From a bacterium (GTDB taxonomy: Bacteria; Patescibacteriota; Dojkabacteria; B142; OLB20): 64,000 nucleotides of DNA. The stretch spans positions 12,080 through 76,079 of the forward strand of contig JAJTYI010000002.1 in assembly GCA_021463645.1 (NCBI GenBank), given 5' to 3'. Below the pieces are notes generated by a model, which was not told where the DNA came from, made no database searches, and saw nothing but the letters and a program-made list of their open reading frames with translations. The translations under genes and the position numbers were made by a program. Within the stretch, counting starts at the first letter, position 1. The number at the start of each line of letters is the position of its first letter. This document shows positions 1-64,000 of the stretch, piece after piece.

Positions 1-1646
1 TTATAGCAATACTATTTCGTTTGATTAAACAACCTACTATCCTTGCTTATATATTTACTGGAGTTTTAATTACTGCACTTGGCTTATTTCCCGAATCAAA
101 TCAAGACGCACTCCACTCTCTCTCAAAAATTGGGATAACACTCCTGCTTTTTATGCTGGGTTTAGAAATCCAGATTTCCGAACTGCGGTCGGTCGGAAGA
201 ACCGCACTAATAACCGGCATTGGACAGATCGTCTTTACCTCTTCAATCGGTTTTGGGTTATGTGTTCTACTTGGTTTTAGTAATTTATCTGCACTTTATG
301 CCTCTATTGCACTAACTTTTTCGAGCACAATCGTAGTAGTTAAGCTTCTCTCAGACAAGAAAGACATAAACAGCTTGTACGGCAAGATCTCTATTGGATT
401 CTTACTTGTGCAAGACTTTTTCGCAATCATCGCCTTAATCATCCTCGCTTCAATTTCTGATATTAATAATTCTTTTTCAATAGTTACACTCGCGGAAATT
501 TTTATAAAAGTAATCGTACTTTTCGGAAGTATAATTTACTTAAGTAAATCCATATTTCCAAGAATTGTTCACACTATTTCAAACAATCAAGAAATCCTCC
601 TACTTGCAAGCATTGCGTGGGCACTTGGATTTGCCGCATTTGTAAGCTCACCTCTGATTGGTTTTTCTGTAGAAATCGGAGGATTCTTGGCAGGATTGGC
701 ACTTGCAAACTCCACTGAAAGCTTTCAAATTGTCACTAAAATCAAATCTATTCGTGATTTCTTTATCATGATATTTTTTGTATTACTTGGAATGGAGTTA
801 CAGTTCAGCAACATCTCAGAAGCAATTTTTCCTGCAGTTCTCTTATCAGTATTCGTACTAGTTGGAAATCCATTTATCGTTATGGTTCTCCTTGGCATCC
901 TAGGGTATACAAAAAGAGTTGGTTTCCTTTCAGGGCTTACTGTTGCACAAATTTCTGAATTTAGCTTAATAGTTATAATACTTGGAAACACTATCGGTCA
1001 TGTTCCTGACAAAGTTGTTTCTATTATAACGTTAGTAGGAATAATTACTTTCACTTTCTCTACGTACGCAATTATTAAAGGTAACGATCTATTCCTGAAA
1101 CTTGAGAAAATATTAGGAATATTTGAAAGAAAAAGTCTAAACAAAATTGGATCCTTGACCCCTGAGGAGCTTTCAAACCATGTAGTACTTGTAGGTGCCC
1201 ATCGAGTTGGAACGGCATTCCTCAAAGAAATGACATCATATAAAGAGAAACTTACAATTATTGATTTCAACCCAGATGTGGTGGAAAAATTTAGACGCAA
1301 AGGTTTTAACGTAATTTACGGAGATATAGCAGATATTGATATTCAAGAAAAAGCAAAAATTGAGAAAGCAAAGATGATAATCTCCTCTATCCCCGACCTT
1401 GAAGATACTATTTTGTTTTTAAGTAAAGTTAATAAATTAAAACCGAAACCGATTACTATTGTAGTATCTAGATATATTGAAGATAAAACATTCCTCAAAC
1501 AATCCGGAGCAGATTATGTAGTTCTGCCTTATGATATAATTGGGAAAGCACTCGCTAATACTGTCTCCACAAATTCATTCGATCTTCTAACTCAGACTAA
1601 AAAAGACATTAAACAAACCCTTACATCAAATTTAAATAATATTTAA
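1..1646 (+). CDS. Kef-type cation:proton antiporter (CPA2) with C-terminal TrkA-N/RCK domain; 5' end lies outside the window
   Basis: Frame of ORF 21..1646 stays open back to base 3 (..AILFRLIKQPTILAYIFTGVLI, typical first TM of Na+/H+ exchanger family). About 11 hydrophobic helices are followed by the Rossmann-type motif VVLVGAHRVG. Confidence 0.8.
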   Translation, partial: IAILFRLIKQPTILAYIFTGVLITALGLFPESNQDALHSLSKIGITLLLFMLGLEIQISELRSVGRTALITGIGQIVFTSSIGFGLCVLLGFSNLSALYASIALTFSSTIVVVKLLSDKKDINSLYGKISIGFLLVQDFFAIIALIILASISDINNSFSIVTLAEIFIKVIVLFGSIIYLSKSIFPRIVHTISNNQEILLLASIAWALGFAAFVSSPLIGFSVEIGGFLAGLALANSTESFQIVTKIKSIRDFFIMIFFVLLGMELQFSNISEAIFPAVLLSVFVLVGNPFIVMVLLGILGYTKRVGFLSGLTVAQISEFSLIVIILGNTIGHVPDKVVSIITLVGIITFTFSTYAIIKGNDLFLKLEKILGIFERKSLNKIGSLTPEELSNHVVLVGAHRVGTAFLKEMTSYKEKLTIIDFNPDVVEKFRRKGFNVIYGDIADIDIQEKAKIEKAKMIISSIPDLEDTILFLSKVNKLKPKPITIVVSRYIEDKTFLKQSGADYVVLPYDIIGKALANTVSTNSFDLLTQTKKDIKQTLTSNLNNI

Positions 1647-3157
1647 TGGATAAGAATCTATTCCAAAATAAAATAATCATTGAGCTTCTTGAAAAATACC
1701 AATCCATATGGGCATTAGATCACTTGAACAAATTAGCCACATGGGATGGTGAAGTATACATGCCCACAAAAGGTGCTAGATATAGAGGAAAAGCACTCGC
1801 AAAGTCTCAAACACTTATACAACAATTATTCCTCTCTAAAGAGTTTATAAATCTAATAGATTTAGCATCAAACGAGGATTTAAACGAATACGAAAAGTCA
1901 GTAATACGCGTACTAAATAGAGAGTTAGAAATATTCCAGAAACTACCGTCAAAATTTATCGAAAAGTTTGAAGAAACTGTCAGTGAATCCCAAATCGTTT
2001 GGAGAAATGCGAGAAAATTAGACGATTTCAACCTTTTTAAGCCCAATCTGGAAAAAATCGTTGAGCTCTCTAAACAAAAAGCAGAATATCTGGGTTATAA
2101 ATCTAACCCCTATGATGCGCTATTGGACACTTTTGAAGAAGGACTTACCGTCGAATTCCTGGAAGATTATTTCAAAAAAGTTACGGATACAGTGACAAAA
2201 TTACTTTTCTCGCTCAAAAATAATCCCAATTATCCGAAAAAGGACCGGATTTCATCATTAAAATATGATATTGATAGAGCGAAAAAGTTAAACGAATCAA
2301 TTCTAGAATTCCTTCAATATGATAACCAAAAGCTTAGACTGGATATCTCATCACACCCGTTTAGCGAAGGTTTATCAACACAGGATTCTAGAATCACGAC
2401 CAGATACGAAGGTTTTGACATTGCTAGAACAGTTACCTCAACAATACATGAATTTGGTCATGCACTTTACTTTTTGCAACATAATGATGAAATAAACACT
2501 ACTCCACTTTACACAAATTACAGTCTAGCTCTTCACGAAAGCCAGTCAAGGTTTTTTGAGAATCATATAGGTAGATCACATGCTTTCTTTGTTGAGAACT
2601 TATCGAAGTTTCATAAATTGGGTAGTGAATATGAAAAATTTAACGCAGATGATTACTATACTTATTTCAATCAAGTACAACCTAGTTTAATCAGAGTCGA
2701 AGCTGACGAAGTAACTTACCACGCACACATTTATATACGTTATAAAATTGAAAAAGCTTTGATAAATGACGAGATCAAGGTTGAAGATGTTCCAACTACT
2801 TGGAATGAAATGTATCGAGACATTCTGGGAATTTTACCGAAAAATGATACCGAAGGCTGTTTGCAAGACATACATTGGAGCATGGGAGCCATTGGGTATT
2901 TCCCTACATATTCACTAGGTACCGTTTTTGCAAGTCAGATTTCAAGTAAGTTAGAAAAAGAGCTATCTCCAATAAGCGAACTTCTTCCTTCTTCAGTTGG
3001 TGTAAAGAAAATTAATAATTGGTTAGCAGAAAACATTCATCAATATGGTGCGACTTATACTTTTGGACAGATTTCAAATCGATTGACTGGTAGTGAATTG
3101 GATACTAAATATTGGAGTGACTATTTGAATGAAAAGTACAATAAAATCTATAGTTAA
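1646..3157 (+). CDS. M32 metallocarboxypeptidase (carboxypeptidase Taq family)
   Basis: HEFGHALY zinc motif, HESQS, and DIHWSMGAIGYFPTYSLG. The ATG overlaps the upstream TAA (TAATG). Confidence 0.85.
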   Translation: MDKNLFQNKIIIELLEKYQSIWALDHLNKLATWDGEVYMPTKGARYRGKALAKSQTLIQQLFLSKEFINLIDLASNEDLNEYEKSVIRVLNRELEIFQKLPSKFIEKFEETVSESQIVWRNARKLDDFNLFKPNLEKIVELSKQKAEYLGYKSNPYDALLDTFEEGLTVEFLEDYFKKVTDTVTKLLFSLKNNPNYPKKDRISSLKYDIDRAKKLNESILEFLQYDNQKLRLDISSHPFSEGLSTQDSRITTRYEGFDIARTVTSTIHEFGHALYFLQHNDEINTTPLYTNYSLALHESQSRFFENHIGRSHAFFVENLSKFHKLGSEYEKFNADDYYTYFNQVQPSLIRVEADEVTYHAHIYIRYKIEKALINDEIKVEDVPTTWNEMYRDILGILPKNDTEGCLQDIHWSMGAIGYFPTYSLGTVFASQISSKLEKELSPISELLPSSVGVKKINNWLAENIHQYGATYTFGQISNRLTGSELDTKYWSDYLNEKYNKIYS

Positions 3158-3195
3158 TTTTGTATAATATAAATATACAATACCATTCTAAAATC

Positions 3196-4089
3196 ATGGA
3201 TAAAAGACCAACTACCAAATTATTTCTAGATAGTGGAAATCCTACAGATACCCAGAAAGCTATTGATTTACTTGGATATCTGGATGGACAAACCACAAAT
3301 CCCTCATTAGTTGCACAGAATCCAGAGATAAACATGAAATTAACAAATGGAACTCGCCTTTCAGAAAATGAGTTGTTAGAGGAATATAGAAAGATTATTC
3401 AAGATATTAAGAAAATCATACCTGAAGGATCAATTTCTATAGAGGTTTATGCAGATTTGGAAACAAAGAGTGAACAAATGATTAAACAGGCTTTGGAATT
3501 TAATGAATGGATTGAAAATGCTCATATTAAGTTACCTACAAATAAAGAAGGCCTAATTGCAGCGAGGGAATTATCTATAAGTGGGGTAAACTTAAATATG
3601 ACACTCTGTTTCAGTCAACAACAAGCTGCTGCTGTATATTCTGCAACAAAAGTCGCTTCTAGTTCCTCCGTTTATGTGTCCCCTTTTATAGGAAGGTTAG
3701 ATGATATTGGTCTTCAAGGTGTAGATTTAATAGCAAATATCAAACAAATGTATGAAAATAGCGATCATCATGTGGAGTTATTAGCCGCTAGTGTCAGAAA
3801 TATAAAGCAATTCTTATACTGCTTGTATCTTCAGGTCGATATTATCACAGCACCTCTTAAAGTCTACGAGGAATGGGCAAAACTTAACAAAACACTACCT
3901 GGTATTGATCTTGATCCTGCACAGTTTATGGACATGGGGGAATACCTCGATACGAAACACCTACAACAGATGCAATATGAGGAAGTAGATTTAAATAAAA
4001 GTCCAGAACTCTATGAAATTAGTCATGAATTAACAACCAAAGGAATCGTAAAATTTGCCCAAGATTGGAATGCCTTATTGGGGAAATAG
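3196..4089 (+). CDS. Transaldolase / fructose-6-phosphate aldolase family protein
   Basis: KLFLDSGNP..LDGQTTNPSL N-terminal motif and HIKLPTNKEGL (Schiff-base Lys region). Start moved to ATG 3196 (MDKRPTT..). Confidence 0.75.
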   Translation: MDKRPTTKLFLDSGNPTDTQKAIDLLGYLDGQTTNPSLVAQNPEINMKLTNGTRLSENELLEEYRKIIQDIKKIIPEGSISIEVYADLETKSEQMIKQALEFNEWIENAHIKLPTNKEGLIAARELSISGVNLNMTLCFSQQQAAAVYSATKVASSSSVYVSPFIGRLDDIGLQGVDLIANIKQMYENSDHHVELLAASVRNIKQFLYCLYLQVDIITAPLKVYEEWAKLNKTLPGIDLDPAQFMDMGEYLDTKHLQQMQYEEVDLNKSPELYEISHELTTKGIVKFAQDWNALLGK

Positions 4090-4170
4090 ATTCAGAACAC
4101 CAAATTGATAAATCCGCGACTTTGTGCGAAACTTGGCTATAATTTACTCTTTATTTGATTAATTATTCCA

Positions 4171-5418
4171 ATGATTAAATATATCCCACATCAAGAGCCA
4201 TCAGAACAAGTAAGCGATTTAAATCTTTTCGATTTTATTGACTACTTAGAATCCTGCAAAAGACGTCCCAGTTTTGATCAAGAAGAAGATTTAATATTTT
4301 TACCGGACCATAAAAGCGACTTACCGAAATTAGAAAATTATTTACAACAGTTCTCCGATATTGGCTTCGACTTCATAATTTTTGTAGGTATTGGAGGTGC
4401 AAACTTAGGTGTTCAGACCGTTTACGATGCATTAACTCCTGAAAAAGAGATGATTTTCTTTGAGAATATTGACCCAGACCAAAACGAGAACCTACTAAAA
4501 ATTGTTAAAAAGAAGTATATCTCTGGACAAAAAGCATTGATGATTACTGCCTCCAAATCTGGAGCAACTACTGAAACTATGTCCAATTTTTCTTATGTAC
4601 TTAACGTTTTCCAAAGCATTGAGCCTAACTGGAAAGAACGTTCAATTGTAACTACTGTTGAAGGTTCAAATTTAGATAAAATTGCAAAAAAGCTTTCATT
4701 AAAAATTATTTATACTCACGAATTACTAGTTGATCGATATTCAGTTTTTGGATTGGGAAGTTTATTTGCACTTACAGCATGTGGTGTTGACACATCGTCT
4801 TTACTAAACGGAGCAAAGGAAATTAATGAAAATTTATTGTTAAAAGATTTCATAAATAATCCTGCATTGAACCTAGCATTGACACTTTTCTCACAAGCTG
4901 AAAAAGGAGAAAATATTTATAACAGCTTCATATTCTCTAGTAAGCTGGCAACATTTGGACGATGGTTTAGGCAACTTCTTGCAGAGAGTCTTGGTAAAGA
5001 GGGCAAAGGTATTACTCCGATTTACTCTGTGGGAACGGTCGATTTGCACTCCATGACACAGCTCTATCTTGATGGACCTAGAAATGTTTTTACAACATTT
5101 ATTTCTTTGGAACAATTTGAAAATAATGATGTATGCGACCCCCAGAATTACCTAGAAAACACCGAAATGAGTAAAATTAGTAATAAAACTCAGTCAGAAT
5201 TAATGACAATTGTCTTTAATGCCGTAAAAAAAGCTTATACAAAACAAGAACTTTCATTCAATGAAATTACTCTGCCGAAACTTGATGCATATCACATTGG
5301 ACAACTATTACAGATTGGCATGTTGACAACAATATTTCTGGGTAAATTAATGAATGTGAATCCATTCAATCAAGATGCTGTTGAGCTCTATAAAGAAGAA
5401 ATCAGAAATCAGCTTTGA
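4171..5418 (+). CDS. pgi: Glucose-6-phosphate isomerase (short bacterial/archaeal type)
   Basis: SIS-domain motifs GIGGANLG and ITASKSGATTET; length about 415 aa; ends in TGA. Confidence 0.8.
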   Translation: MIKYIPHQEPSEQVSDLNLFDFIDYLESCKRRPSFDQEEDLIFLPDHKSDLPKLENYLQQFSDIGFDFIIFVGIGGANLGVQTVYDALTPEKEMIFFENIDPDQNENLLKIVKKKYISGQKALMITASKSGATTETMSNFSYVLNVFQSIEPNWKERSIVTTVEGSNLDKIAKKLSLKIIYTHELLVDRYSVFGLGSLFALTACGVDTSSLLNGAKEINENLLLKDFINNPALNLALTLFSQAEKGENIYNSFIFSSKLATFGRWFRQLLAESLGKEGKGITPIYSVGTVDLHSMTQLYLDGPRNVFTTFISLEQFENNDVCDPQNYLENTEMSKISNKTQSELMTIVFNAVKKAYTKQELSFNEITLPKLDAYHIGQLLQIGMLTTIFLGKLMNVNPFNQDAVELYKEEIRNQL

Positions 5419-5921
5419 TGTAGTTTAAAATACTCTTTAATTGTATTGCTTACACTTGGGAATTTGATGTCTCCATAAGGCACTTCATCCTCACCAAAGA
5501 ACTTGGTCTCAGTAATGTCGTCATCCGGTTTGAAATCGAATGAGTCAACCTCCACAAGGAAGTTGACTACAATTATATTGTCCACAATACCGTCATACTC
5601 ATAGTAGTCAAATTGACTATTGAAGTATTTAATAGAAGTAGCTTTGACTCCCATTTCTTCAAATATTTCTCTCGTGATTGATTGTTCAAATGTCTCACCT
5701 GGTTCTGTGAACCCACCAGGTATATCCCAGCTACCTTTTGCTGGTTCGTGAGCTCTTCTTGTCAAAAGAAATTTATGATCTCTAATAATAATGGCACCAG
5801 TTGCTGGTGACGGATTGATAAACTTGCGAGTACCACACTTCTTACATTTCCTAAAATTTTTCTCTCCAGTAGACTCTCCTCCACAAACTATGCAGAACTT
5901 AGTTGCTTCAAAAATTGTCAT
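5409..5921 (-). CDS. Nudix hydrolase with N-terminal zinc ribbon
   Basis: Nudix box GGFTEPGETFEQSITREIFEEMG; N-terminal CIVCGG..CKKCG. Confidence 0.8.
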   Translation of the reverse strand: MTIFEATKFCIVCGGESTGEKNFRKCKKCGTRKFINPSPATGAIIIRDHKFLLTRRAHEPAKGSWDIPGGFTEPGETFEQSITREIFEEMGVKATSIKYFNSQFDYYEYDGIVDNIIVVNFLVEVDSFDFKPDDDITETKFFGEDEVPYGDIKFPSVSNTIKEYFKLHQS

Positions 5922-5924
5922 CTA

Positions 5925-6536
5925 TTAAATTTTGTTGAAAATATTAGATACTTCCTCCCAATTCAAAACTTTCCAAAAAGCGTCAAGGTAATCAGGACGT
6001 TTATTTTGATATTTTAGATAGTATGCATGCTCCCAAACATCTACACCTAACAATGGTTTGTAACCATACATTAAAGGAGAGTTTTGATTTGGTGTAGAAA
6101 CTGCCTCAAGTTTTGATTCTTTGTTCAAAACCAACCAACCCCAGCCAGAGCCAAAGTGTGTGCTAGCTGCGTCCGTTACTGCCTTAATACATTCTTCTAC
6201 TGACCCGAAATCTTCTTCAATTTTGGATTTTAGTTCTTTTGAAATGTTATCACTACCAGCAGGTGTTAGGATTTTCCAAAAAAAAGAGTGATTGTGGTGT
6301 CCACCACCATGGTTTCGAACTGCGTCTTTTTTGCCCTCTGGAGCATCTTCCCAGTTGGCAACTATCTCGTCAAGACTTTTACCATCAAACCAACTTTCTC
6401 CTTCCATTGCAGCATTTAGTTTATCTACATAGGTCTGATGATGCTTTGTATGATGAATTTCCATAGTCTTCGCATCAATATAGGGCTCTAATGCTCCGTA
6501 ATCATAATCTAGTTTTGGTAACTCGAATTTCGTCAT
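5925..6536 (-). CDS. Fe/Mn superoxide dismutase
   Basis: HHTKHH near the N-terminus and the DVWEHAYYLKYQNKRPDY signature. Confidence 0.9.
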   Translation of the reverse strand: MTKFELPKLDYDYGALEPYIDAKTMEIHHTKHHQTYVDKLNAAMEGESWFDGKSLDEIVANWEDAPEGKKDAVRNHGGGHHNHSFFWKILTPAGSDNISKELKSKIEEDFGSVEECIKAVTDAASTHFGSGWGWLVLNKESKLEAVSTPNQNSPLMYGYKPLLGVDVWEHAYYLKYQNKRPDYLDAFWKVLNWEEVSNIFNKI

Positions 6537-6560
6537 TTTTTTAAATTAATAATTAAAATA

Positions 6561-7097
6561 TTAGTTTCTTATCCATTCAAGATAATTATCTATAAATGAA
6601 TCAACTTTTGTTTTAAGTCCATCATCAATTATTTCACCCTTTTCATTGAATACGTCGTAGGCTTTTGAAACAGGTAAACGATGATGAGCATCTACTTTGA
6701 AACCTACTACTACGGCTATTTGTAGCAATTCATGTTGTGCTCTGACAGTTCCAAATCCACCATCCGTTACCCCAGTTATCCCGAGTGGTTTATTCAAAAT
6801 ATAAGGTTTGGAATACTTTCTGCTTAGCCAATGAATTACATTGCGTATAGGTGCCGGTAAAGAGTTGTTGTACTCTGGAGTGATAATTATTATTCCATCA
6901 GAACTTTTTATTAAATCAATCAGATTAGTGATTGCTTCAGGCAGGTTATCCTCAAGATCTTCGTTAAACATGGGCACATCATTTATTTCAAAAATTTCGA
7001 ATTCTGCTTTATGAGATTGTGAATTCTTGATGTGAATTGCAAGGGACTTGTTAAATGATTTTTGACGCAAACTACCTGGTATTAGTAATACTTTCAT
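6561..7097 (-). CDS. NADPH-dependent FMN reductase family protein
   Basis: MKVLLIPGSLRQKSFN and IIITPEYNNSLPAPIRN, typical of the flavodoxin-like FMN reductase fold. Confidence 0.75.
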   Translation of the reverse strand: MKVLLIPGSLRQKSFNKSLAIHIKNSQSHKAEFEIFEINDVPMFNEDLEDNLPEAITNLIDLIKSSDGIIIITPEYNNSLPAPIRNVIHWLSRKYSKPYILNKPLGITGVTDGGFGTVRAQHELLQIAVVVGFKVDAHHRLPVSKAYDVFNEKGEIIDDGLKTKVDSFIDNYLEWIRN

Positions 7098-7141
7098 TAA
7101 TATTTTCTCCGATTTGTGAAATTAAGGTACTAATATTATAC

Positions 7142-7753
7142 CTAAAAAAGCTTACGATATCCTAATTCAACCGACAAGTTGTTTATGTCTTGCCTAGCTT
7201 GTTGAACATATGTACCCCATTTGTCACAGTGCTGACCACAGTAATAATATTGTGCATAAACGGGATCATTGAAAAACTCAGTTTTATAGAAAGGGATAGT
7301 CATCAGCTTCTGAGTTACGTGATCTATCGCAGTTGGATAGTCCTTGAAAACAACCCTATTCTCACCAGCACCTCCCCAACCCCAGCAATTTTTTTGTCTA
7401 TCTGATGCCGCTAGAGTACAATTGCGAGTTTCGATATATCCAATAGCAGGTAACAATGTACAATCTTCAGGTGCACCATATCTTTCACATGCTTTCAGAA
7501 AATCTTTGCCGTAGCCTTGGAGTGGAGAACCACCTCTTTCAAAATATGTATCGAACACTTTTATCCTGAAATCATAATCATTATTCACTATCACTTTGCC
7601 TTCAGTCTGAGTTTGAGAAAATCTTTTATTTACTTTGATTGAATACTTATTAACCTTTTGAGCTTCAACCGAATCATGTGAGGGAAAGATTACGAAAAAC
7701 AAGCCAAAAAGCATGAATCCTAGAATTACGATTTTCTTATAATTATTTTTCAT
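7142..7753 (-). CDS. Membrane-anchored secreted protein, unknown function (weak resemblance to muramidase/glucosaminidase-type wall enzymes)
   Basis: Start moved to ATG 7753 (MKNNYKKIVILGFMLFGLFFVIF signal/anchor) to avoid overlap with the TPR gene. Cys-rich ectodomain. No firm motif. Confidence 0.45.
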   Translation of the reverse strand: MKNNYKKIVILGFMLFGLFFVIFPSHDSVEAQKVNKYSIKVNKRFSQTQTEGKVIVNNDYDFRIKVFDTYFERGGSPLQGYGKDFLKACERYGAPEDCTLLPAIGYIETRNCTLAASDRQKNCWGWGGAGENRVVFKDYPTAIDHVTQKLMTIPFYKTEFFNDPVYAQYYYCGQHCDKWGTYVQQARQDINNLSVELGYRKLF

Positions 7754-7760
7754 AAATAAT

Positions 7761-9140
7761 TTATTGTTCTTCAATAAGTTTTGTGACATCACCTCGTAAA
7801 TCGAGTTCAATCGCTCTTTCAAATGCTATATCAGCTTCGGAAACCCTACCCATATCTTTCATCATTAATCCTTTATAATAATGAATGATAGCAATTGTAT
7901 TGTCAATATTCTCAGCTTCCGCGATTCTATCCATGCCCTCTTGTTTTCTATCGAGTTTGTAACTTGTGAAAGCATCAAAGGCCTTGAGCTTAGCTTTTTC
8001 AGCTGAAGTCAGATTTTCACTATTAAATTCTTTAATAATTAAGTCCGCTTGATTATATTTCTCTAATCTAATCAGTGAGTCTAAATATATAATTTGGGCA
8101 CTTGCCTGAACTTCAATGCTTTTGGAAAATGTTGTGTAAAAACTTTCAATTTTCTCAAATTTGCCGAAATCATAATATATCTGTTGAATGGTATTGAATT
8201 GATTTGGTGTTAAGTTCAACCCTTCTTTTGCAAGTAACTCCTCAATTAGCGCAATCATGTTATCTTCCTCCCCTTTCATACTTAAAACCTGAGCATGAAA
8301 TATGTATGAGTCGATATTTTCGGGATTTAATTCTCTGACTTTAAGAAAATTTTCAATAGCTTTATCGTATTGTGATGTATGTAGATTAACTAAACCTTGA
8401 TAGACATAAGCTGTTTCATAGAAAGGATTATCGTTTAGTACTTTTGTAATAGGAAGTTGTGCTGTTTCATACCATCCATAATTTAACAATATGTAAATAA
8501 TTTCACTTCGATTATGAATTGTTTTTGCATTTTCGTATGCAGTTAACGCCATCCTCAATTCAACAGAAAGATCTGTATTTTCCTCATCGACAGTATTACT
8601 TTGAACTATTAACCTGGAAGCCTCTTTAGTATCATCAAGTAAGTAGATTGCTTTCATAATGTATATTTCACTATCAAAGGTTCCTAAATCAAGTTGATCA
8701 TAGTAATTTTTTAATCCCTCGTTATTATTAGTCAGAGACAGTATGTTAATTTTGCCTTTAATTGCAGTTTTATCAGATGGTTCTTTCAATAAAGAAGTCT
8801 CAAACCACTTTAAAGATTCGTCAAATTCTCCTCGTGTCAGATATATCTGTCCTAGAGAATTGGAAATCGAAATTGATGCATTAGCATCAAAACCTTTCTT
8901 AAGTGTTTCTATAGATTTGTCGATATCACCTTTCTTTGAATATACTTCAGCAGCTGATAAGTAATTCTTCTCTTCAGATGGAGTGCTTATAATCCCTGAT
9001 TGAAATTCTGAGAGAGCTTCATCATATTCAAAAGTATCTAAGTAGTTTTGACCTTTTTCAAAGTGATTTACCTCTTCATTAGACTTCGTACATCCTACTA
9101 AAAGAATGACAGATAGAAATATGATAATTATTTTAAACAT
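7761..9140 (-). CDS. TPR-repeat lipoprotein
   Basis: Start moved to ATG 9140: MFKIIIIFLSVILLVGC has a lipobox (LVGC). The remainder is repeated 34-aa TPR-like helices. Confidence 0.7.
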   Translation of the reverse strand: MFKIIIIFLSVILLVGCTKSNEEVNHFEKGQNYLDTFEYDEALSEFQSGIISTPSEEKNYLSAAEVYSKKGDIDKSIETLKKGFDANASISISNSLGQIYLTRGEFDESLKWFETSLLKEPSDKTAIKGKINILSLTNNNEGLKNYYDQLDLGTFDSEIYIMKAIYLLDDTKEASRLIVQSNTVDEENTDLSVELRMALTAYENAKTIHNRSEIIYILLNYGWYETAQLPITKVLNDNPFYETAYVYQGLVNLHTSQYDKAIENFLKVRELNPENIDSYIFHAQVLSMKGEEDNMIALIEELLAKEGLNLTPNQFNTIQQIYYDFGKFEKIESFYTTFSKSIEVQASAQIIYLDSLIRLEKYNQADLIIKEFNSENLTSAEKAKLKAFDAFTSYKLDRKQEGMDRIAEAENIDNTIAIIHYYKGLMMKDMGRVSEADIAFERAIELDLRGDVTKLIEEQ

Positions 9141-9141
9141 T

Positions 9142-9936
9142 CTAATTTGATCCAGAATTAAATATTTGACCAACTTTATGTGTATCAATCCCAATGTAAT
9201 ACATGGGATCAAGAGGTGGAGGTGGACTCTTTTTACCTGACAAATCGTATACTCCAAAATGTAAATGAATTACTCGATTTTCAGGTGCAAAAGAACTTTT
9301 ATGCCCCTGATATCCTACAAATTCACCTTTCTCTAACCTTTGCCCTACTTTCAATTTATGAAATGATTCACCAGTCTCTCCATCACCCAAATGGGAATAT
9401 AATATTTTAACATTTAATGAAGGGACTGTATCTTTAAACGTATCTGAAATACGATCACAAATTATTTCAATCTCCTCATTTGGCTCTTTATAATGAGAAA
9501 CGACCCCTGAGCAGGCTGAAAAAACTTCATATCCGTGCTTCTTGCCAGGAAGGCCACTTCCATTCTGGTTTGTCCAAATATCAATACCAGGATGAATATC
9601 AGGGAGATAAAGAAAATTTCCGTGACCAGCGATACCATTTGTGGGAACAATCATAGGATACTTAAGTTCTTCTGAGGTATAATTTTTCGGTGAGGAGATT
9701 ATTAAGTCTCCATTGATTATAGATGTTATATCGTTTGGGAAGCCCAGAAAATTCATATCATGTGCATAAACCTCACTGGGAAGAATAATAGATATGGCTC
9801 TTCCAATCAAGACGTTAATTGAATCCACAGTATTACCAGGTCCTAAAAGCACAATGGAATATACCAAAGATAGACACAATCCGAAGATAATGATGGTATT
9901 TGCTAATAGGAATTTTTGCATATTAAAATATATCAA
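9142..9936 (-). CDS. M23 family metallopeptidase (peptidoglycan endopeptidase-like)
   Basis: N-terminal TM, HPGIDIW (HxxxD) and IHLHFGVY (HxH) motifs. Confidence 0.75.
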   Translation of the reverse strand: MIYFNMQKFLLANTIIIFGLCLSLVYSIVLLGPGNTVDSINVLIGRAISIILPSEVYAHDMNFLGFPNDITSIINGDLIISSPKNYTSEELKYPMIVPTNGIAGHGNFLYLPDIHPGIDIWTNQNGSGLPGKKHGYEVFSACSGVVSHYKEPNEEIEIICDRISDTFKDTVPSLNVKILYSHLGDGETGESFHKLKVGQRLEKGEFVGYQGHKSSFAPENRVIHLHFGVYDLSGKKSPPPPLDPMYYIGIDTHKVGQIFNSGSN

Positions 9937-9986
9937 GATTTAAATAAGAAGAGAAATAATTCGATTTACTGTATAATTGCTCCAAT

Positions 9987-11879
9987 ATGAACAAAATTAA
10001 CAACATTAGAAATTTTGCAATAATTGCCCATATTGATCATGGGAAATCGACCCTATCTGATAGAATTCTGGAATTGACTAATACTGTTAGCCAACGAGAA
10101 AGTTCTGACAGAATGATGGATACTCTAGAATTGGAGCAAGAGAAAGGTATTACAATAAAATTGCAGACTGCAAGAATGGAGTATCAGTACGATGGCCAAA
10201 TTGATAAATTTCAAAGTGAAAAACCATACATTTTAAATCTCATAGATACTCCGGGGCATGTTGATTTTGGTTACGAAGTTTCTAGATCTCTTTCAGCTGT
10301 TCAAGGTGCAATTTTACTTGTTGATGCTACACAAGGCATACAAGCTCAGACCATAACAAATGTCTACAAAGCACTTGAGTATGATTTACTAATCATACCT
10401 GTTATCAATAAAATCGATCTACCAAATGCAAATGTCCCAGCACTAAAAAATGAACTTGAATTAGTATTTGGATTCGACGAGGAAGATATATTGCTCACAT
10501 CTGGAAAAACTGGCGAAGGTGTTGACGTTTTACTACAAAGAATCGTAGAGAGAATTGATTCACCCACAGATACATCTGACAAACCACTAAGGGCATTAGT
10601 TTTTGATTCCTACTACCATGAGCACAAAGGTGTTGTAGCAGAAGTATACATTGAAGATGGTAGATTACAAAAAGATGAGGCAATGAAATTAATTGGCTCA
10701 GATATTGAAATCGAACCCATAGAAATTGGTTATCTTAATCCCAATATGGTTAAAAATGAATATATAAATTCAGGTGAAGTCGGTTATATTGCCACTGGAC
10801 TTAAAAACATCAGAGACGTTCATGTTGGAGACACACTTACAACTCTTGCTGCATATGAGAAAGAGGAAATCCAGCCACTTGTGGGCTATAAACCCGTCAA
10901 ACCTATGGTATTTGCCTCAGTATTTCCAATTGAAAGTGACAACTATAACGAATTCCGAGATGCTATGGAAAAGCTAGCATTAAATGATGCAGCATTGTCA
11001 TATACAAAAATACACTCTCAAGCACTAGGATCTGGATTTTTATGTGGTTATCTTGGATTACTACATCTCGAAGTAGTACAAGAGAGATTAGAGAGAGAAT
11101 TTAACATTGACCTTATCACGACTGCACCAAGTGTTGAATACAGAGTAAAACTCAACACATCCGATTTTTCAAAACTACCAAATTACAACAACACTAACCT
11201 CACAGATGATGGATATTATATTATCCGTTCTGCGTCTGAATTCCCAGACCCATCTCTCATTAATACTATTGAAGAACCTTGGAACAAGATTGAAATCATT
11301 GCACCAGAAAAGTATATCGGAGGTTTGATGGAATTGGCAAAAGCCCACCGTGGAATTTACAAAAACATGACTTACATAAGCGATCAGTTAATTCACAGCC
11401 AAAGACATGTGACTCTAACTTATGAGATACCAACTGCGGAAATTATCACAACATTCTTTGACAAACTAAAGTCTGTTTCTCAAGGATATGCCTCGCTAGA
11501 CTACGAATTTTTAGATTTCCGAGATGGTGATATTGCAAAAGTTAATATAATGGTAAATTACGAGACAATTGAGGCTTTATCTTTTCTTTCTCACGAGTCG
11601 AATGCAGAAAACAAAGGAAGAATCGTAGTAGATAAGCTTAAAACACTTCTTCCTCGACAACAATTTAAGATTCCGATTCAAGCAGCAATTCACAATAAAA
11701 TTATTGCAAGAGAGACAATCCAAGCATTCAGGAAAGATGTAACCGCGAAATTATATGGTGGAGATATTACAAGGAAGAAGAAGCTCCTAGAAAAACAAAA
11801 GAAAGGAAAGAAACGTATGAAAATGTTTGGAAGTGTAGCGATTCCAAAGAACGTTTTTATTGAAGCCTTGAAAATGTAA
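9987..11879 (+). CDS. lepA: Elongation factor 4
   Basis: NIRNFAIIAHIDHGKSTLSDR, DTPGHVDF and NKIDL GTPase motifs, plus the LepA C-terminal region ..YGGDITRKKKLLEKQKKGKKRMK. Confidence 0.95.
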   Translation: MNKINNIRNFAIIAHIDHGKSTLSDRILELTNTVSQRESSDRMMDTLELEQEKGITIKLQTARMEYQYDGQIDKFQSEKPYILNLIDTPGHVDFGYEVSRSLSAVQGAILLVDATQGIQAQTITNVYKALEYDLLIIPVINKIDLPNANVPALKNELELVFGFDEEDILLTSGKTGEGVDVLLQRIVERIDSPTDTSDKPLRALVFDSYYHEHKGVVAEVYIEDGRLQKDEAMKLIGSDIEIEPIEIGYLNPNMVKNEYINSGEVGYIATGLKNIRDVHVGDTLTTLAAYEKEEIQPLVGYKPVKPMVFASVFPIESDNYNEFRDAMEKLALNDAALSYTKIHSQALGSGFLCGYLGLLHLEVVQERLEREFNIDLITTAPSVEYRVKLNTSDFSKLPNYNNTNLTDDGYYIIRSASEFPDPSLINTIEEPWNKIEIIAPEKYIGGLMELAKAHRGIYKNMTYISDQLIHSQRHVTLTYEIPTAEIITTFFDKLKSVSQGYASLDYEFLDFRDGDIAKVNIMVNYETIEALSFLSHESNAENKGRIVVDKLKTLLPRQQFKIPIQAAIHNKIIARETIQAFRKDVTAKLYGGDITRKKKLLEKQKKGKKRMKMFGSVAIPKNVFIEALKM

Positions 11880-11881
11880 AA

Positions 11882-13432
11882 CTAAGCGAGTAGGTTTCTC
11901 CCAGTCATCTCTTGTGGTTTGGGAAGTCCAAGTAATGCCAGTATTGTAGGTGCAACGTCCGCTAATATTCCAAAACTAAGTTCACGAGCTTCTAAATTTT
12001 TTTGAACAATTACCAAAGGAACTGGATTTGTGGAATGTTTAGTATCAACTTGTCCGGTTTGCTGATTTACTAATTCTTCAGCATTTCCGTGATCTGCTGT
12101 GATAATCAACGCACCATTTTTGGCAAGTACAGCTTCTGTGATTTGACCAATCGCTTTATCGATTACTTCCATTGCTCTAACAGTGGCATCAATAACTCCA
12201 GTATGACCTACCATATCTGCGTTAGCAAAGTTTGTGATTATCAAATCATAATAATCACTCTGAATTTTCTCAAGTAAAACATCAGTAATCATTTGAGCAC
12301 TCATTTCTGGCTTCTGGTCATATGTTGAAACATCACGAGGAGATGGTACTTCTACCCAGTCTTCACCAGGATTTTGTTTCTGATTTCTACCATTCATAAA
12401 GTAAGTGACATGAGGAAACTTCTCGGATTCAGCTAATCTCAGTTGTCGAAGTCCACTCTCAGAAATAACTTTTCCTAAAGAATTGACAATGTTTTCTGGG
12501 GGAAATGCAACTCGAAATGGATAACCTTTTTCGTAATTAGACATACCGACGAAATAAAGATCTTCAATCATTACTCTATCCCATCCTGGGAAATTCGTAT
12601 CTTCGAAAGCCCTAGTTAACTGTACAGCCCTATCTGGTCTAAAATTAAAGAAAATCATCGCATCACCAGGATTAACGATATTCTGGCCTTCTTCTTTCTT
12701 CCCAACAAAAAATGGGGTTATGTACTCATCAAACACGTTTTTCTTATACGATTCTTTTAGAGCATCCCTCCAATCATCTACTTGCTGACCTACACCTTGT
12801 GTGATCAAATCATATGCTAACTTAGTTCTATCCCATCTCTCATCTCGATCCATCGAATAATATCTCCCAATTATACTAGCAATCCGACCAATTTTATCTC
12901 TAGAGAGTTCAACTTCCAGATTTTCTAATAATTTATATGCTCCTTTTGGTGGAGAATCCCTACCGTCAGTGAATGCATGAACTATTAAACTTTTTTCGGG
13001 AAGTTTCATCTTTCTTGCCATCTCGATTAAAGCTAACAAATGCCCATAGGAGGAATGTACTTGCCCAGCTCCTACTAAACCAATCAGGTGTACCTTATGA
13101 TCTTTCCCGCGAGACATTGCATTGAGTAACTGCTCATTTTTATAAAAATGTCCAGAGTTAATGGAATTGTCAATTCTAGGAAGTTCCTGAAAAATAATCT
13201 TGCCAGCACCCATGTTCATATGTCCAACTTCGCTATTTCCGTCAACACCATGTGGAAGTCCAACATTAATGCCTGCGGCGTAGAGATATGTGTGAGGAAA
13301 CCTAGGCCACAAAGAGTCAAGATTAGGGGTTTTAGCTAATGTCACTGCGTTGGCTGGACTTTGAGGTGCAACCCCAACGCCGTCCATAATTAACAACACG
13401 AGTGGTTTTGGTTTAATAAAAATATTTGCCAA
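11882..13432 (-). CDS. gpmI: 2,3-bisphosphoglycerate-independent phosphoglycerate mutase
   Basis: LLIMDGVG, NSEVGHMNMGAG and ITADHGNAE motifs; about 515 aa. Confidence 0.9.
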   Translation of the reverse strand: MANIFIKPKPLVLLIMDGVGVAPQSPANAVTLAKTPNLDSLWPRFPHTYLYAAGINVGLPHGVDGNSEVGHMNMGAGKIIFQELPRIDNSINSGHFYKNEQLLNAMSRGKDHKVHLIGLVGAGQVHSSYGHLLALIEMARKMKLPEKSLIVHAFTDGRDSPPKGAYKLLENLEVELSRDKIGRIASIIGRYYSMDRDERWDRTKLAYDLITQGVGQQVDDWRDALKESYKKNVFDEYITPFFVGKKEEGQNIVNPGDAMIFFNFRPDRAVQLTRAFEDTNFPGWDRVMIEDLYFVGMSNYEKGYPFRVAFPPENIVNSLGKVISESGLRQLRLAESEKFPHVTYFMNGRNQKQNPGEDWVEVPSPRDVSTYDQKPEMSAQMITDVLLEKIQSDYYDLIITNFANADMVGHTGVIDATVRAMEVIDKAIGQITEAVLAKNGALIITADHGNAEELVNQQTGQVDTKHSTNPVPLVIVQKNLEARELSFGILADVAPTILALLGLPKPQEMTGRNLLA

Positions 13433-13580
13433 TGTAATAGACCTATATCTTCATAGATTAGTTTAATTCTTATCTCTCGTCAATGCTTCTTAGAAAGAAG
13501 TGTTTGTTCCATAAGTATAATTTTACAAATGCAATAACTTAATAGACTACAGCAAAGAAGTCTGATATAAATGATATGTA

Positions 13581-14093
13581 ATGAAAAAAATCACTGGAAC
13601 AAAATTAAAAAAGTTTAATAAAAAAAATAAACCCGATAGAGAAATTATTTTGATATTAGACAATTTAGAATACGCGAGAAATGTTGCGTCCATATTCAAT
13701 CTCGCATTTGCATTAAAAGTTGAAACAATATTTCTGACAGGAATCACTACAACACCCCCGTTTGGAAAAGATTTACAAAAAGTATCTAAACGACGTGAAG
13801 AACACTTATTTTGGAAAAAGGAGAAAAATTTACCAATTTTAGTTGAAAAACTTAAAAGCCAGGGAGTAACTACAATTGCACTTGCTAAAACTGAAGATTC
13901 TATAAGTTTTGATTTAATAAATTCTAACCAACTTGCCAATAAAGTTGCTATAATAGTCGGCAACGAAAAACAAGGATTGTCCAATAAACTGCTTTCTGAA
14001 GTAGATATTGTAACTATCGTTCCTGTTTTTCGTCCCCTAGCTCACTTGAACGTAGTCAATGAACTAGCAGTATTAGCCTATAAATTAGTTTAA
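13581..14093 (+). CDS. SpoU/TrmH-family RNA 2'-O-methyltransferase
   Basis: IIVGNEKQGLS and the LNVVNELAVLAY C-terminal knot-region motifs. Confidence 0.7.
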   Translation: MKKITGTKLKKFNKKNKPDREIILILDNLEYARNVASIFNLAFALKVETIFLTGITTTPPFGKDLQKVSKRREEHLFWKKEKNLPILVEKLKSQGVTTIALAKTEDSISFDLINSNQLANKVAIIVGNEKQGLSNKLLSEVDIVTIVPVFRPLAHLNVVNELAVLAYKLV

Positions 14094-14104
14094 AACCCAT
14101 TATC

Positions 14105-15505
14105 ATGAATTATCGGAGAACAAAAATAGTATGCACTATTGGCCCATCTAGCTGGAATGCCGAAACAGTTAAGTCAATGTTTGAAGCAGGTATGAACGTT
14201 GCACGTATCAATGGTGCTTTCGCTGATGTAGCTGAGCTACAAAGAGTAGAGAAATTAATCAGAGGAATCAGCCCTAGAATAGCTCTTATGCTTGATATTA
14301 AAGGCCATGAAGTCAGATTGAATAAATTCTCAGAAGCTCTCCCAATAAGAAAAGGTGATGTTGTTGTTTTGGGTAAAGATTCTTCTGAAAATATTTACCC
14401 TGCAACTTTCCCGAATTTATACAAGGATTTAGAAGTTGGTCAAAAAATCATGATGGACAAAGGAGCAGCTGGATTAGAAGTTGTAAAAATAACATCTGAT
14501 GGGAAAATTCATGCAAAAGTTTTGTTCGGGGAGAAAATCGCACCTGGAAAAGGCATGAACTTTCCGGGAGCCAAACTTTCAAATGAAGCAATCACGGATA
14601 TTGACAAAGAACAGATAATATATTGCGGGAAAGCAGGTTGGGAATTTGTCTCAGCTTCTTTCATTCGAAATAAACATGATATAGCAATTGTCAAAGAGGC
14701 ATTTGGTGATAGTAAAATCAACCTAATTGCAAAAATTGAGGATCAACAAGGAGTAGACAATATTGACGACATCATAGAAAATAGCGATGGAATCATGATT
14801 GCGAGAGGAGACCTAGGTTCCGAACTACCACTAGAAAAACTTCCATGGCTCCAGAAACAAATTATTCATAAATGCAACCAAAAAGCGAAACCTGTTATAT
14901 TGGCAACCAACTTACTTGAATCTATGACAGTGAATGTATTTCCTACCAGAGCAGAAGTTACAGATGTTGCTAATGGAGTTATGGAAGGAACAGATTCCTT
15001 AATGACATCAGGAGAAACTGCACAAGGTAAATATCCGATAGAATCTGTTGAGATGTTAGACAAGATTGCTCGAGAAACAGAGCAATACCTAGAACCGATG
15101 TTTATTAGTGAGACTTATGACCCTTCAAATGATCTTACACTTTTCCCAGCTCAAGCAATCTATGAGAGCGCTATGGATCCAGAGGTTGATAAAGTTCTAG
15201 TTATATCTGAATCAGGTGTCGAATCCAGAATATTGTCACGTTACAACTTGCCTCAACCAATTATCGCATTTGTCTCGAATATAGTTTTCCAGAATCAACT
15301 CAATTTGACAAAGAATGTTCAAGGTAATGTATTTACTTCTGATAAAAAGGACAAAGATACAATTGTAAGGGAGTTGATACAATTTGCTCTAAAAGAAAAA
15401 TTAATACTAAATGTGGACAGAGTTATTGTCACCGGGAAAGTTAATGATGCAGATTCTAACTCTCCATATCTATTTGAATACTTTGACGTTTCAAAAAGCT
15501 TGTAG
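14105..15505 (+). CDS. pyk: Pyruvate kinase
   Basis: RRTKIVCTIGPSS, ARINGAF, MIARGDLG and SGETAQGKYP. Confidence 0.9.
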   Translation: MNYRRTKIVCTIGPSSWNAETVKSMFEAGMNVARINGAFADVAELQRVEKLIRGISPRIALMLDIKGHEVRLNKFSEALPIRKGDVVVLGKDSSENIYPATFPNLYKDLEVGQKIMMDKGAAGLEVVKITSDGKIHAKVLFGEKIAPGKGMNFPGAKLSNEAITDIDKEQIIYCGKAGWEFVSASFIRNKHDIAIVKEAFGDSKINLIAKIEDQQGVDNIDDIIENSDGIMIARGDLGSELPLEKLPWLQKQIIHKCNQKAKPVILATNLLESMTVNVFPTRAEVTDVANGVMEGTDSLMTSGETAQGKYPIESVEMLDKIARETEQYLEPMFISETYDPSNDLTLFPAQAIYESAMDPEVDKVLVISESGVESRILSRYNLPQPIIAFVSNIVFQNQLNLTKNVQGNVFTSDKKDKDTIVRELIQFALKEKLILNVDRVIVTGKVNDADSNSPYLFEYFDVSKSL

Positions 15506-15558
15506 GTATTTACTTTTAAAGCTTCAATTAGTAAGATTATCTATTACTAGAGCGTCCT

Positions 15559-16395
15559 TTGGAGAAGATTTTCTACTATCTTAAAGAATTTAGATATACT
15601 CAGTGGGTAAAAAACTTAGTAGTTTACCTTCCTATGTTTTTTGGTGGAAAATTTACAAGCATTGAGACTATTCAGCACTCGACCTTCGCATTTATATTAT
15701 TCTCACTCACTGCAAGTTTGGTATATGTCATAAACGACATCCGAGATGTTGAAGAGGATCGACTTCACCCAGAAAAAAAATATAGACCACTTGCGTCTGG
15801 CAAAATAAATAACTCAGAAATAAAACTCATACTCCTATTTATGTTACTGGTATTTGGTCTATCACTCTATTTCATAGACCAAACTGAATTTAAACTGGTA
15901 TTAATAACCTATTTCATTATTAATATTCTATATTCACTTGGGTTGAAAAGAATTCCTATATTAGAGATGTTCATTGTTTCCTTTTGTTATACTCTCAGAC
16001 TTTTAGGTGGCGGATTCATTACCAATATCGAAATCTCCCCATGGTTAAATTTATTAATTTTTTCAGGAGCTATGTTGATAATTGGTGGCAAGAGACTTAC
16101 TGAAAAACGAAATTCTAATGTCAGATTTGTACTAAGATATTATCCTGAAAAATTATTACGTTCATGGGTAGTTATAACTGCGATCTTCTCTATTATTTTT
16201 ATGTTTTTATATACTATTGCTCAAGGTTTAATTTACATACCCCAGTCTATTATTTTCTCGCTAGCAATAATTCGTTTTCTCTTTTTACTTGAAACAACCA
16301 AAAAGGGAGAATCTACAGAAATTCTATATGATAAAATAATACTTTCACTATTAATCTTGTTCACACTTTATTCCTTCTACATAATATATTTCTAA
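15559..16395 (+). CDS. UbiA-superfamily prenyl/phosphoribosyl transferase (DPPR-synthase-like)
   Basis: NDIRDVEEDRLHPEKKYRPLASG Asp-rich motif; 8-9 predicted TM helices. Confidence 0.7.
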   Translation: MEKIFYYLKEFRYTQWVKNLVVYLPMFFGGKFTSIETIQHSTFAFILFSLTASLVYVINDIRDVEEDRLHPEKKYRPLASGKINNSEIKLILLFMLLVFGLSLYFIDQTEFKLVLITYFIINILYSLGLKRIPILEMFIVSFCYTLRLLGGGFITNIEISPWLNLLIFSGAMLIIGGKRLTEKRNSNVRFVLRYYPEKLLRSWVVITAIFSIIFMFLYTIAQGLIYIPQSIIFSLAIIRFLFLLETTKKGESTEILYDKIILSLLILFTLYSFYIIYF

Positions 16396-16399
16396 AAAT

Positions 16400-17308
16400 A
16401 TGAACTCTAATTACGAGATATTGCTCTATTATAAGTATGTGGATATTGATGACCCTGAAGTCCTCAAGTCTCAACAAATTGACTTATGCAATCAATTGAA
16501 TTTAAAGGGACGTATAATCGTTTCTCAAGAAGGTATAAATGGAACTGTTGAGGGGGTTAAAGAAAACACCGAGAAATACATCGATATTATGCTTGCGGAT
16601 AAGAATTTTAAAGACACTCATTTCAAACGCAGTGTTGGAAATGGGAAAGCATTCCCAAAGTTAAAAATCAAAGTGAGACCTGAGCTAGTTAGTTTGCATT
16701 TAGGTGACGAAGATATAAATCCCCAAGAGATTACCGGGACATATCTAGAACCAGATGAGCTACATAGATGGTTTCAGGATGAGAAAGAATTCTATATCAT
16801 TGATATGCGTAACGACTATGAACATGTAGTTGGTCAATTTGAGAATTCAGTTTTACCCAGTCTGCATAATTTCCGCGACTTACCTGCAGCACTCCCGGAA
16901 TTAGAACATCTAAAAGAAAAAACAATACTCACTGTTTGTACTGGTGGTGTCCGTTGTGAGAAAGCTTCTGGTTACTTATTAAGCAAAGGATTCAAAGATG
17001 TCTATCAACTCAATGGTGGGATTGTATCTTACATGGAGAAGTATCCAAATCAAAACTTCCTCGGCAAATTATATGTTTTCGATAGCAGAGTTGTTATGGG
17101 TTTTAATACCGATTCAGAAGACCATAAGATAATTTCTAAATGCGATAAATGTGGTGAACTTTCTGATAATTATGTCGACTGTAAATATATCCACTGCAAA
17201 GGCCATAGACAGTTTATTTGCTGTGGGAAATGCTTGAAAAACAAAGACAACGAATACTGTTGTGAGGACTGCTTAGATAAAGATGCTATTGAAGAAAAAG
17301 AATCTTAA
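16400..17308 (+). CDS. trhO: Rhodanese-domain protein, UPF0176/TrhO family (tRNA U34 hydroxylase-like)
   Basis: LLYYKYVDIDDPE N-terminus, rhodanese active-site loop CTGGVRCEKASG and a Cys-rich C-terminal tail. Confidence 0.8.
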   Translation: MNSNYEILLYYKYVDIDDPEVLKSQQIDLCNQLNLKGRIIVSQEGINGTVEGVKENTEKYIDIMLADKNFKDTHFKRSVGNGKAFPKLKIKVRPELVSLHLGDEDINPQEITGTYLEPDELHRWFQDEKEFYIIDMRNDYEHVVGQFENSVLPSLHNFRDLPAALPELEHLKEKTILTVCTGGVRCEKASGYLLSKGFKDVYQLNGGIVSYMEKYPNQNFLGKLYVFDSRVVMGFNTDSEDHKIISKCDKCGELSDNYVDCKYIHCKGHRQFICCGKCLKNKDNEYCCEDCLDKDAIEEKES

Positions 17309-17382
17309 ATAATCCTTCCTGTTTTGAGATAAATTAATTTAATGTTATGATTATTTTTATATATTTTTCAAATTAATAAAAA

Positions 17383-18135
17383 ATGGCAACCAAAGAAGAA
17401 TCAAAAAGCATAACTATAGATTTAGATGTTGTGTTAATACCACTTTCTATTTTACTTTCGGCGGTAATGGTATCAGCTTCGATTCTGTACACATTCCGTG
17501 ATGGTTCAGTCAAAAAAACCACAACGACAACAACTGTCGGAGCAGTAGACTCTACTATCGAGTCTTTAGTGGAAGAAATTGAAGTGGATACTGATAAATT
17601 TGCTGAATGCGTTGCAGACAATGATTTTAAAGATGAGATTGCTAAAGACACGTCTGATGGACAAGCTGCTGGAATTACTGGTACCCCCGGTTTTGTTGTT
17701 GGTAAATTAAATGGTGATGGTCAAGTTGATGGAGTTGTAATTTCCGGAGCTCAGCCATATAGCTCATTTAAGACAGAGATTGACAATTATCTATCTGGAG
17801 CAGGTGAATCTACAGCAAAAGTGAGTATTGATGATGATCCATATTTGGGTGATAAAGACAAAGTAAAAGTCGCTCTTGTTGAATTTTCAGATTTTGAGTG
17901 TCCTTTCTGTCAGAAATTTCACAATGATACTTTTGAACAAATAATTTCAGACTATGTTGATTCTGGTAAAATCATTTATGTTTACAGAGATTTCCCTCTA
18001 AGTTTCCATGAACCAAAAGCTTCTGAAGCTGCAAATGCAGCAAATTGTGTCCAAAAAGTTGCAGGAAATGAAAAATATTTTGAATTCTCAAAACTTTACT
18101 ACGAAAGAACCCAGTCAAACGGAAAAGGACTATAA
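17383..18135 (+). CDS. Membrane-anchored DsbA-like thiol:disulfide oxidoreductase with permuted segment order
   Basis: N-terminal TM. The segment that normally ends DsbA-like domains (AAGITGTPGFVVG, cis-Pro loop) comes first. The normally N-terminal CxxC segment comes second (VALVEFSDFECPFCQKF..YVYRDFPLSFH). Confidence 0.7.
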   Translation: MATKEESKSITIDLDVVLIPLSILLSAVMVSASILYTFRDGSVKKTTTTTTVGAVDSTIESLVEEIEVDTDKFAECVADNDFKDEIAKDTSDGQAAGITGTPGFVVGKLNGDGQVDGVVISGAQPYSSFKTEIDNYLSGAGESTAKVSIDDDPYLGDKDKVKVALVEFSDFECPFCQKFHNDTFEQIISDYVDSGKIIYVYRDFPLSFHEPKASEAANAANCVQKVAGNEKYFEFSKLYYERTQSNGKGL

Positions 18136-18138
18136 AGT

Positions 18139-18183
18139 ATAGAAATTTAAAGATTAAGAAATTAAGGAATTCAGGAATTATAA
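18139..18183 (+). repeat. Diverged copy of the purine-rich post-stop-codon motif
   Basis: GTATAGAAATTTAAAGATTAAGAAATTAAGGAATTCAGGAATT lies directly after the dsbA-like stop. It aligns with the copies at 43.7, 46.1 and 62.7 kb read on their sense strand. Confidence 0.5.
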
Positions 18184-18184
18184 G

Positions 18185-18208
18185 TCCCTGCGAAAGCAGG
18201 GATTTTTT
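18185..18208 (+). terminator. Rho-independent terminator
   Basis: TCCCTGC-GAAA-GCAGGGA hairpin followed by TTTTTT. Confidence 0.7.
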
Positions 18209-18309
18209 GTTTTCGACTAGAACTACTCGAGTTTTGCAATCACTCCTTGAAAGGGGGGAAACCGCGAAGTCTCGTAAGTCCTCTCACACGTAGTTATTAA
18301 AGACAATCC

Positions 18310-18338
18310 TTGACAAAATATTACAAATATTTTATATT
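18310..18338 (+). promoter_or_regulatory. Sigma-70-type promoter (TTGACA-17 nt-TATATT)
   Basis: TTGACA at 18310-18315 and TATATT at 18333-18338 with a 17-nt spacer, immediately upstream of CIRCE. Confidence 0.6.
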
Positions 18339-18339
18339 A

Positions 18340-18366
18340 TTAGCACTCACATAGTACGAGTGCTAA
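18340..18366. promoter_or_regulatory. CIRCE operator (HrcA binding site)
   Basis: Perfect TTAGCACTC-N9-GAGTGCTAA inverted repeat. Confidence 0.85.
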
Positions 18367-18392
18367 TTATTTTATTTATTAATATTTTTACT

Positions 18393-18824
18393 ATGAGAAA
18401 TAGAAAACTTACGGTATTCAACCCTACTAGTATTTTCTCGGATGATTTTCTCGATACATTTTCAATGTTTCCTAGTTCAAATTGGGTAAGTGATCAGCCT
18501 AATCTAGAGATGTATGAGGATGAAGAAAATGTTGTAGTGAAATTAGCTGTGCCTGCTTTTAATGAGGATGACTTAGACATTAGCATCGAAGATAATGTAC
18601 TTACAATTTCGGGAACTTCCAAAGAAGAAGAGGAAAAAAATGAAGGAAAGAAATACTACTACAAAGGTATTAGAACAGAGTCATTTAGCAGATCTGTCAG
18701 CCTACCTGTCAGGGTTAAATCCGATAAGGCAGATGCAGAGGTAAAGAAAGGTGTCTTACATATTACTTTGCCTAAAGCTGAAGAAAGCAAAGCAAGTAGA
18801 ATCATGATTAAAGGTAAAAAATAA
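18393..18824 (+). CDS. Hsp20 / alpha-crystallin small heat-shock protein
   Basis: Alpha-crystallin domain (..VVVKLAVPAF..LTISG....SFSRSVSLP..AEVKKGVLHITLPK). Start moved to ATG 18393 because the GTG at 18360 lies inside CIRCE. Confidence 0.85.
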   Translation: MRNRKLTVFNPTSIFSDDFLDTFSMFPSSNWVSDQPNLEMYEDEENVVVKLAVPAFNEDDLDISIEDNVLTISGTSKEEEEKNEGKKYYYKGIRTESFSRSVSLPVRVKSDKADAEVKKGVLHITLPKAEESKASRIMIKGKK

Positions 18825-18843
18825 TTTTAATAATTAACGAAAA

Positions 18844-18866
18844 AGAGGCGCAAGCCTCTTTTTTTG
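18844..18866 (+). terminator. Rho-independent terminator
   Basis: AGAGGC-GCAA-GCCTCT hairpin followed by TTTTTTT. Confidence 0.8.
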
Positions 18867-18880
18867 TGTCAGCTTCGATA

Positions 18881-19957
18881 ATGTATAATAAAACACAAAT
18901 GATGAAACTGAAATTTATCAAAACCAGAATTCCACTAGCTAGAAATATTGATTCTGCAATACTCGCAGAGTTATTTTTAGTTAATTCGGTACTTTCCATT
19001 CTTGCAATTAGGGTTTTCTTGTCGATGACGAATTATCCCCAACTCGGTGGAGGTGATTTGCATATAGCCCATATGTTATGGGGAGGGACTCTGATGTTAA
19101 CTGCAATCTTTCTTTTAATATTTACCATAGGAAAACCAAGCCTGTATATTTCATCTATAATAGGTGGACTTGGATTTGGGACTTTTATTGATGAGTTAGG
19201 GAAATTTATCACTTCTGACAATGATTACTTCTTCCGACCTACAATTGCAATTATTTATTTATTATTTATAGCACTCTTCTTCATTTTTAGATATTTCTTC
19301 GTCAGGAGACCATTAAGTCCTAGAGAGTATCTAATTAACGCTGGTGACTTCCTCAAAGATATTATTGCAACGGAGGATTATGACCCGGAAGATGTTAAAA
19401 AACTTGAATACCTTTTGATAAACAGTTCCGCAAATCCTAAACTAATTGGACTCTTCCAACAAATCGCATTAGTATTTAAATCAGAAAAAACAAATAAGCA
19501 AAGTAGATACTATATACTTAAAAAATTTCTAAAATCTGAATTCCTAAAAATTGTTCATACAAATAAATTTAAAGATTTATTAAATAGTATCTTCACATTT
19601 AGAATTTTCTTCATTATTGGAAGTGTTTTAATTGGCCTGCTGATTTATGCTGACAATAAATTCTTTAATATTTTTAGTGAAATCGGTATTTTTGAGGTTG
19701 GTTTAGTTGTATCTGCTTTTATAACAAACTTAATAGCATTTCTTGGACTATACCGTTATAAAACAGAAACTGTTAAAAGATTAAATTGGTTTAGAACTTC
19801 CACCCTTTTTTCTATTCTTTTCTACACTTTCTTTTCGTTTTATTTCAATCAGCTTAGCGCACTTTTTGGTCTTACGTTAGAAATTTTCTTGTATTATGCA
19901 ATAGACATAATCATCTCCGTAGAGAGTAAGCCAAAAAACAACCCCCTCACGAATTAA
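18881..19957 (+). CDS. Polytopic membrane protein, unknown function
   Basis: Start moved to ATG 18881, downstream of the terminator. Multiple hydrophobic helices at both ends. Confidence 0.5.
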   Translation: MYNKTQMMKLKFIKTRIPLARNIDSAILAELFLVNSVLSILAIRVFLSMTNYPQLGGGDLHIAHMLWGGTLMLTAIFLLIFTIGKPSLYISSIIGGLGFGTFIDELGKFITSDNDYFFRPTIAIIYLLFIALFFIFRYFFVRRPLSPREYLINAGDFLKDIIATEDYDPEDVKKLEYLLINSSANPKLIGLFQQIALVFKSEKTNKQSRYYILKKFLKSEFLKIVHTNKFKDLLNSIFTFRIFFIIGSVLIGLLIYADNKFFNIFSEIGIFEVGLVVSAFITNLIAFLGLYRYKTETVKRLNWFRTSTLFSILFYTFFSFYFNQLSALFGLTLEIFLYYAIDIIISVESKPKNNPLTN

Positions 19958-20154
19958 TCTTTGTGTGTCAGAATATAAACAATAGGTAATATTCCGACAG
20001 TATTAAAAATAAAAATCAGAATAAACCATGCGAGATCTTTATTACCACCAGCCCTATATAATGCAATTGCCTTCCAAATCGATTCCCATATTGATAGAAA
20101 TACGAAAAGCGGAATAAGAAAAACTGGGAAATCCTGGAATGCTTCTTCCATCAT
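19954..20154 (-). CDS. Small two-TM membrane protein
   Basis: 66 aa with two hydrophobic helices (..WESIWKAIALYRAGGNKDLAWFILIFIFNTVGILPIVYIL). Confidence 0.5.
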   Translation of the reverse strand: MMEEAFQDFPVFLIPLFVFLSIWESIWKAIALYRAGGNKDLAWFILIFIFNTVGILPIVYILTHKD

Positions 20155-20167
20155 ATATTATTAATAA

Positions 20168-20803
20168 TTAAATCCGACAATAAATGTAGTCTTCCCATTC
20201 TTTGTACCAATCATCAATAGTGGTTTTCTCAAAGTTATGTTGAGCACGTTTGATAAAGTTCAATTTGTTGATAAATTCAATCATTTTTTCAGAAGTGATC
20301 AACTCCAATCCCATACTTTCCATTGTCTTTTGGATTTTATTCTCTTCCGATGCTATATATTCTGGCGAATTATTAGTAGCTAATTTTTCAAAGTCAATAA
20401 TGTAATCATCGTTAAAGAAGTATTTATCAATACTGACAGTATATTCTTTATATAAGAATTCTTTTCTCTCAATATAAACTGAAACACAATAATGACTGCC
20501 CATCTCAGTGAGAATTCCCATCGCATCTTTAATTTCTGACAAATCGAAATGAATCTCAAACTCTTTTCTCGCTACCCCTGAATGCCAGTTTCCTACCTTT
20601 AGTGTTAGAAGACCCTTTTTTCCGTCGGATCGTATCCTAAAATCCCTATCTCCAATGGTGTCTGGTATAAAGTCAGATCGTTGAATTCCAATTATTGTGT
20701 ATCTTTTAAATTGATGAGTGAGTTTACCGTTTTTTGAGAAAAACTTCAGTAAGCCTTCGTATTGACTTTTATCGACTAAGGCTCTTTTTTCTATTTCAAT
20801 CAT
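20168..20803 (-). CDS. CYTH-domain protein (triphosphate tunnel metalloenzyme / class IV cyclase-like)
   Basis: N-terminal IEIEKR (ExExK), FRIRSDG (RxR), LTLKVG, RKEFEIHF (ExE), ERKEFLY and IIDFEKL. Confidence 0.7.
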   Translation of the reverse strand: MIEIEKRALVDKSQYEGLLKFFSKNGKLTHQFKRYTIIGIQRSDFIPDTIGDRDFRIRSDGKKGLLTLKVGNWHSGVARKEFEIHFDLSEIKDAMGILTEMGSHYCVSVYIERKEFLYKEYTVSIDKYFFNDDYIIDFEKLATNNSPEYIASEENKIQKTMESMGLELITSEKMIEFINKLNFIKRAQHNFEKTTIDDWYKEWEDYIYCRI

Positions 20804-21150
20804 CTTGACTTCTTAAATACCTTCATACGAAGGATTTTAATTAAAGTAAAGCCATCTAGAACGAATAGAGAGTAAAAAAGTAACCCGCAAATCAATTTGA
20901 AAACATCGATTTTACCATCGACCCAATAGCTTACAGGCCAACCTCGAAGAACTTCACCGTCTGAACCGTCCGTTTTGATTAAAAGACTTAAAGTTAAGAG
21001 AAGAATAGTCCCAACAATTATTCCGATAATATTCCTACGGGAATGTGCAAGTCGAACTTTAAACAAGAAATAAAGTATGGCATCAAAAAGTGCCATGAAA
21101 ATAATTGCTATCACTACGAGGGAGGAAACTAAAGTATCGAAAGGGTTCAT
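20800..21150 (-). CDS. Small membrane protein, unknown function
   Basis: 116 aa, 3-4 TM helices; 4-nt overlap with the CYTH gene. Confidence 0.45.
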   Translation of the reverse strand: MNPFDTLVSSLVVIAIIFMALFDAILYFLFKVRLAHSRRNIIGIIVGTILLLTLSLLIKTDGSDGEVLRGWPVSYWVDGKIDVFKLICGLLFYSLFVLDGFTLIKILRMKVFKKSR

Positions 21151-21239
21151 ATGTATTGTTAATATGGTTAATTATAGCGGAGGGAATAAATTAATTAAAT
21201 ACCATATTTCTGAGTTTCGTTGTTGTAAGAATTATGTTG

Positions 21240-21245
21240 TATAAT
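21240..21245 (+). promoter_or_regulatory. Candidate -10 box (TGTTGTATAATC context) for the tRNA-Gln locus
   Basis: TATAAT lies about 10 nt upstream of the tRNA-like 5' fragment. The same GTTGTATAATC string recurs at 61965-61976. Confidence 0.4.
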
Positions 21246-21255
21246 CTTAGCGTAT

Positions 21256-21368
21256 TCGGAGATCGTCTAATCTAATGAGGAGTTAGTGAGCTTGAGCGAA
21301 GCGAAAAGCGAACTTATCCGAATTAGCCCCGTAAGCTTACGCAGTTAGCTGTACGGGGTCTATTAGAC
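21256..21368 (+). other. Duplicate of the first 16 nt of tRNA-Gln fused to a Y-shaped structured insert
   Basis: TCGGAGATCGTCTAAT (21256-21271) is identical to tRNA positions 21417-21432. It is followed by nested stems GTCTAAT/ATTAGAC, CTAAT/ATTAG and CCCCGTA/TACGGGG. Confidence 0.5.
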
Positions 21369-21416
21369 AAGACAAGCAAATAAATAAGGCATAGTATTTA
21401 AACTGTAAAAAATTAA

Positions 21417-21487
21417 TCGGAGATCGTCTAATGGTAGGACAACAGTTTCTGAAGCTGTTTATCTAGGTTCGAGCCCTAGTCTCCGAA
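21417..21487 (+). tRNA. tRNA-Gln (anticodon CUG)
   Basis: Hand-folded cloverleaf: acceptor TCGGAGA/TCTCCGA, D arm GTCT..GGAC, anticodon arm ACAGT-TTCTGAA-GCTGT, T arm CTAGG-TTCGAGC-CCTAG. No encoded CCA. Confidence 0.9.
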
Positions 21488-21988
21488 TTTTGTTTTTTAA
21501 TTATTAAATACCTTAATTTCTACATTTTAATATTAGGTTCTCCCTTACAACTTATACGGAAACTCGTTAGTGAAAGGGATTAACCAGCAGTAATGTTCGA
21601 TAAATCTCACAAACTGCTGCTAAAGAGCCCCTGTCTGCCGACAGGCAGGCTAGTCTCCGAATTTTGTAAATTAAATATTAATTTAATTAGTTCATTTTAA
21701 TCCTAGGTTCTCCCTTACAACTTATACGGAAACTCGTTAGTGAAAGGGATTAACCAGCAGTATTGTTCGATAAATCTCACAAACTGCTGCTAAAGAGCCC
21801 CTGTCTGCCGACAGGCAGGCTAGTCTCCGAATTTCTTTAAGAACAGATAAATCTATAATTCAAAAGGTATTTCTTTGGTTCTCCCTCACTCTGGTAGAGG
21901 GAGGGACTAACCAGCAGTAATGTTCGGTCTTACCTCACAAACTGCTGCTAAAGAGCACCTGTCTGCCAACAGGCAGGCTAGTCTCTGA
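21488..21988 (+). repeat. Three tandem units (period about 170-173 bp), each ending in a T-loop-interrupted copy of the tRNA-Gln 3' end
   Basis: Units are 21534-21660, 21704-21830 (one mismatch to unit 1) and 21877-21988 (diverged). Each reads (CTA)GGTTC + hairpin-rich insert + CTAGTCTCCGAATTT. In unit 3 the first hairpin is replaced by a different perfectly paired stem. Confidence 0.85.
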
Positions 21989-22013
21989 ATTTAATTCTTA
22001 AAAATTGCCCCTA

Positions 22014-22373
22014 ATGATGAACACCAACAAAAACATTAACTCCATTGATGAATATATAGGTCAGTATGACATTGATATTCAAGAAAAATTAACCAAGATA
22101 AGAGACTTTCTAAGACCACTAATTCCAGATGTTGAAGAAGCAATGACATACGGTATACCAACGTTTAAATCTAAAGGAAAAAATATTTCCCATTTCGCTA
22201 ACTATGAATCCCATATTGGATTGTATCCCGGCTCTAGTGCAGTTGAAGAATTTAAGGATAAATTAAACGACTTTAAAATTTCAAAAGGAACAATTCAGAT
22301 AAAGCACGATCAAGACCTTCCATTCGAATTGATAAAACAAATGGTCAAATTTAATCTGGAGAATCTAGAGTAA
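22014..22373 (+). CDS. DUF1801 (YdhG-like) domain protein
   Basis: SIDEYI....IQEKLTKIRDFLRPLIPDVEEAMTYGIPTFK is the pattern of the YdhG/DUF1801 family. Start moved to ATG 22014. Confidence 0.6.
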   Translation: MMNTNKNINSIDEYIGQYDIDIQEKLTKIRDFLRPLIPDVEEAMTYGIPTFKSKGKNISHFANYESHIGLYPGSSAVEEFKDKLNDFKISKGTIQIKHDQDLPFELIKQMVKFNLENLE

Positions 22374-22382
22374 CAGGGCTTT

Positions 22383-22769
22383 TTAGCGACTTCGTTTTGT
22401 ATAGGCTCTCCATAACATCCTGATGAATGAAATAGGTAGCATAGCTAACATTATGTAATAAATCGTTTCCTCTGTCTTATCTTTTGCACCTTGTTCAAGC
22501 AAATACAAAAAGATGAAAAAGAAAAGCGCATGCAATAGAACGAAGAGTAATAAAATTGGAATAAACTGAACCTCCCCTCTAAAAGCCTTTACGAAGGCAT
22601 CCCACATATTCATAGAAACAGATTTTCTGATTCTTATACTTTGTGGATTTTCTTCAATTATAGGTTCATTCTCTTTTCCTTGATCATATTTTCCAGTTAA
22701 TAGAAAAAACATAATTGAGAGAAATGATAAGAAGGTTAAAACTCCGATGATTACTACGAAAGTTAACAT
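22383..22769 (-). CDS. Membrane protein, unknown function
   Basis: 128 aa with an N-terminal TM and two C-terminal TMs. Confidence 0.45.
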   Translation of the reverse strand: MLTFVVIIGVLTFLSFLSIMFFLLTGKYDQGKENEPIIEENPQSIRIRKSVSMNMWDAFVKAFRGEVQFIPILLLFVLLHALFFFIFLYLLEQGAKDKTEETIYYIMLAMLPISFIRMLWRAYTKRSR

Positions 22770-22838
22770 ATTTAAGAAATATAATTGTTAAATTTTAACA
22801 TGTTACTGGGATAATAAAAATGGAATTTATATGGTGTA

Positions 22839-23855
22839 TTAGCTTTCGTTTTTATCCTCTTTGCCCCCTTCATTAGGCAATATCTTATTTAACAGTGTAA
22901 TAATATTTCCCCATCTACGTTCCATATCATCCAAAAATTTCGGATCAATCGGCTTAATTTTCTTTGGTGCATAAGGATTCCATTCCTTTCTAGGTCTAGA
23001 AGTGACAGTGGGATCTGATTGTTTTTCATCCCCATCCCATGATACGCTAACACGCCCTCCGCCTTCTGACTTCTGTGGAATCAAATTTCGTAGAAATGCA
23101 GAAAGTAACATACCAGCACCTAACACAAGAGCAATTCCTGCTGCCGCTAATGCCCGTCTTTCATGAGGGGTAAGATTATCTAAACTAAATCCTTTTTGTT
23201 CTCCGTTTAAATTCCCGTTAGATGAACTTGGTGTAACTGCTGGAGTGGGTGCAGGGATTGATTCTGCAACAAGGGGCGCTGGATTAGGAATACCACCAAC
23301 CGGATGGATAACAGAAACAAATTTATCATCAGTGAAACAAACATTCCCTGCACCATCAACTCCTAACAAAGCGCCTTTAGAGAGTGCATATTCACAGGTT
23401 AGCACGACAGGATTTATACCCTCATCATTACTCTCACAATAATAAGGCCCATTAGGATGTAGAACAAACGGCGCTATTCCGTTTTCCCCAGGCTGAACTG
23501 CATCTTCACAATCGATTTCTACAGGTCGATCAGGTTGTTGATATTCGACCAAAGCAGTAGGGACAACCGCCATGAGCGTAGACATCATAGGCGAAAATAC
23601 TGAGCTAATTTCTCCATTTTTCATATCCAAAGCGAAAAGTTGTAAACCAGCCTTCATGGATCCCATGTCTTCCCTGAAATCCGCTTGTAGAGTTCCACCT
23701 GTTAGATATTGCATAAGTCTTCTTCCCCAACTATCTGGAGCAACACCAGTGCTTGTTACCGGATTTTCAAGTTGGGCATTATCAGGTTTAGGTAAACGCC
23801 TTCCAGAGAAAATTAAAGTATCTACCATTAGCTTGTAAACATTAATTAAAGCCAT
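22839..23855 (-). CDS. Single-pass membrane protein, unknown function; visibly more G+C-rich than its neighbours
   Basis: 338-aa ORF. One TM (AAAGIALVLGAGMLLSAFL) after a Pro/Thr linker. Long antisense ORFs reflect the composition shift. Confidence 0.5.
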   Translation of the reverse strand: MALINVYKLMVDTLIFSGRRLPKPDNAQLENPVTSTGVAPDSWGRRLMQYLTGGTLQADFREDMGSMKAGLQLFALDMKNGEISSVFSPMMSTLMAVVPTALVEYQQPDRPVEIDCEDAVQPGENGIAPFVLHPNGPYYCESNDEGINPVVLTCEYALSKGALLGVDGAGNVCFTDDKFVSVIHPVGGIPNPAPLVAESIPAPTPAVTPSSSNGNLNGEQKGFSLDNLTPHERRALAAAGIALVLGAGMLLSAFLRNLIPQKSEGGGRVSVSWDGDEKQSDPTVTSRPRKEWNPYAPKKIKPIDPKFLDDMERRWGNIITLLNKILPNEGGKEDKNES

Positions 23856-24014
23856 TATACATCCTTAAAGCTATAGATTCAATATATATCGCATTCCTTT
23901 GTAGATAATAAGTCGAGTATATTGTTTTAATTGAAGAGGGAGAAATGAGTTTTATTCATAAGAAATTTAAAAAAAGCGAACTTCTGGAAAAAGTCATAAC
24001 TAATTCCCAAAGAT

Positions 24015-24473
24015 TTATTCCGTGTGAGATGAGTCTTTTAACAAAAAGATACAAATAAAGAAGAGACTAATTAAAGCATATATAATTGCCAAAACCCCGT
24101 AATTTATTGGAACCTCCAAAGTTATCAAAGCAACTACAACTATATTAAATACCATAACTACGAAACTATTAACTTTTAATTCAGAACCTCGTCCAGGAAT
24201 CAGGTTAGTCCCAATCAACATCGTAACTCCGAAGTTATAAATGTAATCGAAAGGGTGTAAGGGGAGCTTTATGCCGAGGAATGCAATTAATGCTACTATT
24301 ATAAGTATGAATGAATTACCTAATAATATACCAGTAATGACTAACAATATTTGTACCGGGTAACTAAACCTGATACCGTATTGCACGCTCTTCTTATCTG
24401 ATATTAATCTACATGCTATCCACTTCGAGAAAAATCGTTCTTTAATTTTTCCTAATAAGTCTTCCGTTTTCAT
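24015..24473 (-). CDS. Polytopic membrane protein, unknown function
   Basis: 152 aa, 4 predicted TM helices. Confidence 0.5.
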   Translation of the reverse strand: MKTEDLLGKIKERFFSKWIACRLISDKKSVQYGIRFSYPVQILLVITGILLGNSFILIIVALIAFLGIKLPLHPFDYIYNFGVTMLIGTNLIPGRGSELKVNSFVVMVFNIVVVALITLEVPINYGVLAIIYALISLFFICIFLLKDSSHTE

Positions 24474-24510
24474 TAGCTCGTATACTTGTGCTGAAGAAAT
24501 TGGTTTTGTT

Positions 24511-24568
24511 CGGCTAAGAGATGTGAGCCCTGATTTTCATCAGGATAAACTCCATCGAACCGCCTAAT
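24511..24568 (-). repeat. Distal degenerate T-arm-like fragment with hairpin
   Basis: The minus-sense sequence GGCGGTTCGATGGAG is followed by the hairpin CCTGAT-GAAA-ATCAGG. It shares GGTTCGATGGAG with the proximal element. Confidence 0.5.
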
Positions 24569-24584
24569 GAAATTGTATACAAAA

Positions 24585-24641
24585 AGCGGGCGATCCCTCC
24601 CTAAGAATTTGGGAGGGACAGGCTCCATCGAACCCGTATCC
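24585..24641 (-). repeat. T-loop-interrupted copy of the tRNA-Gly 3' end
   Basis: The minus-sense sequence starts GGATACGGGTTCGAT, identical to the tRNA. A roughly 33-nt insert with hairpin TCCCTCCC..GGGAGGGA follows. It ends TCGCCCGCTTTTTGTA, identical to the tRNA 3' end plus trailer. Confidence 0.8.
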
Positions 24642-24655
24642 ATTTATTTACAAAA

Positions 24656-24727
24656 AGCGGGCGACGGGAATCGAACCCGTATCCTTGGTTTGGAAAACCA
24701 ATATAATGACCGCTATACTACGCCCGC
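24656..24727 (-). tRNA. tRNA-Gly (anticodon UCC)
   Basis: Hand-folded cloverleaf: acceptor GCGGGCG/CGCCCGC, anticodon arm TTGGT-TTTCCAA-ACCAA, T arm CGGGT-TCGATTC-CCGTC. No encoded CCA. Confidence 0.9.
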
Positions 24728-24789
24728 TTTTTTTAAAGAACAGCCAATTATAACTAATTATCGTCAGATTATAAAGTGGGAGTTATTTA

Positions 24790-25251
24790 TTAATTCACAA
24801 TTCTGGTAGGTCCGACAGTGTCTGTTATTGCTTCTGTTGGAGTTGGAGTCTGAGTGGGTCTGGGTGTTGAAGTAGGTGGGACCTTAGTTGGAATAGAAGT
24901 TGGGACCGGTGTGATTGTGGGTGTATGCCTTTCGAAGTCATCGAGATACCCCTCAATTATCTGATCAAGATGAGATCTTTCGATAAGTCTATCTAATAAT
25001 GGAATATTTTCTGCTGATTGAACAAAATTCGAGAATCCAGTTAGAAACAATGCAAAGCCAATACTTGCTCCAATAGCAGTGAAAACACCATTTAATAATC
25101 CTCTTAAAATCACGTTTCGCTTACGATTTACATTCGTAAGTTTATTGAGATTTTTGTTTAATTCAATTATTTCGTATTTTAAGGTATTACCGTTTTGATA
25201 CACACCTTGTGTAGGAATCGGCTTTTTTGGTCCTGGAGCAGTATCTTGCAT
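24790..25251 (-). CDS. Membrane-anchored protein with Pro/Thr-rich C-terminus, unknown function
   Basis: One TM (VFTAIGASIGFALFLTGF) and the C-terminal tail TPVPTSIPTKVPPTSTPRPTQTPTPT. Confidence 0.5.
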   Translation of the reverse strand: MQDTAPGPKKPIPTQGVYQNGNTLKYEIIELNKNLNKLTNVNRKRNVILRGLLNGVFTAIGASIGFALFLTGFSNFVQSAENIPLLDRLIERSHLDQIIEGYLDDFERHTPTITPVPTSIPTKVPPTSTPRPTQTPTPTEAITDTVGPTRIVN

Positions 25252-27062
25252 TAATTAAGTTTTATATCTAAATTTCTCCCCTTTATATTATTTAACAACT
25301 TTTCAGAAAATTCAGCAAATTTAAGATCTTTAACTTCTTCACCATCACGGTACCTCAAAGACACTGTCTCCTCTGCTTCCTCTCTTTTACCAACGATTAA
25401 CATATACGGAACTTTTTGTTCCTGTGCTAAGCGAATTTTATTTTGCATTCTTTCGCTATCTGTATCAACCTTAACTCTAACTCCATTCTTTTCAAGTTCT
25501 TCTTCTAACTTTTCTGCATATGTATTATTTTGGTCAGAGATAGGAATGATTTGCACCTGAACTGGTGATAGCCAAGCTGGGAAAGCACCTGCAACATGTT
25601 CTATTAGTACTGACAAAAATCTTTCAATCGAACCCATTATTGCAGCATGAATCATGAAGATCTGCTCTTCTTTGCCCTCTTCGCTTATACAATGTAATTG
25701 GAATCTAACAGGCATATTTAAATCTAATTGAATTGTAGCAACTTGATGTTTTCTGCCTATAGAATCCTCTGCAAGGAAATCAAGCTTAGGAGCATAGAAC
25801 GCAGCCTCACCTCGTGCCACAAAATATTCAACATTTCTGCTTTTTGCAATTTCTTCCATCTCAGCTTCAGCATAGTCCCAAACTTTGTCATCCCCAAGGT
25901 ATTTATCTTTGTTATCCAAATCCCTAAAAGATAACGACACCTCTAAAGGCATACCTAATGTTGAATATAATCCATCGACAATATCCCAAATGTGATTTAT
26001 TTCTTCACGAATCTGACTTTTCCTTAAGAATACGTGCGCATCATCTTGGGTTATTGAAATAACCCGGGATAATCCTGATAATTCTCCACTTTGCTCTGCT
26101 CGATATACCATTGTGGTTTCGGCATATCTCTGAGGCATATCTCTATAACTCCTTGGGATATGAGCGAAGATTTGAGTGTGATGAGGGCAATTCATTGGCT
26201 TAATTGCCATTTCTTCACCATCTCTGGTCTGTAACCGGAACAAATCTTCAGCATATTTGGTCCAATGTCCACTTGTCTCATAGAGTGCTTTTTTGGTGAT
26301 ATGTGGAACAGTAACCTTCTCGTAGCCTTTGGCTTTTCTTAATTCCCATACATATTGATCTAATAAATCCCGGAGAATTGTTCCTTTTGGTGTCCACATT
26401 GGCAACCCTGGACCGACCAATTCCGAGAAAGTAAACAAATCAAGTTGTTGACCAAGTTTTCGATGGTCTCGCTTTTTTGCTTCTTCTTTTTGCCATAGAT
26501 ATTTTTCCAATTCTTCCTTAGAGAAAAATGCTGTGCCATAAACTCGAGTCAACATTTCATTTTTCTCATCTCCTTTCCAATATGCTCCTGCAATGTTTAG
26601 AACTTTAAAAGCCTTAATTTCACCTGTCGAATCAACATGAGGACCTTTACATAAATCGACAAATACATCGCCAGTATGATAAACAGACAAACTCTCACCA
26701 CTTTTTACAAATTCTGTTATAAGCTCTTGTTTGAAAGGATTATCTTTGAATATTTCTCTAGCTTCTTCTTCAGAAACATCTTTCCTGTTTATTGGTAGAT
26801 CTGCATCAATAATTTCTTGCATTTTAGCTTCAATATTCTCGAAATCTTCTTCGGTTGGTGCTACTTCCCATCTAGAGTCATTGTAAAATCCATCGGCGAT
26901 TGCAGGACCGATTGCTCTTTGAATTTTTCCCGGCCAGATCTCTTCAATTGCTTGATTAAAAACATGCTCAGTTGTATGTCTTAATTTGTAAAGTTTGAAA
27001 TCTTCCTCATTTCTCACATAGTCAGGAACTAGATTTTTAAAATCTTCATATTTGTCGTTCAT
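25251..27062 (-). CDS. thrS: Threonyl-tRNA synthetase (no N-terminal TGS domain)
   Basis: The editing-domain motif RHTTEHVFNQAIEEIWP sits at residues about 28-44, so the TGS domain is absent. Class II catalytic core and C-terminal anticodon-binding domain are present. Confidence 0.9.
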   Translation of the reverse strand: MNDKYEDFKNLVPDYVRNEEDFKLYKLRHTTEHVFNQAIEEIWPGKIQRAIGPAIADGFYNDSRWEVAPTEEDFENIEAKMQEIIDADLPINRKDVSEEEAREIFKDNPFKQELITEFVKSGESLSVYHTGDVFVDLCKGPHVDSTGEIKAFKVLNIAGAYWKGDEKNEMLTRVYGTAFFSKEELEKYLWQKEEAKKRDHRKLGQQLDLFTFSELVGPGLPMWTPKGTILRDLLDQYVWELRKAKGYEKVTVPHITKKALYETSGHWTKYAEDLFRLQTRDGEEMAIKPMNCPHHTQIFAHIPRSYRDMPQRYAETTMVYRAEQSGELSGLSRVISITQDDAHVFLRKSQIREEINHIWDIVDGLYSTLGMPLEVSLSFRDLDNKDKYLGDDKVWDYAEAEMEEIAKSRNVEYFVARGEAAFYAPKLDFLAEDSIGRKHQVATIQLDLNMPVRFQLHCISEEGKEEQIFMIHAAIMGSIERFLSVLIEHVAGAFPAWLSPVQVQIIPISDQNNTYAEKLEEELEKNGVRVKVDTDSERMQNKIRLAQEQKVPYMLIVGKREEAEETVSLRYRDGEEVKDLKFAEFSEKLLNNIKGRNLDIKLN

Positions 27063-27117
27063 CGAAAATTTATAATAATTAATTTTTATGTCTCATTAGC
27101 ACATAAACCATACAAAT

Positions 27118-27262
27118 GCTAAAAGACCCTTTACTCATCTATTAATAGATTAGTCAAGGGTCTTCGAGGACGGTTCCACCTTTAGTTTAACTTTAGGTAA
27201 TATTTAATTGTATGGTATGAACTTTTTAGAAAATTTTCACCAATATTTTCTTCTCTGCATTT
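27118..27262 (-). promoter_or_regulatory. T-box-like leader upstream of thrS
   Basis: Minus-sense AGAGA, an ACC-A triplet context and the T-box-like sequence AAAGGUGGAACCGUC. The antiterminator can be drawn as AAGG[UGGAACC]GUC-CUCGAA-GAC-CCUU. It competes with the long hairpin GAAGACCCUU..AAGGGUCUUUU. Confidence 0.45.
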
Positions 27263-27337
27263 TTAATTTAGTGTATATTATAAACAATTTGATAGTACAA
27301 AATCAAAAAAGTAATTTATACCAAGTGAAACTGTCCA

Positions 27338-28588
27338 ATGTCCCTTAAAGTTCTTATGTTCGGATGGGAGTTAGCTCCCATAGTTTATGGAGGATTAGGG
27401 GTTGTCTGTCGTTCAATTACAGAAAGACTTATTCAATCTAACATCCGGGTCACGTATGTAATTCCGAAATTGCCGGTACCTATCGACATCCCTAATTTAA
27501 ATCTTGTAAACGCCTCCGAAATTGTATTGGACGAAAAAATGTTTAGTAAATTATCTATCAATTCCACACTAACTCCTTACGTAAATAACGAAAGCTATAC
27601 TCAGTTTGTCAATTTCCTTCGAAAAAACCACATTGGTGAGCAAAATTCAGATGTATACGGGATGGACTTGTTTACTGAAGTTGAAAGATATTCGTACCGA
27701 GCTAGAGATTTAGTCAAATCTGCAGATTTCGATGTGATTCATTGCCATGATTGGATGACTTTCAAAGCAGGAGTCTTCGCAAAACAAATCTCAGGTAAAC
27801 CACTTGTTGTCCACGTACACGCTACAGAATATGACAGATCAGCTGGAAACCCAAATCCAGCAGTATTAGACTATGAGAGATTTGGTCTAGAAAATGCTGA
27901 CAAAATCATAGCAGTTTCAAATTTCACAAAAGACAAAATAGTAGAAAAGTACAATATTGATCCCTCGAAAATAAGAGTCGTTCATAACGCTATCGAGAAA
28001 AATATCACAAATAGTTCTGTCAGACCAGAAATGACAAAACAAAAAGATGAAAAGATGGTATTATTTCTTGGAAGACTCACGATTGCTAAAGGAGCAGATT
28101 ATTTACTCCAAGCAGCTCAAAAAGTAATCAAAATTGTTCCTGAAGCAAAGTTTGTATTCGTAGGAAAAGGTGAGATGATCAAAGAATTGATAGACATGAG
28201 TATAGAACTTGGCATTTCAGAGAATATTGTTTTCACTGGATGGTTAAATCACGAACAAGTTGACCAAGCATACAAACAAGCTGATTTGTTTGTAATGCCT
28301 TCTATCACAGAGCCGTTTGGACTGACAGCTCTTGAAGCTATGAGAAATGGAACGCCAGTGTTGTTATCGAGACAAAGTGGTGTAAGTGAAGTGGTACAAA
28401 ACTGCTTAAAAGTTGATTTCTGGGACATTGATGCAATGGCAAATAAAATACTTTCAGTGCTTAGATATCAACCTTTACAAGAAACGTTACGTGAAAATGG
28501 TAACCACGATGTGAACCATCTAAGTTGGGAATCACAAACAAGTAAAATAATAGATTTATACAACGAATTGATTACTGATGAATACTAA
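27338..28588 (+). CDS. Glycogen(starch) synthase-like glycosyltransferase (GT4/GT5, GT-B fold)
   Basis: N-terminal KVLMFGWELAPIVYGGLGVV (starch-synthase catalytic-domain style) and C-terminal glycosyltransferase group 1 motif EPFGLTALEAM. Confidence 0.7.
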   Translation: MSLKVLMFGWELAPIVYGGLGVVCRSITERLIQSNIRVTYVIPKLPVPIDIPNLNLVNASEIVLDEKMFSKLSINSTLTPYVNNESYTQFVNFLRKNHIGEQNSDVYGMDLFTEVERYSYRARDLVKSADFDVIHCHDWMTFKAGVFAKQISGKPLVVHVHATEYDRSAGNPNPAVLDYERFGLENADKIIAVSNFTKDKIVEKYNIDPSKIRVVHNAIEKNITNSSVRPEMTKQKDEKMVLFLGRLTIAKGADYLLQAAQKVIKIVPEAKFVFVGKGEMIKELIDMSIELGISENIVFTGWLNHEQVDQAYKQADLFVMPSITEPFGLTALEAMRNGTPVLLSRQSGVSEVVQNCLKVDFWDIDAMANKILSVLRYQPLQETLRENGNHDVNHLSWESQTSKIIDLYNELITDEY

Positions 28589-29900
28589 AGAAAAGAACAA
28601 TTACAAAAAGTCAGTCTGCTTCTACTTTCAGGTACATCAGCCCCTGCGCCTCACACAATTTAATTACTTCAATAAAGGCAACACAAGTGGTTATTTCAAA
28701 GGGGATTTGCCACACACAAATAAATTTTTCATAGAGAAAGTCGGAAAAAAAAGTTACCATCCCACAAATAATTTATTACTCGAACTATTAGCCAAGCACA
28801 AAGAATTTAAATGTAGCTTTTCGATTTCTGGAATTGCACTCGAACAGTTCGAGAAATATGACCCCACTTTGATAGAAAGCTTTCAAAGTCTTGTTAAAAC
28901 ACGAAGAGTAGAACTTCTAAGTGAGACGTATTACCATTCTTTGAGTTGGATTTATTCCAAACAAGAATTCGCAGAACAAATCATCCTACACAGAAAGAAA
29001 ATTTATAAACTATTTAAAAAACGACCAAAAGTATTTCGAAATACTGAGTTGATTTACAACAACGAACTTGCCAATTTCATCAGGAAGATGGGATTTGATG
29101 CGATTTTAGCCGAGGGTTGGGATTATTATCTCAAATCAAAATCTCCAAACTACGTCTACAACGCTCCTAAATTCGACCTACATCCTGAAGATGAAAAGAT
29201 AATTAGAAATTACAAGATAAAGGACAGAGCAAATCGTAAAATCGCCTTGCTTCTCAAAAATTACAAACTTTCTGATGACATTGCTTTCAGATTCTCAGAT
29301 GTAAATTGGAAAGAGCATCCACTCAGCGTCGAAAAATTTGTGGATTGGGTTGAGAGTACCGATGGTGAAACAATCAATCTTTTTATGGATTACGAAACTT
29401 TTGGAGAACATCAGTGGGAAGATAGTGGAATATTTAAGTTCTTGGAATTATTGCCTGCAGAACTTATTAGAAGAGGTATTGGTTTTCGTGCACCTAGTGA
29501 AACTGTGCGAGATTTTGAAGCAAGAGACGAAATTGATATTCACAATTTAATATCATGGGCAGATATTGAAAGAGACTTGTCTGCATGGCTAGGAAATAAA
29601 ATGCAAAGACATGCAGCTGACCAAATTTATAAATATGAACAACTGGTAAGAAGTGCTATTGGTACAATTTCTGACAAATTAACGAAAAGAAAGCTTTTAT
29701 CAACTTGGAGAAAATTACAAACCTCAGATCATTTTTACTATATGTCGACGAAATATTGGAATGACGGAGATATTCATAAGTACTTCAGTCCATATGAGTC
29801 GCCTTACGATGCGTATATTAACTACATGAATGTCGTAAGTGATTTTAGCGATAAGCTAAAACAAATGGTCAGTTATAAATCCTACTTGAAAAATGATTAA
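28578..29900 (+). CDS. GH57-family alpha-glucan enzyme (amylase / glucanotransferase / branching type)
   Basis: CFYFQVHQP N-terminal motif, WDYY.. and ..MDYETFGEH (GH57 catalytic Glu region). Confidence 0.7.
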   Translation: MNTKEKNNYKKSVCFYFQVHQPLRLTQFNYFNKGNTSGYFKGDLPHTNKFFIEKVGKKSYHPTNNLLLELLAKHKEFKCSFSISGIALEQFEKYDPTLIESFQSLVKTRRVELLSETYYHSLSWIYSKQEFAEQIILHRKKIYKLFKKRPKVFRNTELIYNNELANFIRKMGFDAILAEGWDYYLKSKSPNYVYNAPKFDLHPEDEKIIRNYKIKDRANRKIALLLKNYKLSDDIAFRFSDVNWKEHPLSVEKFVDWVESTDGETINLFMDYETFGEHQWEDSGIFKFLELLPAELIRRGIGFRAPSETVRDFEARDEIDIHNLISWADIERDLSAWLGNKMQRHAADQIYKYEQLVRSAIGTISDKLTKRKLLSTWRKLQTSDHFYYMSTKYWNDGDIHKYFSPYESPYDAYINYMNVVSDFSDKLKQMVSYKSYLKND

Positions 29901-31821
29901 TTTTGGTTCATACCAAAGAGAATTCCTTATAACAAATAAGCTGGGTACATATTCTTCAGCTAATTTCCTCTATGGCAACACGAGAAAATATCATTCTCTT
30001 CTTGCTAGTACTCAAGGGCATCTTAGTAGAACAAATGTTTTAAATAGGGTGCTTGATAGAATAGAGACAACACAAGGTGATTTCGCACTTTCTACAAATA
30101 TTTATCAAAATTATCACTTTGATCCCGAAGGGTTCCGCAATATAGCAAATTTCGAGTTTGAACCACTCCCAAAGTGGTTGTACAGGGTTCCGGGTATTAG
30201 TATTGAGAAAACGATAATGCTACTCTCAGAGGATGATACACTTCTCATAAAATACAACATAAACTCATCAACTGCAGGAAAATTATTTTTATCACCTTTA
30301 ATCAATATCAGAGATATTCATGAAAATGGAACTAATGAGGCGTTCAAAAATTACAAATTATTGTCTTTGGGAAATTATGGGAATGTAACATCCGAACAAA
30401 ACCTTTCCATTAAATTTATTTCAGACAATGCTAGATTCATACAAAAACCTGATACTTATTTTCACATCTATTACCCGGATGAAGAGCAAAGAGGTTACTA
30501 TCCGTATGAAGACTTATTTATGCCCGGACATTTCGAATCAAACTTCATTGCTGGTGAGACAGACCACTATTTTGCATTTCATTTCAATCAAACCACAGAA
30601 GAAAACAAGATTGAAGATATGTGGCAAGACGAATACGATAGATACTACTCCGATTCCGTGGTTAAACCACGGAATGACCTTGAGAAATCCTTGTTATCCC
30701 AGAGTGACAAACTGAAAATCTCCAGTGCTAAACACACAGGAATTGTAGCGGGATATCACTGGTTTGATGAATGGGCAAGGGATACATTTATCTCAGTTCA
30801 TGGATTGGCACTTGCTCAAAATGATTTCGATTTTGCAAAGAAATTATTTATTGAATGGGGTAAAAGTTTTCAAGATGGAATGCTTCCGAATCGATTGTTC
30901 ATTAACAAAATCATGAATTCAGTCGATGGGATGTTTTGGTTTGTGGTTCGCTTGTATGAATACATTGAAATGACTTCGGATTATGATACAGCCAAATTGT
31001 TACTTCCCGATATTGAAGAAATTTTTACGAGTATTTTAGAAGGTAAAAACAAACTTCATATCACTTCAGATGGGTTTCTCTCTGATGATAGCCTTACAGA
31101 AGCACGTACTTGGATGGATGCAATTGTCGAAGGCAAACCTGTCACCGATAGAAGTGGTTGTGCAGTTGAGATTCAAGCTCTCTGGTACAACTATTTAAGA
31201 ATATTGATAATTTTCAAAGAAAAATTCGAAGATCGTACTCATCTTAATCAATTAAAAGACCTCAAAGTTAAAATTGAAAATAATTTCGAAGAGAAATTTT
31301 GGAATCAATCAACAAATTGCTTGTATGACGTCATTGGCTTAAAAGAATTAGACAAATCCATACGACCAAACCAAATCATAGCTTTGTATCTTCCATTTAA
31401 ACTCCTCACTAGCAAGAGAAGTAAAATGATTCTGGCCACAATAGAACAAAAACTACTTACAGACGTAGGATTAAGAACATTATCCCGAGAAGACGAAAGA
31501 TATTTAGGTGATTACTCAGGTAATCAAAAACAAAGAGATTTAAGCTATCACCAGGGCACAATTTGGCCATATTTATTAGGGTTCTATTTAGTCTCATATC
31601 TTAAAACCTATAATCATTCTTCCTCAAGTATTAAGTATGTGGAAGAAAAGTTAAAGAGTTTTGATGAAAGCATTCAATCAAAAAACTTAAAGTATATTCC
31701 TGAAGTTTTTAGTGCAGATTTAGTAGAACCAAACGGATGTTTACTTCAAGCTTGGAGCGTTGCAACGTTGTTGGAAACAATTTATTATTTAAAGATTAAT
31801 CGAGATATTAATGTCAACTAG
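29893..31821 (+). CDS. Glycogen debranching enzyme (amylo-alpha-1,6-glucosidase, GDE_C type)
   Basis: GYHWFDEWARDTFIS, AVEIQALWYN and YHQGTIWPYLLG, an (alpha/alpha)6 barrel signature. Confidence 0.8.
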   Translation: MINFGSYQREFLITNKLGTYSSANFLYGNTRKYHSLLASTQGHLSRTNVLNRVLDRIETTQGDFALSTNIYQNYHFDPEGFRNIANFEFEPLPKWLYRVPGISIEKTIMLLSEDDTLLIKYNINSSTAGKLFLSPLINIRDIHENGTNEAFKNYKLLSLGNYGNVTSEQNLSIKFISDNARFIQKPDTYFHIYYPDEEQRGYYPYEDLFMPGHFESNFIAGETDHYFAFHFNQTTEENKIEDMWQDEYDRYYSDSVVKPRNDLEKSLLSQSDKLKISSAKHTGIVAGYHWFDEWARDTFISVHGLALAQNDFDFAKKLFIEWGKSFQDGMLPNRLFINKIMNSVDGMFWFVVRLYEYIEMTSDYDTAKLLLPDIEEIFTSILEGKNKLHITSDGFLSDDSLTEARTWMDAIVEGKPVTDRSGCAVEIQALWYNYLRILIIFKEKFEDRTHLNQLKDLKVKIENNFEEKFWNQSTNCLYDVIGLKELDKSIRPNQIIALYLPFKLLTSKRSKMILATIEQKLLTDVGLRTLSREDERYLGDYSGNQKQRDLSYHQGTIWPYLLGFYLVSYLKTYNHSSSSIKYVEEKLKSFDESIQSKNLKYIPEVFSADLVEPNGCLLQAWSVATLLETIYYLKINRDINVN

Positions 31822-33787
31822 TTTAGTACTTGGAAACGGATCAACTCTTGTAAATATTGATGATGATTTAAATCTGAAAGATTTTTATTGGCCATTTGTC
31901 GGAGAAGCAAATCATTTAAGCGAAAAAGCCAATGAAATTTTCTTTCTAATTGACGGCAATATCGTCCATCTCAATAAAGATAATTTCATTATCAAAACAA
32001 ATTATTTTGATAATTCTCTGGTATCAAGTTCATCTGCATATAGCGAATTGTACAGGTTGGAAATCACCTTCACTGATTTTGTGCTTTACGATAAGGATAT
32101 ATTCCTCAGAAGGATGAATATCATAAATAAAGATGAAGAATATCGCGAAATCAAAGTCTTTTTTAAACACAATTACTACATGCGAGAAGACGATAGTGGA
32201 AATACTGCCACTTGGTACGAACCAGCAAAAATTATGTGTCATTATAAAAAGAATTCATATCTAGGTATGGGTTTTTGTTCAAAAGTTCATGAATACACCT
32301 GTGCAGCTCCAAATGACAACGATAATAAAGGTGCATACCCAGATAATGAAGGTAAGTTGGCTTTTAACCCTGTAAGTACAGGAACATCTCAATCCTGCAT
32401 ATCTGCTTTATTGAAGATTCAGGGGAATTCTTCGCAAGAACTTGAGTATTTTATAGTTTGTGGACAAAACTACAACGAAATTGCTGATCTAGCGAGGTTT
32501 ATACGCAAAGCGGACAGAAAGAATATCGAAGAAAAAACCAACTATTTCTGGCAAAATTGGCTTAATCCTAAAACAAATATCAAATTCTATAAGGAAGACG
32601 AAAAAAATCGTCAACTTGAAACTCTTTACACAAGATCTTTATTAATTTTAAGGACTCAAACTGACAAAAACGGTGCGATAATAGCCGCCAATGACTCAAC
32701 TTTCGTAAAACAAGGTGGTAAAGATTCATACTCGTATATGTGGCCTAGAGATGGAGCACATACTGCAATGGCATACATCGAGGCAGGTTATCCCGAATTA
32801 GCTAAGAATTTCTTTCTATTCTGTGAAAAAGTAATTACTAAAGAAGGGTTTTTACATCATAAGTATTATTCCGATCTTTCAAAAGGTATCGGTAGTAGCT
32901 GGCATCCATGGGTAGACAAATATGGAAACGAACAACTACCTATCCAAGAGGACGAGACAGCCGGTGTTATAGTTGCATTAAACAAATATTATCAACACTA
33001 TGAAGATCGCGGACTCATCACAGAACTTTGGAATTCTTTCATTGTACCTGCCCTGAACTTTCTCATCGATTATAGATTTCTAAGTAACAATCTTACTGAT
33101 AATCATCCAATAGGTTTTAAACTTGCCGGCTCTATGCTCCCAAAGCCTAGCTACGACATTTGGGAAATTCACTGGGGAGTTCATAGCTATACCATAGCCA
33201 TGGTTTACTCTGCTTTGAAAGCTGGAGCACAGTTGGCCGAAAGTATGAAGTACGAACATCTAATAGAGTCATGTGCACAAGCTGCTGACAGCATAAAAGA
33301 AGCATACGAAAAGTACTTTTATGATGAGAAAGACAGTACTTTCATAAATAGTATCTATTGCAATCCACTTCATACAAAATCACGAATTGACAAGTTGTCA
33401 GATGCATCTATACACGCTCTGTGGATGTATGGAATGTTCGACATTGACGACAAACGTATTAAATCCACTATTGAGAAAATTGAGGCTGATTTGTGGCTTG
33501 ATACTGAGGTGGGTGGAATTGCTAGAAAAATGGAAGATCACTACATGCTTATAGATAAATCCCTCCCAGGTAACCCTTGGTTTATCTCTGCTCTATGGAT
33601 GGTTCAATACTATTTAAAAATTGGAGACAAATCAAAGGCCACTAGATATCTTGACTGGGTAATCGATCATACTGACCACACAGGCCTCATGGCCGAACAA
33701 GCTCATCCTCATACAGGGTTCGGACTTTCTATGAAACCGCTTACTTGGTCTCATTCGGAGTTCGTGAGAACTATCAATATGTTCTGA
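31811..33787 (+). CDS. GH15 glucoamylase/glucodextranase-family protein
   Basis: YSYMWPRDGAHTAMA, QEDETAGVIVAL and WSHSEFVR. Confidence 0.8.
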   Translation: MSTSLVLGNGSTLVNIDDDLNLKDFYWPFVGEANHLSEKANEIFFLIDGNIVHLNKDNFIIKTNYFDNSLVSSSSAYSELYRLEITFTDFVLYDKDIFLRRMNIINKDEEYREIKVFFKHNYYMREDDSGNTATWYEPAKIMCHYKKNSYLGMGFCSKVHEYTCAAPNDNDNKGAYPDNEGKLAFNPVSTGTSQSCISALLKIQGNSSQELEYFIVCGQNYNEIADLARFIRKADRKNIEEKTNYFWQNWLNPKTNIKFYKEDEKNRQLETLYTRSLLILRTQTDKNGAIIAANDSTFVKQGGKDSYSYMWPRDGAHTAMAYIEAGYPELAKNFFLFCEKVITKEGFLHHKYYSDLSKGIGSSWHPWVDKYGNEQLPIQEDETAGVIVALNKYYQHYEDRGLITELWNSFIVPALNFLIDYRFLSNNLTDNHPIGFKLAGSMLPKPSYDIWEIHWGVHSYTIAMVYSALKAGAQLAESMKYEHLIESCAQAADSIKEAYEKYFYDEKDSTFINSIYCNPLHTKSRIDKLSDASIHALWMYGMFDIDDKRIKSTIEKIEADLWLDTEVGGIARKMEDHYMLIDKSLPGNPWFISALWMVQYYLKIGDKSKATRYLDWVIDHTDHTGLMAEQAHPHTGFGLSMKPLTWSHSEFVRTINMF

Positions 33788-33825
33788 ATTCGGAATTTAT
33801 AGTTTAGGATTCAGAAATATAAGTT

Positions 33826-33980
33826 GCGAGAGATTCCCGCTACCGAGGGAAAATGATTCATTTCCCTGACCTGATCCCGCCTTGGATACTTGGCAGGACG
33901 GATCTCTAGGTAGTGATTTCTCGAGTTATACAGTGCTGAAATCATCTGCGAGAGATCCCTTCTTTCGAAGGGAAATTAAA
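33826..33980. repeat. REP-like hairpin modules (GAGAGAT-CCC family)
   Basis: GCGAGAGATTCCC-GCTACCGA-GGGAAAATG, TTTCCCTGACCTGATC..GGATCTCTAG and GCGAGAGATCCCTT-CTTTCG-AAGGGAAATTAAA. Colinear with 43413-43516. Confidence 0.7.
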
Positions 33981-34000
33981 CGTACTGAATGCTGAATATT

Positions 34001-35401
34001 TTAAGTGTTCACTACTACCATCTTCCCTCTTGTCATCAAATCAAGTGTTTCAATTGTACCTTGCATTAATTGGCCAGAGTCTTTCACTCCTCCAAATGGA
34101 AAATTATCAGGACCACGGTCGGGTTTAGCATTTATCTGAACTGTTCCAACTTCAATTTTGTCTGCAAGACGAAATGCCTGGTCTATGTTGGAAGTATAGA
34201 GACTTGCTTGTAGCCCATATGGCGAACCATTGACTAATTTGATCAATTCTTCTTCTGTTTCATATTTTCCAATAGGTAGTAATGGACCAAATTGTTCTTC
34301 GTAGAAAACTCTCATTTCAGGATTTACATTTGAGACAACTGCAGGTGAGAGTTTGTTTGATTCATGGTTGGGCGATACTTTAACATCGGCACCTTTTGAA
34401 GTCGCATCAATATATAACTCCATTACAAAGTCAGCAGCAGATTCATCAATCATTGGGTTTAATTCTAGTTTTTGAGTTTCTTCTGCAATTCTATGAGTGA
34501 ATTCATCGTATTTTGAAACATGAACCAAAGCCAACTTCTGTGCTGTGCATCGTTGCCCACAGTAGGAGAAAGCACCTTTGACAATTTCCTTTACAGCTAA
34601 TTCCAAATCTGCGTTTTCTGTAACTACCCCAATGTCTTTACCACCCAGCTCTAAAAGTAGAGGAACTCCGAGCGAGACTTTTCGAATGTGATTACCTACT
34701 TCAGTACTTCCTGTGAATGCGATTAGTTTGACTAATGGGTGTGTCAAAAGTGGATCTCCGATTTCTTTCGAACTTCCACTTACAATATTCAAAACACCAT
34801 TTGGTAACCCTGCCTTGGTAAAATGCTTATAGAACTCGTAACTAGTATACGCTCCCTGTGTAGAAGGTTTGAGCACTACAGTATTTCCAGATAACAATGC
34901 AGGAGCAACTTTTGTGATAGATAGGTTTATAGGATAATTAAATGGCGAAATGGCTAACACAACACCCAATGGAACTCTTGAGTATATTCCTGTTTTCTTA
35001 TTTCGTGGATATTTGGGATCGATGTCTCCGTAATAAACATTACCTTTCCAGTGTTTCATTGCGGAAAGCATGAGTTCCATGTAATCAATAGATCTATTTA
35101 TCTCACTTCTCGCATCCTCTTCAAATTTTCCAATTTCTTTGTGAAGTAACTGCGCCAACCATTCTGCTTCCTCTCTCAAACTTTTAATCGCTTTTGTAAA
35201 TATTTCCATTCTGTCGGAAAGATTGCTATATCTCCAAGTTTGGAAAGCCTCATCTGAACTAGCAACTGCATTTTCAGCTTGTACTTTACTAGCAGATGCC
35301 ACACTAGCAAATGTTTGTAAATCCCAAGGTGACTTAATTTCAATATTCCCGTGATCACCTTCTAGATTTTGACCATTAATTATAAGAGACTGATTTTCCA
35401 T
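34001..35401 (-). CDS. NAD(P)-dependent aldehyde dehydrogenase, GapN-like (non-phosphorylating GAPDH)
   Basis: ALDH motifs LELGGKD and FSYCGQRCTAQK (catalytic Cys) plus EEQFGPLLP. Confidence 0.75.
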   Translation of the reverse strand: MENQSLIINGQNLEGDHGNIEIKSPWDLQTFASVASASKVQAENAVASSDEAFQTWRYSNLSDRMEIFTKAIKSLREEAEWLAQLLHKEIGKFEEDARSEINRSIDYMELMLSAMKHWKGNVYYGDIDPKYPRNKKTGIYSRVPLGVVLAISPFNYPINLSITKVAPALLSGNTVVLKPSTQGAYTSYEFYKHFTKAGLPNGVLNIVSGSSKEIGDPLLTHPLVKLIAFTGSTEVGNHIRKVSLGVPLLLELGGKDIGVVTENADLELAVKEIVKGAFSYCGQRCTAQKLALVHVSKYDEFTHRIAEETQKLELNPMIDESAADFVMELYIDATSKGADVKVSPNHESNKLSPAVVSNVNPEMRVFYEEQFGPLLPIGKYETEEELIKLVNGSPYGLQASLYTSNIDQAFRLADKIEVGTVQINAKPDRGPDNFPFGGVKDSGQLMQGTIETLDLMTRGKMVVVNT

Positions 35402-35513
35402 AATTACAAATTGTTAACAAAATTTTGAGTATAGGAGTAATTAATATAAATAATATAGCCAATTGCTATTAAAATGAGAATTATTAAAATGATTGTTTTG
35501 TGATATTCTTTCA

Positions 35514-36140
35514 TTATTCGGTTATTGGTTTGGCAACGACTATCAGCCTTTTTTCAGCTGATAGACCGCTACAAGTATAAAGTGTAAGTATGTCGTCTTT
35601 GGTCGGACCTTCTACAGCTATATCTTCGGGATTTGTCTCATAAACCTTCTCTATCTTATATTTATATTCTTTTTCTTTCCAAAAGACAATAATTTCTTCC
35701 CCAGCTACTAGTTTGTTCAAATGGTAGAAAGTGTTTTTTCCTTGGCCAAAAAATCTATGACCTACAACCACTGTATTCCCACCAGCATCGGGGGACGATG
35801 TAAGTGGTCTTCTCCAGGATTGTCCTTCGTTCAGTATATCGATGGTATCCCCCTCCAATATTTCCGCATCCACGTTAATAGCAGGAATAACTACTCTATT
35901 TTCTTTTGGGATAGGTTTCAACTTTTCTTCGTCAATTCCAGCTTCCTTAGCTGAGTTGCTTTTATATACAAATCCCTGTGTTTCATCTTGTTTTCGATTT
36001 AGGATTAGTTCCAGTTCAGGGAGAAATGGGGAAACCATTATGTATATGGAGAGAAGGAATAAAATAATCGAAAGTATTTTATTAATCCGAGGTAGATTTC
36101 GAGTAAGTTTTGATTGTCTTTTTACCGTGATTTTTTTCAT
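35514..36140 (-). CDS. Sortase-family transpeptidase
   Basis: N-terminal TM anchor, VVVGHR (His), LTLYTCSG (TLxTC Cys) and a C-terminal Arg (EKRLIVVA). Confidence 0.8.
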   Translation of the reverse strand: MKKITVKRQSKLTRNLPRINKILSIILFLLSIYIMVSPFLPELELILNRKQDETQGFVYKSNSAKEAGIDEEKLKPIPKENRVVIPAINVDAEILEGDTIDILNEGQSWRRPLTSSPDAGGNTVVVGHRFFGQGKNTFYHLNKLVAGEEIIVFWKEKEYKYKIEKVYETNPEDIAVEGPTKDDILTLYTCSGLSAEKRLIVVAKPITE

Positions 36141-36243
36141 ATTTGTAATTATAGCATTTATTAATTCTTAAATTTTAATCTTTAATAATTCTTGCAGTGA
36201 TTTTTTTTCTGGCGCATAATGTTATTTCACAAAAGGTAATTTT

Positions 36244-38265
36244 ATGTCAGAAGATACTAAACAAAAACTATTCGATGTGCTCGATAACCTATACTATTCG
36301 TGGGATTATCACGCTACCCTTCCTGTCATAGATGAGTTTGAAGAAGGTTGGAGAAGACACCCTGCCCCCAAAAGTCACTTAGACGATTTTGGATCTCATA
36401 AGTTAGTCGAAATAATTGAAAGTAACTCAACAAGTATTAATGAAAGTTCAAAACGTCTCGAAAATTATTTAAGCCGTAATACATGGTTTGACAAATTTGT
36501 GACAGAAAATCCAAAATTCGAAGTACTCAAATCAAATCCAATAGCATATTTTTGCATGGAATTTGGTTTAATTGACTGGTTGCAAATTTACTCAGGAGGA
36601 CTTGGAGTATTAGCTGGAGACTATTTGAAGGAAGTTAGCGATCTTGGGATTCCTGTTGTTGGAATTGGGATTTTCTATAACCAAGGATATTTCCACCAAA
36701 GATTTTCTCCGGACGGAAGACAACTCGATGAATACCTTACACAAGATCCGCTAGATTTCCCACTGACACTTGTGAAAGATAAACTTGGAAGCACATTGAA
36801 GGTTCAAATTGACATCAAGGATCACGTTGTCTATGCACAAGCTTGGGAATTAAAGATTGGTAGAGTTTCTCTTTACCTCCTTGATACGAATATTGACGAA
36901 AACAGACTAGAAGAAGATAAAATGATAAGCGCACACCTTTACGGTGGTGATAATGACACTCGAATTCGTCAGGAAATTTTACTAGGAATTGGTGGAGCAA
37001 GACTATTAAGGGAGCTCGAGATTGATCCATCGATTTTTCATATGAACGAAGGTCACTCTGGATTTCTTGTACTTGAAATCGCCAAACAACTTATGCAGGA
37101 GAAGAATATTGACTTTTTGACTGCAATGAGGGAGGTCGATGCTGAGCTCGTATTCACAAATCACACATTAAAGCCTGCTGGTAATGATAATTTCCCATAT
37201 GAATTAGTCGCGAGTTACCTCTACGCATATTGCGATGACCTAGACACAAACCTAGAGGCTATATTCGAGCTTGGCAGAGATGACGATTACTCTTCTGGGA
37301 ACTTCTCTATGACAATGCTCGGCTTTAGACATGCAAAAGTATCCACTGCTGTAAGCAAACTCCACGGAGAAGCAGCATCTAGAATATGGCCTAAATATCC
37401 ACTACTGCCGGTAACAAATGGAACACATGTCCCAACATGGCTAAATCCTGAATTAAACAAATTATTAGAGAATCATCTAGGTTTTGATTGGGCTCTGAAT
37501 CCTCTTGAGGTCGACCTAAATAAAATTTACAATATCCCCCAAAAAGATTTATGGGATGTGCATATTCGTAGAAAACATAAGTTAATTAACTCCCTGAATC
37601 GAGAACTCTCTTTAAATTTAAATCCCGAAGCATTAACAATTGCATGGTCACGAAGGCTGGCATCATATAAACGACCGGACTTGATCATTTCGGATATAGA
37701 GAGAATGAAGCGCATAGTAAACAATTCAGAACGACCTGTTCAAATATTAATCGCAGGGAAAGCACACCCAAGAGATATATCAGCAGTTGACCTATTACAA
37801 AAGATAAATCAACAACTCAGTTCGGCAATTAACTCCGAACTTTCACAAAAAGTTGTTGTCATTCCTGATTACAACTGGAAGTTAGCAAAAGCGATGGTGT
37901 CTGGTTCTGATGTTTGGTTAAACACACCATTTAGATTTGAAGAAGCGTCTGGAACTAGTGGTATGAAAGCTTGCTTAAATGGAGTACTACAACTAACCAC
38001 ATTAGACGGCTGGACGGACGAAGTCGAATGGGCTGACAAAGGATTTATTGTCGACCACAACGATCCTGTCACATCCCTACATGACAATTTAGAATTTATT
38101 GTAACTCCACTTTTCTTTGATAGAAACCATGATGGTTACAATGAAAAGTGGGTGAAGATGATGATTGAAAGCATAGTATTAGCTGTAAAAGATTTCTCTT
38201 CAACGAGAATGGTAAAAGATTACCTAGAGAAAGTTTACTCACAAATCCTCACAGAAAAACACTGA
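36244..38265 (+). CDS. glgP: Alpha-glucan (glycogen) phosphorylase, GT35 short type
   Basis: YFCMEFGL..YSGGLGVLAGD N-terminal motif and the PLP-lysine region EASGTSGMKA. Confidence 0.85.
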   Translation: MSEDTKQKLFDVLDNLYYSWDYHATLPVIDEFEEGWRRHPAPKSHLDDFGSHKLVEIIESNSTSINESSKRLENYLSRNTWFDKFVTENPKFEVLKSNPIAYFCMEFGLIDWLQIYSGGLGVLAGDYLKEVSDLGIPVVGIGIFYNQGYFHQRFSPDGRQLDEYLTQDPLDFPLTLVKDKLGSTLKVQIDIKDHVVYAQAWELKIGRVSLYLLDTNIDENRLEEDKMISAHLYGGDNDTRIRQEILLGIGGARLLRELEIDPSIFHMNEGHSGFLVLEIAKQLMQEKNIDFLTAMREVDAELVFTNHTLKPAGNDNFPYELVASYLYAYCDDLDTNLEAIFELGRDDDYSSGNFSMTMLGFRHAKVSTAVSKLHGEAASRIWPKYPLLPVTNGTHVPTWLNPELNKLLENHLGFDWALNPLEVDLNKIYNIPQKDLWDVHIRRKHKLINSLNRELSLNLNPEALTIAWSRRLASYKRPDLIISDIERMKRIVNNSERPVQILIAGKAHPRDISAVDLLQKINQQLSSAINSELSQKVVVIPDYNWKLAKAMVSGSDVWLNTPFRFEEASGTSGMKACLNGVLQLTTLDGWTDEVEWADKGFIVDHNDPVTSLHDNLEFIVTPLFFDRNHDGYNEKWVKMMIESIVLAVKDFSSTRMVKDYLEKVYSQILTEKH

Positions 38266-38283
38266 ATCTGATAAAATACTTTT

Positions 38284-38946
38284 ATGGAAGTAAAGATTCA
38301 TCTAAGCTGGAAAAAACTCCTGAAAACCGAATTCGAGAAAGAATATTTTCTTAAATTAATCGATTTTGTTAAGTACGAATATACTTCAAATGTAATTTAC
38401 CCTCCTGGACCTCTAATTTTTAATGCATTTAATCAAACTCCACTTGATCAAGTAAAGGTTGTTATCTTGGGACAAGACCCTTATCACGGTCAAGGTCAAG
38501 CACATGGACTGGCGTTCTCTGTCCATGACGGTGTTCCACTACCTCCATCTCTTAAAAACATCTTTAAAGAACTCAAATCTGATGTTGGTATGGATTTACC
38601 CGAATCAGGAAATCTAACCAAATGGGCACAACAGGGGGTGTTTTTATTAAATAGTGTGCTTACAGTAAGAAAATCTACCCCAGGTAGCCACGCAAAAAAG
38701 GGCTGGGAAACATTTACCGACTATGTTATTAAGGTCCTCTCGGATAATAAAGGACATTTAGTCTTCCTACTTTGGGGAAATTACGCAATTACAAAGGAAA
38801 ATCTGATTGATGAAAATAAACATTTAATTCTCAAAGCTCCCCACCCTTCACCATTTTCTGCTGACAGAGGATTTTTTGGTTGTAAGCATTTTAGTAAGAC
38901 TAACGTTTACTTAAATAAGTACAATATTTCAACTATTAATTGGTAG
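38284..38946 (+). CDS. ung: Uracil-DNA glycosylase, family 1
   Basis: VVILGQDPYHG water-activating loop, LLNSVLTV and HPSPFSA. Confidence 0.9.
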   Translation: MEVKIHLSWKKLLKTEFEKEYFLKLIDFVKYEYTSNVIYPPGPLIFNAFNQTPLDQVKVVILGQDPYHGQGQAHGLAFSVHDGVPLPPSLKNIFKELKSDVGMDLPESGNLTKWAQQGVFLLNSVLTVRKSTPGSHAKKGWETFTDYVIKVLSDNKGHLVFLLWGNYAITKENLIDENKHLILKAPHPSPFSADRGFFGCKHFSKTNVYLNKYNISTINW

Positions 38947-38967
38947 AATATTCAAGAGTTCAGTTAC

Positions 38968-39369
38968 TTGCCATTAATCACACATATAGGGAAGTCCGAA
39001 CAAGGGGATGCGATTAAATCAACACTCGACACTATTATAAATTGGATAAATACTCCGGTAGAAGATCATGAGATACCACCTTACACAGAGGGTATCGAAG
39101 CAGTTAACAAATTTGTTTTTTCACCAACATTTCAAGAATTCTGGTATGGTAGCATTCTAGAACCACATGAATGCATAAGTATTTTGTATGGGGCAATTCA
39201 ACATCCCCTCTACAAAGGATACGAATTAATAATTGAAGGAACAGTAGGAAGTGTTCTTCTGTTTGATGAACCAAAGTTATCGGGGGATGAAATAAACCAA
39301 CTTTACGATAAAGGCAAACTTCCTTTGGATTATAACGGCAATTTGGTTCTCCCTTATTGCGAATCGTAA
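38968..39369 (+). CDS. Hypothetical protein
   Basis: 133-aa ORF with a TTG start and no recognised motif. Confidence 0.4.
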   Translation: MPLITHIGKSEQGDAIKSTLDTIINWINTPVEDHEIPPYTEGIEAVNKFVFSPTFQEFWYGSILEPHECISILYGAIQHPLYKGYELIIEGTVGSVLLFDEPKLSGDEINQLYDKGKLPLDYNGNLVLPYCES

Positions 39370-39424
39370 TTATTAAATTCCTTGATTAAACCATACTGCC
39401 AAAACGCTCGCTCCTATGCAAAAA

Positions 39425-39540
39425 TGTCATTCCTGAGACAAACTGTCACTCCTGCGACTAATTGTCACTCCTGCGAAGGCAGGAGTCTATTCCAAGTCCT
39501 ACATTATAAAGGATAGATTCCTGCCTTCGCAGGAATGACA
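39425..39540. repeat. MITE/REP-like element with nested palindromes
   Basis: Three direct TGTCA[CT]TCCTG[AC]GA words are followed by TGTCACTCCTGCGAAGGCAGGA. About 34 nt later comes its inverted partner TCCTGCCTTCGCAGGAATGACA. Each arm is itself a CCTGC-GAA-GCAGG hairpin. Confidence 0.7.
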
Positions 39541-39565
39541 TAGTGCTGATGGTTGGGAGTAAAAG

Positions 39566-40279
39566 TTAATTCTTCCCATTCGTCGCTCTCCCAAACTTCC
39601 TCACAATAAATGCAATACTTAATAAAGTTGTAAAGAGTGCGATATAGATTAATACCATATACATTGGGTTACGTTCGAATAGTCCCATAACAATTAAAAT
39701 TGCGGGAAATATCTGAAAAGGCATACTAATCGCAGATGAAATTAGATACGATTTAAACGAAATTTTTGAAAAACCTGCTATATAAGCCAGATAATCCATC
39801 GATGAAAAAGCTAAGAATCTATACATAATCAAATGATGGGGCATTAATCTGTGATCATATCCATCAATTTTATTTATCAATTTAGGGAACCTCCTGATTA
39901 ATCTCTCCCTACCATAATGTCTGGCGATGTAGAAACTCATCGAAGTAGCAGTTAAATAACTCGCATAAATAGCTAAGAACGTCTCCAAGGGTCCAAAAAC
40001 TACTGTTCCTACATAAATTAGGAAATTATCAGGAAATGGGGTTAGCGAGAACAAAACTTGGAGAAAATACAACATTACTATCCCAGCTTTTTCAATAGGT
40101 TCGACTAAAGGCTCAATGATAGTGCGGTCTATGTCGTACTTTATGAAAAGACCTAGAATTATGAAATAGATGAATGCGCCGATAGAAATCAAAACTACAC
40201 GTTTTCTAACGTAAGGAGAAGCTGAATACTTCCTATAGTAGTATATGAAATCGGAAATTAGTGGAATGTTTTTGGACAT
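39566..40279 (-). CDS. DedA/VTT (TVP38/TMEM64-type) membrane protein
   Basis: ..LTPFPDNFLIYVGTVVFGPLETFL....FYIARHYGRE pattern; 5-6 TM helices. Confidence 0.6.
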   Translation of the reverse strand: MSKNIPLISDFIYYYRKYSASPYVRKRVVLISIGAFIYFIILGLFIKYDIDRTIIEPLVEPIEKAGIVMLYFLQVLFSLTPFPDNFLIYVGTVVFGPLETFLAIYASYLTATSMSFYIARHYGRERLIRRFPKLINKIDGYDHRLMPHHLIMYRFLAFSSMDYLAYIAGFSKISFKSYLISSAISMPFQIFPAILIVMGLFERNPMYMVLIYIALFTTLLSIAFIVRKFGRATNGKN

Positions 40280-40331
40280 CCAGAATAATTAAACAGCTAC
40301 ATATTAACATTTTTGGATGGAACTTTAAGGA

Positions 40332-41525
40332 TTAATGGTGATGGTCAATTTCTCTTTCATCACCAAGGTTAATTTTATACTTAGTGACGACATAACAAGC
40401 AAGAGCAGTGGTAATAGGAACTGCGATTATTAGTCCTATGCTTCCCACAAGCATACGAACTATTTCAGTAGCCACTAGCTCATAACTTAGGAGTTCCTCG
40501 AATGGTCGTGGATTATTCATAAATAGCAGCAGAAGGGGCATAGATGCACCCGTATATACCAAAACCAAAGTATTCACCATAGATGAAATATGGTCTTTGC
40601 CAACCTTTATTGATCTCGAAAACAGTTCACCAAAAGTTATCTTCTTTTTCAAATCATAAAGTTGGAAGACAATTGAAGTTTGAGATACTGTCACATCATC
40701 CATAACTCCCATCGTACCAATGATAATACCCGCTAGTAATAAGTCTTTAAGGTTATAAACAGTTCCACCAATGTTCTGCAGGAACAAAGCCTCTTCCGAA
40801 GCACCACCTGTGAGATTGACTAGATTTACAAAATAAATCGCAAGTAGACCAGTAATAACAAGTGATATGAAAGTGCCAACGATGGAGATGGTTGTTTTAA
40901 ACTGAAAACCGTGTGAGAGATAGAAAGTAATCGGGATTATGACGATTGATGATAAAATTGCAACCAGCACAGGGTCTTTTCCTGCCTGTATCTGAGGTAG
41001 TACAAATATAAAAATGATAGCGAATGAAATAATCAAAGAAAGAATCGATAGTGCACCTCTTTTAAAGCCAATTACCAAAGTAAGCAATACAAAACTTAAA
41101 AACAAAACTGCCAATCCATTCGTACGATCAAAGTCAGTTATGAAAAACAAAGCTTTTCCATTTTGATCTCTTGTATAACTTAAATATACAGTATCCCCTA
41201 CTTCATAAATAATTTCCTGCAATGATGAGGTACTTCCGTTTTCTACCTCGACTTTCTCCCCTTTGAAATCTCCGTTTGTTATGGTTATTAATAACCTTTG
41301 ATACATCTGTTCCCCATCTATGTATTCCACTAACTCTTCTTCGAGGATTTCTGTTACCGTTCCTTTGAAATATTCCGTCTGAGGGATTTCAGCTTCTGGT
41401 TGGAGGACTTCATCGATTACCGATGTTGATTCCTCGAATAGGTTTTCCTGTGCTTTGGTATTAATTAATGAACCACCAAATATTAATATACATAGTGTTG
41501 ACGCAATAATTAATATTTTACTCAT
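40332..41525 (-). CDS. YibE/F-family membrane protein
   Basis: Signal/anchor plus soluble N-domain, then a multi-TM region with GVMDDVTVSQ, characteristic of YibE/F. Confidence 0.75.
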   Translation of the reverse strand: MSKILIIASTLCILIFGGSLINTKAQENLFEESTSVIDEVLQPEAEIPQTEYFKGTVTEILEEELVEYIDGEQMYQRLLITITNGDFKGEKVEVENGSTSSLQEIIYEVGDTVYLSYTRDQNGKALFFITDFDRTNGLAVLFLSFVLLTLVIGFKRGALSILSLIISFAIIFIFVLPQIQAGKDPVLVAILSSIVIIPITFYLSHGFQFKTTISIVGTFISLVITGLLAIYFVNLVNLTGGASEEALFLQNIGGTVYNLKDLLLAGIIIGTMGVMDDVTVSQTSIVFQLYDLKKKITFGELFSRSIKVGKDHISSMVNTLVLVYTGASMPLLLLFMNNPRPFEELLSYELVATEIVRMLVGSIGLIIAVPITTALACYVVTKYKINLGDEREIDHHH

Positions 41526-42754
41526 GATCCAAACATTAAAACTTCAGGCTTAAATATTAACAAAATTCCAATTATTAATATTAAAATCCCTCCAATTATC
41601 CCAGAAATTCTCGAATATTTCCTAGTAATTCCAACGACCTCGAGAGATTTGATAGCGATGAAAAACACTGCCAAATCATCAATCATAAATATGATGACAT
41701 AAAGTAGGATGTAGGAATAATGTTTGACAATAGGCAAATCTATAGATGAAAGTAAATTCGTATATACTGCTGGAAGTCCAGCAGAACATACCACTTCGAC
41801 CAAATTGACAGAAATTGCTAAGGTAATCATCCCCAATATTGCTAATGCATAGTTCTTTTCGGCAATAGTCTTTTTAATTCGATCCATAAGCGAAACTCGT
41901 TTATCCTTGTCAACAGAGTGGCACTCTCCTTTTGTGATTAATCCATTTCTAAGATGAATAATTCCGCTTATGATTGCGACGATTCCGATTATCACCTTTA
42001 TCCAATAAACATAGCCAATAAACTTGAACAAGTTGAACCACGCAGATAGGAAGAGGAAATAAACAAATCCTGATGTGATAATGAATGTAGAACCCAGGAT
42101 GTAGAGTTTCTTTCTGTCCTTCATGTTCACGAGCATAGTGATGAGGAAAATCAAAATCCACATCGCACAGGGGTTGAATCCATCAACAAAAGCTATCAAT
42201 ATCGTGGCAATTGGTAGGGAAAAGTCACGCAGATTCACACTTCCAAATAACGGGATATCGATTAAAACTTCGTCTTTTGGAGATTCAACTTTTTTCTCTT
42301 CTTCTATTTTTTCGCTAGGGACAACATCTCCATCATTAAGAATGTAATTTGTTACTACATCTTCGCAACTATTTTCAAAACAATAATTCACCAACGCTTC
42401 GATTTCAGCTCCGGTCGTTACATCAGACCCATACCCAAGTAAATATTGATCACCGATAATTAAAAATGGAACTCCTCCTTGTTCAATTTGGAAAATTTCG
42501 AGCGCTTCATTGAAATATTGTGAATTCTGGGAATTGTAATAGGATTCATATTTGTTAAGCTCAACTTTATTACCCCACTCAGGTTGTTTTCTATCTAGAA
42601 AATCAATTTCTTTTGCACAATGAGGGCACCCCTCACCATAGAACAAATGCATCACTACGGGACTTTCTACATCTTGCGCTTTTACTCCATTAAGTGGAAA
42701 GACAGTAAATAAAACGGAGAGGGTTAAAACAAAAATCAGCAGTATTTTTTTCAT
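41522..42754 (-). CDS. Secreted thioredoxin/glutaredoxin-like domain fused to a CcdA/DsbD-like polytopic membrane domain
   Basis: Signal peptide, the GCPHC redox motif with the GVPFLIIG cis-Pro loop, then six TMs beginning FVDGFNPCAMWIL. Confidence 0.6.
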   Translation of the reverse strand: MKKILLIFVLTLSVLFTVFPLNGVKAQDVESPVVMHLFYGEGCPHCAKEIDFLDRKQPEWGNKVELNKYESYYNSQNSQYFNEALEIFQIEQGGVPFLIIGDQYLLGYGSDVTTGAEIEALVNYCFENSCEDVVTNYILNDGDVVPSEKIEEEKKVESPKDEVLIDIPLFGSVNLRDFSLPIATILIAFVDGFNPCAMWILIFLITMLVNMKDRKKLYILGSTFIITSGFVYFLFLSAWFNLFKFIGYVYWIKVIIGIVAIISGIIHLRNGLITKGECHSVDKDKRVSLMDRIKKTIAEKNYALAILGMITLAISVNLVEVVCSAGLPAVYTNLLSSIDLPIVKHYSYILLYVIIFMIDDLAVFFIAIKSLEVVGITRKYSRISGIIGGILILIIGILLIFKPEVLMFGS

Positions 42755-43017
42755 AGATTCTTATATTTCTCAATTAATTCTAATAACTTCTTTTTCGAGA
42801 CTTCTCCGACTTCACGATGAACTTCATCATCATTTTTACTCAAGAAAATAAATGTTGGAAAGTCTTCGATTTTATATTGTTCAACTAATTCTGGATGTTC
42901 GTCCACATCATAATATTCTGTCTTTAGATCTGGATTTTCATCCTCGATTTCTTTCCATCTTGGCTTCATAACTAGGCATCCCGAACACCAGACTGCTCCG
43001 AACTTAAGAATTTTCAT
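42751..43017 (-). CDS. Thioredoxin
   Basis: MKILKFGAVWCSGC (WCxxC), about 88 aa. Start moved to ATG 43017. Confidence 0.8.
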   Translation of the reverse strand: MKILKFGAVWCSGCLVMKPRWKEIEDENPDLKTEYYDVDEHPELVEQYKIEDFPTFIFLSKNDDEVHREVGEVSKKKLLELIEKYKNL

Positions 43018-43276
43018 GTTTATTAAAGATAACAATTAAATTCATTAATGATTCTACAACGGGTTTTTTATCATTTTTCAATGAGTAGATAATGTGCTGG
43101 CCTTCGCGATAACTTTCCACATAATTCATTTCTTGGAGGGTTTTTAGATGATGGGAAACTAAATTGTGCTTGAGTTTAAGTTTCTCAACAATTTCACAAA
43201 CACATGTACTATCTTTTTGTAAGATTTTGAGTATCTCAAGTCTGTTTGGAACGAGAAGTGAATTTAATTTCGACAT
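43004..43276 (-). CDS. ArsR/SmtB-family transcriptional regulator
   Basis: ..RLEILKILQKDSTCVCEIVEKLKLKHNLVSHHLKTLQEMNYV wHTH signature. Start moved to ATG 43276 (MSKLNSLL). Confidence 0.8.
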   Translation of the reverse strand: MSKLNSLLVPNRLEILKILQKDSTCVCEIVEKLKLKHNLVSHHLKTLQEMNYVESYREGQHIIYSLKNDKKPVVESLMNLIVIFNKHENS

Positions 43277-43284
43277 ATTATTAC

Positions 43285-43304
43285 ATTTCAATGACCATTG
43301 AAAT
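43285..43304. promoter_or_regulatory. Candidate ArsR operator (9-2-9 palindrome)
   Basis: ATTTCAATG-AC-CATTGAAAT lies 9 nt upstream of the arsR-like ATG, with TTGACT about 30 nt further upstream on the sense strand. Confidence 0.5.
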
Positions 43305-43360
43305 ATATAATAGAAAATGGGTGAAGTCAATAACCTTGAAGATTTGGAATATATTAACAT

Positions 43361-43520
43361 GAGATCCCCGCTGGAGTTTACACCAAACCTGATTTGGTGC
43401 GGGGATATCTATTAATTTCCCTGACTTGATCAGGGATCTCTAGACTGTGAATTACCTAAGAGATACCTTATATAGAAAAGTTTGAGAGAGATACCCTTTT
43501 CCGAGGGGAAATTAAAATCA
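43361..43520. repeat. REP-like hairpin modules (GAGAGAT-CCC family)
   Basis: Nested stems ATCCCCGC..GCGGGGAT around CACCAAA..TTTGGTG, then TTTCCCTGACTTGATCAGGGATCTCTAG, then GAGAGAGATACCCTT-TTCCGA-GGGGAAATTAAA. Colinear with 33858-33980. Confidence 0.7.
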
Positions 43521-43544
43521 CTCAATTTCTTAAATTCTTCATTT
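43521..43544 (-). repeat. Purine-rich post-stop motif, core copy G
   Basis: The sense strand reads AAATGAAGAATTTAAGAAATTGAG. The TGA inside it is the stop of the 62-aa ORF. Confidence 0.6.
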
Positions 43545-43727
43545 ACTTGAAGGTGGCCAAACAACCGCCTGTAACTTTGGATTATTCAAATCTTTATCTG
43601 TGATGTGTCCTCCCCCACCCGCATCTTCAGCATCTCGCACCTCTGCCAGATTTTCAGCATCCCCTGGAGTAACTTGGAGTCTTTCTCCGTCATAACCTAA
43701 CGGTTTTGGTGTCGGATTAGTTTCCAT
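43539..43727 (-). CDS. Small hypothetical protein (62 aa), more G+C-rich than its surroundings
   Basis: ATG-initiated ORF between two motif copies; no recognised domain. Confidence 0.35.
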   Translation of the reverse strand: METNPTPKPLGYDGERLQVTPGDAENLAEVRDAEDAGGGGHITDKDLNNPKLQAVVWPPSSK

Positions 43728-43732
43728 ATTTT

Positions 43733-43783
43733 TATTTCTTAATATCTTAATTTCTAAATTTCTTCATTTCCACATTCCTGAAA
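43733..43783 (-). repeat. Purine-rich post-stop motif, copy A
   Basis: The sense strand reads ..GGAATGTGGAAATGAAGAAATTTAGAAATTAAGATATTAAGAAAT, starting 5 nt after the stop at 43788. Confidence 0.7.
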
Positions 43784-43787
43784 GTAG

Positions 43788-44777
43788 TTATACCTCACTA
43801 ATAACATCAAAACCTTTGAAACTTCCAGTGATTGCTAAGCCAATTAATTTCCCTTCACATAATCCTTTTCGCTTAATTTGAGCAGCAGTTTCATTTAATG
43901 TTGCACCAGAACCTACAGCATCATCAATTAACAAGATGTTTTTATACTTTTTGTTATCTTCTACAACAATAGTGTGTTTTGCATTTTCTATACGATCTCC
44001 CAATTTACTCAAAGTCTTTTGAGGTACCGATATTTCCGTTTTTATTTTACTTACCTTAAGAATCGGCAAAGGAAGACTTAAATTGCGTTCCAACTCTTTC
44101 ATGAATTGAACTTCTCTTTTTACTGTCGGTGGGATGAATACTATTCCATCAACATCATATCTTTTAACTAGTTGAAGTAATTTGGGGTGGATTTCGTCTG
44201 ATAGAGATTTAATTAATTTTTTATCTTGGCTTTGCTTTGCATACAGTAATAATTGTCCAATCCTAGTTTTTCCAAATCTCTCAATACTATAGAAATCTAT
44301 ATAATATAGTCTGTCAAGATTCACTAAGTTAAAAGTCATCTTAAGTTTATCCAAACCACTGATAAAACCTTTTTGTTTATACTTACTATATTTATCAAGT
44401 GTTTTCACGTATTCTTTTGCTGTTTTAATAGGATTCTGATTTGTTTTTTCACACCACATCACGAACCCCTCCCAACCTTGCTTTTGTTCTCCTCGAGGCG
44501 AGATATACAAATAATTCTTGTCAATTTTATTTTTTACGCTTTTATCAATTACTTCATATTCAAGACCCAATGATTTAGCTTTTCTGTCAGTATCATTTAT
44601 AAGGTAAAATACCTTTGGAGGTTTTCCAACCTTACGTAATTGTCCAGATTCTAGAAGACTTTTAAGCTGTTTTCTAACCGCTCTAGGAGTAATGTCCTGC
44701 AAGTAATCGACCAGCTCTTTTCCACTGGCTTGATTATTTTCACGAATGTATTGAATGATTTTTTCTGAAGTTTTCAT
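43788..44777 (-). CDS. Winged-helix DNA-binding domain fused to a ComF-like phosphoribosyltransferase domain
   Basis: N-terminal wHTH (IIQYIRENNQASGKELVDYLQDITPRAVRKQLKSLLESGQL). C-terminal PRTase loop ILLIDDAVGSGATLNE with ComF-like upstream pattern (..IVFIPPT.., RIENAKHT). Confidence 0.7.
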   Translation of the reverse strand: MKTSEKIIQYIRENNQASGKELVDYLQDITPRAVRKQLKSLLESGQLRKVGKPPKVFYLINDTDRKAKSLGLEYEVIDKSVKNKIDKNYLYISPRGEQKQGWEGFVMWCEKTNQNPIKTAKEYVKTLDKYSKYKQKGFISGLDKLKMTFNLVNLDRLYYIDFYSIERFGKTRIGQLLLYAKQSQDKKLIKSLSDEIHPKLLQLVKRYDVDGIVFIPPTVKREVQFMKELERNLSLPLPILKVSKIKTEISVPQKTLSKLGDRIENAKHTIVVEDNKKYKNILLIDDAVGSGATLNETAAQIKRKGLCEGKLIGLAITGSFKGFDVISEV

Positions 44778-44795
44778 ATTTTATTATAGCAAATA

Positions 44796-44817
44796 AGTTC
44801 CTAGTTCACTAGGAACT
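44796..44817. promoter_or_regulatory. Candidate operator (10-2-10 perfect palindrome) over the promoter of the wHTH-PRTase gene
   Basis: AGTTCCTAGT-TC-ACTAGGAACT lies 19 nt upstream of the ATG and is adjacent to TATAAT on the sense strand. Confidence 0.45.
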
Positions 44818-44865
44818 AGGAACCTTCTTAGTTTTCCATGAAATACGTTTAAACAAGTGTGTGGG

Positions 44866-44904
44866 TTTGAATTTTAAATTTCTTCATATCTAAATCTCTA
44901 CATC
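44866..44904 (-). repeat. Purine-rich post-stop motif, copy B
   Basis: The sense strand reads GATGTAGAGATTTAGATATGAAGAAATTTAAAATTCAAA, after the stop at 44918. Confidence 0.65.
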
Positions 44905-44917
44905 TTTTATCTGGATT

Positions 44918-45502
44918 CTACCTCAAAATCCTCACAAACTCCCCCTCATCGAGTGTCAAAATCGGCAAATCCGGTGATATTTTCTTCAGTAGATTTATTT
45001 TCAATTCTCGTCTTTGTTCAATGTCCCAGTGACACAAGAGATTGATATCTAGTAAACCTATTCCTTTATGTACGTTTTGGTTATCTTGGTAATCGAAAGA
45101 TAGAACATAATGCGAACATACCATAAAAGCTCCCATAGAACCCCCTGCATACGTTTTGCCTTTAAGTTTTTTCTCTAGGTTTGTGAATTATTGGTAGTAG
45201 GGTTCAATCAACTTTGCATCTCCTCCCACAACATATAAAACATCGAATTGATCGATTTTCGCATTAAAGTCATCTACGTCCTCAACAACTTCTACTTCAA
45301 CATTTTTATATGAGTTCTCAGTAATTTTCTTTCTATAACTTTCCTTTTTTACATCCCAAAACTTCTTTTCCACTGCCCATAGGCACAATAGTAATCTAAC
45401 ATTATCTTTACCTGGAACATCCACCATCTCTTTGAAAAATCTTGTATTACTTTTTCTTTTAATTGAGGTATTACCGCCGTGGAGTAGGTATTTTGTGTGC
45501 AT
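44918..45502 (-). pseudogene. Peptidase S51 (dipeptidase E-like) gene interrupted by one in-frame TAA
   Basis: ORFs 45188..45502 and 44918..45136 are in the same frame. The 51-nt gap translates without further stops (..YYQ*FTNLEKKLKGKTYAGGSMGAF..) and restores the GGS nucleophile region. Confidence 0.7.
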
Positions 45503-45593
45503 TGGGTTTTGTTTATTTTGTTAATTATAACAAATGATTAATCTATCCTAAACAGGCAATTATTGATATAATACATATATAGTAGTTTTTAAA

Positions 45594-45851
45594 ATGGCTT
45601 CTGAATTTACGAGTAAAATTAGCGAACTTGCACCTATAGTAGCAATTCCTTTGGGTCTAGCTTTAGTGTATTTCGGGGGAAGATTAATTCACAGATTAAG
45701 TAATTCTGAAGATCCATATATGCAAGGAAGAAACAGATACATTGAATCAGGTGATATTGAAGATTTACACCCGGAAGATGGTATGAGAGAATCACTTAAG
45801 AAGGGAGAAACTTATAAAAGTATGGCACAGGATATTGAAGATAGAAAGTAG
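45594..45851 (+). CDS. Small single-TM protein, unknown function
   Basis: 85 aa, one TM (LAPIVAIPLGLALVYFGG). The only plus-strand gene in this stretch. Confidence 0.4.
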   Translation: MASEFTSKISELAPIVAIPLGLALVYFGGRLIHRLSNSEDPYMQGRNRYIESGDIEDLHPEDGMRESLKKGETYKSMAQDIEDRK

Positions 45852-45890
45852 TTTTTCTTAATTGAATTTCATAAGAGTGAATCCTTTGTT

Positions 45891-45935
45891 CCCTCAATTT
45901 CTTAATATCTACATTCCTAAATCTCTACATTACCC
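45891..45935 (-). repeat. Purine-rich post-stop motif, degenerate copy C
   Basis: The sense strand reads GGGTAATGTAGAGATTTAGGAATGTAGATATTAAGAAATTGAGGG. Confidence 0.6.
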
Positions 45936-45939
45936 TTTT

Positions 45940-46077
45940 TCATTCATTCTGTAATTTCTCTAATTCTTTAATCCTTTTCTCTGCTTCTTTTTCTTTGCGT
46001 TGGATTTCTTTAGGATCATCTGTACTCTTTATCAACTCTACCTTTCCTAATTCGATATCGGTAATGAAGTCTTTCAT
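45940..46077 (-). CDS. Possible 45-aa charged coiled-coil-like peptide (not in the supplied ORF track)
   Basis: The ATG at 46077 to the TGA at 45940 gives MKDFITDIELGKVELIKSTDDPKEIQRKEKEAEKRIKELEKLQNE. The only support is an open frame between two motif copies. Confidence 0.25.
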   Translation of the reverse strand: MKDFITDIELGKVELIKSTDDPKEIQRKEKEAEKRIKELEKLQNE

Positions 46078-46126
46078 GGAATTTGATTAGTTTAAAGTAA
46101 TGTTAATTTTATGCTTTTATTTTTTT

Positions 46127-46174
46127 CTGAATTTTCCTAATCCCTTAATTTCTAAATCTCTTCATTTTCCTCAC
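46127..46174 (-). repeat. Purine-rich post-stop motif, copy D
   Basis: The sense strand reads GTGAGGAAAATGAAGAGATTTAGAAATTAAGGGATTAGGAAAATTCAG, beginning at the stop of the receiver gene. Confidence 0.7.
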
Positions 46175-46599
46175 TCCCCTACCCAAACCATTTTCTGCAA
46201 TTCCAACTCAAATACATAAGCAGAGAAAAAAGAATCAAATTCGGCATAAATCTCCCAGAATGTTTTACCCACCAGATTTATGAAATGAACTTTCAATTCT
46301 TTTGTAATATATTCTTCAAAATCTTGAACATCAAAGACCGAGAATAATGCTATTGCTGGAGTGCCAAAAATTTTAGGATTTCTTTTGATAATTTCTGCGA
46401 TTTCCAAACCAGAAACTGGAGACATAAGCATGTCGGCTATCACAAATTCATAATTCTGAGTCCGAAGTCTATCAAAACCTTCATCTGCTGTCGTCACATG
46501 CTCCACAACAAGGTCTGGGCGAAATTCTTGGTAATCATCATAAGCACCATCGAAATCAGTCTCGTCGAAACAAAGTACTCTAGCTAAACCGTTCTGCAT
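46171..46599 (-). CDS. Stand-alone receiver (CheY-like REC) domain protein
   Basis: RVLCFDETD acidic pocket, FVIADMLMSPVSGLEIAEIIK (putative phospho-Asp) and PAIALFS. No output domain and no kinase in the window. Confidence 0.55.
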   Translation of the reverse strand: MQNGLARVLCFDETDFDGAYDDYQEFRPDLVVEHVTTADEGFDRLRTQNYEFVIADMLMSPVSGLEIAEIIKRNPKIFGTPAIALFSVFDVQDFEEYITKELKVHFINLVGKTFWEIYAEFDSFFSAYVFELELQKMVWVGE

Positions 46600-46665
46600 T
46601 TGGTTCGGATAATGATTATGTTAATCATATGATATATAAGAGTGTTTGTGCAATATTAGGTGATT

Positions 46666-48861
46666 TTATACTATCTTTATTACGTATAGACCAAATCTTG
46701 CTCTTGTCATAGCCTCGTAATTTATCATTTTATCGTCATCCGAGATATTCTTATTGTGTTGGATATAAATGACAATATCTGCTTCTAAACCTTTGTATGC
46801 ATGTACGGTAAAATGATCTATATTCTTAGAAATTTTTAATTGTTCAAGATTTAGTATATCTTTCTCGCTTAGAAACTTTTCAAATCTACGATCAGATAAA
46901 ATTACTGTAGATACATCTTCGGCTTGTTCAATGCCAACTTCTTTTATTAATTCTTGAATCTCTTTAACTACTAGGTTTTTGTTGTTTACATTCAATATGT
47001 CTGTAAAATTCGTGGTTAATATCTTTGAGTAGTCTATAATCCTCATTTCAGGGCAAATGTCTTCAATAAATTGATGTATTCCTAGACTATTTCTGTAATT
47101 ATTAAATAAAAAATAAATATCTAGCTCTTTCAATGTTCGATTCATATCTAAACCTTCACCCAGCCTTCTGTAGTATTCTTCAACAAAATCTCTTCCAAAA
47201 ATATTCTGAGTTTCATCAGCGGCCAAAAGTATGCTACCTTTATCTGTAAGAAATTTATCAAGAATTAATTCGATCCAATTGAATTCAAAGTCTTGTGCCT
47301 CGTCGATAATAATCAAATCATATGTCTTGGCAATTTCTTCTATCGACTCAAGATTTTTTAATTTAAAATCTTCTAGATTTACATTATCTGGGTTTAAACT
47401 CTTATCAAATTGGTGAACATTGAATATTTCAACATTATTAAAATCTCCAACCTGGTTGTGTATATCATCCGCAAGCTTAGAGTTAAAACACAAATATAAG
47501 ATGTTTTCAAAAGAGTCTACACAATTTTGAATGGTTCTAATACAATGATATGTTTTTCCCGTTCCAGGACCACCTATAACTAAAGTATTAAGTTTTATAT
47601 TAAAATAATCTTTCTCTAATTCTGAATTATTTTTTTTATATGTATCCTTTTTAAAACTTTTTATCAACTTATAGTCCTTGTATCCCTTTGTAATTCCTAC
47701 TAACTCTTCAAAAGATCTTTGTATCATGTTTTTATTTAAGTTACTACTACCTCTCTTATTAAATATTTCTTCAACCTTTATTTCTAAATTTTCCGAAGTT
47801 ATGATATTATCATGCATCGACACATCCCCTCTTAGTTCTTCTTTTCTAGGAATCAAAACTGCTGTCTCATATATTAAATTATTCTTAATAGACGGTATTC
47901 TATGCTCTAAAAAATCGATGAGTGCTCTTTTATTTCTTTCCATTTGTTCGAATAGTTTACTCATACTTTCACCACTTTTATATGTAAGACTTCCATCGGA
48001 ACCGATTGTTAACGAACTCTTCACTTCAATAACAATGAATCCTTTGTCTAAATCAAAAAGTATTAAATCTATCTCGCCTAAATAACATTTATTATTTAAT
48101 TTAAAATCGTATGTTTTTGAATAGATTAGTCTATATTTATTTGATTTATCTAACACTTTTTCCTTTAATAAATACAAAGCGTTTGCTTCAGCTCTCCTTC
48201 CTGCATCTTCTCGTGTTGAGTCCGTCGATACTATTAAATCAACTTTATGAGGTATCAAATATTTAGATTCGACTATTTTTCTTTTTACCTTTATTGCTTT
48301 GCTTTCGGCTATCTTCTTATTTTCGATGTGATAATTTTCTATGCCATCCAATTTAGGCTTGTAGTATTTATTGACGAACTCAGGATCTTCCATTTTTAAA
48401 TTTTTAAATTCTTTCTCCATATCTTCCTTCTTATGTTTTTTCACTTCCTGTTTACCTTCTCGGAGTGCACCTTTAAATAAGTTTTTTAAATTTTTTTCAT
48501 CAATATAAAACCCACTAGATTTACTCTTAAAGTATTCATCTAGTAACTTACCTATGGCATAAGTTAAAGAAAATACAGTAGGAATGGTAGTAACAGCACC
48601 AAAGTAAGGGATAAACTTATATAGACCGATGGCTAATTGTTGTGCAAAAACCCCTATACCAACTATCCCCATTAGCTCCTTAATTATTTCTATTAATTCT
48701 TGTTCAGATAAATTTATTCCATGTGACTTTGCAATCTCTCGACCCATGAGAGCCTGTATAGGAGTTAATATAAAAATATCCGCAAATGGTATGGGTTGGA
48801 TAGCTACAATTGCACAGATAGAACTATATTTGATGATTGTGGATTGAGTATGTTTGTACAA
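46666..48861 (-). CDS. DUF697-like hydrophobic N-domain + NERD nuclease-related domain + SF1 (UvrD/AAA_30-like) helicase
   Basis: N-terminus AIVAIQPIPFADIFILTPIQALMGREIA plus a hydrophobic stretch. NERD core GEIDLILFDLDKGFIVIEVKS. Walker A VIGGPGTGKT, Walker B LIIIDEAQD, and C-terminal VHAYKGLEADIVIY..MTRARFGLYVI. Confidence 0.75.
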   Translation of the reverse strand: MYKHTQSTIIKYSSICAIVAIQPIPFADIFILTPIQALMGREIAKSHGINLSEQELIEIIKELMGIVGIGVFAQQLAIGLYKFIPYFGAVTTIPTVFSLTYAIGKLLDEYFKSKSSGFYIDEKNLKNLFKGALREGKQEVKKHKKEDMEKEFKNLKMEDPEFVNKYYKPKLDGIENYHIENKKIAESKAIKVKRKIVESKYLIPHKVDLIVSTDSTREDAGRRAEANALYLLKEKVLDKSNKYRLIYSKTYDFKLNNKCYLGEIDLILFDLDKGFIVIEVKSSLTIGSDGSLTYKSGESMSKLFEQMERNKRALIDFLEHRIPSIKNNLIYETAVLIPRKEELRGDVSMHDNIITSENLEIKVEEIFNKRGSSNLNKNMIQRSFEELVGITKGYKDYKLIKSFKKDTYKKNNSELEKDYFNIKLNTLVIGGPGTGKTYHCIRTIQNCVDSFENILYLCFNSKLADDIHNQVGDFNNVEIFNVHQFDKSLNPDNVNLEDFKLKNLESIEEIAKTYDLIIIDEAQDFEFNWIELILDKFLTDKGSILLAADETQNIFGRDFVEEYYRRLGEGLDMNRTLKELDIYFLFNNYRNSLGIHQFIEDICPEMRIIDYSKILTTNFTDILNVNNKNLVVKEIQELIKEVGIEQAEDVSTVILSDRRFEKFLSEKDILNLEQLKISKNIDHFTVHAYKGLEADIVIYIQHNKNISDDDKMINYEAMTRARFGLYVIKIV

Positions 48862-48890
48862 GATTTAGATATTTAACGTGATTTATTATA

Positions 48891-49826
48891 TTAAAGATCT
48901 CTCGAATTTTCTTCATATTCTTTATCCAGTATAGATTTGCTCTTGACCTTTTCCTTGTTATCGAAAGTTCTCCCAAATGCATCATATTTAGTTTTTGTGT
49001 ACTTATGTATCTTTTCTTTGTTGAAACCTTTTTTATTAAAACCTTCTCTATCATATCCTTGAATGTTGTAACCCTCACGGTCATACTCAGATTGAGTATA
49101 CTTATTGATTCCTTTAATATTAAATTTTCTTTTATCGAATCCTTTTCTATCGTAACCTAGTTTATTGTAACCTTTACTGTCAAAACCCTGACTGTCGAAT
49201 CCATCTTTGTTAAAACCAAATACGTTGAAACCTTCTTTATCATATCCCTCGAAATCAAATCCAAATTCATCAAAATTATTTCCCGTAACAAAATGGTTAC
49301 TTTTTTTGTTAAAACCATCTTTATTAAAACCTTTATGGTCATAGCCATCCTTATCAAAACCTTCTCTGTTATAACCATTTTTATCATAACCTCTTATATT
49401 AAATCCTTTGATATCAAACCCTTTTAGATCATACTTTTGTCTTGTTTTATAATGTAACCCAAATTTATCAAATCCAGATATATTTAAACCATTAATGTCC
49501 CAGACTTCTCCTTTAACTATTTGATCGTAAAAATCTAATATTTTTATATGTTTAGGATATACTTTAGATAATCTAAGTAATTCCTTTTTACTTTCTTCCC
49601 AATTGCCTAATTTCGCCTCTATCAATGCTTTAGCTGTTTTAGAACTGACTAGAAATTTATTTACAAATATTGATTTGTCATTAACTAGTTCTAATTCCGC
49701 AATAATCTCATTAAAAGTTTTCAGAGCTTCTTGGAATTCATTAATCTTATATTGGTGGTAGGCAAGTTTATAGAGTTGAAGGATCAACTCTTCGTCTAAA
49801 TTCTTTTTTGATTCTTTTTTACTCAC
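48891..49826 (-). CDS. TPR-like N-domain followed by about two dozen 5-residue G[FY][DN]xx repeats
   Basis: KGFDIKGFNIRGYDKNGYNREGFDKDGYDHKGFNKDGFNKK, FGFDFEGYDKEGFNVFGFNKDGFDSQGFDSKGYNKLGYDRKGFDKR and EGYNIQGYDREGFNKKGFNKE. The corresponding 15-nt DNA periodicity is visible at 49000-49450. Confidence 0.7.
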   Translation of the reverse strand: MSKKESKKNLDEELILQLYKLAYHQYKINEFQEALKTFNEIIAELELVNDKSIFVNKFLVSSKTAKALIEAKLGNWEESKKELLRLSKVYPKHIKILDFYDQIVKGEVWDINGLNISGFDKFGLHYKTRQKYDLKGFDIKGFNIRGYDKNGYNREGFDKDGYDHKGFNKDGFNKKSNHFVTGNNFDEFGFDFEGYDKEGFNVFGFNKDGFDSQGFDSKGYNKLGYDRKGFDKRKFNIKGINKYTQSEYDREGYNIQGYDREGFNKKGFNKEKIHKYTKTKYDAFGRTFDNKEKVKSKSILDKEYEENSRDL

Positions 49827-49860
49827 GAGAGTTATAAGCTAACCCCTTTTTGAACAAATT

Positions 49861-52593
49861 TTAAATCTTCTTCCATTGTTTCTTAAAATGTTCGACCTTG
49901 ATATATTCATCTAGAACATGAGAGCAGGATTCCCAGTTAAGGGCTTGAACCATTTTTGGATTTTCGTATTTTGATTCAAACGGACTCCTTTCAGGAACTG
50001 CATCTATAATCTTTTTTGCCTTCTCAATGTTATTTTGTGCAATTTCCACCCATACATCTTCAAGGACATCAGGTAATTGACCAAATATGCTTGTTATTGA
50101 TTTTAATCGTTCGGAAAGTATTGAGTGCACACGATCTTCTATTGAGTCTTTGTACCTCATATTATAAATCCATACTTCATCAAAACGTTGGCCAATCCTT
50201 TGGATTCTTCCTTTTCTTTGCTCAAGTCTTGTAGGATTCCACGGCAAGTCAATGTTAATTAATGCTCCAAGCGTTTGTAGGTTTAGTCCCTCACTAGCTG
50301 CATCTGTCCCAAATAGAATTTTTATTTCACCAGTCTTGACCATTTTTTTTAATTCATCCTTTGGACGCTTAACAAATTGTCCATCGATGAACATCCCGGA
50401 TTTATCTCCACCGGCATACAGGCCTATCTTCATGTCGGGGAAAATATTTTGCTTCACAAGTTTTTCGGCAAACCAGTATGCTGTATCAAAATACTGTGAG
50501 AATATTATGCAGCCTCGTTTTGCCCATTCGCTATCTTTAAGTAATTCTACTAATAAATTGAATTTTGGATCTTCATCGATTCGTTCTCGAATAATTGTGA
50601 TAAATTCCTGAAGTGCATTATATGCACTTTTATCAAGTTCAACTGCATCTTGGGGAATTAGTTCATCCTCATATAAATCGTCCTCTTTAGTAAAATCGTT
50701 CACTTTTTCTTCAATAGGCAAATCCGCCCCTTTATGCCCTTTCAATAGTTTCTCTGCAGTTACACTTCCGGCGAACATTGAACTACCAACTCTTTTTAGT
50801 AATAAGGAAGTAATAAATTTGCTATTTCGTTTTGATTTTGCTAGTTCTTGAGAAAATTCTTCTGCTTTTACATAGGCATCCTGTAAATAGGTAGGAAGGA
50901 CTATAGCCTCCGAATCTTTATCCCCAAAAAGCTGGACTTTAATTGGTGCCAAATAAGGTTCGTTTGTTGCAGGATTAATTGTCGTTTCAAGATATTTTCT
51001 TGTTCTCCGAACTATCTTACGAATAAACGGATTATGTTCATCAATGTATTTATCGCTTATTCTTTCAACAATGTTTTTTTGCAAAGGTTCCAACTCATTA
51101 AATGATTTATTCAGAATATGTTCTGAATCTGAAAGCTCAGCTGAGTCTCTTAAAATTCCAATGTTTTGAGGGTCCTCAAAACTATCTGGTAGGGGATTTC
51201 GCATCCAATCAAAAATCTCTTCAACACGATTCAGTTTTAATTCACCTGATAATAATTTCAAAGCCAAGGCTGGATTAGTTTGCCAATGACTGGCATATGA
51301 ACCTAAAATTTTTTCATCTCCCTGACTTAAGATGTTTAATAAGTCCCAAGCTTCAATAGGGTATAGCTGGATAGGAGTAGCTGTACCCATCAAAATATGT
51401 TCAGTTTTTCTGGCAATTTTAAGCAAGTAATTGTAAAGATTATTTGGTAGTGGTTTTTCGTACTCTTTATCCTTTCCTAGATTCTTTCTGCGGGCACGGT
51501 GGCATTCATCTACAATAATAGTATTATATTCAAGATCTAATAAAAGTTTAGAAGCGTCAGTATTTGCTGTAATAATTCCTTGGGAAATAATTCCAATTTT
51601 TCTTGGACATCTTTTTATATCAAGGGTGCTTTTTCCACCAAAAATGTTTTCTGATTCATCAACCCAACATTTACCGTCCCAAACAGCGGAAGGCAATCCC
51701 ATTAATGTATTTAATTCATCTTGCCATTGCCAGCAAAGAGTTTTTGGACAAATTATAAGCACTGGTTTTTCGCTGTGAAGGGATAATACTTGAGCTGATA
51801 AACCAAGCTGGATTGTCTTACCAAGGCCAACCATATCGGCTAATACATATCGGGCTTTAGAACCTGCTAACTGCGTTCGATAAACTAGATCAATAAAATA
51901 CTTTTGATGCTCCCAAAGCCCCAATTGTTGTCTGTAAACAGGTGATTCGACAACTGTTTCCTCCGGTCTAGAAATCCTTTCTATTTGATAAATGATTTTT
52001 CTTTCTGAAATCCTACGAATATCTTCAACTACGAAATCGATAATATTTCTAGCATTTTCGTTATTCCATAAAGCATCAAATTCATTTTGCACCCAGGAAA
52101 CAGCATCGTATGAATCATCTTCCCAAACTAATTCGTAATTTCTTTCCCAACCAGATTGACTCTCATTCATACTCCCCAAAAAAGAGGTTTGTTTCCCGTC
52201 GGGATAAGTAATAACTCCTGCTTTTCCGTGGACAAAACCAAAAACATCATCAGGCAGAACTTTGATCTCCAGTTTTCCCGATCTAATAAGTGCATAAAGC
52301 TTTTCTAATCTGTCCGGGAATTGAATATCCTGTTTCTCAGGTTGGCTTTCACACCAATCTTTTCGGAGTGCGGCTTCAAATGCTTTGATATTTCTAACAT
52401 CATCAATCTGCAAATGTGCATTACAAATTATTCTGATCTTTCCAGTTACCGAGTCTAATGCCTCTCCAGAGATATCAAAAAGCGAAGTGGAGAAATAACC
52501 GGCGATCCTATCGTAACTTTGTGCTCCAGAAAGTTTGGCACTTAGAAGCGAAGTATTTAATTTTTCTCTTCTTGAAGAAAATCTGTTTATCAT
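49861..52593 (-). CDS. PLD-family (HKD) nuclease domain fused to an SNF2-family helicase
   Basis: FVHGKAGVI....FLGSMNES (HxK..GSxN), LADMVGLGKT (motif I), IIVDECHRARR (DExH), GTATPIQ and EQRKGRIQRIGQ (motif VI). Confidence 0.85.
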   Translation of the reverse strand: MINRFSSRREKLNTSLLSAKLSGAQSYDRIAGYFSTSLFDISGEALDSVTGKIRIICNAHLQIDDVRNIKAFEAALRKDWCESQPEKQDIQFPDRLEKLYALIRSGKLEIKVLPDDVFGFVHGKAGVITYPDGKQTSFLGSMNESQSGWERNYELVWEDDSYDAVSWVQNEFDALWNNENARNIIDFVVEDIRRISERKIIYQIERISRPEETVVESPVYRQQLGLWEHQKYFIDLVYRTQLAGSKARYVLADMVGLGKTIQLGLSAQVLSLHSEKPVLIICPKTLCWQWQDELNTLMGLPSAVWDGKCWVDESENIFGGKSTLDIKRCPRKIGIISQGIITANTDASKLLLDLEYNTIIVDECHRARRKNLGKDKEYEKPLPNNLYNYLLKIARKTEHILMGTATPIQLYPIEAWDLLNILSQGDEKILGSYASHWQTNPALALKLLSGELKLNRVEEIFDWMRNPLPDSFEDPQNIGILRDSAELSDSEHILNKSFNELEPLQKNIVERISDKYIDEHNPFIRKIVRRTRKYLETTINPATNEPYLAPIKVQLFGDKDSEAIVLPTYLQDAYVKAEEFSQELAKSKRNSKFITSLLLKRVGSSMFAGSVTAEKLLKGHKGADLPIEEKVNDFTKEDDLYEDELIPQDAVELDKSAYNALQEFITIIRERIDEDPKFNLLVELLKDSEWAKRGCIIFSQYFDTAYWFAEKLVKQNIFPDMKIGLYAGGDKSGMFIDGQFVKRPKDELKKMVKTGEIKILFGTDAASEGLNLQTLGALINIDLPWNPTRLEQRKGRIQRIGQRFDEVWIYNMRYKDSIEDRVHSILSERLKSITSIFGQLPDVLEDVWVEIAQNNIEKAKKIIDAVPERSPFESKYENPKMVQALNWESCSHVLDEYIKVEHFKKQWKKI

Positions 52594-52595
52594 GA

Positions 52596-55496
52596 TTATA
52601 TTCCGTCATTCTCAACTAGACTTTGAATGTACTGTGCGTATCTGGCTGATTCTTGCCAATGCTCTGCACCTGTAATATTCTCAAGTGTGTTAATTAGTTT
52701 TAATATCTCAATTATTTTATTTCTACTATTCCAGTAATCAGGAACTTCGTTTCTTAACCAATTTTTCCCACTAACAGCATCTTCGTCTTTCACTGCTAAA
52801 TATATTGCCATTAGTATTTGTCGGACTAAACTTTTTGAAAAACTTTCGGCATTATTTAGTAATTTATTTGAAAATTCAATTGGAGTTTTTAACCTGGCAT
52901 TATTTGCCTTAGTAGAAGCAAGTAAGAGGGTATAGTCAGATACCCCTAGTCCTCTTGCTAATTCCTGATATGCAGATAAAGCAAACGCGCCAGATTTTTC
53001 AAATTCTAAACCTTTAATATAATACTTTTCTTCTTTGCTTAAATCTTTCCAGACATTTTTTGAGATACCCTTAGGGATAAGGTAATCATATGCAACTTTA
53101 ATTGCTGACTCGATAATAAGTTGAATAGGGCTTTTAGCATTCTTATCACGCTTACGTGAAATTTCATATTCAACATCAATATCTCCAATTTTCTTATATT
53201 TAGTGAGCACTTTAAGGGAAGCTGCATAAGCGGCTAATAAATAATCATTATCTGTAAAGTCGGGTTCATCCTGATCATCTAAAGCATGCATAGAATCAAT
53301 TTGAGCTTTAACCTCATCTTTTATTTCCGGATAGATGTCATCGAGCCAACCATTCAGATTGGAATTGTTTTTTCTTAAAACTAATAACACTGTGCCTTTA
53401 ACGTAGTTTCCGGACTTCAAGCCACCTGACTCTGTTTCTGTAGCGATATTCCAAGCAGCAGTAACCTGTAAACCAGCCGACCAAAGAATTAATGATAATT
53501 CTGCCCAGACTGCAGGGTCTTGATGTGTGAACATAACTATCTGCATACCATCATCAGGCATATGGTTGGTTAGATTGCGATAGACATCAATCATAGCTTT
53601 CGTGAAGTTTTCGTCGTTACCTTTTACAGCATCTTTTCTTTTACTTTCGGTATACCATTCTGGGAAAGCCTTTTTAATTAATGTCTTGTTCCAGGCTAAA
53701 AAGAATTCAGAAAGTTCATGATAATTTACAGCGTCTGCGTACGGTGGGTCAGTAATCCATAAGTTGGAATTATAATTGATTACTCTTGCGTCACATGTAT
53801 TTACTTTCCCTTCCAATGCTTCTTTAGTATTTGAGAAATTTAAGAACCAAGCCGAGTCAAGATTGGACGTGGCTTTGCAGCCATATACGTAAAGTGTGTT
53901 TAAAGCTTGGTTAGAAAATGTATTTTGCGTATGCTCTTGGTTTGCACCATTATTCCATATACACAAACGGCTATTCCAATCCGCTATTTTATTTATTCCT
54001 AAAATCCCTGTTACAAATTCCTTTTTGTTACTAGCTAGAGTTTGAATAGTTTCACTTATTATTCCTAGCAATAGTAACTGTCTTGGATTAAATAATTGAT
54101 GCCAGTATTGCCAACCCCTTTCTCTAATTGGTTGATCTGTATTATATCCTGACTCAATCCTATCAGATGGTATATAACCTTTATCTTGCCACTCACTAAA
54201 CTTATCTGCCAATAATTGATATACTTTTTGCTCACGCTTTAAATCTTCATCTGTAGGGGTTACATAATGCCTGATACCCTTTATCTTGTTATTTTCAAAA
54301 ATTGTTTCTTCGTATCTTATGCAATAAAGTCTTTCTTGGAAAATATCCGTTTCCCGAGGTGTAAACTCATTTTTCCCCCACATTCTTAAACCAAATTTTG
54401 TATTTCCGTTTTCATCTTTTTTGTCTTTTCTAATACTTGTTATTGGGGTTACAACTTTGCAATGTGAGCATTTTAATGAACTATCTTCAATTGTTCTATA
54501 CTTATCTGCATCTTTTAATTCTTGATTAGACACATCAGACTTTATTTCAATATCAAAAGATTTCTTTGTAGGATTTTCTTTTAGAATTGCGATTGTTTTG
54601 CTCCTTTTCCCAATTATCATTGAGGGGAAAAGTGGTATTAACCAATCGCAGGCAGGACATTTTATAAAATGTCCATAAATATAGGCTTTTGATCTCCATC
54701 CATTCTCATTCGTCTCGATCCCCCATTCCAATATTTGTTTATCAATAGCGTCATATACTTTCTTTTGAAAATTCTTTAGCTTTTTAATTTCCTCATCACT
54801 TGCCCCGTTGATATTGACAGCTGCCCACGTTAACAATGTTGCGATTGGGTTAAGGTCAGATGCATAGGCGTTTAAACCTAATCTTGCCGCCTCAAAAGGG
54901 ATGCTACCACCACCTGCAAAACAATCACCTAATGTTGTAATTTCTCCAAAGCGTTTAATGCTTAGTTGCTGAAATATTTCTTGAATATTAGTAGCTTCAA
55001 TACCCAGTTGGGAATTAATCTCTTCAATTGATTTATTTTTGATTTCAGTTATTTCTTCAGGCCTTACACAGTAAGTAATTTTTTTATCGTAGCTAAGTCT
55101 TGAGAATACAAGTTTCTGGACTTCATTTTTCTCTTTGTTTGAAATATCTGATTTCCACTTGATTTTGGTGTCCTGAGATACAAAATAATAGGCTCGTTCT
55201 TTATCTGTCAGATTGTCGTATAAATCTGAAATTGAAATACTCGCCTTTTTCCTTTCCCATAAACCTTCGTCATCCATTGTTAGAATTTTAAGGAAAATTT
55301 CTCGGTCTTTTTGAGGATTATTTGTTGCAGGTAGAAGCAATCCAAGAATTGCCGCCCTTACTAGAATAAGAGGTTTGCGCCCCCACCATTTACCAAGTCC
55401 AGTCAGTGTCTGCCCAGCTCCAGCCTTCCTCTCCTTATAACTTTCTTTTGAAATTTTTGAGACAGGGAACTGTACCTCAATAAATGATTTTTCCAT
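52596..55496 (-). CDS. DUF1156-type Zn-ribbon DNA methyltransferase (DPPY, N6-adenine/N4-cytosine class)
   Basis: N-terminal FPVSKISKES..GLGKWWGRKPLILVRAAILG. SAM motif DCFAGGGSIPFEAARLGLNAYASDLNPIA. Cys pairs CPACDW..CSHCKV. Catalytic ITDPPYADAVNY. Confidence 0.85.
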   Translation of the reverse strand: MEKSFIEVQFPVSKISKESYKERKAGAGQTLTGLGKWWGRKPLILVRAAILGLLLPATNNPQKDREIFLKILTMDDEGLWERKKASISISDLYDNLTDKERAYYFVSQDTKIKWKSDISNKEKNEVQKLVFSRLSYDKKITYCVRPEEITEIKNKSIEEINSQLGIEATNIQEIFQQLSIKRFGEITTLGDCFAGGGSIPFEAARLGLNAYASDLNPIATLLTWAAVNINGASDEEIKKLKNFQKKVYDAIDKQILEWGIETNENGWRSKAYIYGHFIKCPACDWLIPLFPSMIIGKRSKTIAILKENPTKKSFDIEIKSDVSNQELKDADKYRTIEDSSLKCSHCKVVTPITSIRKDKKDENGNTKFGLRMWGKNEFTPRETDIFQERLYCIRYEETIFENNKIKGIRHYVTPTDEDLKREQKVYQLLADKFSEWQDKGYIPSDRIESGYNTDQPIRERGWQYWHQLFNPRQLLLLGIISETIQTLASNKKEFVTGILGINKIADWNSRLCIWNNGANQEHTQNTFSNQALNTLYVYGCKATSNLDSAWFLNFSNTKEALEGKVNTCDARVINYNSNLWITDPPYADAVNYHELSEFFLAWNKTLIKKAFPEWYTESKRKDAVKGNDENFTKAMIDVYRNLTNHMPDDGMQIVMFTHQDPAVWAELSLILWSAGLQVTAAWNIATETESGGLKSGNYVKGTVLLVLRKNNSNLNGWLDDIYPEIKDEVKAQIDSMHALDDQDEPDFTDNDYLLAAYAASLKVLTKYKKIGDIDVEYEISRKRDKNAKSPIQLIIESAIKVAYDYLIPKGISKNVWKDLSKEEKYYIKGLEFEKSGAFALSAYQELARGLGVSDYTLLLASTKANNARLKTPIEFSNKLLNNAESFSKSLVRQILMAIYLAVKDEDAVSGKNWLRNEVPDYWNSRNKIIEILKLINTLENITGAEHWQESARYAQYIQSLVENDGI

Positions 55497-55498
55497 AT

Positions 55499-56074
55499 TT
55501 AAATATCTTCGTCATTCATATTAAAAAAAAGTGATTCACGCTTTTTGTCATCCAGCACGGGGTTTTCAGTAAGGGCATACCTGATTGCTTTTCTCCAGCC
55601 AAAGTTATCATCAACATTACCGCTAGTAGCGTTGGTCATTGTATAAAGCCACCATCGTTCTTCTGGTCTTAATCCTAACCAATTTTTTAATGCACTATCA
55701 ATGTTAGTGGGATCGCAATCTGCTATTACCCAAGCAATCAGAACTAGTTCTTTACCAAGTAACCTATGAACTGGTGTCTTGCCCATTACCCAAGTTCCTT
55801 TCTTGTACTTTTTTGCTTTTAATCTAGGATTGAATTCCCGGGCAATAGTAAATTTAATTTTTTCCCATTTTGAAACAGATAAGAGCACTTTAATTTTGTC
55901 ATGACGATAATCAATCACTTGTTCTCCTTCCAACCACTTTGCTCTTTCAAATATTCTTACTTCTTTGTCTTTATTTCGAGGTATCTCCACTAGAAAATGA
56001 AGTTGAGATTCTTCTGGTACAAATCCAAAACCTATTGATGTTAGTTTTTTATTTTTATTTTTGTTCAATATCAT
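55499..56074 (-). CDS. Small conserved partner protein (DUF3780-like by size and position)
   Basis: About 190 aa. It overlaps the stop of the upstream ATPase gene and ends 2 nt before the methyltransferase ATG. The domain assignment rests on synteny only. Confidence 0.45.
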   Translation of the reverse strand: MILNKNKNKKLTSIGFGFVPEESQLHFLVEIPRNKDKEVRIFERAKWLEGEQVIDYRHDKIKVLLSVSKWEKIKFTIAREFNPRLKAKKYKKGTWVMGKTPVHRLLGKELVLIAWVIADCDPTNIDSALKNWLGLRPEERWWLYTMTNATSGNVDDNFGWRKAIRYALTENPVLDDKKRESLFFNMNDEDI

Positions 56075-59000
56075 TTCGATCAACTTTGCTCAATGAAATA
56101 TTTTGCGCAGATAAGAACCTTTTAAAAGTTATACCATCTTCAAATGAAATTTTTCTTAATTCTAATGAGATTTCAATTTGGTCATTCTCATCTGCTACGT
56201 TACTTCTTATTTGTGACAAGATTTCTTTAAGCTTTTCCATATTTAAAGACATAGTCTCGGAAAAAGACAAACTAATCCAGTTAATTTTTCCGTTTATATT
56301 AAAGTTAATAGCATATGGCGTAACTTGTGCGTTTGACCTTTGTAATTCTTCTATCATACTATAGGTTTGGTTATTGTCTGATGTTGGTAGTTTTTGTTTA
56401 TAAACAACCGGTTTATGGTCGTCAATAACAAGTGGACCAGTTGTTTGAGGAACAGATATCTCCTCAATGTCACTTTGATCACCATCGATTATTGCAACTA
56501 CCCTTATATATTTTGTGCCATCTGGAATCTGAAATGGAGTATCATAAATCCCACCATTATCTCGGGGATCGCTACTGTCGGTAGTATATTTGATTTGTGC
56601 TCCACAATTCACCTGCAACTCAAGTGCCTGTCCGTCATGACCTTCAATAAATTTATAGGTTATTTTAAGAGGTGCTTTGAATAATTTAACTTCCCCGGTT
56701 TCGTGTTCACCCTTAGAATCTACACAAAGAAAGTAATTTTTATAATCTGTTATTGATAAGAAATCAGGATTTTCTACAAGTTTGGAACTTTGTGTAACAT
56801 TTTCATTTGAATCTAGATAGATTTTATCTCCATATTTTGCGATGACCTTGATAGCAGTCGCCTTAGTATCCTTGTCATAGTCTTTAACTTTGATATCAAT
56901 CCCAGTTGATTCCTTTGGGAAAGGTCCTTTTGAGATATATCCTCCATTATCTCTCCAATGACCTTCTTGTAATGCACTTATTTTCAAATCATCAAGCGCT
57001 CTAGGATGATGCCATGTCCAACGACAATTGCGTGCGGCCCTGTCTTTTAAATCTTCCCAACGTACTTCTGTTTCTGTTTCTCCAAATAACTTTTCTTCCA
57101 CCATTTTTCTGAAATTAGGATTGTTGATTTCGTTTGTAAATTTTCTTTCTTCTATCAGTAAGTTACAAATTTGCTCTTCAGGGTTAAAATCATTTCCTGA
57201 AAATTGGAATTTAATCTCTGCTTCTGCGAGGAAATCGCCACTCTCTTGATTTCGAGGAAAATATATTTTTATAAAAGTCTCTCTTATCGCAGAATTAATA
57301 CTTAGACGAATTTTATCTTGTTTATCAATTGCTTTTTTATACTGTGGATCTGATTCTAAAACGCGGTCAGATAGCATTTGTTCAATAATTGACTTTATAC
57401 CTTTGTACTCTTTAAAAACTTTAGTTAAGTTTTCCCATGTTTGCCTTTCACCGGATAGAAACAAGAATCTGTTTTTGAATGGATGATCGTTCCAATACTC
57501 CATAAGTTCTACCGCTAAACCTGTTTGAATGGTACTAGGTTCTGTTACTAACAAAGTAACATCTTTGGAATTGATTTCTATTTCATCAACTGCGGGGAAA
57601 ACAACAACTTTATGATACACATCTTTCTTTATAGGTTTAAGTTCTTCGTTTAAGTAAGCACGAATCTCTTTTTTTGCACTTTCATCATCAAAACTATCTA
57701 CTAATTCTTTAAGTCTTGCAATAAGGTTTTGCTGGTTTTGGAAGAAAAATTTTCCATCTTTGTCTCTTGCTAAATACCATGCGCCTTGGTCTAAGTGGTC
57801 AATAGCCGTTTTAAGATCAGTCACTTTTGTTTCTGGAGTGACTACATAATCGATAATCTCATTTAGGTGCAGTCCTTTAATACCTCCTGCAGTATTTGAA
57901 AGTGAAGATATTAAAATTAGTTTGGCAACACTACTAACATCGCTAGTTTTTAGATTATCATCAGCAATTTCAGCAATTGAATCACCTTGGTCAGCTATAT
58001 CATGTTTTATAGCACTGACCAAGGTGTCATTCAGCTGTTCGATTGTAGTTCTAATCTTTGGATTGGAGAGGTTTATATTTTGAGGTGCAATTAATTCACC
58101 TTCAAAACTTGAATTGTATAGATCTTGCAACATCATTCTGACTAAGCGAATGACTCCCCTTGTCTGTTGAAAACCTTCGTTCTCTTTAAATCTATGATAT
58201 AGGTTTATAAAAGATGGATGGAATGGATAGGTTTTAATAATTTGAGTATAAATGGTAGTAGGATCAGTGGAGGTTAAACCGTTTTGCTTAGCTTCTTTTA
58301 ATACATCCTGATATTGTCTCGCGACTTTTTCTACTATATCCTTACTTGGTAATTTTTCAAATAGTTTAGTTTTCAAGATTTCTTCTAGGTCTCCGTCTGC
58401 TTTTACAGGGGTAAGATTTAATGAAACCCGATTCAATTCACCTCTGAGATTCTTTAATACTTCTTGAATAAGTTGACTACCTTCAGAGTAGCTACCAGCC
58501 AAGTCTGCAATGACTACCATCACATTAGATAATTCTTTCTGTTTGACAACATTAAATAGATTTGCCAATGCAATCCCCGTAACATTACTTAAGTCTGAGT
58601 TCCCAACACTAACAGCTTTAGCACTTACCAAGTAAGGTGGGAGCTCATCTATCAAAATTAATGTCGGAGCTCCTTTGAGCATTGTTTTCCAGGCTTCATC
58701 CCCTGGAGCTTTATATTGAGGGTTAAAATATTCTTTAAATTGTTCTTCTTTACCCAATTGTTTGGCCAGTTCTCCCCATAAGCCAAGAGGAGAATCGGTT
58801 TGTCTTCCTGAAAAACCAATTACCCTTACTTCACCTTGGAAACAATCTTTACCTAAAAATCTTTCTCTGAATTCTGGATGTTTTGCCAACAATCCTAAAG
58901 TAATCATACTGTGCGTTTTACCACCACCCATGTTTTGAGTTAATTTAACTATCCCTTTATCTTCTTTCCCCTCGAATCTTCCAAATGCCGTCTTTAATAG

Positions 59001-59150
59001 GATATTTATACCGTCTGTAAAATAACTCTCCGCAAAGAATCTCTCTGGCTCAATTTCGTTCTTTAATAGATTTAGGATTTCTAAAACATCGTCCTGGAGA
59101 TTATCATTTAATGCTGACTCTCTCACCTTACAATTTTCTATTAACTTCAT
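56055..59150 (-). CDS. DUF499-type P-loop ATPase (BrxC/PglY-like)
   Basis: ..ESYFTDGINILLKTAFGRFEGK..VKLTQNMGGGKTHSM (Walker A) and PTLILIDELPPY (Walker B); over 1000 aa. Confidence 0.85.
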   Translation of the reverse strand: MKLIENCKVRESALNDNLQDDVLEILNLLKNEIEPERFFAESYFTDGINILLKTAFGRFEGKEDKGIVKLTQNMGGGKTHSMITLGLLAKHPEFRERFLGKDCFQGEVRVIGFSGRQTDSPLGLWGELAKQLGKEEQFKEYFNPQYKAPGDEAWKTMLKGAPTLILIDELPPYLVSAKAVSVGNSDLSNVTGIALANLFNVVKQKELSNVMVVIADLAGSYSEGSQLIQEVLKNLRGELNRVSLNLTPVKADGDLEEILKTKLFEKLPSKDIVEKVARQYQDVLKEAKQNGLTSTDPTTIYTQIIKTYPFHPSFINLYHRFKENEGFQQTRGVIRLVRMMLQDLYNSSFEGELIAPQNINLSNPKIRTTIEQLNDTLVSAIKHDIADQGDSIAEIADDNLKTSDVSSVAKLILISSLSNTAGGIKGLHLNEIIDYVVTPETKVTDLKTAIDHLDQGAWYLARDKDGKFFFQNQQNLIARLKELVDSFDDESAKKEIRAYLNEELKPIKKDVYHKVVVFPAVDEIEINSKDVTLLVTEPSTIQTGLAVELMEYWNDHPFKNRFLFLSGERQTWENLTKVFKEYKGIKSIIEQMLSDRVLESDPQYKKAIDKQDKIRLSINSAIRETFIKIYFPRNQESGDFLAEAEIKFQFSGNDFNPEEQICNLLIEERKFTNEINNPNFRKMVEEKLFGETETEVRWEDLKDRAARNCRWTWHHPRALDDLKISALQEGHWRDNGGYISKGPFPKESTGIDIKVKDYDKDTKATAIKVIAKYGDKIYLDSNENVTQSSKLVENPDFLSITDYKNYFLCVDSKGEHETGEVKLFKAPLKITYKFIEGHDGQALELQVNCGAQIKYTTDSSDPRDNGGIYDTPFQIPDGTKYIRVVAIIDGDQSDIEEISVPQTTGPLVIDDHKPVVYKQKLPTSDNNQTYSMIEELQRSNAQVTPYAINFNINGKINWISLSFSETMSLNMEKLKEILSQIRSNVADENDQIEISLELRKISFEDGITFKRFLSAQNISLSKVDRNDIEQK

Positions 59151-59240
59151 AGTTATTAGTAATTAATTATTATTTTAGTTTCCCAATAAGATTATATATC
59201 AAATTGGATGTATTATATTACATGATGAAATGAATCTACT

Positions 59241-60968
59241 TCATACATCCAAATTCCATACTTTTATAGCATTTTCGTATAGTTCATTTGCTCTTTCTCT
59301 AATATCTGACTCACTCCATGATTCCCTCTGTAAATATTTGCTAAATATTTCAACACCTTGTGCGTATTCCATTAAACCTTTATTTGTCCCTACTCCAGAT
59401 TTCTTGGTTGACCAATCTGCATCTCTTATGGACGAATTCAAATTACTTGTTATTAAGGTGAGGTTACCTAATGTATATAAAATCCTATCCCGCTCTCTTT
59501 TATCCTCTTCCGAAAGAAATGTACTGTCCCAGTTGTTTCTCCACTTCTTTGGTAAAACATGTTCAACGCTATAATCTTTAAAGTTTTTCAACTGAGTTGC
59601 GTTAAAGTTATTTCTTGTAGTTAATTCTATCAAGTACAAAATCCCCTTTGAAAGTTTATTACTCAAGGTAGATTCGGCGAAGCCTTTTGCGACTTCTACA
59701 TCCGATGGCATAAAGTTAATCTTTTCTGATTTATCCTCGATAAATTCAATTAACTTATCTAATGTATTAATTTCTCTATTTATCATCGAGCCATTAAATA
59801 GTTGGTTATAATTTTTATTATTGGTTCTACAAATCAGCCTTCTCATCAAATAGGCTTCTAAATACTTGAATATCCTATTTCTCTCTGTTTCATCTTTAAC
59901 ATTTTTAGTTATATATAGGATATATGGTATTAATGTTGTGGTTTCTAATCCGAATATTAACAAGTTCAGTCTGTCCACATTACTGTCTCTATCAACAAAT
60001 TCCTGAGATATATTTGGGTTAAATGTGTTTTTATATACTTGAGCGTAATCTTTTAACTTTAAAATTAATTCATCCTTATTAATTTTATAATTTGTTATAA
60101 ATTCTTTATAAGAATTGAAAACTGACTCTACTTTGAAAAATCGTTCTTTATCTTCAGAAGTTACATTTAAAGGGGTTTCCTGGATTTTGATAGATAAATA
60201 GGATTGTAAGAACAAATCAATATTAGTCCTTTTTACCCTTCCGGCATTAATCTCCTTCCCCCAGTAAGAAATGATATCATCTTCAGCTTCAAAAATTTCT
60301 TTCCAGTTTTTATTGTATGAATCAATATCTTCGTTAAATAAATAATTTTTGAGTAATTCAGCTGTAGTTAGTGAAACACCTAAAGAGTTAATAGTATCAA
60401 AAATTTGTTGTTCATCCTCTTTCGATTGCAAATCTATGCCTACGAACATGATGTTACTAAGCAGATTATTGTGAGACAATGAATTTTCCTGAATATTATC
60501 GAGAAAGTATTTATAGCACTTGTAAATTCTTTTTTCTTTCGTTTTTTCATCCATCTCATCCATGTCATTGATTTTATCTTTTAGTATTTTTTCAAACAAA
60601 GGTTTATCTATAAAATTGTGTTGTAAAATTAAATTCCCATGATATGAGTGGAAATTGGTTTTGAAATCATCAGGGACACCATTTTTCAGAAAAAGGACTT
60701 TAAAAAATAGGAGTAAAGTAGTTAACCTCTGCTGACCATCAACAATTTCTCTTACATCACGCTCAATCTCATGTGTAGCAGTTTCAATTTGTTTAAAAAT
60801 TACTGAACCCATAAAATATGGTGAATTTGAACGCGAAACATAATCCATGTCCTCAAGGAATCTCTCCCACTGATTAGTATTCCATACATAGGATCTTTGA
60901 AAAAATGGAACCTTAAGTATCGTTCCACGACTCAAAACATCTGATATTTTTCTTTTTCCTGCTTCCAT
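59241..60968 (-). CDS. GmrSD-like DUF262 + DUF1524 protein (type IV restriction-like)
   Basis: FQRSYVWNTNQWERFLEDM and VDGQQRLTT (DUF262/ParB-like). C-terminal EHVLPKKW...LGNLTLITSNLNSSI (His-Me/HNH-like DUF1524). Confidence 0.85.
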   Translation of the reverse strand: MEAGKRKISDVLSRGTILKVPFFQRSYVWNTNQWERFLEDMDYVSRSNSPYFMGSVIFKQIETATHEIERDVREIVDGQQRLTTLLLFFKVLFLKNGVPDDFKTNFHSYHGNLILQHNFIDKPLFEKILKDKINDMDEMDEKTKEKRIYKCYKYFLDNIQENSLSHNNLLSNIMFVGIDLQSKEDEQQIFDTINSLGVSLTTAELLKNYLFNEDIDSYNKNWKEIFEAEDDIISYWGKEINAGRVKRTNIDLFLQSYLSIKIQETPLNVTSEDKERFFKVESVFNSYKEFITNYKINKDELILKLKDYAQVYKNTFNPNISQEFVDRDSNVDRLNLLIFGLETTTLIPYILYITKNVKDETERNRIFKYLEAYLMRRLICRTNNKNYNQLFNGSMINREINTLDKLIEFIEDKSEKINFMPSDVEVAKGFAESTLSNKLSKGILYLIELTTRNNFNATQLKNFKDYSVEHVLPKKWRNNWDSTFLSEEDKRERDRILYTLGNLTLITSNLNSSIRDADWSTKKSGVGTNKGLMEYAQGVEIFSKYLQRESWSESDIRERANELYENAIKVWNLDV

Positions 60969-61040
60969 GATAAATATTTATTAAGTATATTTAATTATGT
61001 TAGAGTATATACTAAACTTTGAATTAACCCCAACAAGCTT

Positions 61041-61150
61041 CCTTCCCAAATATAATTTCCAATCCCAAAATTCCTAAATCTATAAATTTTCCCTCCTCAT
61101 TTCTTAATTCCTCAATCCCTAAATCTCTAAATTCCTCAATTCCTTCACCT
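61041..61150 (-). repeat. Purine-rich post-stop motif, double copy E (overlaps the last codons of the Cas4-like gene)
   Basis: The sense strand reads GGAATTGAGGAATTTAGAGATTTAGGGATTGAGGAATTAAGAAATGAGGAGGGAAAATTTATAGATTTAGGAATTTTGGGATTGGAAATT. Confidence 0.6.
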
Positions 61151-61859
61151 TCCTCTGGTATCCACACCACTCACACCCCTCTGAATACCCCGGAATTTCT
61201 TCACCCATCAAACACCCCTTAATCTCCCTCAACTTCCCCTCTATCCAACTATCATCCCCTATATAGGGAATTACTGAGATTTTGAATTCTAGTTTTGCAT
61301 CGAAGGCTTGTTTGTCTTTGATGCCATTGCAGTAAACAAAGTAGCCAGTATTAGAAACTTCAAAACCATTTCTTCGTAGTAACCATTGATATATTTCCAT
61401 TTGTCTTTTGTAGGACATTTGCCAATCAGCATCGATATTTACCTCATCTTTCTTTGAAGTTGATTTGTAGTCCACTACTATTAATTCTCCTTTTGGATTT
61501 ACCCAAACATCATCCACTGCACCTGCGACCAATAAGTTTGTTTCTTCATGCAAATATTGAACTCCTTGGAAATTCTCTCTCCAGATATCGATATCTTTGT
61601 GAGTGAAAGGAATTGCATCGATTCCATAAGCGGTCATCAGTGGATGGGGGTCGCCTTTGATACGATGGGTATCGAATTCTTGCTTTAATAAGTGGTCAAC
61701 AGCAGAATTTAAACTGAAAGGTGGACCAGATGGTTGTTTGACACCGAGTCTTCTATCCAGATAAAAACAATGCGGACAATTAATGAAGAATTCAATTCCC
61801 GATCTGCTGATTTTGTAAGCTTCGTCTCTCTGTGGATCAAACTGCCCTCGATACGCCAT
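61119..61859 (-). CDS. Cas4/RecB-like PD-(D/E)xK nuclease with four terminal cysteines
   Basis: N-terminal CPHC and C-terminal CEWC. GAVDDVWV (motif II Asp), VVDYKST (DxK) and QMEIYQWLL (QxxxY). Confidence 0.8.
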   Translation of the reverse strand: MAYRGQFDPQRDEAYKISRSGIEFFINCPHCFYLDRRLGVKQPSGPPFSLNSAVDHLLKQEFDTHRIKGDPHPLMTAYGIDAIPFTHKDIDIWRENFQGVQYLHEETNLLVAGAVDDVWVNPKGELIVVDYKSTSKKDEVNIDADWQMSYKRQMEIYQWLLRRNGFEVSNTGYFVYCNGIKDKQAFDAKLEFKISVIPYIGDDSWIEGKLREIKGCLMGEEIPGYSEGCEWCGYQRKVKELRNLEI

Positions 61860-61969
61860 GGTAGTGGTTTCTAGGTTGAAGTTGATTATACTATTAAATT
61901 ATTGCTATGGAAACAAGTTGTAAATATATATGGGAAATAAATTATTTCAATAAATATCTAAGTTTGTTG

Positions 61970-61975
61970 TATAAT
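61970..61975 (+). promoter_or_regulatory. Candidate -10 box (TGTTGTATAATC context)
   Basis: TATAAT lies 25 nt upstream of ATG 62000. It has the same 11-mer context as the tRNA-Gln locus promoter. Confidence 0.4.
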
Positions 61976-61999
61976 CCGAATAATAGTTAGTAATTAAAT

Positions 62000-62272
62000 A
62001 TGCCAGAAGCAGGTCAGGAACAATCAACTCTAGGTGGTCTAGAACCAGGAGATCCATTTAAATTGCTGGGGCCTACTAATCCTATAAGAAGTTACTTAAT
62101 AGGTAATGATGGAATTTCTAGGAATCTTCAGGTTCCTACTCCTTTAGATTCTCAAAGTAACTTGTTCTATGATTCAAAAATTGGTAGCGATAAGGTACTA
62201 GTTCAAGAATCATTAAATGATAGAACATATCAGCACTTACTTTATGCAAAGACACCGATAGAAAGAGTTTGA
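62000..62272 (+). CDS. Hypothetical 90-aa protein
   Basis: ATG ORF with a good upstream -10; more G+C-rich than its surroundings; no recognised motif. Confidence 0.4.
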   Translation: MPEAGQEQSTLGGLEPGDPFKLLGPTNPIRSYLIGNDGISRNLQVPTPLDSQSNLFYDSKIGSDKVLVQESLNDRTYQHLLYAKTPIERV

Positions 62273-62401
62273 CATTACATCTGTTTTAGAGATGAGTAAA
62301 CAATATCTGCATTTTATAATCAAGAGTGTTAGTTTGAGAGAGATCCCCTCCCATCGAGTTTTTAGAATGGATCAGAAGAAAATATAATATGATTTCCGAA
62401 T

Positions 62402-62638
62402 TCAATTTCCTTGCCTTGCGAATGCATTCAATTTATAGTGCGTTGACAATACCCTCGCCACATGACCAGCCATATCTGCAGGTGTGATGTATATAGTAAA
62501 TGGATTGGGATATTCTGTTCTTGAATCCACCTGAGCACTGACATGTGTAACATTATCAATTCCCCTAGCAGCTTTTACAACATGTTCGGGATCCTGATCA
62601 CTTCCATTTGGAATTGTTACTACTACTTCTCCTGGCAT
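62402..62638 (-). CDS. Hypothetical 78-aa protein
   Basis: ATG ORF preceded on its sense strand by TTGCAA..TGATATAAT; no recognised motif. Confidence 0.4.
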   Translation of the reverse strand: MPGEVVVTIPNGSDQDPEHVVKAARGIDNVTHVSAQVDSRTEYPNPFTIYITPADMAGHVARVLSTHYKLNAFARQGN

Positions 62639-62715
62639 TTTATTATGTGTGAAAATTAATAAGCGATTATATCACTTTCATTAAATATTTTTGCAATAAC
62701 TTCCAACAACTCTTA

Positions 62716-62772
62716 CTGAATTTTGAATTCTTAATCTCTTAATTTCTTCATTTCTAAATCTCTACATCTCCC
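62716..62772 (-). repeat. Purine-rich post-stop motif, copy F (best-preserved)
   Basis: The sense strand reads GGGAGATGTAGAGATTTAGAAATGAAGAAATTAAGAGATTAAGAATTCAAAATTCAG, starting immediately after the TAA at 62773. Confidence 0.7.
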
Positions 62773-63915
62773 TTACACACTCATCGTCCTCCTTATCGAA
62801 GTTAACCTCATTGGTTCATTGTTTGAATCCTTAATCTCACTTGGTATATAGATCTCTGGTTCTCCATTATGTCTACGTTTTAGTTGTCCATCATTTCCGA
62901 ATAAACATACCGGTAATCTATAATCCAACGAATATCCTTGGGATTGGAGTCTTGCGGGTAATGAAGTAGGGAAAAAAACTTGTTTTCTACCTAAAAATCC
63001 TGTTACACCAGGTACTTGTTCGCTTGACATATTAGCTGGATAGATTTCGTGATTCTCACCATCAAGTCGAACATTGAATAAGTTTCTTGCTGTATTTTGA
63101 AAAATCGTAAGCTGTTCAAAAAGTTCAAGATTACCTTTTGCTATACCACTAAGTTGTGCTATAAAACCGGCATATCTTTTATTAATCTTTTTGATTTCAG
63201 CCTTATTTAGAACTAATGCACTCTCTTTATCATTTATTCTTCTGATATCCTGAATTGCAGTATTAATATAATTTAATCTATAAACTACATAATCTACTAA
63301 TTGTGGAAGTCTTAACATCCCAACTAAATCATTGAGTTCATCGTCTCTCAAATCCGTGTGATGTACTCTACCCAACTCACCTCTTATTTGGTAATGTTGA
63401 TAATCATTTAAATCATACCTTTGAGTTTCAACTAACGCATTAAATGTTAGAAACGCCTTCATTCTTTCAACCCTCTTGATTATACTTGCTTCAATAATAT
63501 TATTTAATTGTTTCTCTGCCGAGGCTGATGCTGCTAACTCCTCTCTACGTAGAATTGCAGGTTTGGCTGATTCAACAAATTTCGCAGGATAAAGTGCTCT
63601 CAATGTAGAGGATAATATTACTTCAAAAGGAAGAGGAAACCCTCCAAGTTCCGAAGTCACTCTATCTTTGACATCCAATATTTCATCTTGATGTGAAACA
63701 CTTTCAGGCAAGATTAAGACATGAGCTCGTGCTCCACTTAATAGTTCTCCATATGTAACAGGTTTTGACAAATCTCCTGATGAATTTAATAAACGAAAAT
63801 CAGGAAGCGTTTTATCAATAAATAGCACTTCCACGGCATCTCTCATTGTTCGAATGTGAGGATGTTCAGGCCTTGGCCTCCTACCTCTTTTTTTTGTAAC
63901 TCCGTCTTCAGGCAT
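62773..63915 (-). CDS. Hypothetical 380-aa protein with a basic N-terminus
   Basis: Long ATG ORF (MPEDGVTKKRGRRPRPEHP..); no motif I can assign. Confidence 0.5.
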   Translation of the reverse strand: MPEDGVTKKRGRRPRPEHPHIRTMRDAVEVLFIDKTLPDFRLLNSSGDLSKPVTYGELLSGARAHVLILPESVSHQDEILDVKDRVTSELGGFPLPFEVILSSTLRALYPAKFVESAKPAILRREELAASASAEKQLNNIIEASIIKRVERMKAFLTFNALVETQRYDLNDYQHYQIRGELGRVHHTDLRDDELNDLVGMLRLPQLVDYVVYRLNYINTAIQDIRRINDKESALVLNKAEIKKINKRYAGFIAQLSGIAKGNLELFEQLTIFQNTARNLFNVRLDGENHEIYPANMSSEQVPGVTGFLGRKQVFFPTSLPARLQSQGYSLDYRLPVCLFGNDGQLKRRHNGEPEIYIPSEIKDSNNEPMRLTSIRRTMSV

Positions 63916-64000
63916 TGAATATTATTAACTACCTGGTGATTATACACTCTAAGGGACCTTTGCACCAAGAGATACGAGGATATTGATTTGATATTATGAA

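What the first reader, a model, noticed from the sequence alone, without database searches (positions are those of the whole stretch)
49861..59150. BREX-like four-gene module without PglZ: DUF499 ATPase, small partner, DUF1156 methyltransferase, PLD-SNF2 helicase
Seen in the sequence:
- Four minus-strand genes are packed with overlaps or 2-nt gaps.
- The first is a protein of over 1000 aa with Walker A NMGGGKTHSM and Walker B LILIDELPPY. Its N-terminus resembles the DUF499 ATPase of BrxC/PglY.
- The second is a protein of about 190 aa.
- The third is a 966-aa protein with the DUF1156-type N-terminus (WWGRKPL), the SAM motif FAGGGSIPFEA, two Cys pairs and DPPY.
- The fourth is a 910-aa protein joining an HKD phospholipase-D-type nuclease motif to a complete SNF2 helicase core.

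Established knowledge: DUF499 ATPases are the BrxC/PglY component of BREX. A methylase plus helicase/nuclease is the logic of modification-dependent self/non-self discrimination. This gene neighbourhood has been noted computationally in defence islands.

Inference: this is a methylation-based anti-phage system distinct from named BREX and DISARM types. PglZ, BrxL, BrxA/B, DrmA and DrmB are all absent from the window. I know of no experimental characterisation, but I cannot verify that from here.
Basis: partly seen in the sequence, partly recalled or inferred. Interest (0 to 1): 0.8.

Follow-up and report, generated by a model that had tools for sequence, protein, structure and literature searches.

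The report
MANTIS (Gao_RL) methylation-restriction defence operon
The four genes are real and intact, but they are an ordinary, somewhat diverged copy of an anti-phage system that already has three names (Gao_RL, Type-2 BREX-related, MANTIS) and has been studied experimentally, here in a genome that looks like a candidate-phyla-radiation bacterium.

Summary
Four co-directional minus-strand genes at 49861-59150 encode a DUF499 AAA+ ATPase, a DUF3780 protein, a DUF1156 N6-adenine methyltransferase and an HKD(PLD)-SNF2 helicase-nuclease.

The claim of a new, uncharacterised system is not supported.
- NCBIfam has four "anti-phage" equivalog models for exactly this quartet. PADLOC has four full-length models for it.
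- Rakesh & Krishnan (NAR 2026) define it as the "Type-2 BREX-related system", found in 1120 taxa.
- Shaw et al. (bioRxiv, Sept 2026) rename Gao_RL/Gao_29 as MANTIS (MtsA-D). They show hemimethylation of asymmetric 6-bp sites by MtsABC and restriction requiring MtsABCD, favoured by inverted site pairs.

The order A-B-C-D recurs in 58 of 80 genome loci; 19 others are cut by contig ends. The residues mutated in the Pseudomonas system have conserved counterparts here.

What is particular to this copy:
- It is only 29-43% identical to the E. coli and Pseudomonas versions.
- It has no CopG/MtsR repressor gene.
- A GmrSD type IV enzyme lies 90 bp upstream, inside a roughly 20-kb defence island.
- The host appears related to Candidatus Dojkabacteria.

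Verdict: a new member of a known kind, of low interest.

The parts
56055..59150 (-). mtsA-like gene: DUF499 ORC/Cdc6-clade AAA+ ATPase, 1031 aa. Walker A is GGGKT (K78, followed by H80). Walker B is LILIDE (D168/E169). A FnIII-like module lies near residues 840-895, followed by a poorly conserved C-terminal tail.
   Evidence: ORF; translation. Pfam DUF499 1.5e-27, plus Fn3_assoc and CHB_HEX_C_1 at 840-895. PADLOC PDLC02192 1.1e-193 over 5-1030. NCBIfam NF042962 3.2e-232 but 773.6 bits, below the 1200-bit cut-off. Motif positions. The C-terminal 880-1031 is the least conserved part, with 0.18-0.24 identity to 64 homologues.
55499..56074 (-). mtsB-like gene: standalone DUF3780 protein, 191 aa from the ATG at 56074. 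The mechanical ORF starts at a TTG at 56083. This is the component that marks the Type-2 BR/MANTIS subtype.
   Evidence: Pfam DUF3780 1.5e-45. PADLOC PDLC02191 3.5e-44. NCBIfam NF042961 6.4e-46, 156.5 bits against a 200-bit cut-off. It was called as 191 aa on an identical contig. 2197 homologues have E<=1e-3. The AF2 model has pLDDT 85, four strands and five helices, and no PDB fold match with E<=0.001.
52596..55496 (-). mtsC-like gene: DUF1156 N-terminus plus an alpha-class N6-adenine DNA methyltransferase, 966 aa. Motif I is FAGGG at 193-197. Two Cys pairs lie at 280-283 and 343-346. Motif IV is DPPY at 583-586. By homology it is the specificity subunit for both methylation and restriction.
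   Evidence: Translation. Pfam DUF1156 5.2e-24. PADLOC PDLC02189 1e-278. NCBIfam NF042963 1356 bits, above the 1000-bit cut-off. Motif positions. The least conserved segments are aa 81-160 and 521-580.
49861..52593 (-). mtsD-like gene: N-terminal single-HKD (PLD-family) nuclease domain fused to a Swi2/Snf2 SF2 ATPase, 910 aa. Key residues are H122/K124, Walker A K259, and motifs DECH, TATP and QRKGRIQRIGQ. It is the predicted dimeric effector.
   Evidence: Translation. Pfam PLDc_2, SNF2-rel_dom, ResIII and Helicase_C. PADLOC PDLC02193 1.9e-230 over 1-907. NCBIfam NF042964 1196.7 bits, above the 1100-bit cut-off. H122 sits at the same position as the HGK motif in the E. coli and P. fluorescens homologues and as the catalytic H122 of P. 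aeruginosa MtsD.
59151..59240 (-). 90-bp AT-rich spacer between the GmrSD stop codon and the mtsA-like start codon. It contains no ORF, so there is no MtsR/CopG repressor gene. It holds TATAAT-like -10 elements.
   Evidence: Sequence; small-ORF list. The promoter scan gave no minus-strand hit here, and hits across the scanned region were not above the shuffled expectation (44 found against 52.9 expected). Whether this spacer holds a promoter is therefore undecided.

Best explanation
This is an intact MANTIS system, also known as Gao_RL, Gao_29 or the Type-2 DUF499-centred BREX-related system. It is a four-protein, ATP-dependent restriction-modification-like defence.

The mechanism below is inferred by homology with the characterised Pseudomonas aeruginosa system; none of it was shown for this locus.
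1. The DUF1156 methyltransferase (MtsC-like) recognises a short asymmetric site and methylates one adenine on one strand only.
2. It cannot do this alone. The DUF499 AAA+ ATPase (MtsA-like) loads it onto DNA. The DUF3780 dimer (MtsB-like) stimulates methyl transfer. ATP hydrolysis by the ATPase allows turnover.
3. Unmethylated sites on incoming DNA, bound by the A-B-C assembly, license a dimer of the PLD-SNF2 protein (MtsD-like). Its two HKD halves form one nuclease site.
4. Restriction is strongest when unmodified sites occur as inverted pairs. This pattern fits ATP-driven translocation and collision.

Shown here: gene content, gene order, intact catalytic motifs, homology and conserved synteny. 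Inferred: the activities themselves. The recognition sequence is unknown.
For: Profile matches
- All four proteins match the dedicated full-length models: PADLOC PDLC02192, 02191, 02189 and 02193, and NCBIfam NF042962, 042961, 042963 and 042964. Two of the four NCBIfam matches are above the equivalog cut-offs.
- Matches to the Hma, DrmD and BrxH models are much weaker and partial.

Synteny
- The order A-B-C-D on one strand occurs in 58 of 80 genome loci recovered with DUF3780. Another 19 loci are truncated by contig ends.

Homology to annotated systems
- Alignments are collinear over the full length to the PGAP-annotated E. coli quartet (29/39/37/36% identity).
- The same holds for the P. fluorescens pG69 quartet (31/43/40/36%).

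Catalytic and structural features
- The residues mutated in P. aeruginosa (MtsA K80/E174, MtsC D621/Y624, MtsD H122/K260) have counterparts here: K78, E169, D583/Y586, H122 and K259.
- Motif I precedes motif IV by about 390 residues, against 380 in MtsC. This is the same alpha-class order.
- The DUF499 protein carries the FnIII-like module reported in 53% of Type-2 BR ATPases.
- The DUF3780 model has four strands and five helices and no PDB fold match. Both points agree with the published descriptions.

Literature
- Definitions and mechanism come from PMC12839542 and bioRxiv 10.64898/2026.09.23.753747.
Against: - The DUF499 and DUF3780 proteins score below the NCBIfam equivalog cut-offs: 773.6 against 1200 bits and 156.5 against 200 bits.
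- Identity to the proteobacterial systems nearest the characterised ones is only 29-43%. Details such as site length, orientation dependence and the requirement for MtsB could therefore differ.
- No methylome or phenotype data exist for this locus.
- Even in the model system MtsD nuclease activity has not been reconstituted in vitro, and the role of MtsB is unresolved.
- The optional repressor MtsR is absent here.
- I could not read Gao et al. 2020 itself. The equation with Gao_RL rests on the MANTIS preprint and on my recollection.
Confidence: 0.9

Rival explanations
1. The unit is larger than four genes. The GmrSD type IV enzyme (59241-60968) forms one operon with the MANTIS genes and works with them. 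The combination would cover both unmodified DNA (MANTIS) and hypermodified DNA (GmrSD).
For: - Only 90 bp separate GmrSD from the mtsA-like gene, on the same strand, with no terminator-like site between them.
- The GmrSD-A-B-C-D arrangement is present on a second public contig.
- PMC12839542 lists GmrSD-family ParB-HNH enzymes among the auxiliary effectors found next to BREX and BR loci.
Against: - The second contig is essentially the same strain, so it is not independent evidence.
- Only 1 of 80 genome loci (L069) has a GmrSD homologue within the flanks, and there it lies downstream.
- The closest relatives L001, L084 and L086 have different neighbours upstream of A.
- The MANTIS authors found no dependence on other systems.
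- GmrSD enzymes act alone (established knowledge).
Confidence: 0.08
2. It belongs to another DUF499/SNF2/methylase system: Hma (Type-1 BR), Type-3 BREX or DISARM.
For: The proteins give partial hits to HmaC (5e-60), HmaB (2.6e-35), HmaA (8.5e-37), DrmD (4e-45) and BrxHI/II (3e-36). All of these systems share an ATPase, an N6-MTase and an SNF2 helicase.
Against: - These hits cover only the shared cores and score 3- to 8-fold lower in bits than the dedicated models.
- DUF3780 is present, and the nuclease is an N-terminal HKD rather than a C-terminal PD-(D/E)XK. Both are the published Type-2 synapomorphies.
- No PglZ, DrmA, DrmB or DrmC was found in the window.
Confidence: 0.02
3. It is a categorically new, uncharacterised methylation-based system.
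For: - Two of the four proteins fall below the NCBIfam equivalog cut-offs.
- There is no solved-structure sequence match for A, B or C in the PDB copy.
Against: All the evidence listed for the best explanation applies. In addition, the closest public annotations already read "anti-phage-associated".
Confidence: 0.01

Closest known systems
MANTIS / Gao_RL (Gao_29) of Pseudomonas aeruginosa AZPAE15024 and E. coli (Shaw et al., bioRxiv 10.64898/2026.09.23.753747; Gao et al., Science 2020)
   Same: - Same four proteins in the same order: DUF499 AAA+, DUF3780, DUF1156 alpha-class N6A-MTase and HKD-SF2.
- Tight packing of the genes.
- Conserved Walker A/B, FxGxG, DPPY, HKD (H122) and helicase Walker A residues.
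- Full-length collinear alignments.
   Different: - Only 29-43% identity to the E. coli and P. fluorescens homologues.
- No CopG/Arc MtsR gene; E. coli and pG69 have one or a small upstream ORF.
- Short DUF3780 of 191 aa, against 366 aa in E. coli.
- Host is a CPR-like bacterium.
- Recognition site unknown.
Type-2 DUF499-centred BREX-Related (BR) system (Rakesh & Krishnan, NAR 2026, PMC12839542)
   Same: It meets every stated synapomorphy:
- a standalone DUF3780 gene inside the locus;
- an HKD domain at the helicase N-terminus;
- a DUF1156 N-terminal domain on the MTase;
- FnIII-like modules before the DUF499 C-terminus, the variant seen in 53% of taxa.
   Different: Nothing architectural. That paper's main text does not mention CPR/Patescibacteria hosts; its supplementary tables were not checked.
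Hma / Type-1 BR system (HmaA helicase-REase, HmaB DUF1156 MTase, HmaC DUF499 ATPase)
   Same: Homologous ATPase, MTase and Swi2/Snf2 cores, and the same RM-like logic.
   Different: Hma has no DUF3780. Its helicase has an N-terminal Tudor domain and a C-terminal PD-(D/E)XK nuclease rather than an N-terminal HKD. Hma models score much lower here.
SauUSI (type IV PLD-SF2 restriction enzyme, PDB 7CLG) and type III / ISP restriction-modification
   Same: A dimeric PLD nuclease coupled to an SF2 motor. There is a site-orientation preference on hemimethylated asymmetric sites.
   Different: SauUSI is autonomous and targets methylated DNA. Here the effector lacks its own target-recognition domain and is predicted to depend on the A-B-C complex. 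I did not run a structural comparison for the window protein.
Type-3 BREX (BrxC, PglXI, BrxHII, PglZ, BrxA, BrxF)
   Same: BrxC-like ATPase, related N6-MTase and related SNF2 helicase.
   Different: No PglZ, BrxA or BrxF is present. An explicit HKD nuclease effector is present instead.

Membership tests
MANTIS / Gao_RL / Type-2 BR | DUF499 ORC/Cdc6-type AAA+ ATPase with intact Walker A and Walker B (MtsA) | tested here: met
   Pfam DUF499 1.5e-27. PADLOC PDLC02192 1.1e-193 over the full length. GGGKT K78 and DE 168/169.
MANTIS / Gao_RL / Type-2 BR | Standalone DUF3780 gene inside the locus (MtsB), with the alpha+beta fold of four strands and five helices and no known structural relatives | tested here: met
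   Pfam DUF3780 1.5e-45. The gene lies between A and C. The AF2 model has pLDDT 85 with strands 26-31, 38-44, 60-66 and 98-102 plus five helices. The best Foldseek PDB E-value is 0.7.
MANTIS / Gao_RL / Type-2 BR | DUF1156 N-terminal domain plus alpha-class N6-adenine MTase (motif I FxGxG, a central region, then motif IV DPPY) | tested here: met
   DUF1156 5.2e-24. NF042963 1356 bits, above the 1000-bit cut-off. FAGGG at 193 and DPPY at 583.
MANTIS / Gao_RL / Type-2 BR | Effector with an N-terminal single HKD/PLD nuclease domain fused to a Swi2/Snf2 SF2 ATPase (MtsD) | tested here: met
   PLDc_2 at 21-176, and SNF2/ResIII/Helicase_C at 228-801. NF042964 1196.7 bits, above the 1100-bit cut-off. 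H122 and K259 are present.
MANTIS / Gao_RL / Type-2 BR | Conserved co-directional gene order A-B-C-D | tested here: met
   58 of 80 loci have all four genes in order. 19 are cut by contig ends. 3 have 0.7-1.5 kb after B with no MTase match.
MANTIS / Gao_RL / Type-2 BR | All four proteins reach NCBIfam's equivalog score cut-offs | tested here: inconclusive
   C and D pass. A (773.6 against 1200 bits) and B (156.5 against 200 bits) do not, although both align over the whole model. This points to a diverged lineage.
MANTIS / Gao_RL / Type-2 BR | Hemimethylation (m6A) of an asymmetric roughly 6-bp site that requires MtsA, MtsB and MtsC | not testable with these tools
   This needs long-read methylome data or expression. 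It is known only for the P. aeruginosa, E. coli and REBASE examples.
MANTIS / Gao_RL / Type-2 BR | Phage/plasmid restriction that requires all four proteins and both ATPase activities | not testable with these tools
   Shown for P. aeruginosa AZPAE15024 only.
MANTIS / Gao_RL / Type-2 BR | MtsR (Arc/CopG) repressor upstream; optional, present in "some" operons | tested here: not met
   There is a 90-bp gap with no ORF upstream of A. A CopG gene is present in E. coli. MtsR is not a defining feature.
Hma / Type-1 BR | Three-gene locus without DUF3780; helicase with an N-terminal Tudor domain and a C-terminal PD-(D/E)XK nuclease | tested here: not met
   DUF3780 is present. The HKD domain is at the N-terminus, and there is no PD-(D/E)XK match in the helicase.
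BREX (types 1-6) | PglZ alkaline-phosphatase-family protein together with BrxC and PglX | tested here: not met
   No PglZ, BrxA, BrxB or BrxL match appeared in any scanned ORF of the window.
DISARM | DrmA helicase, DrmB (DUF1998) and DrmC (PLD) with a DrmMI/MII methylase | tested here: not met
   Only partial DrmD and DrmA helicase-core hits fall on the PLD-SNF2 protein. There is no DUF1998 protein.

The most novel reading that the evidence does not exclude
A CPR (Dojkabacteria-like) lineage carries a diverged, MtsR-less MANTIS that is transcriptionally coupled to an upstream GmrSD type IV enzyme. Its effector gene undergoes allele-swapping recombination between strains. MANTIS would then be part of a compact, co-regulated two-mode restriction unit, covering unmodified and hypermodified DNA, in an ultra-small symbiont genome. 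Its site rules might also differ from those of the Pseudomonas model.
Probability: 0.12. Interest if true: 0.35.

Novelty: new member of a known kind. Interest (0 to 1): 0.15.

Why it matters
It matters little for discovery. The system type is already curated (NCBIfam, PADLOC), classified (Type-2 BR) and mechanistically studied (MANTIS).

The locus has modest value as a diverged, complete natural variant.
- It is 29-43% identical to the E. coli and P. fluorescens homologues of the studied systems.
- It comes from a candidate-phyla-radiation-like genome.
- It lacks the MtsR repressor.

Such a variant could be used to test three points:
- whether the requirement for DUF3780 and the inverted-site preference are general;
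- which parts of MtsC set specificity;
- how much of a very small genome is given over to defence. The last roughly 20 kb of this window hold MANTIS, GmrSD, a Cas4-like nuclease, a NERD-UvrD helicase and a PRTase-domain protein.

Tried and rejected
- PDB sequence searches. The A, B and C proteins found nothing, and D hit only generic SNF2/RapA cores. The MANTIS structures are not in the held copy, so no direct structural membership test was possible.
- Reading Gao et al. 2020. The paper is not held, by DOI or by a guessed PMC id. The Gao_RL link rests on the MANTIS preprint.
- Mapping the specificity region. The P. aeruginosa swap region, MtsC 444-527, was mapped through the pG69 homologue, assuming similar numbering. 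It lands at about window residues 396-490. The least conserved segments here are 81-160 and 521-580. I therefore do not claim which segment sets specificity, and I made no site prediction.
- Shared neighbourhood with the closest genome locus. L001 (a Ca. Paceibacterota MAG) has flanks unrelated to the window.
- Promoter and terminator scan of 48700-62200. Hits were no more frequent than in shuffled sequence, so operon boundaries are undecided.
- Unknown neighbours. Pfam, PADLOC and PHROGs scans of the 311-aa, 380-aa, 410-aa and small ORFs gave nothing beyond a weak TPR hit, an ArsR-type HTH and a receiver-like domain.
- Rfam. It found only the two tRNAs.
- Hma, BREX and DISARM membership was considered and rejected; see the membership tests.

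Full report

Yes. The ORF list gives four minus-strand ORFs.
- 56055-59150, 1031 aa.
- 55499-56083, 194 aa from a TTG start.
- 52596-55496, 966 aa.
- 49861-52593, 910 aa.

For the second gene, an ATG at 56074 gives 191 aa. That length is the one called on an identical public contig, and it fits the 187-190 aa of homologues. A and B overlap by 20 nt (29 nt with the TTG start). B/C and C/D are each separated by 2 nt.

- A: NMGGGKTHSM (K78) and LILIDELPPY (D168/E169).
- C: WWGRKPL (37), FAGGGSIPFEA (193), CPAC (280), CSHC (343) and DPPY (583).
- D: a single HKD motif, FVHGKAG (H122/K124), followed by the SNF2 motifs GLGKT (K259), DECH, TATP and QRKGRIQRIGQ.

Pfam recovers DUF499, DUF3780, DUF1156, PLDc_2, SNF2-rel_dom, ResIII and Helicase_C. 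It also finds an Fn3_assoc/CHB_HEX_C_1 module at residues 840-895 of the ATPase.

**2. What is it?**

PADLOC holds four dedicated full-length models, named DUF499, DUF3780, DUF1156_MTase and PLD_Helicase. They match at 1e-193, 3.5e-44, 1e-278 and 1.9e-230. The Hma, DrmD, BrxH and DpdE models hit only the shared cores, with far lower scores.

NCBIfam holds four equivalog models with "anti-phage" in their names.
- DUF1156 protein: 1356 bits against a cut-off of 1000. It passes.
- PLD protein: 1196.7 bits against 1100. It passes.
- DUF499 protein: 773.6 bits against 1200. It aligns end to end but falls short.
- DUF3780 protein: 156.5 bits against 200. It also aligns end to end but falls short.

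This is therefore a diverged member of a curated family.

PGAP already uses these four names on homologous loci.
- A P. fluorescens conjugative plasmid.
- The chromosome of an E. coli strain. The E. coli locus is preceded by a CopG ribbon-helix-helix gene.
- In total 49 of 5426 complete E. coli genomes match the pG69 methyltransferase gene. The ten records listed are annotated as the anti-phage-associated DUF1156 protein.

**3. Literature**

Rakesh & Krishnan (NAR 2026, PMC12839542) describe "DUF499-centred BREX-related systems" in 3592 taxa. Their Type-2 subtype, found in 1120 taxa, is defined by the following features.
- A standalone DUF3780 gene, present in 98% of taxa.
- A DUF1156 N-terminal domain on the N6-MTase.
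- In 53% of taxa, two FnIII-like domains before the C-terminus of the ATPase.

Type-1 in that scheme is the Hma system.

Shaw et al. [quoted passage not shown] They say it was tested for phage restriction by Gao et al. 2020, and they rename it MANTIS, with proteins MtsA-D. Their findings for the P. aeruginosa system are as follows.
- MtsC hemimethylates an asymmetric 6-bp site, CAACAC.
- Methylation needs MtsA (Walker A K80 and Walker B E174) and MtsB.
- Restriction needs all four proteins, including MtsD H122 (PLD) and K260 (helicase Walker A).
- Inverted pairs of unmodified sites are restricted best.
- MtsB is a dimer with no structural relatives.
- MtsD is a dimer with one composite PLD site and resembles SauUSI.
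- MtsD cleavage has not been reconstituted in vitro.
- An Arc/CopG repressor, MtsR, is present in some operons.

**4. Membership tests on this locus**

Synteny. A DUF3780 alignment recovered at least 592 genome stretches; the 80 best were fetched.
- 58 loci carry homologues of all four window proteins, co-directional and in the order A-B-C-D.
- 19 are cut by a contig end.
- 3 have 0.7-1.5 kb after DUF3780 with no MTase match.

Homology. The window proteins align collinearly over their full length to two annotated systems.
- The E. coli quartet, at 29/39/37/36% identity.
- The P. fluorescens quartet, at 31/43/40/36%.

Catalytic positions. They correspond closely: K78, E169, D583/Y586, H122 and K259 here, against K80, E174, D621/Y624, H122 and K260 in P. 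aeruginosa. The histidine after the Walker A lysine (H80 here) parallels the ATP-stacking H82 of MtsA.

DUF3780 fold. An AlphaFold2 model has mean pLDDT 85, four strands and five helices. It has no PDB fold match (best E-value 0.7). Both results agree with the published descriptions.

Tests not met. The locus fails the tests for Hma/Type-1 BR because DUF3780 is present and the nuclease is an N-terminal HKD. It fails BREX because there is no PglZ, and DISARM because there is no DrmA, DrmB or DrmC.

**5. How it most likely works**

This is inferred by homology and was not shown for this locus.
1. The MtsC-like enzyme reads an asymmetric site.
2. The DUF499 ATPase loads it on DNA.
3. The DUF3780 dimer stimulates methyl transfer, and ATP hydrolysis recycles the complex. 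The host genome becomes hemimethylated.
4. On unmodified incoming DNA, the site-bound A-B-C complex licenses the dimeric HKD-SNF2 motor-nuclease.
5. Cleavage is favoured when sites are in inverted orientation.

The recognition sequence cannot be derived here. Across 58 homologues the least conserved MTase segments are residues 81-160 and 521-580. The region equivalent to the P. aeruginosa swap segment maps to about 396-490, via the pG69 homologue and assuming similar numbering. I leave the specificity determinant open.

**6. What is particular to this copy**

- Host. The first 43 kb of the window are largely housekeeping genes: LepA, ThrRS, pyruvate kinase, iPGM, PGI, transaldolase, SOD and glycogen metabolism. 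The only named close relatives of its LepA are Candidatus Dojkabacteria, at 58-66% identity. The closest genome-derived copy of the system is in a Ca. Paceibacterota MAG, at 66-83% identity, with unrelated flanks. The main text of PMC12839542 does not mention CPR hosts.
- No MtsR. Only a 90-bp AT-rich spacer separates the ATPase gene from an upstream GmrSD type IV restriction gene.
- Defence island. It holds GmrSD (59241-60968), a Cas4-like PD-(D/E)XK protein (61119-61859), a NERD-UvrD helicase (46666-48861) with an unknown 311-aa partner, and an HTH-PRTase protein with a PsyrT-like match (43788-44777). GmrSD linkage is not conserved: only 1 of the 80 loci has it. I therefore treat GmrSD as a neighbour and not a component.

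**7. Verdict**

The domain-level interpretation and the inferred logic are right. The novelty claim is not: the module maps cleanly onto Gao_RL / Type-2 BR / MANTIS. This is a new, diverged member of a known and experimentally characterised kind. Interest is low (0.15).

Noticed in passing
window 50400-52400 (inside the PLD-SNF2 gene), compared with L083 9000-11000: A public contig (Logan SRR28996641) is almost identical to most of window 49464-61378, with 0-3 mismatches per 500 nt from GmrSD through the methyltransferase and somewhat more (6-20 per 500 nt) in the outer bins. The exception is a roughly 2-kb patch inside the effector gene with about 9-22% nucleotide divergence, where the protein is still 93% identical. 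It looks like an allele-swap recombination in mtsD between strains, or a strain-chimeric assembly.
   Followed up: partly
window 59241-60968 (-): A GmrSD-family type IV restriction enzyme (GmrSD_N 8.5e-36, GmrSD_C 3.1e-19) lies 90 bp upstream of the DUF499 gene on the same strand. The linkage is not conserved in other genomes: 1 of 80 loci has a GmrSD homologue.
   Followed up: partly
window 46666-49826 (-): A 731-aa NERD + UvrD/AAA_19 helicase has weak PADLOC hits to GajB and to the candidate 'NERD+UvrD' C3a187. It is preceded by a 311-aa protein with no family match apart from a sub-threshold TPR hit. The segment has lower G+C (0.30 against about 0.35). It may be a separate two-gene defence candidate.
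   Followed up: partly
window 61119-61859 (-) and L084 14816-17426: A Cas4-like PD-(D/E)XK protein lies upstream of GmrSD. In a close relative of the system (L084) a PD-(D/E)XK protein and a NERD/UvrD helicase directly follow the PLD-SNF2 gene. They are only 22-31% identical to the window's versions, so the domain types recur but the genes are not orthologous.
   Followed up: partly
window 43788-44777 (-): A 329-aa protein has an N-terminal HTH and a C-terminal phosphoribosyltransferase domain. Its PADLOC hits are PsyrT 8.5e-15, ShosT and PRTase_III-A. It marks the inner edge of the defence island and is a possible retron/Shosta-type effector relative.
   Followed up: no
L003, L015, L016, L022, L024, L025, L030, L042, L046, L054, L056, L057; also L082 9934-11391: In 12 of the 58 complete loci an extra 1-2 kb lies between the methyltransferase and the PLD-SNF2 gene. 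On the Desulfosarcina plasmid the insert is annotated as a 485-aa 'ATP-binding protein'. It may be a recurrent fifth gene of some MANTIS loci.
   Followed up: no
L088 4776-5876 and 11827-12696 (E. coli strain 3R): The E. coli version has a long DUF3780 protein (366 aa against 191 aa here), a CopG gene upstream and a 289-aa 'restriction endonuclease' directly after the PLD gene. The system is found in 49 of 5426 complete E. coli genomes.
   Followed up: partly
L086 1-6650 and 16516-18953: Another close relative of the system sits on what looks like a conjugative element, with a relaxase, ArdC and T4SS pilin genes. It lies next to a CBASS-like pair (CD-NTase plus Cap15) and a GmrSD_N-SLFN protein.
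   Followed up: no
window 1-43000: The housekeeping content and LepA similarity (named hits are only Candidatus Dojkabacteria, at 58-66%) suggest a candidate-phyla-radiation host. The glycogen-metabolism cluster at 27338-38265 (GT4/GT5, GH57, debranching enzyme, GH15, phosphorylase) is notable for such a genome.
   Followed up: partly
window 62773-63915 (-) and 41522-42754 (-): Two sizeable ORFs (380 aa and 410 aa) at the edges of the island have no match in Pfam, NCBIfam (380 aa only), PADLOC or PHROGs.
   Followed up: partly
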